32,000 bases of DNA from Candidatus Lokiarchaeum ossiferum (lineage in GTDB: Archaea; Asgardarchaeota; Lokiarchaeia; Sigyniarchaeales; Promethearchaeaceae): assembly GCA_025839675.1 (NCBI GenBank), contig CP104013.1, forward strand, positions 4,830,001 to 4,862,000, written 5' to 3'. Positions 1 to 32,000 of the stretch are shown piece after piece. Position numbers and translations under genes: made by a program. The notes under the pieces were generated by a model. The model did no database searches, was not told the DNA's origin, and saw only the letters and a list, made by a program, of their open reading frames with translations. Position 1 is the first letter of the stretch. Each line of letters begins with the position of its first letter.

Positions 1-67
1 TGAAATTATTTTTTAGATATGTAGAATTACATTCTTTAGAAATTATCTTTTTAAAATAGGAACGAAA

Positions 68-1030
68 ATGTCCAATTTAGAAAAACCTACTAAACGGTTG
101 GAGCGTTATAAAATCTTATGGGAAATCAGCGAAGCTTCACCGATCATCCGCCGATATTTTGCTATGAACTTCTTTGATGGTGTTTTAACTGCATTAGGGA
201 TTGTCCTTGGTAGTTTTGTCATTTTTTTAGATAATAATGAAGCTACATCAACTCCAATTAATGGATTTGTATTTTTCACTGGGTTAACCACTGCTATCGC
301 AATTGGGATTTCTGGTCTCACGGGAAGTCATCTTGCAGAATCTGCAGAACGCAAGTTAAATGTAATAGAAATGAAAAAAGTACTTGGGTTGGTTGATCAT
401 CACGGAAATGAGAGAACTGATGATTTAGATCGTCCAAAATGGACAGAACGTGATATAAGGTTGGCTTTGGGTAAATTCGAGAATATTAATGCACCTGTTT
501 CTCGAAAAAGAGCCAAGAAATCAAGCCTCCATTTGGGATTAACACCTGAGCAAGCAAAAAAATTAAATTTAAATTTAGACGGGTCTCCCAAAGTCGTGGA
601 TACAAAAAAACCTCCCTTAGTTCAACCAACTCCTAAAAAACAAAAAAACCTCCAAAGTCCAACCAGCGAAGAGCAACCAAGAAAGAAAAAGAAGAAGGTT
701 GAAAAAGAAGAAACTATTTTCGAGGCTGCGCAGGAATTTGCCAGTAAAGTTGCTGCGGCTGTGGATGGGCTTAGTCCTTTCGCAGGTGTTGTGGTTGTAG
801 TGATTCCTTTTCTCTTTGCTGGGTGGGATTCTACAGTTGGGTGGGCTTCCTTCATAATTTCGTTCATATTGACAGTAGTTGTGTTATTTTTCTTGGGAAG
901 ATATTTAGCCATTTTAAGTCGAGAATCTGTTATAAAATATGGTGCTCAGATGGTTTTTGCTGCCTTATTGACTGCATTATTGACTCTTGGATTAAATCAA
1001 ATTGTCCAAGGCTTAAATCGTGTCGTCTAA
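68..1030 (+). CDS. VIT1/CCC1-like 5-TM membrane protein with Lys/Pro-rich cytoplasmic loop
   Basis: 320-aa ORF. Hydrophobic helices are arranged 2+3 around a ~140-aa polar loop. FFDGVLTALGIVLG and GISGLTGSHLAESAERK resemble the VIT1/CCC1 TM1-TM2 signatures, and the C-terminal GLSPFAGVVVVVIPFLF fits the same family. Motifs are recalled, not searched. Confidence 0.5.
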   Translation: MSNLEKPTKRLERYKILWEISEASPIIRRYFAMNFFDGVLTALGIVLGSFVIFLDNNEATSTPINGFVFFTGLTTAIAIGISGLTGSHLAESAERKLNVIEMKKVLGLVDHHGNERTDDLDRPKWTERDIRLALGKFENINAPVSRKRAKKSSLHLGLTPEQAKKLNLNLDGSPKVVDTKKPPLVQPTPKKQKNLQSPTSEEQPRKKKKKVEKEETIFEAAQEFASKVAAAVDGLSPFAGVVVVVIPFLFAGWDSTVGWASFIISFILTVVVLFFLGRYLAILSRESVIKYGAQMVFAALLTALLTLGLNQIVQGLNRVV

Positions 1031-1139
1031 AATTTCCATTATTCTCCCAAAATTTTTTTACCCGTTTTATTTTCTCAACTATCTTAATATCCTAGAAATT
1101 TTTAGGTCGAGAGGTCTATGAACTACTTGGTGAGATTAA

Positions 1140-1772
1140 TTGGATAAAATTGAGCGAACGGTTTTTGCTAACCTCGAGGCCCAGAGCAAGTTAGTGAGTA
1201 AAACTTTCAAAGAAATGGGCATTTGCATTAATGCATACTTAGAAGGAAATGAAGATGTGCAAAATAGCAGCATTACAAAGATTCGCAGCTATGAAAAAGA
1301 TGCGAGTAAAATTCGAAGGAAAAATTTAGAAGTTGTAGCTCAAACCGTGAGTATTTACCGTAGTGATCTGCTTCGATTGGTAATGAAAATGGCAGATGTA
1401 ATGGCAAATCAAGCAGGTGCTTCAGTACGCCTTGGCAAAGTAAGATACACCCCCCGTTCTGATGATGAAATGGTTCTCAAGTTTAAAACTTTAATTGATG
1501 TTTTCATTAAAATGGGGGAAGAGCTTAGAAATCTAATGTCCAAACTTGGAGAAGATATGGAAAAAGCCCATCATGCTTGCGATAGAGTGGATGAAGTAGA
1601 AGAACAAGTTGATGAAATTTATCGGGATTTACATGGTCATTTGTATAATAGAGAAGATATTCCATTGCGAATTATAATGCAGTTATTAAGTGTTGCAAAG
1701 CATGTTGAGGAAGCTTGTGATCATTGTGCAAGCGTGGCGGATTCTGTCAGAATTATTTTAGTGACGCACTGA
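1140..1772 (+). CDS. DUF47 / PhoU-like helical protein (TIGR00153-type)
   Basis: 210-aa all-helical ORF with a TTG start 6 nt after GGTGAG (1129-1134). Length, N-terminus and the C-terminal HVEEACDHCASVADSVRIILV resemble the DUF47 family (PhoU-related). Confidence 0.6.
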   Translation: MDKIERTVFANLEAQSKLVSKTFKEMGICINAYLEGNEDVQNSSITKIRSYEKDASKIRRKNLEVVAQTVSIYRSDLLRLVMKMADVMANQAGASVRLGKVRYTPRSDDEMVLKFKTLIDVFIKMGEELRNLMSKLGEDMEKAHHACDRVDEVEEQVDEIYRDLHGHLYNREDIPLRIIMQLLSVAKHVEEACDHCASVADSVRIILVTH

Positions 1773-1794
1773 TTTTAATGAATATTGGTAAACC

Positions 1795-1802
1795 TTTTTT
1801 TT
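1795..1802 (+). terminator. Oligo-T tract (T8) downstream of the DUF47 gene
   Basis: A run of 8 T lies 23 nt after the stop codon. Archaeal RNA polymerase terminates at oligo-T tracts. Confidence 0.35.
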
Positions 1803-1890
1803 ATGTGAGTTAAAAAGATCAATTAAGCTTTTACCTTTGAAAAAATTAAGTTGCTCAGATTAAAAAAACACGAGATTAATTGAATTTACT

Positions 1891-1910
1891 TATGTATAAC
1901 TATTTTAAAA
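1891..1910 (+). promoter_or_regulatory. TATA-like boxes upstream of the histidine kinase gene
   Basis: tatgtataac-tattttaaaa lies 32-51 nt upstream of the GTG start at 1942, and GGAG is present at 1928-1931. The call rests on position only. Confidence 0.3.
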
Positions 1911-1941
1911 GGGTTTTTTATGAAGATGGAGCACACTTGAA

Positions 1942-3864
1942 GTGACGTTCATAGTAAGGATATTAATCCTTGAAGATCGAGAAGATGATTACGTATTAAT
2001 TAAAAGAACTCTTGGACAAAGCATTCATGAAACTGTTATCAAATGGGTTAAAACTAGAAGTGAGTTTGTTGAAGCGCTCCAACACAATTCTTGGGATGTA
2101 ATTTTATCCGATTTTGACCTTGGAACTTTTACAGGGCTGGATGCCTTCAATTTATTGAAACAAACTCGCAAAGATGTACCCTTCATTCTAATTTCAGGTG
2201 CAATTGGAGAAGAATATGCTGTAAATGCAATGAGGGCTGGTGTGAGTGATTATATTTTAAAGGGAGATCTTACGCGTCTCAATCCTGCTTTAGAACGTGA
2301 ATTGGAAGATGCAATTATTCGAAAAGAACAAGTTGTTTCAGAAAATAAATTTCAAGAATCTCAATTAGAACTTACCCAGATTTTTAATTCTGTGGGTCCG
2401 ATGAGTGTTATCTCCCTAGATTATAAATTTAAGATGGTTAATGATTCTTTTTGTAATTTTTACGGATATAATCGGGATGAAATCATGAAATTGGATTATT
2501 TTACGATTATGAAAGTTCCCTTTGATGAAGATAATGGGTGTCCAATTAAGGAAGTTTTGAAAACAAAGAATACTGTTGACCGGGAGTACACTTTCATATC
2601 ACGAACAAACGAGATATTCCACTGTTTATTATCTTACTCGCCTTTTATTGATTCAAGGAATACGATCATTGGTTGTGTGGTTACAATAACTGATGTGTCT
2701 CAAATTCGTTCTCTGGAAAATCAATTGTTACAATCCCAAAAGATGGAAGCCTTGGGGAGGTTTGCAGGTGGGATTGCTCACGACTTTAATAACATTATGA
2801 CTGTTATATTGGGTTTTAGTCAAATGATTTCATCTTCTTTAAGTGATTCTGATTCGAATAAAGAATATATTGATGAAATTCTCGGAGCGGCAAATCGAGC
2901 GGGGGCTTTAACTGAACAGATTCTGTCTTTCAGTCGTAAAAAGAAACTCACGGAACAATCCATTGACTTAATCCAGTTTATCCAAGATCTAGAAAAAATC
3001 CTACAGCGAATGATTGGAGAAGATATTGAATTAAATACCGTTTTTAGTTGTGATAGTGCTCCAATTTTTGCAAATCCCACTCAAATTGAACAAGTTATTT
3101 TGAATTTAGCCACAAATGCACGCGATGCTATGCCTGAAGGAGGGAAGTTTACTCTAAAGATAGACATTATTGATTTTTCAATTGAAAATAAAAAAAATCA
3201 TTTCAAGTTACCACCTCAAAAATACATTCATTTGCAAGCATCGGATACGGGGTGTGGAATTAAGAATGAATTAAAAAATCGTATCTTTGAGCCATTTTTT
3301 ACCACAAAAGAACGTGGAAAAGGTACTGGGCTAGGATTATCAACAGTTTATGGAATTATTAAGCAAGTTAAGGGAGTAATTGATGTTTTTAGCGAAGAAT
3401 CTATGGGAACAACTTTCCACATCTATATTCCTTATTCATTAAAAAAAATCTCTTCGAATCCTACCAAATTAGTATATAGGGATCAATTGAATGGAAATGA
3501 ATCTATTTTACTCGTTGAAGATGAAAGTTCCGTTCAAAATTTTACTAAAAAAATTTTAGAAAAACATGGTTATGAAGTAACATCTGCGGAAAATGGTATT
3601 GAAGCATTAAAGATCATTGAAGATTTAAAAAATCCATTCGATCTTATCCTAAGTGATATTATTATGCCAAAAATGGGGGGAATGAAATTGTTTGAAAAGT
3701 TAGCAATAGAAAAGAAAAATGGTCTAAAATTCCTATTTATGTCTGGATATGATTTGAAAACATCCTTTTTGGCCGATCAAAGAATTAATGAAAAATTTTT
3801 CTTACAAAAACCGTTCACTTCGCATGAACTACTTGTAAAAATGAGGAAAATTTTAGACAATTAA
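1942..3864 (+). CDS. Hybrid sensor histidine kinase (REC-PAS-HisKA-HATPase_c-REC)
   Basis: N-terminal receiver (ILILEDREDD...VILSDFDL...YILKGD). PAS-like segment around res 140-265. H-box GGIAHDFNN with the His codon at 2779-2781. N box NLATNARDAM, G1 DTGCGI, F box FEPFFTTK, G2 GTGLGLS. C-terminal receiver (ILLVEDE...LILSDIIMPKMGG...LQKPF). Confidence 0.92.
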   Translation: MTFIVRILILEDREDDYVLIKRTLGQSIHETVIKWVKTRSEFVEALQHNSWDVILSDFDLGTFTGLDAFNLLKQTRKDVPFILISGAIGEEYAVNAMRAGVSDYILKGDLTRLNPALERELEDAIIRKEQVVSENKFQESQLELTQIFNSVGPMSVISLDYKFKMVNDSFCNFYGYNRDEIMKLDYFTIMKVPFDEDNGCPIKEVLKTKNTVDREYTFISRTNEIFHCLLSYSPFIDSRNTIIGCVVTITDVSQIRSLENQLLQSQKMEALGRFAGGIAHDFNNIMTVILGFSQMISSSLSDSDSNKEYIDEILGAANRAGALTEQILSFSRKKKLTEQSIDLIQFIQDLEKILQRMIGEDIELNTVFSCDSAPIFANPTQIEQVILNLATNARDAMPEGGKFTLKIDIIDFSIENKKNHFKLPPQKYIHLQASDTGCGIKNELKNRIFEPFFTTKERGKGTGLGLSTVYGIIKQVKGVIDVFSEESMGTTFHIYIPYSLKKISSNPTKLVYRDQLNGNESILLVEDESSVQNFTKKILEKHGYEVTSAENGIEALKIIEDLKNPFDLILSDIIMPKMGGMKLFEKLAIEKKNGLKFLFMSGYDLKTSFLADQRINEKFFLQKPFTSHELLVKMRKILDN

Positions 3865-3882
3865 AGCAAATTTATTAATTTC

Positions 3883-4101
3883 CTATCTTAATTTGTCAAG
3901 TTTTTTCAAGATTTTTACATCTTTTTTGAATTCTTTTTTTTGAGATTTAAGTAATTTTATGAAATTCTTCAGATTATCTCTGTAGTCATTCAGAAGGGTA
4001 ATATCTTGTTGTAACGGCGTAAAACGGGTAATATATGATCCTATTACTATAGATTGTGCCATAAATTCATCAATTTTTTCAACGAATTTGTAGTGATTCA
4101 A
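3883..4101 (-). CDS. Small hypothetical protein (questionable)
   Basis: 72-aa ORF with a TTG start (ATG alternative 13 codons in). Its Lys-rich C-terminus is the reverse complement of the oligo-T tracts that follow the kinase gene, so it may be a shadow of a terminator region. Confidence 0.2.
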   Translation of the reverse strand: MNHYKFVEKIDEFMAQSIVIGSYITRFTPLQQDITLLNDYRDNLKNFIKLLKSQKKEFKKDVKILKKLDKLR

Positions 4102-4407
4102 TTTCTGCTGAATTATATTCGTTCGTTTTTTCTTCCCAAATTTTTCCGTGAGCCCGTAGAAGTAATGATGAAATATATAAATCTCCTCCTATTTTTTTAT
4201 TGAAATTTACAAAAATGTAAGAAAAACACGTAATAATAAATCTATTTCTTCTATGAGAAGATTTTTGATTTAATGATATAAACTTAAATTATTTCATATT
4301 TTTTCAAAATTAAATCACATCCAGTTATTTGAAATACCTATTTCATAGATTCCGTAAACTTTTAACACTATGGAGTTTTCATTGTTAATAGGAAATATCA
4401 TTTTAAA
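4102..4407 (+). promoter_or_regulatory. 306-nt non-coding leader/promoter region of the ATP synthase operon
   Basis: No credible ORF on either strand. Several A/T boxes are present (cttaaattattt 4283-4294, caaaattaaatc about 4304-4316). No specific TSS can be assigned from sequence. Confidence 0.3.
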
Positions 4408-4812
4408 TTGTATTTTTTAAATGATCTTTCAGAAGGTGTAGTATTTACGCGTGCCAAACAAAAATTTTATACACTTCTTGTGCTTTTTCAATTCATTTTA
4501 GCCATTACTGTTTATTTTTCAGTTAATGCAATTTTAGCTGTTGCACAAGAAGGGACTACTGAAGTTGTTAACCCTTCCACTAATGAATATGATGTTGGGA
4601 TGTGGTTAGCCCTATCTGCTGCTATTGCTGTTGGATTGTCTGGATTAGGAGCGGGATATGCAATTAAAACGACTGGAACTGCTGCCATCAGTGTGTTGGC
4701 TGAACGGCCTGAAGAATTTATGAAAGGATTTTTAGTGGTTGCTCTTGGTGAAGCCTTGGCAATATATGGACTTATCGTAGCCATTTTATTGTGGAATAAA
4801 ATTCCAAACTAG
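4408..4812 (+). CDS. atpK: A-type ATP synthase subunit K (c/proteolipid), single hairpin with signal-like N-terminal extension
   Basis: The C-terminal 70 aa, MWLALSAAIAVGLSGLGAGYAIKTTGTAAISVLAERPEEFMKGFLVVALGEALAIYGLIVAILLW, form a typical Gly-rich helix, an AE(R/D)P loop and a carboxylate helix. The upstream 64 codons are stop-free in AT-rich DNA and encode a basic n-region plus a hydrophobic helix ending AVAQEG. The start is TTG 4408; GTG 4480 and ATG 4600 are alternatives. Confidence 0.85.
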   Translation: MYFLNDLSEGVVFTRAKQKFYTLLVLFQFILAITVYFSVNAILAVAQEGTTEVVNPSTNEYDVGMWLALSAAIAVGLSGLGAGYAIKTTGTAAISVLAERPEEFMKGFLVVALGEALAIYGLIVAILLWNKIPN

Positions 4813-4844
4813 ATAAAAAACAATTCAATCAATTCATAATAGAA

Positions 4845-4857
4845 TTTTATTTTTTTT
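4845..4857 (+). terminator. T4-A-T8 tract between atpK and atpC (possible partial terminator/attenuator)
   Basis: ttttatttttttt sits in the 102-nt atpK-atpC spacer, the only sizeable gap inside the operon. Confidence 0.3.
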
Positions 4858-4914
4858 GATAATAATCAAACGAGTATTTAAGAAGAGTAACTTCGCTTTG
4901 AAGCCGGAGATTAT

Positions 4915-5958
4915 ATGAAAGTAACTATTGATGATTATGGATTTATTTTTGTCCGTTTATCTGTTATTAAATCTTTACTAATGTCTGAAGATGACCTGAG
5001 TAAATTGGCTTCAATAGGAGATCTTGAATCTTTAGGTATATACACTAAAAGATTTTTTCCCAGTTTTTCTCCTGAAGAAAATACAGTTTGGGAATATGAG
5101 TGGACCTTGTGGAATACATATTTTGCAATATTAGAAAAAATATTAATCGCTGCCCCTCATCCAATTCAAATTTTCCTAAAATCTTTATTAGTGAAATATG
5201 AAATTTTAAATCTAAAAATATGTATCTATGGAGTTATTGAACAAACATCACTTGAAGATCGATATCATCGAGTTTTTGATCGTCCTTCAAAAATTTTAGA
5301 GAGATATGATTTTTTGAAACGCTTATTGATAATGAAAAATTTTGAAGATCTCATTAAAGCTGTTCATTCTACACCATATCGAAAAATTGTTGAAGAAGGT
5401 GTCCAAAAATTTAAGGAATCTGGAGACATTTTTTATCTTGAACATAGTCTTGATAAGTTCTATTATACTAACATGATTGAAAAGAGCAGATTTTTCCCCC
5501 ACCGAGAAAAGAATTTTATAGAAGGATTTATCCGAGCTGAAATTGATTACAATTCGTTAAATCTTATCTATCGCGCTCTTTTTAATGGAATTTCATTAGA
5601 ATTAATTAAACCCTACGTTATTTCAAATGGGCTGCTTTTTAAGCATAATGAAATTAAAATTCTGATAACTTCTTCATCAATTCATGATTTTATAATTAAA
5701 TTGAAACGAATTTTGAAAAAACAGAAAGACTTTGCAATAATTCCTGAAAAACTGAGTGATCCTAATCCAGATGTGTGGTCATGGTTGTCTGAATTCTTCT
5801 TGAATAAATATCTTGAACGTTTTCAGACTTCAATTGTTGATGATATTCCTCTCATATCTATTTCATTAATTTTCAAGTTACTATTATTAAAACAAAATGA
5901 AATCAAAAGAATTTCTGCTCGGGCAATTCAAATCTCTCTCGCTGAAGAGAAATATTAA
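4915..5958 (+). CDS. atpC: A-type ATP synthase subunit C (eukaryotic V-ATPase d homologue)
   Basis: 347 aa, all-helical. The N-terminal YGFIFVRLSVIKSLLMSEDDLSKL matches the Y.Y...R.R..KS.LL start of subunit C. GGAG lies 6 nt before the ATG. Operon context supports the call. Confidence 0.8.
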   Translation: MKVTIDDYGFIFVRLSVIKSLLMSEDDLSKLASIGDLESLGIYTKRFFPSFSPEENTVWEYEWTLWNTYFAILEKILIAAPHPIQIFLKSLLVKYEILNLKICIYGVIEQTSLEDRYHRVFDRPSKILERYDFLKRLLIMKNFEDLIKAVHSTPYRKIVEEGVQKFKESGDIFYLEHSLDKFYYTNMIEKSRFFPHREKNFIEGFIRAEIDYNSLNLIYRALFNGISLELIKPYVISNGLLFKHNEIKILITSSSIHDFIIKLKRILKKQKDFAIIPEKLSDPNPDVWSWLSEFFLNKYLERFQTSIVDDIPLISISLIFKLLLLKQNEIKRISARAIQISLAEEKY

Positions 5959-5976
5959 ATTTATAGGTGATATGTT

Positions 5977-6489
5977 ATGCCAAAAAAGCTAAAAAAGAAA
6001 GATAAATCAAAATCTCCTTCAAAAAACTTAGATGATCCTACTGAAACATTTTCAAAAACGATTCTAGTAAAAGACCAAAATTTTGAAAATTTATCCTCGG
6101 AAGATGATTACAGCTGTAGGGATATTTCACCAGAACATTGTGCAGAATTAAGAAATCGGGGATTTACCAATCGTAAAGAAGATCTCTTTCTTGAAGTTCG
6201 TTCCCTCGAAGAACGCTATAAATATAAGATTAGTGTCGAAAAAGAATTATGGTCGGATAAGGTTTCCAAAGAAAGAGAAAAAAACTCTATTTTATATAAA
6301 AATGCTTTATTGAATAAGGAGAAACAATTGAAGTTTGAAATCGAAGAGTTGAAACTGGAAATGGAGAAAAATATTCATGCTTTGGAGACTCAAGAACAAA
6401 TGATTCTTTCCCAGATCGACATGGTCTATAAAATTAATAAGGACAAAATAATCAATGATTTCTTTGAAATCATCGGTTTAAATTTTTAA
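5977..6489 (+). CDS. Coiled-coil protein in the ATPase operon; candidate peripheral-stalk subunit H (G-like) with Lys-rich N-terminal extension
   Basis: 170 aa. AGGTGA lies 8 nt upstream. The C-terminal ~100 aa are heptad-like (EKQLKFEIEELKLEMEKNIHALETQEQMILSQ). No recognisable family motif; the call rests on position and coiled-coil character. Confidence 0.4.
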   Translation: MPKKLKKKDKSKSPSKNLDDPTETFSKTILVKDQNFENLSSEDDYSCRDISPEHCAELRNRGFTNRKEDLFLEVRSLEERYKYKISVEKELWSDKVSKEREKNSILYKNALLNKEKQLKFEIEELKLEMEKNIHALETQEQMILSQIDMVYKINKDKIINDFFEIIGLNF

Positions 6490-6517
6490 ATTGTAAAATG
6501 AAATGGGGTAGAATAAA

Positions 6518-6832
6518 CTGAAAATAATTTGCGTTTCTGATGATGATACAAACATTCTATTTCGATTGATAGGCATAAAAAGTTTTGAAATTTCATCTAA
6601 TAATTCTGAGATCTTTCAAGAAGAATTTGATAAAATTTTAGAGGATCAAGACATCGGTTTAGTATTATTAAATGAAAAATATTTGATGCGCCAACGAGAT
6701 TATTTTAGGCGATTAAAATTGCGCAAATACCCCATAATTATCGAAATTCCGGATATGAAGGCTCCTTTGAAAGAATCCTATTTCCGGCATTTAATAGAGA
6801 AGTATTTGGGATTAACATTAAAGGAAGGATAG
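6518..6832 (+). CDS. atpF: A-type ATP synthase subunit F
   Basis: KIICVSDDDTNILFRLIGIKSFEI...DIGLVLLNEKY matches the subunit F N-terminal strand-helix (compare ..AVIGD.D...GFRLAGI). The first canonical start in frame is TTG 6566, which would delete this conserved strand. The frame opens at 6512, and GGGGTA (6505-6510) lies 7 nt before CTG 6518. The start coordinate is uncertain within 6518-6527. Confidence 0.75.
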   Translation: MKIICVSDDDTNILFRLIGIKSFEISSNNSEIFQEEFDKILEDQDIGLVLLNEKYLMRQRDYFRRLKLRKYPIIIEIPDMKAPLKESYFRHLIEKYLGLTLKEG

Positions 6833-6833
6833 T

Positions 6834-7520
6834 ATGTCATTAAGAGAAGATTTTAGAGATATTGGCTATGAAATGGCTCGTATGGTAACTAAAGAAGTGG
6901 AAATGATTCAAAAGAAAGCTCTAAGTGCAATAGATTTCATCAAGGAAGAAACAAAAAAAAAACTTGAGAAAGATCTAATAAAATTAGAAGCTGAATTAAT
7001 CAATCGAAGCTTACAAAAATTAAATATAAATGAAACAGAACGTGTAGCTGAAATCAATCAAGCCATAGCAAACAAGAAAAATGAATGTATTGAGAACTTC
7101 ATAATTTTTTTTAAAGAACAAACTCAATTAAGAATAAAAAAAAATAGTCAAAAATATTCGATGTTTATTATGTCAAAAATTATGGAATTTCTCCCATTAA
7201 TTGATCGCCCTGTGAAAGTTCAATTCAACACCCGAGACTTACAATATATTAAAGAAAACACTTTTTTCAATCCAATTCCCGAGAAACAGAATTTATTGAG
7301 GTTGGATGAACGTCCTCTTGATGTTGCATGTGGATTTAAAATTGTGTCAGAGGATAAGGCCTTTACTATCGATTATACATTGGAATCCCTAATAGAAAAA
7401 TATAAACAAGAATTATCTCTACGGTTTATGAAGATCTTCCCTATATTTGAAATTAAAGTAAAAAATGCAATGGAAATAGATATGCAACAACATGGAGGTG
7501 CAAAAAGACATGAGAGATGA
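6834..7520 (+). CDS. atpE: A-type ATP synthase subunit E (peripheral stalk)
   Basis: 228 aa. Long N-terminal helix, then the C-terminal globular motif CGFKIVSEDKAFTIDYTLESLIEKYKQEL, which matches the GG..V.S.DG.I..D.TFE..LE signature of subunit E. AGGAAGGA lies upstream of the ATG. Confidence 0.8.
   Translation: MSLREDFRDIGYEMARMVTKEVEMIQKKALSAIDFIKEETKKKLEKDLIKLEAELINRSLQKLNINETERVAEINQAIANKKNECIENFIIFFKEQTQLRIKKNSQKYSMFIMSKIMEFLPLIDRPVKVQFNTRDLQYIKENTFFNPIPEKQNLLRLDERPLDVACGFKIVSEDKAFTIDYTLESLIEKYKQELSLRFMKIFPIFEIKVKNAMEIDMQQHGGAKRHER
7494..7500 (+). promoter_or_regulatory. Shine-Dalgarno GGAGGTG for atpA
   Basis: A perfect GGAGGTG lies 9 nt upstream of ATG 7510, inside the atpE 3' end. 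Confidence 0.6.
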
Positions 7521-9297
7521 TGCTGGGGTTAAAGGAGTAATTACTTCAATAAATGGTTCAGTTATAAAAGTTGAAGGATTTCATAATCAAGCCGTAGGTG
7601 ATATGGTTGAAGTTAGTTTAGATTTGCACTTAACAGGAGAGATTATTAAAATCATTGATAATGTGTCAATTATTCAATGCTATGAAGAAACTGCTGGATT
7701 AAATCTGAATGCAATTGTGACTAATCATTGTTATCCTTTATCTATGGAATTAGGTCCGGGAATGTTGAATTCAATTTTCGATGGGATACAACGCCCCTTG
7801 ACTAGTATTGCTGATATGACGGGTGACTTCATAGATCGGGGGATGAGTGTTGACGCGCTAAATCGAAAGACAATGTGGGATTTTAATCCAACAATAAATG
7901 AAGGTTCACAAGTCAAAGCTGGTGATATCATTGGTTATGTCCATGAGTTTTCTCTTGAACATAAAATTATGGTTCCTCCAAATATTTCTGGAGTTATACA
8001 AGAAATTAAACCAGGAAAATTTACGTTAACCGATGTAATATATAAAATAAAAGATTCTCGCGGTGAATTACGTGAATTTTCACTTTTGACTAAATGGCCG
8101 ATTAGAAGTCCGCGACCCGTAAAAAAACGAAAAATTCCTCAACGTCCTTTATTAACAGGTACCCGTGTATTTGATTTATTATTTCCCGTCGCCCGTGGGG
8201 GAGTTGTTGCAGTTCCTGGAGGATTTGGTACAGGTAAAACAGTCGTTCAACATTCCCTCGCCAAATTTGCAGATGCAGATGTTATTGTATATATCGGTTG
8301 TGGTGAAAGAGGTAACGAAATGGCTGATTTATTGAATACTTTTCCTTTCTTAGAAGATCCTGTAAACAATCGACCTTTGATGGAACGAACGATCATGATT
8401 GCCAATACCAGTAATATGCCAGTTTCAGCTCGTGAAGCTTCTATATTTTCTGGCATTACTATGGCTGAATATTGGCGCGATATGGGAAATCATGTTCTAT
8501 TACTTGCAGATAGCACCAGTCGATGGGCTGAAGCTCTAAGAGAATTATCAGGAAGGCTTGAAGAACTACCGATCGAAGGTGGTTATCCTGCATATCTTGC
8601 AACTAGGTTAAGTAATTTCTACGAACGTGCTGGATTAGTTGAAGTTCTTGGTTCTCCTTCGCGAATGGGATCAATTACCATTGTTGGTGCGGTTTCTCCT
8701 CCTGGAGGTGATTTTTCCGAACCTGTTACCACAAATACTAAGCGATTTGTAAAAGCTTTTTGGGCGTTAGATGCCAGATTAGCATATGCCCGACATTATC
8801 CATCTGTTAATTGGGTAAATTCGTACTCTCTTTATGATAATCTTGCTACTTTTTGGGAAAGCAATATTGCTACTGGCTGGCAAGAATCTCGCAAAGTCGT
8901 AAGCATTATTCTTTCTAAAGCTGAAGAATTAAATAATATCGCAAAGCTTATCGGTCCTGAAAATTTACCTCCTGATCAACAACTCGTTCTCTTTATGGCT
9001 TCCCTTATCAAAGATGGCTTTTTAATTCAGAATGGCTTTAATGAGAATGATCGTTTTAGTTCTCCAGAAAAAACTATGAAGCTCATCTCGGTAATATTGG
9101 AATTTTATGATAGAAGCTTAAAAAAAATTCGGAAAGGTGTTCCTTTCTTTCGGATTCGAGAAATGCATTGTCTGCAATCCTTAAGAAGGGCACGTCTAGA
9201 CATTGGTCCTAAAGATCTTTATAAATTTGAAGAAATATTTCAAGAAATTACCCATGATTTTGAGGGTTTAAAAGCTCAATATGAGGAGTTGCTTTAA
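7510..9297 (+). CDS. atpA: A-type ATP synthase catalytic subunit A
   Basis: Walker A GGFGTGKTV, GCGERGNEM and DSTSRWAEALRE are all present, and the size (595 aa) is right. ATG 7510 is preferred over the ORF-track ATG 7492 because 7492 is part of the SD sequence itself. Confidence 0.97.
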   Translation: MRDDAGVKGVITSINGSVIKVEGFHNQAVGDMVEVSLDLHLTGEIIKIIDNVSIIQCYEETAGLNLNAIVTNHCYPLSMELGPGMLNSIFDGIQRPLTSIADMTGDFIDRGMSVDALNRKTMWDFNPTINEGSQVKAGDIIGYVHEFSLEHKIMVPPNISGVIQEIKPGKFTLTDVIYKIKDSRGELREFSLLTKWPIRSPRPVKKRKIPQRPLLTGTRVFDLLFPVARGGVVAVPGGFGTGKTVVQHSLAKFADADVIVYIGCGERGNEMADLLNTFPFLEDPVNNRPLMERTIMIANTSNMPVSAREASIFSGITMAEYWRDMGNHVLLLADSTSRWAEALRELSGRLEELPIEGGYPAYLATRLSNFYERAGLVEVLGSPSRMGSITIVGAVSPPGGDFSEPVTTNTKRFVKAFWALDARLAYARHYPSVNWVNSYSLYDNLATFWESNIATGWQESRKVVSIILSKAEELNNIAKLIGPENLPPDQQLVLFMASLIKDGFLIQNGFNENDRFSSPEKTMKLISVILEFYDRSLKKIRKGVPFFRIREMHCLQSLRRARLDIGPKDLYKFEEIFQEITHDFEGLKAQYEELL

Positions 9298-9298
9298 G

Positions 9299-10684
9299 AT
9301 GTCAATTGTATACCACAATGTAGAATCAATTAAGGATCCATTATTATTTTTGAAGCCCATTCAAGGGCACGATATCAAAAATGGGAGTGTAGTTAAAATA
9401 AGCACTGAGAATGGCGTTCGAACTGGAATTGTTTTGACGGTAAATACTGAGCTTGTTGTTGTTCAAGTGATTGAAGGTGCTTTTGGTATTGTAATGGGTA
9501 AAACAAACATTACTTTCTTGGATCAAGTTTTTCAGATTGGAGTTTCACGAGAAATGATGGGGCGCCGATTTAATGGAAAAGGTATGCCTATTGATGGTGG
9601 TAAAGCATTTTTACCAGAGGAAATGCGTGATATAAATGGATTACCAATGAATCCAATTAGACGAGCATACCCAAAAGATGTTATTCAAACTGGAATATCT
9701 TCATTTGATTGTTTAAATACTTTAGTACGTGGCCAAAAATTACCAATTTTTAGTGGACAAGGATTACCTCATAATAAATTAGTTGCTCAAATAGTAAATA
9801 ATGCTAAAGTCACAACAAAAGATCCATTCGTGACCATTTTTTGTGGTATTGGACTTTTAGCAGAAGAAGCTCTTTATTTTCAGCAAAAATTCGAAGAACG
9901 AGGTGCAACAAATGTCATATCCTTTATAAATTTAGCTTCCGATCCTACCATTGAAAGAATATTAATTCCCAGAATTGCATTAACTACTGCTGAATTCTTA
10001 GCTTATAAACACAATATGCATGTATTGGTTGTTATGTCTGATATTACAAACTATGCTGAGGCCTTACGTGAAATATCTAATGTAAAAGGGGAAATACCTG
10101 CTAGGAAAGGATTTCCTGGTTATATGTATAGTGATTTTGCTAGTCTCTATGAGCGCGCTGGCCGAATTCGAATGAATATGGGATCTATTACGCAAATTCC
10201 TGTAATATCCATGCCGAATGATGATATTTCTCATCCAATTCCTGATTTAACAGGATACATCACTGAAGGACAAATTGTTCTGAGTCGAGACTATCATCAA
10301 AAAGGGATTTTTCCTCCAATTTACCCTCTAGCTTCACTTTCGAGATTAATGAAAGATAGTATTGGAGAAGGGAATACTCGAGAAGATCATGCAGATGTTT
10401 CGAGTCAGATGTACGCTTGTTATTCCAAAGCCCTTGAAATTCGTGAATTAGAAAGTATTATTGGTACAGAGAGTTTAAGTGATGTTGATAAATTGTACTT
10501 AAAATTTGGAAGCAAATTTGAAAAAAAATTTATTCACCAAGGTGAATCGGAAAGAGATTTTATAAAAACATTAAATCTCGCCTGGAAATTACTTTCTCTT
10601 ATGGGAAAAGGGGAATTGGTGCGAATAAAAAAAGAATATCTAAGTAAATATTTTGTTTATAATGCTGAAGAAATGGATCTTTAA
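9299..10684 (+). CDS. atpB: A-type ATP synthase subunit B
   Basis: SGQGLPHN (the degenerate P-loop typical of B subunits), DITNYAEALREIS and PGYMYSDFASLYERAG. ATG 9299 follows the atpA stop by 1 nt, with GAGGAG at 9283-9288. Confidence 0.97.
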   Translation: MSIVYHNVESIKDPLLFLKPIQGHDIKNGSVVKISTENGVRTGIVLTVNTELVVVQVIEGAFGIVMGKTNITFLDQVFQIGVSREMMGRRFNGKGMPIDGGKAFLPEEMRDINGLPMNPIRRAYPKDVIQTGISSFDCLNTLVRGQKLPIFSGQGLPHNKLVAQIVNNAKVTTKDPFVTIFCGIGLLAEEALYFQQKFEERGATNVISFINLASDPTIERILIPRIALTTAEFLAYKHNMHVLVVMSDITNYAEALREISNVKGEIPARKGFPGYMYSDFASLYERAGRIRMNMGSITQIPVISMPNDDISHPIPDLTGYITEGQIVLSRDYHQKGIFPPIYPLASLSRLMKDSIGEGNTREDHADVSSQMYACYSKALEIRELESIIGTESLSDVDKLYLKFGSKFEKKFIHQGESERDFIKTLNLAWKLLSLMGKGELVRIKKEYLSKYFVYNAEEMDL

Positions 10685-10687
10685 ATT

Positions 10688-10694
10688 GAGGTGA
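10688..10694 (+). promoter_or_regulatory. Shine-Dalgarno GAGGTGA for atpD
   Basis: GAGGTGA lies 4 nt upstream of ATG 10699. Confidence 0.6.
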
Positions 10695-10698
10695 AGAA

Positions 10699-11358
10699 AT
10701 GTCTTTCCAAAATGTAAAACCAACAAAACCAGAACTTGATCGGTTGAAGAAAAAACGTCAATTTTCTGTAAGGGGTGAAAATCTGCTTGAAATTAAGCGA
10801 GAACAATTACTTAATTCATTAAAAACCATATTAGATAAGAATTTCTCTATTCGCAGTGAAATGCGGTCTGAAATTCTCAAGGATATGGATTTATTGGAAA
10901 AAACATATGAAACAATTGGGAAACGAAAAGTAGATCGGATCTCTCGATTGAATGAAGTTACTCTTAAAACCTCTGTAGAAATTAACTATATCCATGAAAT
11001 GGGGATAGATGTTCCAAAACTTGAACTGCATTTTCAAGATAAACCTTTACCCTCATATTCGTATGGTGATACAACTCTACACCTTGATATATTATTGAAA
11101 CGATTGAAGACAACTCTTGGTCGTTTAATTGAAATTGCCGAAGTAGATAGTATGATGTACCGGTTAGCTGAAGACAATAAAAAAATTCAGCGAAGGATTG
11201 ATGCTTTGGATGATATCATTATTCCCCAACTTGATGGTAATATACATACTATTGAAGAAATTTTGAATGATGAAGAACGCGAAGAGTTTATTCGAATGAA
11301 GAAAATTAAAGAATTTTTAGAAGATGATGAAGCGGAAAAGAAAGCTAAAAGTGATTAA
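10699..11358 (+). CDS. atpD: A-type ATP synthase subunit D (central stalk)
   Basis: NVKPTKPELDRLKKKRQFSVRGENLLEIKREQL matches the PT+.EL..LK..L..A.+G..LL..KR. start of subunit D. 219 aa and helical. Confidence 0.9.
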   Translation: MSFQNVKPTKPELDRLKKKRQFSVRGENLLEIKREQLLNSLKTILDKNFSIRSEMRSEILKDMDLLEKTYETIGKRKVDRISRLNEVTLKTSVEINYIHEMGIDVPKLELHFQDKPLPSYSYGDTTLHLDILLKRLKTTLGRLIEIAEVDSMMYRLAEDNKKIQRRIDALDDIIIPQLDGNIHTIEEILNDEEREEFIRMKKIKEFLEDDEAEKKAKSD

Positions 11359-11359
11359 C

Positions 11360-13483
11360 ATGTTAACACCTGAAGATATGACTTACTTAGACATTGCTAT
11401 TCATAAAAGTAAGATCTCTGCATTTTTAAACGAAGTACCGAAACATCGCATACATATTGCTGAATTTAAAGAGCCTAAAGATAAATCTGCTCATCATATC
11501 CGGCGGGAACATAAGATTAATGATGATACGGAAATGATTCAGCATAAAATTAATGAAATTGAAGAAAGTATTATTTATTTTTTTCAGAAACTTGAAATTG
11601 ATCCTAAAAAACTATCAAAACCTGAATTAGATAAGCGAATTTTCTTTGAAGTTACTTCAGTTAATAACGCTATTGATATATTGCATGAAAAAGCTACCAA
11701 TGAAGCGAGACGAATTCGGGCTTATTATAATACTCTAGATAAATATGAAAAAGAACTTAAATTGAATAAGATGTTACGCCAAATTTATTCTTGGGTAGCA
11801 ACTTACTCTGCTACAAAAATTGCATTTGAATGGTTCAATCTATTGGAATTTCGATTGTTTTATATGAATTCATCAGAGTTTGTTGATATGGAGGTTGTTT
11901 TAGAACATGATGAACTTCCAATTGTTTTAGAATATAAAGAAATTTCGGATGATATTACAGCTTTTTTCATGATTTATTTCAAAGAACATCGTCAAAGTAT
12001 AAATGAAATTTGCCATGGTGCCAGTGAATTGACTGATTTTAAGGATCATTTTGATGATTTTGGTGTAAATCTTGATACGATTGATAAAGAGATCCATTTT
12101 GCAAAAGAGCGCTTAATAAAAGCAAATGAATCGATTCAAAAAGTCAAAAATGAGGCTTTAAGGTTTCGTGCTTATATGGAATTATTAGAAAATATCAAAA
12201 AGTATGAGTTAATTGAAATTCAATTCCGAGAAAGTTATGGTTCAGAAATTGTCCGAATGGAAGCTTTCATTCCAACTAAAAATGAAGAATTTATCTGCAA
12301 TTCTTTAGACAAAAAATTCCATAACTATATTAGAATAGCCGCCCGAGTTATTAAGAGAGATGCAATCAGTAATGAAAAACACCTTACAACTTCAAAATTG
12401 ATTGGTACAGATTCCGAGGATTATGATTATTTTACCGATAGATCTGATTCTGATGTGTCTTCCTCATCGATTCCCTCATTAATTAAACCGAAAAAAATAT
12501 TCAAACCTTTTCAATTATTAACACGATTATATGGTACAGCCAATTACTCTGAACTGGATCCTACATCCTTAGTCGCCCTTACATATCCTCTTCTTTTTGG
12601 ATTTATGTTCGGTGATATAGGTCATGGATTGATCTTGTGTACAGTAGGTTTAGTCTTAATTTTTCTAAATAGATCGGACAAAGAAAATTCCATGTATGAT
12701 GCAGGTTTCTTGTTCATATGGCTTGGAATTGCTGCAACTGGTGCAGGTGCATTATACGGTGAGTTTTTCGGATTTCCACTTGCTTATGCTGAGCATCTTG
12801 GATTTAATCCAATGCATGAAATTATTCCAGTTTTGAAAATTTTTGTTTTAGTGGGTGTTGCTCATATCTCATTAGGATGGTTATTATCTATGATCAATTT
12901 CATTCAAAAGAAAAGAGTATTCCTCGCAATTGCTGATCCATTCTTAAAGATTTTAATTCTTATTGGAGGAACCATAATGATTTTCACCTATATGTTCGAA
13001 ATTTCTGCTTGGGTTGCACCTCCATATCCAATATTACTTCCTGTAATCCCTACGCTATTGTTTGTTATTGTTAAACCTCTTGGCCGGATTTTTGGTATAA
13101 AGTATCTTCAAAAAGATTCTGTTGGTGAATTATTTGGAGAACAAGCTTTAGATTTGAGTGAAACTTATTTAGGTATTGTATCAAATGTAGCAAGTTACTC
13201 GCGTCTTCTTGCTCTTTCATTGGTTCATATGAGTTTAATGCTTGTTTTCACAACAATTGCGGATATTATATTGGAAAATGAATTTTTCGGGGATATTGTG
13301 GTTGTGTCAATTGTTCTAGTTATCGGAAACATTTTTGTTATTGTTTTAGAAACTCTGATGGCAGGTATTCATGCTTTACGGTTGACTTTTTATGAATTTT
13401 TTGGAAAATTTTTCCATGCTGATGGAGTTCCTTATTCATTCACAACAATTGATTCCGATTTTAGTTCTATCGAATTTGTGTAA
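11360..13483 (+). CDS. atpI: A-type ATP synthase subunit I (a-subunit homologue, stator/ion channel)
   Basis: 707 aa from ATG 11360 (GTGAT SD-like motif upstream, 1 nt after the atpD stop). Large soluble N-terminal half plus multi-TM C-terminal half. It contains VASYSRLLALSLVH, the conserved ASY.RL.ALSLAH motif that carries the essential Arg. Confidence 0.9.
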   Translation: MLTPEDMTYLDIAIHKSKISAFLNEVPKHRIHIAEFKEPKDKSAHHIRREHKINDDTEMIQHKINEIEESIIYFFQKLEIDPKKLSKPELDKRIFFEVTSVNNAIDILHEKATNEARRIRAYYNTLDKYEKELKLNKMLRQIYSWVATYSATKIAFEWFNLLEFRLFYMNSSEFVDMEVVLEHDELPIVLEYKEISDDITAFFMIYFKEHRQSINEICHGASELTDFKDHFDDFGVNLDTIDKEIHFAKERLIKANESIQKVKNEALRFRAYMELLENIKKYELIEIQFRESYGSEIVRMEAFIPTKNEEFICNSLDKKFHNYIRIAARVIKRDAISNEKHLTTSKLIGTDSEDYDYFTDRSDSDVSSSSIPSLIKPKKIFKPFQLLTRLYGTANYSELDPTSLVALTYPLLFGFMFGDIGHGLILCTVGLVLIFLNRSDKENSMYDAGFLFIWLGIAATGAGALYGEFFGFPLAYAEHLGFNPMHEIIPVLKIFVLVGVAHISLGWLLSMINFIQKKRVFLAIADPFLKILILIGGTIMIFTYMFEISAWVAPPYPILLPVIPTLLFVIVKPLGRIFGIKYLQKDSVGELFGEQALDLSETYLGIVSNVASYSRLLALSLVHMSLMLVFTTIADIILENEFFGDIVVVSIVLVIGNIFVIVLETLMAGIHALRLTFYEFFGKFFHADGVPYSFTTIDSDFSSIEFV

Positions 13484-13497
13484 GGGGAAAAAAAAGA

Positions 13498-13914
13498 TTG
13501 ACCAAAGAAAAAGAATCTCCGAAAAAAAAAAAGAAGAATGCTCTTTTTTTCTTGTCTTCCATTTTTTCATTAATCCTTACATTTGTACTAATTACCTTGC
13601 TAATTCAAAACGTTGAAGCATTTTCTCATGGAGAATCTTCGGGTAGTTTGATAATCTATACTCTTCTTGAAGCTATTGGGTTATTTTTTATTCCAATCAT
13701 ATTCAATCCAAGAGCTGTAAAAAAAAGATTAAATCGAAATTCAAAATCTCCAAAATCTAAAGCAAAAAGTGATCTTGATCTCCGAATTGCTCGAATGGTC
13801 CGCTTGAATCCAAAATACAGCCCAAATTTAATTGTTAAATGCCCTAAGTGTGGTTTTGATAATCCTTCCAAGACTAAAATTTGTTTCAATTGTGCCTTCA
13901 ATTTAAATTTCTAA
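13498..13914 (+). CDS. Small 2-TM membrane protein with basic linker and C-terminal zinc ribbon
   Basis: 138 aa. TTG start 15 nt after the atpI stop, with a GGGG run upstream. Two hydrophobic helices (LFFLSSIFSLILTFVLITLLI; LIIYTLLEAIGLFFIPIIF), a Lys/Ser-rich linker, then CPKCGFDNPSKTKICFNC. Confidence 0.5.
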   Translation: MTKEKESPKKKKKNALFFLSSIFSLILTFVLITLLIQNVEAFSHGESSGSLIIYTLLEAIGLFFIPIIFNPRAVKKRLNRNSKSPKSKAKSDLDLRIARMVRLNPKYSPNLIVKCPKCGFDNPSKTKICFNCAFNLNF

Positions 13915-13984
13915 TTCCTTCTTTATTGCTCTGGTTTTTCTATACCATTAAATTTATTCCAATGAAAACATTATTTGTAGGTAT

Positions 13985-14611
13985 ATGTGTCCTTTATCCT
14001 ACCAAGGTGAAACAGTCGAGGATCAATTGACAAATGCACAACTGCTCGAATCAGGGGAGTTCCCATTGACTCCTATATCTGTTTCTCTGCTTGGAACTAA
14101 ACTCGTTGTTTTCAATAATATTCATGGCTCCTTATTGTATGGATATGGGAGATATTTTGGAATCCCAACGGGAATTCGAAAACCTCGGAATCATATTTTC
14201 GATCGACCCCTAGAACTCACCTTATTTGAGGGTGTTTATCTCTTGAAGCATAAAAAAATCGCTGTTAGAGACCATGATTCTTCGGGTTTCATAACCTTTG
14301 AAGATCTTTATGCTTTGGCTGAGACAAAATTTCCAGAATTTACGGATAAATACTTAATTTATGAAGATTTACGCAATAAGAAGTACATTCCCCGCCCAGG
14401 GCAAAAATTTGGTGCAGATTTTATCGTTTATCGTCAAGGGCCTGGTATCGATCATTCCAGTTTTTGTATTCAAGTGTTATCTAAACACACTAAAATTTCT
14501 TCAATTGATGTTGTACGGAGTGCTCGATTAGCCACTAGTGTCAAAAAACGTTTTATTTTAGCAAATCCCGTGAATAAATCTTATTTTTCATTCAAATGGT
14601 TTAAACCGTGA
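13985..14611 (+). CDS. endA: tRNA-splicing (intron) endonuclease
   Basis: C-terminal catalytic domain FGADFIVYRQGPGIDHSSFCIQV...RSARLATSVKKRFILA, with the Tyr/His/Lys catalytic pattern of archaeal EndA. 208 aa. The N-terminal ~30 aa and the exact start are uncertain. Confidence 0.85.
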   Translation: MCPLSYQGETVEDQLTNAQLLESGEFPLTPISVSLLGTKLVVFNNIHGSLLYGYGRYFGIPTGIRKPRNHIFDRPLELTLFEGVYLLKHKKIAVRDHDSSGFITFEDLYALAETKFPEFTDKYLIYEDLRNKKYIPRPGQKFGADFIVYRQGPGIDHSSFCIQVLSKHTKISSIDVVRSARLATSVKKRFILANPVNKSYFSFKWFKP

Positions 14612-14616
14612 TTTAT

Positions 14617-15444
14617 ATGAAACCACCTAAAGAAATTACAATTAGTCTTATCCAACCTTTCGTAGATCAAGATAATTCTAAGAATTTCCAAAAAATGGAA
14701 ATGCTTATTGGATCTGCTATAAAGGATGGGGCTAAAATAATTTGTCTTCCTGAACGGTGGTTTTTCTTAGATTTTTCAAAAGGTCTAAATGAATATATCC
14801 AACCGATTCAAGGTATTCAGTACCAATATGTGAAAAAATGGTCCAAAATGTTTCAAACTTCAATTATTTCAGGAGGAATTTGGGAACACCATGAAAATAC
14901 CAAGCAATCTTTTGTATCTTCCTATTATTTTAAAAATGGTGAGGAAATCTTCCGACAGGACAAAATTCATCTCTATGGAGCTGAAAAATCCATACTTACT
15001 CCAGGGTCTGAACTTGTTTGTTTTTATGATTCTGAGTTTGATGTAACATTTTGCATTCTAATTTGTTTTGACCTACACATTTCTTCATCTCTCTCTTCCA
15101 TGGCTGTGAAAAATAATTGTGAGATTATTTTTTCCCCAACATTGATCCGGAACGATGGAGAAAATAACTGGAAAACTTATGTACAAGCGCGTAGTTTGGA
15201 AAATCGTATTCCGATCGTGTCTTGTAATTCTATTTTTAATCAATTAGGTAGGGATTTCTGTGGAAAAAGTAAAATTATTCATTTTAATCAAGGATTATCT
15301 AGTCCAGTTACGCTTGTTTCTGAAGAAGCATCAACTAGTGAAGAAGTTCTTACTCGTACAATAAATTTGGAATTTTGCAATAAACTAAGAATTGATCGTA
15401 TGAAAGATATTGTTGATCCAAATTCAATATTGGTGATAAAATAG
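14617..15444 (+). CDS. Carbon-nitrogen hydrolase (nitrilase superfamily)
   Basis: Glu-Lys-Cys triad contexts: ICLPERWF, QDKIHLYG and FCILICFDLH. ATG 14617 (MKPPKEITISLIQ) is preferred over GTG 14608, which overlaps the endA stop. Confidence 0.8.
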   Translation: MKPPKEITISLIQPFVDQDNSKNFQKMEMLIGSAIKDGAKIICLPERWFFLDFSKGLNEYIQPIQGIQYQYVKKWSKMFQTSIISGGIWEHHENTKQSFVSSYYFKNGEEIFRQDKIHLYGAEKSILTPGSELVCFYDSEFDVTFCILICFDLHISSSLSSMAVKNNCEIIFSPTLIRNDGENNWKTYVQARSLENRIPIVSCNSIFNQLGRDFCGKSKIIHFNQGLSSPVTLVSEEASTSEEVLTRTINLEFCNKLRIDRMKDIVDPNSILVIK

Positions 15445-15522
15445 GAATATTGCATTCCTTTTGGGAATAAGAAAGATTTTTGAAGAATCACTAGTTGGTT
15501 TTCTCATTGGAAAGTGACTTTA

Positions 15523-16605
15523 ATGGGAAAAACAACTGCTGAAATATTTGAGCTCGATACTGATCAATATCAAAGATTTCCGGAAGAAAATAATTGTTTC
15601 TTACGGGCACTATATGATAAAGAATTTCCCTCTTATCAGAAAGATCTTCTAACAAATATGGTCGAACTGGTGGATTCGGGTGAAAAAGGGTATCGTCGTC
15701 TCGATTTAGCCCTATATGCGGCTTCTTGGACTATTGATCAACATATGCCATTTGCGGCTAAGTGGTTTCCAAAACCCTCATCCAATGATTATATTCCTAT
15801 TGATATTGTTAAACGACCTCCTGATAATATACCTGTTGATGAATTAACAAAATATACCAAACGTGCAGCGAGATTTTTGGGTGCTTCAGATGTTGGTATT
15901 GCGAAGGTAGATCCAAATTGGATCTTGAAAAATTCAGCAAAAGCAATGGGTCCTGCAGATGAATTAACGAAAGAAAAATTGCGATTAACTAATGTTGAAT
16001 TACCCGAAGGGGTAACAAATTGTATTGTGTGCGCCATTGAAATGGATCCCTCAGGTATTAGAAATGCTCCAAATTTCTTAGAAGTCGCAAGTGTTGGAAT
16101 GGGTTATTCAAATATGACTGCTCTTTCTGTGAGCGTTGCTCAATTTATTCGAAACTTAGGTTATATTGCAATTCCTTCCACAAATGATACGGGTTTTTCA
16201 ATTCCTCTAGCAATTGATGCTGGTTTAGGTGCTTTTGGGCGTAACGGACTTTTGATTCATAAAAAATGGGGGCCGCGTATTCGGTTGTGCAAAATTTTTA
16301 CTAATATGCCTCTAAACACGGATGAACCTGATTATGGATATATTGGTAAAATTGCACAATATTGTAAAGGATGTCGAAAATGTGCTGAAGAGTGTGAAGC
16401 TGAAGCAATTTCCTTTGCTGATGGGCCCGATCGTAGAGTACGCTGTTCTTCAAATAATCCGGGGGTAAAAAAATGGTATGTTGACACAAATGCGTGCTAT
16501 GGAATTTGGGTAAAACATGGAACGGATTGCGGAAATTGTATTCAAGTCTGTCCCTTTAGTAAAACCCCAAATAAACTTACTCCCGATGAATTTTGGGACA
16601 TGTAA
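15523..16605 (+). CDS. Reductive dehalogenase (RdhA) family protein, no TAT signal
   Basis: RdhA-like core (AARFLGASDVGIAKVDPNW; IPLAIDAGLGAFGRNGLLIHKKWGPRIRLCKIFTNMPL). Two Fe-S motifs: CKGCRKCAEEC and C-x11-CGNCIQVCP. ATG 15523 has AGTGA upstream; GTG 15514 is an alternative start. Confidence 0.8.
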   Translation: MGKTTAEIFELDTDQYQRFPEENNCFLRALYDKEFPSYQKDLLTNMVELVDSGEKGYRRLDLALYAASWTIDQHMPFAAKWFPKPSSNDYIPIDIVKRPPDNIPVDELTKYTKRAARFLGASDVGIAKVDPNWILKNSAKAMGPADELTKEKLRLTNVELPEGVTNCIVCAIEMDPSGIRNAPNFLEVASVGMGYSNMTALSVSVAQFIRNLGYIAIPSTNDTGFSIPLAIDAGLGAFGRNGLLIHKKWGPRIRLCKIFTNMPLNTDEPDYGYIGKIAQYCKGCRKCAEECEAEAISFADGPDRRVRCSSNNPGVKKWYVDTNACYGIWVKHGTDCGNCIQVCPFSKTPNKLTPDEFWDM

Positions 16606-16616
16606 GTTCTTATATC

Positions 16617-16633
16617 TTTCTTTTTTTTTCTTT
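16617..16633 (+). terminator. T-rich tract (TTTC-T9-C-TTT) after the RdhA-like gene
   Basis: Located in the 33-nt gap between two convergent genes, 12 nt after the stop codon. Confidence 0.35.
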
Positions 16634-16638
16634 AATGT

Positions 16639-17805
16639 TTATGGGAAGAGGAAATCATTCATTTCTTTGAGATCATTTTCAAGATTTTGACCCCAAGCAT
16701 GGATCCCACTCCGAAATTTATTTCCTACAACAATTGCACGTTGTTTGATGATAACTGGTTTACCATGAATGTCTTGATACACAACCGGAACTGGTTTTTC
16801 AGTAATTCCCCAGAGTAATAGCAATCCAGTCGGTTCTAACGTGCAATAAAAATAATCATCCAGCACTTTCATTGCATCTTGAATATGTTTTGCTGTCATC
16901 GGTTGATTTGATTTTGGAGTAACTCCTTCACTCAAAGCAAGTAAACTTCCTTCATCGAGGGTGTTTATTTGTTCTATGCTATCCATATAATCGACTTCAA
17001 TTAAACTTCCTCGGTAAGTTTGATGAACTTTTGAGTCCATCATTAGTTGAATTGCTCCCGATTGCCATCCAGCATATTTTTTTTCATGAGAATCCCGATC
17101 GACAAAGGTTAGGTCTGCGGGATGGGTATCATTAATATGCGGGAGTTTATTCTTTTGATTTAAAAACAAATTACTGCAGAATTGAAAGTTATAACCTCGG
17201 GCGCTAACAAGGTTCGTTGGAACAGTGGTTTGTTTTGCAATTAATTCTCCCAAGGATTTATGAAATTGATCTTGTCGAATTTTAAATCGGTTGTGAATTT
17301 CGCTTATTGGAGGGTTATTATCATCGTGGGTTGTATACCAATAACGGGTGGCTCTTATAGGATTTTGTTCACTTTTATCAATAAATTCATGATACCAATC
17401 AATAAAATCAAGTTCAATTAGGGGGACTTTATATTTATCGCAAACCTCTGAAGCATTGCATGATCGGTCTTTAGATTTATTACTAACAATTCCTTGTAAT
17501 ACAATTGGAGAATTCAAGGTATAAGATTTAACTTTTTCATACTGTTTTGCTTGAAATTCGCCTGTCGAAAAACTTCCTGAACCAAATATTAGATTTGAAA
17601 TTGGTTGGTTTTCTTCAAGTGAAATTAATGGCACGATAGAACAATTTAGATCACCGCTCATTTCATCCCATATATCTAAGCATTTATTACGCAATTCTAT
17701 GGGCGCCCATGCACGATTTTCCCATATTTTTTTGCTTAAATGATGTATTTTCTTTATACGTTCTTCGCTTTTTAATTTAGTTTCAGCCAGAAATTCTTCC
17801 ATCAT
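16639..17805 (-). CDS. Hypothetical protein with distant formyltransferase-fold-like motifs
   Basis: 388-aa ORF with good coding character. NLIFGSGSFSTGEF resembles the formyltransferase N-terminal strand-loop. LPHINDTHPADL resembles the N.HPSLLP catalytic loop but with altered spacing. YRGSLIEVDY...LDEGSLLA resembles the Asp-containing strand. This is weak and from memory only. Confidence 0.6.
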   Translation of the reverse strand: MMEEFLAETKLKSEERIKKIHHLSKKIWENRAWAPIELRNKCLDIWDEMSGDLNCSIVPLISLEENQPISNLIFGSGSFSTGEFQAKQYEKVKSYTLNSPIVLQGIVSNKSKDRSCNASEVCDKYKVPLIELDFIDWYHEFIDKSEQNPIRATRYWYTTHDDNNPPISEIHNRFKIRQDQFHKSLGELIAKQTTVPTNLVSARGYNFQFCSNLFLNQKNKLPHINDTHPADLTFVDRDSHEKKYAGWQSGAIQLMMDSKVHQTYRGSLIEVDYMDSIEQINTLDEGSLLALSEGVTPKSNQPMTAKHIQDAMKVLDDYFYCTLEPTGLLLLWGITEKPVPVVYQDIHGKPVIIKQRAIVVGNKFRSGIHAWGQNLENDLKEMNDFLFP

Positions 17806-17849
17806 GAATACATAATTTTTTCACATATTTTGCTTTTACTAATTTATAA

Positions 17850-18467
17850 ATGCATTCATCAGTACATTGGGGGCTTGGAATAATTATTGCTGGAATCACA
17901 TCCTTATATATTTCAGTTAATTTTTGGATTGTTGGTTTAATTATTTTGAGTTCAATTTTCGCGGATTTTGATATATTTTTAAGAAAATATGCCCAAAATG
18001 GCAATCACCGCATGCTCTTTACTCATTCTATTTATCTTCCTATGATCCTAATATTAATTGGATTTCTTTCTTCAAAAATTGTTATTATTGTAATGGGTTT
18101 TTCGTATTTAATCCATATTTTGATTGATCTTCTGGATTGGGGGACCAACGCCCTTTTTACAAATAGAATTTTTGGGATTCGCTTTTTACTTAAGAGAGAT
18201 GAGCATTTGAGAGTCCCTGAGATAATAGATCAAGAAAAAATACCTCAATGGTTTTTTGTTAAACGATACTATAACTCTGTCATTATGATTGGTATTGAAG
18301 TTTTTGTGAGCATTATCATGTTTATTACCTTATTTCTCTATATTCCCCAGTTTTGGTATTTTCTGGCAGGTTATTTTTTGACAATGATATTTCACATCAG
18401 CGAATACCTTGAATTAAAACATTTGAGCCAAGGAGGCTCTCCACGTATAAAATTACTCAAACATTAA
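17850..18467 (+). CDS. DUF457/YdjM-like membrane-bound metal-dependent hydrolase
   Basis: 205 aa, multi-TM. N-terminal MHSSVHWGLG, then NHRMLFTHSIYLP (HR..THS) and HILIDLLDWGT, matching the His-rich DUF457 signatures. Confidence 0.6.
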   Translation: MHSSVHWGLGIIIAGITSLYISVNFWIVGLIILSSIFADFDIFLRKYAQNGNHRMLFTHSIYLPMILILIGFLSSKIVIIVMGFSYLIHILIDLLDWGTNALFTNRIFGIRFLLKRDEHLRVPEIIDQEKIPQWFFVKRYYNSVIMIGIEVFVSIIMFITLFLYIPQFWYFLAGYFLTMIFHISEYLELKHLSQGGSPRIKLLKH

Positions 18468-18489
18468 TATTAATTTCACAAGTGATTAC

Positions 18490-19389
18490 ATGAAAACCGG
18501 AAAACATTGGCAAGATATATTTGCAACTGTGATAAAAGAGACTGACTTTGTTCTTGAGATTTTAGATTCTCGGAACCCCATCGGTACACATAACAAGATG
18601 ATTGAAACTTTTTTACTAAAGAATCGACCTGAAATCCAGCTCATTCTTATACTAAATAAATCTGACATTATCCCTCGAGAAGTTTTGAAAGAATGGAAAC
18701 TTTATTTCAAGTCCCAAGGGTATAAAGTCTTTAGCTGTAGTGCAAAACATCATAAAGGTGTCATGAACTTATTGAAAGAAATTCGACATCTTGGAACTCG
18801 TCCAAATACAAATATGCTTATTGTAGGATATCCAAATACTGGAAAGTCGACCCTAATTGAATCACTAACCAAGAATGAAAAGAAAGTGGGAACTTCTGCT
18901 CGTGCAGGATTTACCCGGGTAATACAAAAAATTAGATTAACTAATAATGTTTTTTTAATTGATACTCCTGGAGTTATTCCAATCAATGAAAAGGATGAAA
19001 CTGATATGGCCATCAAAGCTTGTATGGTGGCTGATAAGGTTAATGATCCTATGGGGGTGGTTGAAGCTATTTTTAAATTACTACCAAAGAAACAATTCAA
19101 TTCCATCTACGGGATAAATCTCGACAAAAATGATGGACCTGAAAAGTTAGTTTTTGAAGTGGGAAAAAAATCGGGATTATTGATCTCAGGGGGAAAAATT
19201 AATGAGCCAGAAGCTCAAAAGCTTTTAATTAGGGACTGGCAATCTAATAAACTGAAATACTACTCTCTTCCTCCATCCATGATAAAAAAAGAAAAATCGG
19301 AACCAATCCTTACAGAACAACCTAAATATCAGAAAAATGCCCAAGGTATACCCAAATCATTGAGAAAAAGAAAAAAAAAGTCATCTTGA
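18490..19389 (+). CDS. Circularly permuted GTPase (YlqF/RbgA-MJ1464 family, ribosome-biogenesis type)
   Basis: G4 NKSD (LILILNKSDI) precedes G1 GYPNTGKST and G3 DTPGV, which is the cpGTPase order. Lys-rich C-terminal tail. AGTGAT lies upstream of the ATG. Confidence 0.85.
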   Translation: MKTGKHWQDIFATVIKETDFVLEILDSRNPIGTHNKMIETFLLKNRPEIQLILILNKSDIIPREVLKEWKLYFKSQGYKVFSCSAKHHKGVMNLLKEIRHLGTRPNTNMLIVGYPNTGKSTLIESLTKNEKKVGTSARAGFTRVIQKIRLTNNVFLIDTPGVIPINEKDETDMAIKACMVADKVNDPMGVVEAIFKLLPKKQFNSIYGINLDKNDGPEKLVFEVGKKSGLLISGGKINEPEAQKLLIRDWQSNKLKYYSLPPSMIKKEKSEPILTEQPKYQKNAQGIPKSLRKRKKKSS

Positions 19390-20307
19390 AATAATCCCTG
19401 AAAAATATCCGACGCTATAATCACTGGGGCCTGTCCCGCCTATTTTTTCATAACTTGTATAATATTGCAGTTTTTTTGCGGTGGTATAACCCATTTCTTT
19501 TCCTATTATCATTAAGGTTGCTATACATTGAGGTCCGCACACTGATGTATCGGTCGCTTTTTCCAAAGTTTTTTGCCAATTAAATTGTTCAAAGGCTTCC
19601 ATCACTGCTTCATCTCGCTTGTGTTGAATTTGAAGTATTTCTTCTTTGGGATTTCGAGGATTTTGGGGTTGATAGTGCGTCATATCTGAAGAAGCAATAA
19701 TTGCAATGTCCTTATTGTTATTTGAATCCAAAACTGAAGCTATATCCTTTCCTAAGGTTTCTAAGACATTTTGATTCATTTTTCCAATTTTAATTGGAAG
19801 AATTTTAACCGATTTTTGAGCCTTTGTTGCTGCATATTGAATGAAGGGGATTTGAACTTCAATATTGTGTTCTCGTCCATGGGGGAAACCATTAAAGGCT
19901 GAATCATCTTCTTTAACTACTTTTGATTCTTTTAATAACTGGATTGCCAAATCTGTATCAATATCCAAAGTCCCAAATGGAGTTTTCCAAGCGCCTTCTT
20001 TCATGATTCCAATTTCGTAATAACCAGTATGTTGTGTTCCTAAAATTATAACTGTGTCTGGAACTTTTTGACCAAAAACTTCTTGAATTGTATGAGCAGT
20101 CGCACTTCCGCTATACATATATCCCGCATGGGGGCTAACTCCTCCTAGTACTTTTCTATCTCCTCCATTATTATCTGTTGTTAGATTGAGATCGTGGGAT
20201 AAGCCAAAAGAAGAATTAACAAAATTCTCATGAATTGTGTCTAGAAGTTCCCCTTTGAAACGGGGGTAAAATCTTCCTGCTGCTGAAGGGTTTCTTATGA
20301 TCGCCAT
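19381..20307 (-). CDS. Memo-like protein (AmmeMemoRadiSam system protein B family)
   Basis: RNPSAAGRFYP N-terminus, GVSPHAGYMYSG, SSDMTHY and the SVCGPQCI motif. GGAG lies 10 nt upstream of the ATG. Confidence 0.85.
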   Translation of the reverse strand: MAIIRNPSAAGRFYPRFKGELLDTIHENFVNSSFGLSHDLNLTTDNNGGDRKVLGGVSPHAGYMYSGSATAHTIQEVFGQKVPDTVIILGTQHTGYYEIGIMKEGAWKTPFGTLDIDTDLAIQLLKESKVVKEDDSAFNGFPHGREHNIEVQIPFIQYAATKAQKSVKILPIKIGKMNQNVLETLGKDIASVLDSNNNKDIAIIASSDMTHYQPQNPRNPKEEILQIQHKRDEAVMEAFEQFNWQKTLEKATDTSVCGPQCIATLMIIGKEMGYTTAKKLQYYTSYEKIGGTGPSDYSVGYFSGIISR

Positions 20308-20399
20308 AAAATAAATCTCCTAAGTTTACTTTAAATCTTATCCTAAAAAAAGCTAATATAAGCTTTAATTGAAATGCCGAATTTTCAATTTTAATTGCA

Positions 20400-21413
20400 A
20401 TGGAAAAATCAAATGATAGTAATACACCTTTTGATTTAGTTTTAGTTGGCCATTTTGCCTTTGATACTATTGTTCTTCAAAATCCTTATTCAAAATCTCA
20501 ATCTTTAGGTGGGGGGGTCACATATGGTAGTTTAGCGGCAAGGTTCTACCAGTCAGATGCACTCATAGGGATAATTTCAAAAATTAAAGCAAATGAATCC
20601 CTCAATTGTTTAAAGCCAATTTCCAAAAATAAGATAAATATTGATGGTGTACGACAAGAAGGCTCATATAATACAGAATATTTGCTAAAATATCATGATC
20701 ATGGAAGAGATTTACAGCTAATTTCCAAGGCAAATGAAATTGATATTCATGATTTTCCTCCATCGTATTTTAACACTCGAGCAATCCATCTTACTCCTAT
20801 CGCTGATGAATTTACCCCAGAATTTCTAAACGATCTGTCAAAACATCAAGAAATTCAAGATGCTATTATTGGAGTGGATGTTCAAGGGTTCATTCGAGGG
20901 TTCGATGAATGCGGAAATATAACTATCAAAAATGGAACCGCAGATCACCAACAAATATTTGATATGTTGAGTAAATTCGGTTCGCGAATGTTCTTTAAAG
21001 CAAGTGATCTTGAAGCTCAAGGTGTTACCCATGAAAAAGACTTGAAAAAAGCAACTGAGTTATTAGGTTTAACCGGCGCTTACATTTTGACTACTTTAGG
21101 AGATAAAGGGCTCTATTTTAAAGCTCCAAACCATCCATTAATTCACATCAATGCTTATCGTCCCATCCAGTGTGTTGATGAGACAGGTGCTGGAGATTGT
21201 TTTATGGCTGTTTTATTATTACAAATCGGACAAATTGCTCCAAATGAACGTTCTTTCGAAAATATCGTTGAAGCAATACAGATTGCTTCAAGTGCTTCAT
21301 CATTTCTAATTGAAAAAAAAGGTCCAAATGGTTTCCAAACCAAATGGAAGATTCTTTCCCGAATTAAGGCTGAAAATGAAATTTTGTTTAAAGAAGATAA
21401 CCTTAAATCATAG
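20400..21413 (+). CDS. PfkB-family carbohydrate/nucleoside kinase
   Basis: N-terminal SLGGGVTYGS (di-Gly motif) and C-terminal DETGAGDCFMA (the DTxGAGD anion-hole/catalytic motif). 337 aa. Confidence 0.85.
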   Translation: MEKSNDSNTPFDLVLVGHFAFDTIVLQNPYSKSQSLGGGVTYGSLAARFYQSDALIGIISKIKANESLNCLKPISKNKINIDGVRQEGSYNTEYLLKYHDHGRDLQLISKANEIDIHDFPPSYFNTRAIHLTPIADEFTPEFLNDLSKHQEIQDAIIGVDVQGFIRGFDECGNITIKNGTADHQQIFDMLSKFGSRMFFKASDLEAQGVTHEKDLKKATELLGLTGAYILTTLGDKGLYFKAPNHPLIHINAYRPIQCVDETGAGDCFMAVLLLQIGQIAPNERSFENIVEAIQIASSASSFLIEKKGPNGFQTKWKILSRIKAENEILFKEDNLKS

Positions 21414-21423
21414 TTTTTTTTCT

Positions 21424-22122
21424 ATGTTCATATTAATGGATGTGGCTTCCTCAAATTTAGCTTTTTTACTGTTTAGCGTTGGTGAGATCATTTTCGTCAT
21501 TATTCCAATGATTGTTTTCAAGTTACAGAAAAAAGATCTCAAGTATGAATTTCGCCATCGCATAATTCCCAATGAAATGCTCACTCGATCAAAATACTTA
21601 CGTTTTTTAGATATTTTAATTGGTATATCAGTAGGAATTTTATTTTACTTTTTTGGGGGGTATCTGACGATAACAATACGAAAAGTTATTGTTGAAACCA
21701 AAGGGGAAGAATATTATGAAACCGCATCTGAAGGATCTGTAAATACTACTCCACCACCTCCTGAATCTCCAAATAACACCTTAATTTGGTTTTTGATTAT
21801 CATAGGTGTTGTAATAATGTTCTGCTTTGTAGCATTATCGGAAGAATTCTGTTTTCGTGGAGTTCTACAAAAAGAATTTGGTCACATTTCTCCAATTCTT
21901 GGTATTTTGCTGAGCAGTTTTTTTTTCATGATATATCATGTCTTTCCAGGGGTAGTGCCTTGGGTGACCTTTCTTACTTTTTGGCTCTATTATTTGGCTT
22001 TCGGAATTCTTCTTGCTTTGATCACTTATTTTCAGAAAGGAGATTTAGTCATTTCAATTATTGCCCATGGAACGTTTAATTCTATTTTATGGGTTCAGCT
22101 TTATTTGCCCTATCTTCAATAA
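21424..22122 (+). CDS. CPBP-family (CAAX/Abi) intramembrane glutamic protease
   Basis: Motif 1 LSEEFCFRG (EExxxR), motif 2 FFMIYHV (FxxxH), motif 3 IAHGTFNS (HxxxN). Multi-TM. ATG 21424 removes the 104-nt overlap with the kinase gene that the ORF-track start would create. Confidence 0.8.
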   Translation: MFILMDVASSNLAFLLFSVGEIIFVIIPMIVFKLQKKDLKYEFRHRIIPNEMLTRSKYLRFLDILIGISVGILFYFFGGYLTITIRKVIVETKGEEYYETASEGSVNTTPPPPESPNNTLIWFLIIIGVVIMFCFVALSEEFCFRGVLQKEFGHISPILGILLSSFFFMIYHVFPGVVPWVTFLTFWLYYLAFGILLALITYFQKGDLVISIIAHGTFNSILWVQLYLPYLQ

Positions 22123-22230
22123 TCTTATCAAAGAAAATTACTTCTCAGTTTAAATGTTTTAAAGCAAATCAAAACACACTTAAACATTTAATGACTATTT
22201 TATTTTTAACAGAAAATAACGGTATCCAAC

Positions 22231-23046
22231 ATGGTAGAACATAAAAAAATCCTCGTGATTTCGGATGTGCATGGAAAAATTCCAGAAATGATCGATTTTA
22301 TGAATATGATGATAAATACTAAAGGAGAAAAGATCGATTTTGCAGTCCATTTAGGGGATTTTTGGTCTGGAAGGAATTACGACCCTCGAAGTGGAGAACA
22401 AATTCGAGGGGAATTTCAAGAATTCGACCTTTTTAAAAAGTTACCAATGCCCTTGTACTGTTTACGTGGAAATGAAGATTTGATACAACCAGAAGATGTT
22501 TGGCACTTAGAGAATCTATGGTTGATGGAGGATCAAGAAATATTTAAAATGAATGATTGGAATGTTTTGTCTATTGATTATCAATACCCTGGCGAACCCA
22601 GTGATTCTGAACCGAAGCATATAGATTACTCTTCGAAAGATGAAATTGATTTCATTTTCTCTCATCGACCTCCGTATGGCATTTTGGATGATACACTTCA
22701 TTTTAAAACTCATAAAAAGTTAAAAAACACTGGTTCCCCCATGGTTCGTTCGTATTATGATGCCTTGAAACCATCTCTCTTCCTTTTTGGACATTTTCAT
22801 TATTCAAATTTCTTTCAAACAGACTGTGGATTAGTTGCTTGTTTAGATAAACTTGTTCGGCTTGGAGGTGCTAACCAAGATGAGTTCAAATATTCTTATG
22901 CTTTATTAGATCCATTTGACCAATCTCTCGAAGTTTATTGGAAAAATCGGTTATTTTTCAAGTATAGCATCTTGGAACAAAAATTATCCGATGTTTCTCA
23001 TTTTGATAAGCGAAATCTTTATTTTAGAAGGCGAAGAAGAAAGTAA
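22231..23046 (+). CDS. Calcineurin-like metallophosphoesterase
   Basis: ILVISDVHG, HLGDF, LRGNED and FGHFH metal-binding motifs occur in the canonical order. Confidence 0.8.
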   Translation: MVEHKKILVISDVHGKIPEMIDFMNMMINTKGEKIDFAVHLGDFWSGRNYDPRSGEQIRGEFQEFDLFKKLPMPLYCLRGNEDLIQPEDVWHLENLWLMEDQEIFKMNDWNVLSIDYQYPGEPSDSEPKHIDYSSKDEIDFIFSHRPPYGILDDTLHFKTHKKLKNTGSPMVRSYYDALKPSLFLFGHFHYSNFFQTDCGLVACLDKLVRLGGANQDEFKYSYALLDPFDQSLEVYWKNRLFFKYSILEQKLSDVSHFDKRNLYFRRRRRK

Positions 23047-23073
23047 ATATAGTCTTTTTGTCTTTTTTTAGGT

Positions 23074-23688
23074 ATGGTCATAGAAAAAGGAAATAATCCC
23101 TTTGATTTATTTGAAGTGTTTCAAGAAGCGTTTCCTGGTGAAATATCTTCCATTTTTAAAGTTTATTTGCAATTCAATCACTTAAAACGTGTTTATCGAA
23201 AAGGTTGGCTAAAAAGTGGAATTTCGCCTCAAATTTGTGAATCTGATGCGGATCACTCCTTAGGCGTTGCTTTCTTGGGATTAATTTTAGCACAAAAATA
23301 CGCCCCATCATTAAATCAAGCGAAACTTTTGAAAATGGCAATTATCCATGAATTAGGAGAAACCGTAGTTGGAGATATCACCCCTGATGAGGATTATCCT
23401 ACCCGAAAACAAGAAGAATTTTCAGTCGTCCAAAAAATTCTACACGATTTACCAAATAGTAGAGAATTGGTTGGACTCTACTCAGAATTTGAGAATAAAT
23501 CGTCTCCAGAAGGAAAGTTTATGAAGGAAATTGATTCGCTAGAAATGGTCTTTCAAGCCTTGATTTACGAAAAGGAGTTTAATTTTGACTCTATTCAATT
23601 TTTAGAGTCTGTGCAAAAAAAAATTATGAACCCACATCTAAAAACAGTATTCGAGCAAATTAAAAAAATTAAAAAATTAGAAAGTTGA
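23074..23688 (+). CDS. HD-domain phosphohydrolase (YfbR/HDDC2-like 5'-nucleotidase family)
   Basis: ESDADHSLGVAF plus AIIHELGETVVGDITP (the H...HD/HE...D pattern of YfbR-type HD proteins). 204 aa. Confidence 0.8.
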   Translation: MVIEKGNNPFDLFEVFQEAFPGEISSIFKVYLQFNHLKRVYRKGWLKSGISPQICESDADHSLGVAFLGLILAQKYAPSLNQAKLLKMAIIHELGETVVGDITPDEDYPTRKQEEFSVVQKILHDLPNSRELVGLYSEFENKSSPEGKFMKEIDSLEMVFQALIYEKEFNFDSIQFLESVQKKIMNPHLKTVFEQIKKIKKLES

Positions 23689-26601
23689 GCGCAGAACTTC
23701 AATAATGCTCCATTTTTCCACTTTTCTGGTAATAAAGAACATTCCTACTATGGAGATTGTAATTGACACTAAGAATGTGCTTAGGAGTGTACCGATATTC
23801 ACTGCTGTCACCACTGGCATTTCTGAAATGATGGCAACATTGGTTTGCATTAAATATGCAATTAACCATCCTACAACAGCTCCTAATGAACCGGATGATA
23901 ACATCACAGTTACTGCTTCAAACATCAACATTGATCGCATTTCATGGGGTTTCAACCCCATTGCACGCATTATTCCGATCTCATACATTCTTTCCATTAA
24001 GGTTGAGTACATCGATGCAATAAGTCCAAATAAACTCACTAAAATCGAGAAGAAAAGGATGGCTTGCATGATCAAATTTGAAGTATTGTTATTTTCTTCC
24101 ATCATGTTGATCAAGGTAACTGATTCTTCCAAAAGAAAGTCATAATCGTCTCCAAAGTAGTTTTCAATGTATGTTTGAACATCTTGAATGTTTTCATAAT
24201 CATTATTGGCTAAATTAATAAGGATTTTGTCAATTACCATTTCTGGATCTGTTGGTTCACCCCAATTCATGAGACGGCTATAATCTTCAAGATTTACTAA
24301 TATTCCTGCACCAGTGTTTAAACTTAATTCAGAAGAACGAAAATTCCAGACTCCGGGCATTCCTCTTGATACGCCCACAACGGTAAAGACTGAAATGTTT
24401 TTGTAACCTCCATTGTCTGGATCGCTCATTGTAATACGAATATCTGCAGGTAATTCAGTTATTCCTAAATGATCCGCTAAAATCTTGGCAATAATACAAT
24501 GATTTGAATTTTGCATTACTTGATTTATTGCTTCAGCGGAGCTTCCAGTATCCCGATCCCACATTAAAAGAGATTGATCAACGGTTTCATAATAATTCTC
24601 ATCAATTCCAATTAAACTACTATAAAAACTATTATATCCTCCGATATCACCTATATATGCTTCATATTTCGGAATGTCACCAAATAAATTCCCAAAGAAA
24701 TCTCCCATATCGCCATCAAATCCATCTTCCGACATAGAAAATATCATGGATGTTAGTCTGGTCATATCTAATGAATTATGGTTGATAATGGCTGTATTTT
24801 TAATTCCCGGCAATTCTTGAAGTTCTTCATATAATTTCATGTTGACTGCATCATTTTGATCAGGATTGCCAGAATTCGACATGACCAGATCTGCTCCATA
24901 TTGAAATTGAAGGTTCATGGCTGAATTTGCAGATTGCATTTCTAATTGGGATGATATAAAGAATATAAATGAGAAGGTTAATGAAAACATGACAATTGTG
25001 GAAAGATTACGTCTTCGATATCGATAAAGATTAATTCTATACACTGGATAATATTTTCGCATAAAGGGTTTGAAAATGTTTGCAATTAATCCTTCTAGGA
25101 CAGGAACAAAACCGATCGTAGCAAAAACTAACCCAATTAATACAGCAAGTAACAATCCTATCAATACATAATTGGTTACATTGGGTCCACCAGATCCTGT
25201 AAGTAATCGGGGGAGAATTAAGAAGAGAAAAATCCCCACTGCTGCTATTCCTAATCCAATTCCCATTAATTTTCCATTAATAGTTCCTTCTTTAGTAATT
25301 TTATATTCATCTTTGGTTGAATTTCGACTTGGATCTATCGCATCAGAAATTACCACTTTACCTGCTTTCATTGCTGGGATGATAGATACGATAGATGTGA
25401 CCCCTACTCCAATAAGAATAGATCGTAATATTGTGATAGGAAGGATTATGAAATCTAATGAAATTCTCCACAACTGAAAATACGTAAATGTCCAAGTTAA
25501 TAAGGGCGGTGCCGCAAGAGCTCCTACCAGTGTACCTATAAATGTGCCCAATATTGACATGATAATCCCCGAAATCAACACCATTTTAAATGTGAATTTT
25601 CGCTTTCCCCCTAAAACACGTAAAACTCCAAATTCTCTAACTCTTTCTTCAACCGATGTGGTCAAAATTGAATTAATTAAGATTCCCGTTATTAACATTG
25701 AAAAGAATGAAATAAAACTGAAAGTCATTGTCAAAGTCATTGTCTGCTGTTCAGAGTTCTGTAATTCTTGTAGTTTAGGAAGAGTGACACTAAATTCAAA
25801 ACCTACTTCTATTTGGATTTGCTCGGCTATTAATCTCATTTCTCGCGTTGTTCCCTGAACATCTCGGGTATCATAGATCAATTCTGGATTTGCTAAAGTG
25901 GTGTGTATGGAATTTACCTTTCCTATTTGATTCATAAATTGTTGTAACCAATGTAATTCGAAAATAATAAGGGTTGATTCGATGCGTGAAAATCTTAGGT
26001 CTTGATCAACAATGGCTTGGATTGACAACGATGCCTCGTAGCTCGCATATTTGATATCAATAACATCTCCGACCTTTAAATTAAATAATCTGGCGGCTCC
26101 ACGTGTCAGAATACATGAGCCATCCTTTATTGGACCTTTAAAAAGTTCATCGATTCTATCATATTCTGCATTATCGTCGCATAACCAAAGGTTTCCCATT
26201 GCTCCAGAATCTTGTTCCAAAGTAGAATTAATTCCATAGCCAATAATTTGTTTTTTAATTGTTTTATTAATCTCATTATCAAAATGTGATATTGAGATAA
26301 AAGTGTTCAATCTCGGATAATAAGTCTCAATTCCTTCAATTTTACCCCTTAATCGGTCTTCCACAATATTTTGATCGAAATATGGGTCAAAATTGAAATC
26401 TTGAGCAGAAAGTTTTTGAAAAACAATATCACTTGAACCCGATTCATTTGTTGCTTGATCAAGATATGAATAGCTTAGAGAATCTGCCAAACATCCTACA
26501 ATTGTCAGTAATAAGATTGAGATTGCGATCCCACTGATACCAAAAATAGTTTTGACTTTTTGTCGTTTTAGATCTTGTAATGCGTATTTAAACACGTCCA
26601 T
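23677..26601 (-). CDS. Fused double FtsX/MacB-type ABC permease (10 TM, two large ectodomains)
   Basis: 974 aa. Typical N-terminus YALQDLKRQKVKTIFGISGIAISILLL. There are two repeats of TM + 250-290-aa ectodomain + 3 TM, carrying VEERVREFGVLRVLGG and LMERMYEIGIMRAMGL (ER..E[FI]G..R..G). Two extra linker TMs lie at about res 445-505. Confidence 0.85.
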   Translation of the reverse strand: MDVFKYALQDLKRQKVKTIFGISGIAISILLLTIVGCLADSLSYSYLDQATNESGSSDIVFQKLSAQDFNFDPYFDQNIVEDRLRGKIEGIETYYPRLNTFISISHFDNEINKTIKKQIIGYGINSTLEQDSGAMGNLWLCDDNAEYDRIDELFKGPIKDGSCILTRGAARLFNLKVGDVIDIKYASYEASLSIQAIVDQDLRFSRIESTLIIFELHWLQQFMNQIGKVNSIHTTLANPELIYDTRDVQGTTREMRLIAEQIQIEVGFEFSVTLPKLQELQNSEQQTMTLTMTFSFISFFSMLITGILINSILTTSVEERVREFGVLRVLGGKRKFTFKMVLISGIIMSILGTFIGTLVGALAAPPLLTWTFTYFQLWRISLDFIILPITILRSILIGVGVTSIVSIIPAMKAGKVVISDAIDPSRNSTKDEYKITKEGTINGKLMGIGLGIAAVGIFLFLILPRLLTGSGGPNVTNYVLIGLLLAVLIGLVFATIGFVPVLEGLIANIFKPFMRKYYPVYRINLYRYRRRNLSTIVMFSLTFSFIFFISSQLEMQSANSAMNLQFQYGADLVMSNSGNPDQNDAVNMKLYEELQELPGIKNTAIINHNSLDMTRLTSMIFSMSEDGFDGDMGDFFGNLFGDIPKYEAYIGDIGGYNSFYSSLIGIDENYYETVDQSLLMWDRDTGSSAEAINQVMQNSNHCIIAKILADHLGITELPADIRITMSDPDNGGYKNISVFTVVGVSRGMPGVWNFRSSELSLNTGAGILVNLEDYSRLMNWGEPTDPEMVIDKILINLANNDYENIQDVQTYIENYFGDDYDFLLEESVTLINMMEENNNTSNLIMQAILFFSILVSLFGLIASMYSTLMERMYEIGIMRAMGLKPHEMRSMLMFEAVTVMLSSGSLGAVVGWLIAYLMQTNVAIISEMPVVTAVNIGTLLSTFLVSITISIVGMFFITRKVEKWSIIEVLRSTF

Positions 26602-29600
26602 TGTTGCTGTTATCCTCCTTTTTGCTTATAATTTTCTCTGTAATCTCTTTAAATTGCTTCGTTGGTATCTTATTTGCTATATCCTCAATTAATTCTTCTT
26701 CTTTTTCAAATGAATCAGTGATTTGATTGTCGTGTTCTCGGGAAGATATGATCTCTTGTTTCGCCTTTGAAAAGTCTTTCAGGAGTAATAGTTCACACGA
26801 TTTACATTTATGGCCTGTGGATTCTTCGTCAAAATAACTCCACTTCTTACAAGCGGGACAAAATTTGGCAATGAACAAATTATCTTTCTTACATGACGGA
26901 CAAAATATTTCAAAATCAGGGGCCAAATAGTATTTTTTGCATTTCTTGCAATAGAGTTTATAGGGTTGGTCTTTTTCCCAATTTGGATCGGTTTGACTTG
27001 AGATTATTTCAGCTTCTTGAAAATTCTGATTTTTCTCAAATTTCCGTTGATTATACCGCTCTATCATTGATAGGCTTTTAATAATTTCACCCGCTAAAAG
27101 TTTCTTCTTAATTTTTCTCTCATGAAGAATTTTTGCTCCTACCATTATTCCGATAAGTGCGATTCCTGCTGAAATCATTACTATTCCAAGTGTGGATATC
27201 GGATTGTGAACTTCTACGACTATTTTTTCTACCTCACGATTTCCTTGGATATCTACAACAACACAAATAATTTCTATTTTTTCTCCATTTTCAAATTCAG
27301 TGGTATCTAAACTATATATTATTTTATTATCAATTATATCAACTTCATAGAGGTTATTATTTATCCAAAATTCTGTTCGACTGTTATCTATGGATGAATC
27401 ATCTAGAATTAATATTTCAATAGAAATTTCTCCCGAAATTTCATCTCCACTTTCAAGTCCGATGAATTGAATTGTTGGGGGTAAATAATCTTTCGTATGG
27501 TTCATATCTATGACTAAATTAGAAATTTTCCAGCCAGAATTCGCAATTTGGGTTCCAATATCATCTGAGGTAAATTTAAACCGGAAAATTGCTTCACTTC
27601 CCATAAAATCGGATATATCAATCGAAACCTTCTCTATACCTGTTCCTTTTGTGTCTTCATCATAGGTGTGTAATCGTTTCCATGATTTTCCAACATCAAC
27701 TGAAATAAAAACTTCTGCATAATCTCCATATTCTTCTCCATCTGTCTCAAAACGAAGTCGATGTTCAAAGTTCAAGAAAATTTCATTCGTTCCTTCCAAT
27801 TTTATTAGAGGTGAGATCAAATTTGCAGTTATATTATGTCCATAACCCAAGTAATTTCCTTCTCCGCAGTACCAGCTTCCTTGAACTTTCTTGTTTTCGA
27901 AAATTGTTGGTTGATGCCAGCTACTATTAGATTTAACCCACAATGACGGTGTGTTTGGAGAATTTGCTTCGATTATTGTCCATAATTCAGGTTTTATTTC
28001 CGTTGTTATTGGAAAATTTTCTGCAGTGGCTTCTTTAAATTGAAGTTCTGATTGCCATGCTGTAGATTTTTCATATTTACCATCAAAAGCAATAAATCTA
28101 AAACTTGTGTTATGCATTAAATACACTGAAATTACACAAACAAACACAATTTCATTCCGAATATCCATTGAATTCATTTTCTTTGGATTATATCGACCAT
28201 ATTTGTTTGTCATGTTATAAATATTCTCGTCAATTTCGAGATTTACCCATAAAGGCATATCACCATCTAAATCAGAATACGCAACTTGGAAGGTATAGGT
28301 TCCGAATTTCGTTTCTGTATTAGATTCAAAGAAAGGTTGGTCAACATTAGGTTGCGATAAATCATGAACAGGTGAAAGAATTGGAGAATACATATTTATA
28401 CCAGAAATATCCTCTATTGTAAAATGATCTAACATTACTCCTCCGCCATATACTTCATTTTTATTTTCCCAATGTGTGAGGAACCGAATTTGAGTGTAGT
28501 TGTTCATATGTTCGGATAAATCATATTCTCGATAAATCCAATCACTTTCTATATCGCTAAAATAATCAAGTTGTTCCCATCCGGTTCGATTTATTCTAAT
28601 TTCGATTGAAAAATCATCCAGTTCTCCAAGACTTAAACGGAATCCAATTTTTAATGTGGGGTTGATCGATTCACTCTCATTTAAAAATACAATAGGGGAT
28701 GTTAATTCATAGGTTTCGGAAGTATTGCCAGTATAATATATGGGTTTTTGGTCTATTTCAAATACTGATCCATTAAAACCTTCTAAGTGAGAATATCCAC
28801 AATATAATGCTTTCCATGAATTCTCGCTTTCCGACACATTGCGAAATTCTAACGTGTCTGAAACCGAAATATGGTTCCATCCTGCAACGGAAGGTGTTGT
28901 CATATCTTGAAATATTATGTTTTTTTGTTCATTATCCAGATCCCAAAGTTTATCTTCATGATCAAAATCTGTTGTATATCCATAATCTGCTTGATTATGA
29001 ATTGGGTTGATAAAAATCACATTTTCGTCTGGATCTACATAATCTGTCTGATATTCTCCTATAATAGATGTGAAATTATATGAAAATGAACCTGATTGTG
29101 GAAAATCCAGTAGGGCATAGTAAAGGCATCCATTAGTATAATTTCTATCAGAAGCGATTCTTTTTATCATAGGTACGGGTCCCATTGAATTATTGAAATG
29201 TATATATAATTCACTTGCGGGATAATTTTCTGCATTGGTATAGTTTACTTCAAAATAATAGCTGTCTAGAATATCTTGATATTCGTAGGAAGATTCAATT
29301 GTGTAATTTGCATTTTGTAATATGGTAGTGTTAGAATAGAGTTGTTCTGTTACATTTAATTCTGCGGTACCCTCTCCAGATATTGCCTTGGCGATCAAAT
29401 AATATGTACTAGTTTCATGAAGGTTGGAATAGTAAAAATATTCATCTATGCCACCTGTTTGAGGTTCTGCTGCAAGAATCACCGGTCGACCATATTGATC
29501 TCCTAAACTATCATACAAGTAGAGATCTGCATCCAAGTCCGCAAAAAATCCGCCTTCAATATTTAATTCGAATCGATATAGTTTATATTGTTCTAAAGTT

Positions 29601-31615
29601 ATATTAATTGCATAAACATGGGTTGCTTGAGGGTCGTCAGATGAACTTGTTAAAGAAATGCCTATAGTATCATTAATGGGGTAACTTCGCGTAAATAGAT
29701 CACCAATTGCTGAAGGGTTTACTCTTCCATAACCCTCATTTAAATCGGCAGTACCACGATTAATTTCTGGTGATTCCAAGGATTCATCGTAAGAAGTGCT
29801 TGGATCATCTTCTCGTTGCAAATTTGTTTCTGAAGCTGTCATGAGAAGCAATGCTTTTGCTCTTAAAGCATCATAACCTGCAGTAGAATTCCCATTTTGC
29901 CACATTCCAAAGAGTTCGACTATATTGCTGTATATACCTGCGACAATTCCCGCAGATACGGAAGTTCCACATATCGGAGATATGTCATTAAGTATCTCTT
30001 CGGTAATTTGTCCATTATCTTCTCCATCATTAGTGTCTGCGGCTAAAATCATTGCGGAATTTTGTAAATAACTCCCTCCTGGTGCGACGATATCAGGTTT
30101 AGCTACATCGTCTGAATCATACCAAAACTTACCTTGACCATCCAAATTTTCACCTTGACTACTATAATAGGTAATTTGATCTTGATCATTTGTTGCTCCT
30201 ACAACAATTGCCTTTTGATTTTTTGCAAGCATATTCATGTTGGAATTGATTCCGTTATTGCCTGCTGCAATAATCACCATTGTACCATTATCAATGACGT
30301 TATCTATCAAACTTGATATTTTTTGAGCAAGTAATTCATCCATATCGAAATTTCCAACGCTAAGAACCGTCACAAAAATACGATATTTCGTATTGTTATG
30401 CCAGACCCATTCTAAAGCAGAAAGTAAATCTGATGAATATCCTAGCCCAGTCGAATTTAAAACTTTTAATGAAGTTATTTTAGTTTCTGGGGCAATACCA
30501 GCGAAATTTGCAAATCCCTTTTCATAATTTTCAGGAGTAAAGGTAATATTAAGTTGGAGATCAAATTGAGGGTTTTTTCCCAGTTCTACTGAATATACAA
30601 TGTAGATGTCAAATAAACCCACTTTTTTACTTTCATCAAAAGGTCCAGAAGTATCCCAAGATACGTCTAAAGAATTAGATGCGCTAGTATTAATTAATTG
30701 ACCATCTTTATAAAATTTTAAATTATATTTCGAGAGATCGATTATATTACTCATCTTTCCCTTAATTTCAAGGTTATCTAATGCTTCAGAGTCCATTTCA
30801 AAGGAAGCTAATTTAAGAGAATAGTCTTGGGGAATAATGTGATGAGGGTAAAAAAGATCAAAATGATTAAACCTACCTCCAACGCTTATATAATATCCAT
30901 CCCCGCTGTGATTCATCTCAAAAGATTTATTTGCAGATCCAACTGCAATGGATGCAATGCTAGTTCCATGTCCATTAGAATCAATTGGTTCTGTCTCATT
31001 TTCTTCTGAAAAATCTTTCCAACCAATAATAGATCTAGAGAAGTTTAAGTCTCCAAACCCATTTTCAAATCCAATGAATGCATCATCAATACCAGTATCT
31101 AAAAATGCAATCGAACCATTAGATGTTCCATTAAATATCATATTATCTCCTACTGTTGCAGGATAGATATTCAGCTGGTCATGAACTGTATTCATCTGAG
31201 TTTGGATCATTGAATCTTCTACAACTGTCATATTAGGGGTTTGAGATGTAAATAATTTTAAGTTACCTTCAGAATTATTTATCTGGCCAGCAAAACCAAC
31301 GATATTTTCCCAAGGACCTTCCATCAAAATACCCCCACAATTGGAAAAGTTGCTTAAAATGTCATTCATATTAGATTCCATAGAATCAAACAAAAAGACA
31401 TATCTATGAGATTCATTATCATAAACTGAGTTATCTTCTAAAATACTCTGAGATTGAATTTGTGTTACTGGAGTTATTATCTCTTCACTTAATTCTATAT
31501 TTTTGTTGGTGGAATAATCCAATGCTTCTGTCAAATCAAAAATTGGTGTTGAAAAGAGAATCATTACAAATATTATGATTATATTCATAGGCTTTTTTTT
31601 AGACAATGCTTTCAT
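26588..31615 (-). CDS. Giant bitopic subtilisin-like (S8) serine protease with PPC-like and duplicated beta-sandwich modules, C-terminal TM and cytoplasmic double zinc ribbon
   Basis: Triad contexts: IAFLDTGID (Asp codon 31099-31097), NGHGTSIASIAVG (His 30970-30968), CGTSVSAGIVAG (Ser 29962-29960). Oxyanion context AAGNNG. N-terminal signal/anchor MKALSKKKPMNIIIIFVMILF. ATG 31615 is preferred because of the ATGA overlap with the upstream stop and GGAGGAG 8 nt upstream; the ORF-track start 31675 has no SD. Confidence 0.9.
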   Translation of the reverse strand: MKALSKKKPMNIIIIFVMILFSTPIFDLTEALDYSTNKNIELSEEIITPVTQIQSQSILEDNSVYDNESHRYVFLFDSMESNMNDILSNFSNCGGILMEGPWENIVGFAGQINNSEGNLKLFTSQTPNMTVVEDSMIQTQMNTVHDQLNIYPATVGDNMIFNGTSNGSIAFLDTGIDDAFIGFENGFGDLNFSRSIIGWKDFSEENETEPIDSNGHGTSIASIAVGSANKSFEMNHSGDGYYISVGGRFNHFDLFYPHHIIPQDYSLKLASFEMDSEALDNLEIKGKMSNIIDLSKYNLKFYKDGQLINTSASNSLDVSWDTSGPFDESKKVGLFDIYIVYSVELGKNPQFDLQLNITFTPENYEKGFANFAGIAPETKITSLKVLNSTGLGYSSDLLSALEWVWHNNTKYRIFVTVLSVGNFDMDELLAQKISSLIDNVIDNGTMVIIAAGNNGINSNMNMLAKNQKAIVVGATNDQDQITYYSSQGENLDGQGKFWYDSDDVAKPDIVAPGGSYLQNSAMILAADTNDGEDNGQITEEILNDISPICGTSVSAGIVAGIYSNIVELFGMWQNGNSTAGYDALRAKALLLMTASETNLQREDDPSTSYDESLESPEINRGTADLNEGYGRVNPSAIGDLFTRSYPINDTIGISLTSSSDDPQATHVYAINITLEQYKLYRFELNIEGGFFADLDADLYLYDSLGDQYGRPVILAAEPQTGGIDEYFYYSNLHETSTYYLIAKAISGEGTAELNVTEQLYSNTTILQNANYTIESSYEYQDILDSYYFEVNYTNAENYPASELYIHFNNSMGPVPMIKRIASDRNYTNGCLYYALLDFPQSGSFSYNFTSIIGEYQTDYVDPDENVIFINPIHNQADYGYTTDFDHEDKLWDLDNEQKNIIFQDMTTPSVAGWNHISVSDTLEFRNVSESENSWKALYCGYSHLEGFNGSVFEIDQKPIYYTGNTSETYELTSPIVFLNESESINPTLKIGFRLSLGELDDFSIEIRINRTGWEQLDYFSDIESDWIYREYDLSEHMNNYTQIRFLTHWENKNEVYGGGVMLDHFTIEDISGINMYSPILSPVHDLSQPNVDQPFFESNTETKFGTYTFQVAYSDLDGDMPLWVNLEIDENIYNMTNKYGRYNPKKMNSMDIRNEIVFVCVISVYLMHNTSFRFIAFDGKYEKSTAWQSELQFKEATAENFPITTEIKPELWTIIEANSPNTPSLWVKSNSSWHQPTIFENKKVQGSWYCGEGNYLGYGHNITANLISPLIKLEGTNEIFLNFEHRLRFETDGEEYGDYAEVFISVDVGKSWKRLHTYDEDTKGTGIEKVSIDISDFMGSEAIFRFKFTSDDIGTQIANSGWKISNLVIDMNHTKDYLPPTIQFIGLESGDEISGEISIEILILDDSSIDNSRTEFWINNNLYEVDIIDNKIIYSLDTTEFENGEKIEIICVVVDIQGNREVEKIVVEVHNPISTLGIVMISAGIALIGIMVGAKILHERKIKKKLLAGEIIKSLSMIERYNQRKFEKNQNFQEAEIISSQTDPNWEKDQPYKLYCKKCKKYYLAPDFEIFCPSCKKDNLFIAKFCPACKKWSYFDEESTGHKCKSCELLLLKDFSKAKQEIISSREHDNQITDSFEKEEELIEDIANKIPTKQFKEITEKIISKKEDNSNNGRV
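26613..26619 (-). promoter_or_regulatory. Shine-Dalgarno AGGAGGA for the permease, embedded in the protease 3' end
   Basis: The reverse complement of tcctcct lies 11 nt upstream of the permease ATG (26601-26599). Confidence 0.55.
26795..26950 (-). other. Cytoplasmic double zinc ribbon (4 x CxxC) of the protease
   Basis: CKKC-x12-CPSC-x10-CPAC-x14-CKSC. The first Cys codon is at 26950-26948. Confidence 0.7.
27125..27199 (-). other. C-terminal transmembrane helix of the protease
   Basis: ISTLGIVMISAGIALIGIMVGAKIL is followed by HERKIKKK (positive-inside). Confidence 0.7.
29900..31130 (-). other. S8 catalytic domain (approximate bounds) containing a ~140-aa insertion after the catalytic His
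   Basis: Asp, His, Asn and Ser motifs appear in subtilase order. HGTSIASIAVGSANK is separated from FAGIAPETKITSLKVL by about 140 residues. Confidence 0.75.
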
Positions 31616-32000
31616 GATCCATTCTCCTCCGTTGTGAGTTCTTCTAAGAATTCTTTTAGATTTTTCTTTTTCCATGCAATATCTCTCAAGGATTGGCCAA
31701 AAAGGAGAGATTCCCTTCTCTCTAATTCTAAATCTTCCCTTGAATATTGTGATTTTTTATAATATGTAAATCCGATTACACTCGCTCCCACAATTATAGG
31801 AAGAATTATAATCAAAATGGATTCAAAATAAGATTGCCTAACCATTATTGTCATAACTGGGCTTTCGATAGTCCTTTTATAAATATAACAATAGTTTAAT
31901 TCTGCAGGGTTGATCTGATAGATTCCATTTTTGTTTAAGGTTCGTAAATGATATGTGAAGGTGATAGAATCACCCGGTTTTAACAATTCATAATTTCTAA
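31612..32000 (-). CDS. C-terminal part of a membrane-anchored surface protein (CARDB/DUF11-like beta-sandwich, TM, short cytoplasmic tail); 5' end outside the window
   Basis: The frame stays open to the window edge. LKPGDSITFTYHLRTLNKNGIYQINPAELNY looks like a CARDB/DUF11-type strand pattern. It is followed by ILIIILPIIVGASVIGFTYY (TM) and a charged tail. Its stop overlaps the protease ATG. Confidence 0.5.
   Translation of the reverse strand, partial: RNYELLKPGDSITFTYHLRTLNKNGIYQINPAELNYCYIYKRTIESPVMTIMVRQSYFESILIIILPIIVGASVIGFTYYKKSQYSREDLELERRESLLFGQSLRDIAWKKKNLKEFLEELTTEENGS
31624..31630 (-). promoter_or_regulatory. Shine-Dalgarno GGAGGAG for the protease
   Basis: The reverse complement of ctcctcc lies 8 nt upstream of ATG 31615, inside the upstream ORF. 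Confidence 0.55.

What the first reader, a model, noticed from the sequence alone, without database searches (positions are those of the whole stretch)
23677..32000. Translationally coupled cassette: surface beta-sandwich protein, then a ~1675-aa bitopic S8 protease, then a double-FtsX (MacB-type) permease with no ATPase in view
Seen in sequence:
- Three consecutive minus-strand genes have no intergenic space.
- The upstream stop and the protease start share ATGA (31612-31615), behind GGAGGAG.
- The permease ATG lies 14 nt inside the protease 3' end, behind AGGAGGA.
- All three products are membrane-anchored with large extracytoplasmic parts.
- The permease is a fused pair of MacB-type halves with the ER..E[FI]G..R..G motif.

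Established knowledge:
- FtsX/MacB-type ABC systems act by mechanotransmission.
- FtsEX-type members control extracellular hydrolases (EnvC/amidases, PcsB, CwlO, RipC).
- Archaeal COG0577 permeases commonly sit with a COG1136 ATPase and a COG1361 CARDB-like surface protein. This last point is recalled from memory (for example the MJ0795-0797 neighbourhood).

Inference:
- A giant subtilase appears to have been recruited between the surface protein and the permease.
- This suggests an ABC-driven module that positions, activates or gates a cell-surface protease in an archaeon.
- The downstream neighbour is a convergent HD gene. Any ATPase must therefore lie beyond 32000 or elsewhere in the genome.
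Basis: partly seen in the sequence, partly recalled or inferred. Interest (0 to 1): 0.72.

Follow-up and report, generated by a model that had tools for sequence, protein, structure and literature searches.

The report
Asgard ABC-powered surface protease operon
The region is the tail end of a five-gene operon, found so far only in Asgard archaea (all 80 related genomes examined have it), that joins an ATP-driven MacB/YbbP-type membrane machine to a giant cell-surface subtilisin-like protease and a giant surface protein, and it probably couples ATP use inside the cell to protein cutting at the surface.

Summary
Three tightly packed minus-strand genes encode the C-terminus of a ~1317-aa anchored surface protein ("Surf"), a 1675-aa S8 protease and a 974-aa double-FtsX permease.

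The window comes from Candidatus Lokiarchaeum ossiferum. Extending the contig shows a five-gene cassette: LolD/MacB/FtsE-type ATPase, a first double-FtsX permease (954 aa), Surf, the protease, then the second permease.

In 80 species-level genome loci, all Promethearchaeota, the order is identical. Fifty-two are complete, 28 are cut by contig ends, and none breaks the order.

The protease keeps an invariant Asp/His/Ser triad and a conserved cytoplasmic double zinc-ribbon tail. A predicted structure of the permease best matches E. coli YbbP, the permease of the YbbAP-TesA transporter-hydrolase complex.

The most likely function is a type VII ABC mechanotransmission machine that feeds or gates a surface protease. 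That step is inferred, not shown.

The surface-protein gene is the one cited in the literature as the Asgard "TRAP-beta" homologue.

Verdict: real and conserved, and I found no published description of it. It is a new variant of a known kind.

The parts
31612..32000 (-). 3' end (last 128 codons plus stop) of the ~1317-1330-aa surface protein 'Surf'. It holds the end of the TRAP-beta/DUF11-like Ig domain, the single C-terminal TM helix (about 31759-31821) and a ~50-aa cytoplasmic tail. The rest of the gene lies beyond the window.
   Evidence: Pfam TRAP_beta scores 34.8 bits (cut-off 22.4) at residues 1137-1226 of the full protein. TM by hydropathy. The profile of 16 orthologues matches only TRAP-beta chains in the PDB.
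31612..31630 (-). Junction Surf/protease: GGAGGAG (31624-31630), then ATGA (31612-31615), in which the protease ATG overlaps the Surf TGA.
   Evidence: Read directly.
26588..31615 (-). Gene for the 1675-aa membrane-anchored S8 (subtilisin-like) protease.
   Evidence: 100% identical to NCBI 'S8 family serine peptidase [Ca. Lokiarchaeum ossiferum]'.
29696..31168 (-). S8 catalytic domain (residues ~150-640). Asp173 is at 31097-31099, His216 at 30968-30970, Asn453 is the oxyanion residue, and Ser552 is at 29960-29962. A ~135-residue all-beta insertion sits between His216 and the rest of the core (residues ~230-365, 30521-30928).
   Evidence: D173, H216, N453 and S552 are invariant in 13 sequences down to 28% identity. 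The PDB profile search gives Tk-SP 3afg/9ues at E~1e-40, with the match split around the insertion. The insertion is predicted as beta strands (moderate to low confidence).
31241..31411 (-). Probable N-terminal propeptide (residues ~69-125, beta-alpha-beta-beta-alpha).
   Evidence: Secondary structure of the model (pLDDT 54-74). The best fold match is ProN-Tk-SP 3afg, which includes the propeptide. Inconclusive.
27206..29668 (-). Non-catalytic ectodomain (residues ~650-1470). In order: a PPC/beta-jelly-roll-like module (~650-780), Ig-like modules, two MAM/reelin-B-like jelly rolls (~912-1070 and ~1226-1376), and a membrane-proximal Ig-like module.
   Evidence: Pfam Reelin_subrepeat-B, InhA-like_MAM, Big_7 and Big_13 in family members. 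Conserved columns. MAM and meprin fold hits (low-confidence model). Domain borders are my reading of the alignment.
27122..27190 (-). C-terminal transmembrane helix of the protease (residues 1476-1498).
   Evidence: Hydropathy.
26789..26950 (-). Cytoplasmic double zinc-ribbon of the protease tail: CxxC-x12-CxxC, then CxxC-x14-CxxC.
   Evidence: C1556, C1559, C1572, C1575, C1586, C1589 and C1604 are invariant across both deep clades. Pfam Zn_ribbon_15 hits one member.
26588..26619 (-). Junction protease/permease: AGGAGGA (26613-26619), permease ATG at 26599-26601, protease stop at 26588-26590. The overlap is 14 nt.
   Evidence: Read directly.
23677..26601 (-). Gene for the second fused double-FtsX (YbbP-like, 10-TM) type VII ABC permease, 'Perm2', 974 aa. 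Ectodomain 1 is residues ~46-288 (25738-26466). Ectodomain 2 is residues ~554-839 (24085-24942). The FtsX TM bundles are 25357-25737 and 23719-24084. The linker TM5-6 is 25072-25281.
   Evidence: AF2 model with pLDDT 76.7. Best PDB match is E. coli YbbP 9ge7_A at E=2.9e-19 over the full length, then LolE/LolC, MacB and BceB.

Best explanation
The window holds the last two and a bit genes of a five-gene, ~16-kb operon of Asgard archaea.

Gene order and products:
1. A LolD/MacB/FtsE-type ABC ATPase with a conserved ~100-aa C-terminal extension.
2. Perm1, a 10-TM fused double-FtsX permease.
3. Surf, a ~1320-aa C-terminally anchored surface protein whose last Ig-like domain is TRAP-beta/DUF11-like.
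4. A ~1650-aa C-terminally anchored, catalytically intact S8 protease with a cytoplasmic double zinc-ribbon tail.
5. Perm2, a paralogue of Perm1.

Shown: the gene order, its strict conservation, the domain identities, the intact catalytic and ATPase motifs, and the YbbP-like fold of Perm2.

Inferred:
- Each fused permease takes an ATPase dimer, as YbbP takes two YbbA, and forms a type VII ABC mechanotransmission engine.
- The Porter/Sabre-type ectodomains of the permeases dock the membrane-proximal parts of the two giant ectoproteins.
- ATP binding and hydrolysis in the cytoplasm are converted into ectodomain movements that hand membrane-proximal substrates to the protease. These substrates are most plausibly anchored surface proteins, Surf included. 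The same movements may also open the protease.
- In that case the cassette is an ATP-controlled surface-protein processing or shedding machine, an archaeal protease counterpart of the bacterial YbbAP-TesA transporter-hydrolase complex.
- The invariant zinc-ribbon tail of the protease and the ATPase extension may tie the protease physically to the cytoplasmic motor.
For: Operon structure and conservation:
- Searches show ATPase-Perm1-Surf-Prot-Perm2 on one strand in L. ossiferum, with gaps of 15 nt or less or overlaps.
- Searches show the same order in P. syntrophicum and in relatives whose protease is only 28-30% identical, with different flanking genes.
- Searches cover 80 species-level loci: 52 complete, 28 cut by contig ends, none breaking the order.

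Components:
- ATPase: LolD 232 bits, MacB 217 bits, FtsE 210 bits. Walker A, signature, Walker B-Glu and H-loop are readable in the sequence, and the C-terminal extension is conserved in 57 orthologues.
- Permeases: FtsX twice, and 10 TM with ectodomains between TM1-2 and TM7-8. This is the topology reported for YbbP (PMC12646458, section 10).
- The best structural match of the Perm2 model is YbbP 9ge7_A. Isolated MacB and LolC/E periplasmic domains also match.
- The Perm2 ectodomains contain many invariant residues.
- Protease: triad and oxyanion residues invariant, and closest to archaeal Tk-SP. The cytoplasmic cysteines are invariant.

Precedents:
- YbbAP-TesA is a 2:1:1 type VII ABC-hydrolase complex proposed to extract hydrophobic molecules from the membrane and present them to the hydrolase.
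- FtsEX controls extracellular hydrolases through EnvC (PMC7668044 and PMC11627006 abstracts).
Against: - There is no direct evidence of physical contact between any permease and either ectoprotein. No complex prediction, co-evolution analysis, transcript or proteome data could be obtained.
- The protease model is of low confidence (pLDDT 60).
- The catalytic domain is N-terminal, about 900 residues of sequence away from the C-terminal anchor. It need not sit near the permease ectodomains unless the chain folds back or the N-terminal signal sequence stays uncleaved.
- Cell-anchored S8 proteases can work without any ABC partner.
- Why two permeases are needed is unexplained.
- A distant variant (L092) has Perm1-like and Perm2-like genes side by side with no protease or Surf. 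The permease pair can therefore exist without them.
Confidence: 0.55

Rival explanations
1. An FtsEX-like pure regulator. The permeases move no substrate. ATP-driven ectodomain movements only switch the bound protease between an auto-inhibited and an active state, as FtsEX does for EnvC/amidases, PcsB, RipC or CwlO.
For: - The operon is conserved and contains a hydrolase.
- A type VII ATPase of the FtsE/LolD type is present.
- The conserved cytoplasmic tail of the protease suggests inside-out control.
Against: - The Perm2 fold is closest to YbbP, LolC/E and MacB, which handle substrates. No FtsX structure appears among the 50 best matches.
- No coiled-coil adaptor of the EnvC/PcsB type is encoded in the cassette.
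- A probable N-terminal propeptide suggests ordinary autocatalytic activation (weak).
Confidence: 0.2
2. Co-regulated but mechanistically independent genes. The S8 enzyme is a cell-bound nutritional protease that digests environmental protein for these peptide- and amino-acid-fermenting archaea. The ABC system is an efflux or antimicrobial-peptide resistance pump, as its automatic annotations say.
For: - Source annotations read 'ABC-type antimicrobial peptide transport system permease'.
- The many MAM-, PPC- and Ig-like binding modules on the protease fit binding of external macromolecules.
- From my own knowledge, not tested here: cultured Lokiarchaeia grow on peptides and amino acids.
Against: - The gene order is invariant across 80 genomes, while protease identity falls to 28% and the flanking genes change. 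That is unusual for unrelated functions.
- The protease and Surf are sandwiched between the two permease genes rather than appended.
- The invariant cytoplasmic zinc-ribbon tail has no role in a simple ecto-protease.
Confidence: 0.15
3. A biogenesis or quality-control system for two giant envelope proteins. Surf and the protease are structural components of the S-layer-less Asgard surface coat. The ABC engines help to fold, position, extract or recycle them, and the protease matures Surf.
For: - Both ectoproteins are very large, anchored and always co-encoded.
- LolCDE-type relatives extract anchored proteins from membranes (fold hits).
- No S-layer protein was detected in the P. syntrophicum proteome (PMC11284389).
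Against: - Both proteins have Sec-type N-terminal signals and a C-terminal anchor, so they need no dedicated exporter.
- No abundance data show that they are major coat proteins.
- This reading overlaps the best explanation and is not cleanly separable from it.
Confidence: 0.1

Closest known systems
E. coli YbbAP-TesA (type VII ABC transporter-lipid hydrolase complex; PDB 9GE6-9GE8; PMC12646458)
   Same: - A fused, pseudosymmetric 10-TM double-FtsX permease with Porter/Sabre-type ectodomains between TM1-2 and TM7-8.
- A separate LolD/MacB-type ATPase.
- A serine hydrolase encoded next to the transporter genes.
- YbbP is the best structural match of the Perm2 model.
   Different: - The partner here is a 1675-aa membrane-anchored S8 protease with a cytoplasmic zinc-ribbon tail, not a small soluble SGNH esterase.
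- There are two paralogous permeases and a second giant ectoprotein.
- The host is an archaeon with a single membrane.
- Sequence identity to YbbP is only ~12%.
- A physical complex has not been shown.
FtsEX with EnvC/amidases, PcsB, RipC or CwlO
   Same: A type VII ABC ATPase plus an FtsX-fold permease governing an extracytoplasmic hydrolase by mechanotransmission (abstracts).
   Different: - FtsX is a 4-TM homodimer, not a fused 10-TM protein.
- It works through coiled-coil adaptors on peptidoglycan hydrolases, and no such adaptor or substrate exists here.
- FtsX structures are not among the top fold matches.
LolCDE and MacAB-TolC
   Same: The fold of each permease half and of the ectodomains, and the ATPase family. 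LolCDE extracts membrane-anchored proteins.
   Different: - The halves are separate chains there (LolC + LolE, or MacB2) and not fused.
- Their partners are LolA or MacA/TolC.
- NCBIfam scores are far below the family cut-offs.
Tk-SP, the subtilisin-like protease of Thermococcus kodakarensis (PDB 3AFG, 9UES)
   Same: It is the closest solved relative of the catalytic domain (E~1e-40). It has an N-propeptide plus a subtilisin domain plus a C-terminal beta-jelly roll.
   Different: - Tk-SP is a ~660-aa secreted enzyme.
- It has no 135-aa insertion, no ~800-aa module array, no TM anchor and no zinc-ribbon tail.
- It is not known to me to have an ABC context.
Eukaryotic TRAP-beta (SSR2), Pfam PF05753
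   Same: The last Ig-like domain of Surf, followed by a TM helix and a short cytoplasmic tail, matches the TRAP-beta luminal domain. The P. syntrophicum orthologue DSAG12_01731 is cited as the TRAP-beta homologue.
   Different: - The match covers ~90 of ~1320 residues.
- The gene sits in an ABC/protease operon, not with Sec61, OST or other TRAP genes.
- Another study uses a different MK-D1 protein as TRAP-beta.

Membership tests
Type VII (MacB/FtsX-fold) ABC transporter permease | FtsX-type TM bundle with a large extracytoplasmic domain between the first and second TM helix of each unit | tested here: met
   Pfam FtsX twice. Hydropathy shows 10 TM with ~245-aa and ~285-aa loops after TM1 and TM7. 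AF2 model.
Type VII (MacB/FtsX-fold) ABC transporter permease | Extracytoplasmic domain of the Porter/Sabre type | tested here: met
   The Perm2 model matches the isolated periplasmic domains of MacB (3ftj), LolE (5udf) and LolC (6f49) and full-length YbbP. The model pLDDT of 76.7 is moderate, and subdomains were not dissected individually.
Type VII (MacB/FtsX-fold) ABC transporter permease | Cognate cytoplasmic ATPase of the LolD/MacB/FtsE family | tested here: met
   A 342-aa ATPase is the first gene of the operon. NCBIfam gives LolD, MacB and FtsE as top hits, all below the equivalog cut-offs.
Type VII (MacB/FtsX-fold) ABC transporter permease | Mechanotransmission: ATP-driven ectodomain movement without transmembrane substrate passage | not testable with these tools
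   Needs biochemistry or structures in different nucleotide states.
YbbP-like fused permease working with a hydrolase (YbbAP-TesA kind) | Single chain with two FtsX units joined by a TM5-6 linker (10 TM) | tested here: met
   compared with the topology described in PMC12646458.
YbbP-like fused permease working with a hydrolase (YbbAP-TesA kind) | Hydrolase bound on top of the ectodomains with its active site facing the transporter pocket | not testable with these tools
   No multimer prediction was available. Only gene adjacency is shown.
YbbP-like fused permease working with a hydrolase (YbbAP-TesA kind) | Partner is a TesA-type SGNH esterase | tested here: not met
   The partner is an S8 protease. 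This is an analogue, not a member of the YbbAP-TesA system.
Peptidase family S8 (subtilases) | Match to the family profile above its curated threshold | tested here: met
   PF00082 at 94.7 bits against a cut-off of 21.8. All 13 family members match.
Peptidase family S8 (subtilases) | Catalytic Asp-His-Ser in that order, plus the oxyanion Asn | tested here: met
   D173, H216, N453 and S552 are invariant and align to the Tk-SP motifs.
Peptidase family S8 (subtilases) | N-terminal propeptide (I9-like intramolecular chaperone/inhibitor) | tested here: inconclusive
   No Pfam I9 hit. A beta-alpha-beta-beta-alpha element at residues ~69-125 appears in a low-confidence model, and there is a fold hit to ProN-Tk-SP.
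Type VII secretion mycosin | Match to TIGR03921 above its cut-off, and an ESX gene context | tested here: not met
   28.8 bits against a cut-off of 278.75. No ESX genes are nearby.
FtsEX-type hydrolase regulator | 4-TM FtsX dimer that binds a coiled-coil adaptor or hydrolase (EnvC, PcsB, RipC, CwlO) | tested here: not met
   The permeases are fused 10-TM proteins. No coiled-coil adaptor gene is in the cassette. FtsX structures are not among the top fold hits.
TRAP-beta (PF05753) | Profile match above threshold | tested here: met
   34.8 bits against a cut-off of 22.4, at residues 1137-1226 of Surf. PDB TRAP-beta chains at E~1e-3 are the best hits, with only one weaker DUF11 'cell surface protein' match below them.
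TRAP-beta (PF05753) | Small (~180-aa) single-domain subunit acting with Sec61 and TRAP-alpha/gamma | tested here: not met
   Surf is 1317-1330 aa and is encoded in the ABC/protease operon in all loci. Association with the translocon was not tested.
Within Asgard the three gene types do co-occur.

The most novel reading that the evidence does not exclude
The cassette may be an Asgard-specific inside-out signalling and remodelling machine. The state of the cytoplasm would be read by the ATPase extension and by the protease's zinc-ribbon tail, perhaps under the influence of the neighbouring Rag/Gtr-type GTPase seen in the Lokiarchaeum/Promethearchaeum clade. The two ABC engines would convert that state into regulated proteolysis and shedding of the S-layer-less surface coat, for example during protrusion growth or contact with syntrophic partners. 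Its TRAP-beta-like, C-terminally anchored component would then represent the prokaryotic context from which the eukaryotic translocon subunit TRAP-beta was derived.
Probability: 0.1. Interest if true: 0.85.

Novelty: new variant of a known kind. Interest (0 to 1): 0.6.

Why it matters
- Type VII ABC machines that drive extracytoplasmic hydrolases are so far a bacterial theme (FtsEX-EnvC, and since 2025 YbbAP-TesA). This would be an archaeal case with a protease as the hydrolase and with two engines.
- It is one of the most rigidly conserved large gene clusters for surface proteins in the archaeal group closest to eukaryotes. The envelope of these cells lacks a recognised S-layer and is poorly understood.
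- Two cultured species, L. ossiferum and P. syntrophicum, carry the cassette, so the prediction can be tested.
- The cassette gives a concrete genomic context to the gene cited as the Asgard 'TRAP-beta' eukaryotic signature protein. Surveys that use PF05753 would pick up this 1,300-aa surface protein of an ABC/protease operon, which calls for caution in reading it as a translocon subunit.

Tried and rejected
- Mycosin/type VII secretion: the score is far below the cut-off and there is no ESX context.
- Lantibiotic-type LanP plus immunity ABC: no precursor or biosynthetic genes occur in any locus, and the cassette sits among housekeeping genes.
- Gtr1/RagA-type GTPase upstream of the ATPase as a sixth member: it is present only in the 4-5 closest genomes (7 loci, 3 of them duplicates of one genome), so it is local synteny.
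- Structure of the protease N-terminal 1167 residues: mean pLDDT is 60, too low for domain-level conclusions beyond the S8 core, the beta-sandwich modules and a possible propeptide.
- Looking for relatives outside Asgard:
  - The word-indexed searches found only 14 proteins for the protease and 16 for Surf; those that carry a source name are all Promethearchaeota.
  - A full phmmer scan of 1.84 billion representatives with the non-catalytic 1036 residues found only ~25 clusters at E<=1e-30. The rest were single-domain hits.
  - Among these hits, every protease relative that carries a source name is Promethearchaeota; the only non-Asgard name was a distant permease homologue (Verrucomicrobiae).
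- Distant permease homologues: L093 is a generic ATPase plus a single fused permease. L092 has the permease pair only.
- Literature: no paper on this cassette with the term sets tried. The supplement of the P. syntrophicum proteome paper is not held, so expression could not be checked.
- The sigma-70 promoter/terminator scan was not run because it does not apply to archaea.
- The plus-strand ORFs inside the permease gene (23705-24145, 25172-25477, 25544-25858) lie antisense to a conserved gene. I treated them as spurious.

Full report
**Observation**

The window has about 33% G+C. Its last 8.3 kb carries three consecutive minus-strand reading frames:
- 23677-26601, 974 aa.
- 26588-31615, 1675 aa. 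The longest ORF starts at 31675.
- A frame that enters from beyond position 32000 and stops at 31612.

- ATGA at 31612-31615 joins the upstream stop and the protease start, behind GGAGGAG at 31624-31630.
- The permease ATG at 26601 lies 14 nt inside the protease gene, behind AGGAGGA at 26613-26619.

Pfam assigns Peptidase_S8 (E=8.4e-27) to the long protein and two FtsX domains (E=1.1e-28) to the 974-aa protein. NCBIfam shows ADOP/MacB/LolCE-type similarity below the family cut-offs. The downstream HD-domain gene is convergent.

One refinement concerns the protease start.

**Source and full extent**

The permease is 100% identical to a protein of Candidatus Lokiarchaeum ossiferum. Contigs carrying it show that the window stops inside a five-gene, same-strand cluster:
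1. A 342-aa ABC ATPase.
2. A first fused double-FtsX permease, Perm1 (954 aa, 29% identical to the second).
3. A 1317-1330-aa protein, Surf, of which the window holds the last 128 residues.
4. The protease.
5. The second permease, Perm2.

Gaps between the first three genes are about 13-14 nt, and the last two junctions overlap. It is of the LolD/MacB/FtsE type. Its Walker A, signature, Walker B-Glu and H-loop motifs are readable, and its ~100-aa C-terminal extension is conserved in 57 orthologues.

**Conservation**

The same five genes in the same order occur in several places:
- Promethearchaeum syntrophicum MK-D1.
- Metagenomic relatives whose protease is only 28-30% identical. Their flanking genes are quite different: Ham1, ribosomal proteins S15 and S3Ae, in place of HD and metallophosphatase.

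I scanned one genome per species of GTDB with the protease alignment. It returned 92 relatives; the 80 loci kept are all Promethearchaeota by record title, apart from seven untitled 'uncultured archaeon' records and one 3-kb contig labelled 'bacterium'. I then ran tblastn with the five L. ossiferum proteins against these loci:
- 52 loci have the complete cassette in order.
- 28 are truncated by contig ends but consistent.
- None violates the order.

Two deep clades are visible. Some record titles name Thor-, Hod-, Odin- or Hermodarchaeota. The proteases of three such records are 68-69% identical to each other, so these labels cannot all be right. I claim only 'Asgard', not presence across Asgard classes.

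More sensitive searches gave no relatives with the same architecture outside this group:
- The word-indexed search found 14 proteins.
- A full phmmer scan of 1.84 billion representatives with the non-catalytic 1036 residues found about 25 clusters at E<=1e-30. Everything weaker was a single-domain hit.
- Of the protease relatives looked up, the only one with a source name is Promethearchaeota; the rest are unnamed.

**Anatomy of the protease**

From the N-terminus:
- A signal-like hydrophobic segment (residues 8-32).
- A probable propeptide (residues ~69-125). Its beta-alpha-beta-beta-alpha pattern comes from a low-confidence model whose best fold hit is ProN-Tk-SP.
- An S8 catalytic domain with D173, H216, N453 and S552 invariant in 13 sequences. 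It is closest to Thermococcus Tk-SP (E~1e-40). A conserved ~135-residue all-beta insertion follows the catalytic His.
- About 800 residues of beta-sandwich modules: PPC/jelly-roll-like, Ig-like, and two MAM/reelin-B-like.
- One TM helix (residues 1476-1498).
- A ~175-residue cytoplasmic tail with seven invariant cysteines forming two CxxC...CxxC zinc ribbons.

A conserved cytoplasmic metal-binding module is not expected in a simple ecto-protease.

**Anatomy of the permeases**

Both have ten hydrophobic segments, with ~245-aa and ~285-aa loops after TM1 and TM7. An AlphaFold2 model of Perm2 built on 42 orthologues has pLDDT 76.7 and pTM 0.67. Its matches in the PDB are:
- Best, over the full length: E. 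coli YbbP (9ge7_A, E=2.9e-19).
- Next: LolE/LolC, MacB and BceB.
- Also the isolated periplasmic domains of MacB, LolE and LolC.

The published YbbP topology is the same. It has 10 TM, Porter/Sabre ectodomains between TM1-2 and TM7-8, coupling helices after TM2 and TM8, and two ATPase subunits per permease (PMC12646458).

**Surf**

Surf has a signal peptide, about 1,100 residues with few profile matches, DUF11-type repeats, and a final Ig-like domain. That domain matches Pfam TRAP_beta above threshold (34.8 bits against 22.4; residues 1137-1226). A TM helix and a ~50-aa tail follow.

A profile of 16 orthologues finds only eukaryotic TRAP-beta chains in the PDB (E~1e-3), plus one DUF11 protein.

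The P. syntrophicum orthologue is DSAG12_01731 (QEE15904.1). One source names it 'Translocon-associated protein beta', and PMC11284389 cites it as the TRAP-beta homologue of that organism. Another study collects TRAP-beta candidates by PF05753 hits (PMC12411855). A third uses a different MK-D1 protein as TRAP-beta (PMC11417166, supplement).

**How it most likely works**

Shown: a rigidly conserved operon that combines a complete type VII ABC motor, two YbbP-like permeases, an apparently active anchored protease and a second giant anchored protein.

Inferred, by analogy with the two known ways in which type VII ABC systems serve extracytoplasmic hydrolases:
- In YbbAP-TesA the transporter is proposed to extract hydrophobic molecules from the membrane and present them to the bound hydrolase.
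- In FtsEX the transporter acts as a signal transmitter that activates hydrolases.

The fold of Perm2 is closest to the substrate-handling members and FtsX is not among the best matches. I therefore favour a YbbAP-TesA-like arrangement:
- Each permease, with an ATPase dimer, holds the membrane-proximal part of an ectoprotein.
- ATP-driven ectodomain movements deliver membrane-proximal substrates to the protease. These are plausibly anchored surface proteins, including Surf. Pure gating is the main alternative.
- The zinc-ribbon tail and the ATPase extension are candidates for a cytoplasmic link.

My confidence that the five products work together is about 0.75. For the overall mechanistic statement it is 0.55.

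Open problems:
- Why two permeases are needed.
- Where the N-terminal catalytic domain sits relative to the membrane.
- A distant variant with the permease pair alone (L092). It shows that the pair can exist without the ectoproteins. It also gives no support to stepwise 'recruitment' of the protease next to a pre-existing surface protein.

**Rivals**

1. FtsEX-like allosteric gating only (0.2).
2. Co-regulated but independent nutritional protease plus efflux or resistance pump (0.15). This is disfavoured by the invariant sandwiching of the two ectoprotein genes between the permease genes and by the cytoplasmic tail.
3. Biogenesis or quality control of two coat proteins (0.1).

Mycosin-type and lantibiotic-type readings were rejected.

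**Comparison and novelty**

The individual genes are annotated in public records as S8 peptidase, ABC transporter permease, ABC ATPase, and hypothetical protein or TRAPB. I found no paper describing the cassette or its conservation, within a library that does not hold everything.

It works like a type VII ABC-hydrolase system and meets the structural criteria for a type VII permease and an S8 protease. It is not a member of the YbbAP-TesA or FtsEX systems, because the partner, size, anchoring, duplication and host all differ. I rate it a new variant of a known kind, with interest 0.6.

Hence 'partly supported'.

Noticed in passing
window 31612-32000 (minus) and L005 6030-10004: The surface-protein gene of the cassette is the gene cited as the Asgard 'TRAP-beta' eukaryotic signature protein in P. 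syntrophicum (DSAG12_01731). Only ~90 of ~1320 residues match PF05753, and the gene always sits in the ABC/protease operon. Another paper uses a different MK-D1 protein (WP_147662978.1) as TRAP-beta.
   Followed up: partly
L004 7076-8617; L005 476-1966 (outside the window, upstream of the ATPase): A ~500-aa Gtr1/RagA-type small GTPase is encoded directly upstream of the cassette's ATPase in L. ossiferum, P. syntrophicum, Harpocratesius and two close MAGs (48-50% identity). It is absent from the other loci, so this is local synteny only.
   Followed up: yes
L092 10001-15964: A distant metagenomic relative has a Perm1-like (27% identity) and a Perm2-like (30%) fused permease side by side. There is no Surf, protease or adjacent ABC ATPase. 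The organism is unknown and appears to be high in G+C.
   Followed up: partly
L009, L010, L011 and other JBHL* records among L012-L091: MAGs titled Thorarchaeota, Hodarchaeota and Odinarchaeota carry cassette proteases that are 68-69% identical to each other, and at least L009 and L010 also share downstream neighbours. The taxon labels in these record titles are probably unreliable.
   Followed up: partly
window 31615 vs 31675 (minus): NCBI annotates the protease with a start 20 codons upstream (1695 aa), overlapping the Surf gene by 64 nt. Orthologue alignment and the GGAGGAG-ATG arrangement favour the 1675-aa start.
   Followed up: yes
window 4915-13483 (plus): An A/V-type ATP synthase gene cluster: the C/AC39 subunit, two short ORFs without Pfam hits, then the A, B, D and I subunits.
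   Followed up: no
window 1942-3864 (plus): A hybrid PAS-histidine kinase with two receiver-domain stretches. A VIT-family transporter gene lies at 68-1030.
   Followed up: no
window 16639-17805 (minus) and 17850-18467 (plus): A 388-aa and a 205-aa ORF, called as genes in the source contig, have no Pfam match.
   Followed up: no
L004 8958-9986 (ATPase, outside the window): The cassette ATPase carries a conserved ~100-150-aa helical C-terminal extension beyond the ABC domain (342 aa in the Lokiarchaeum clade, ~392 aa in the other clade). It has a faint DUF7347 hit and no known function.
   Followed up: partly
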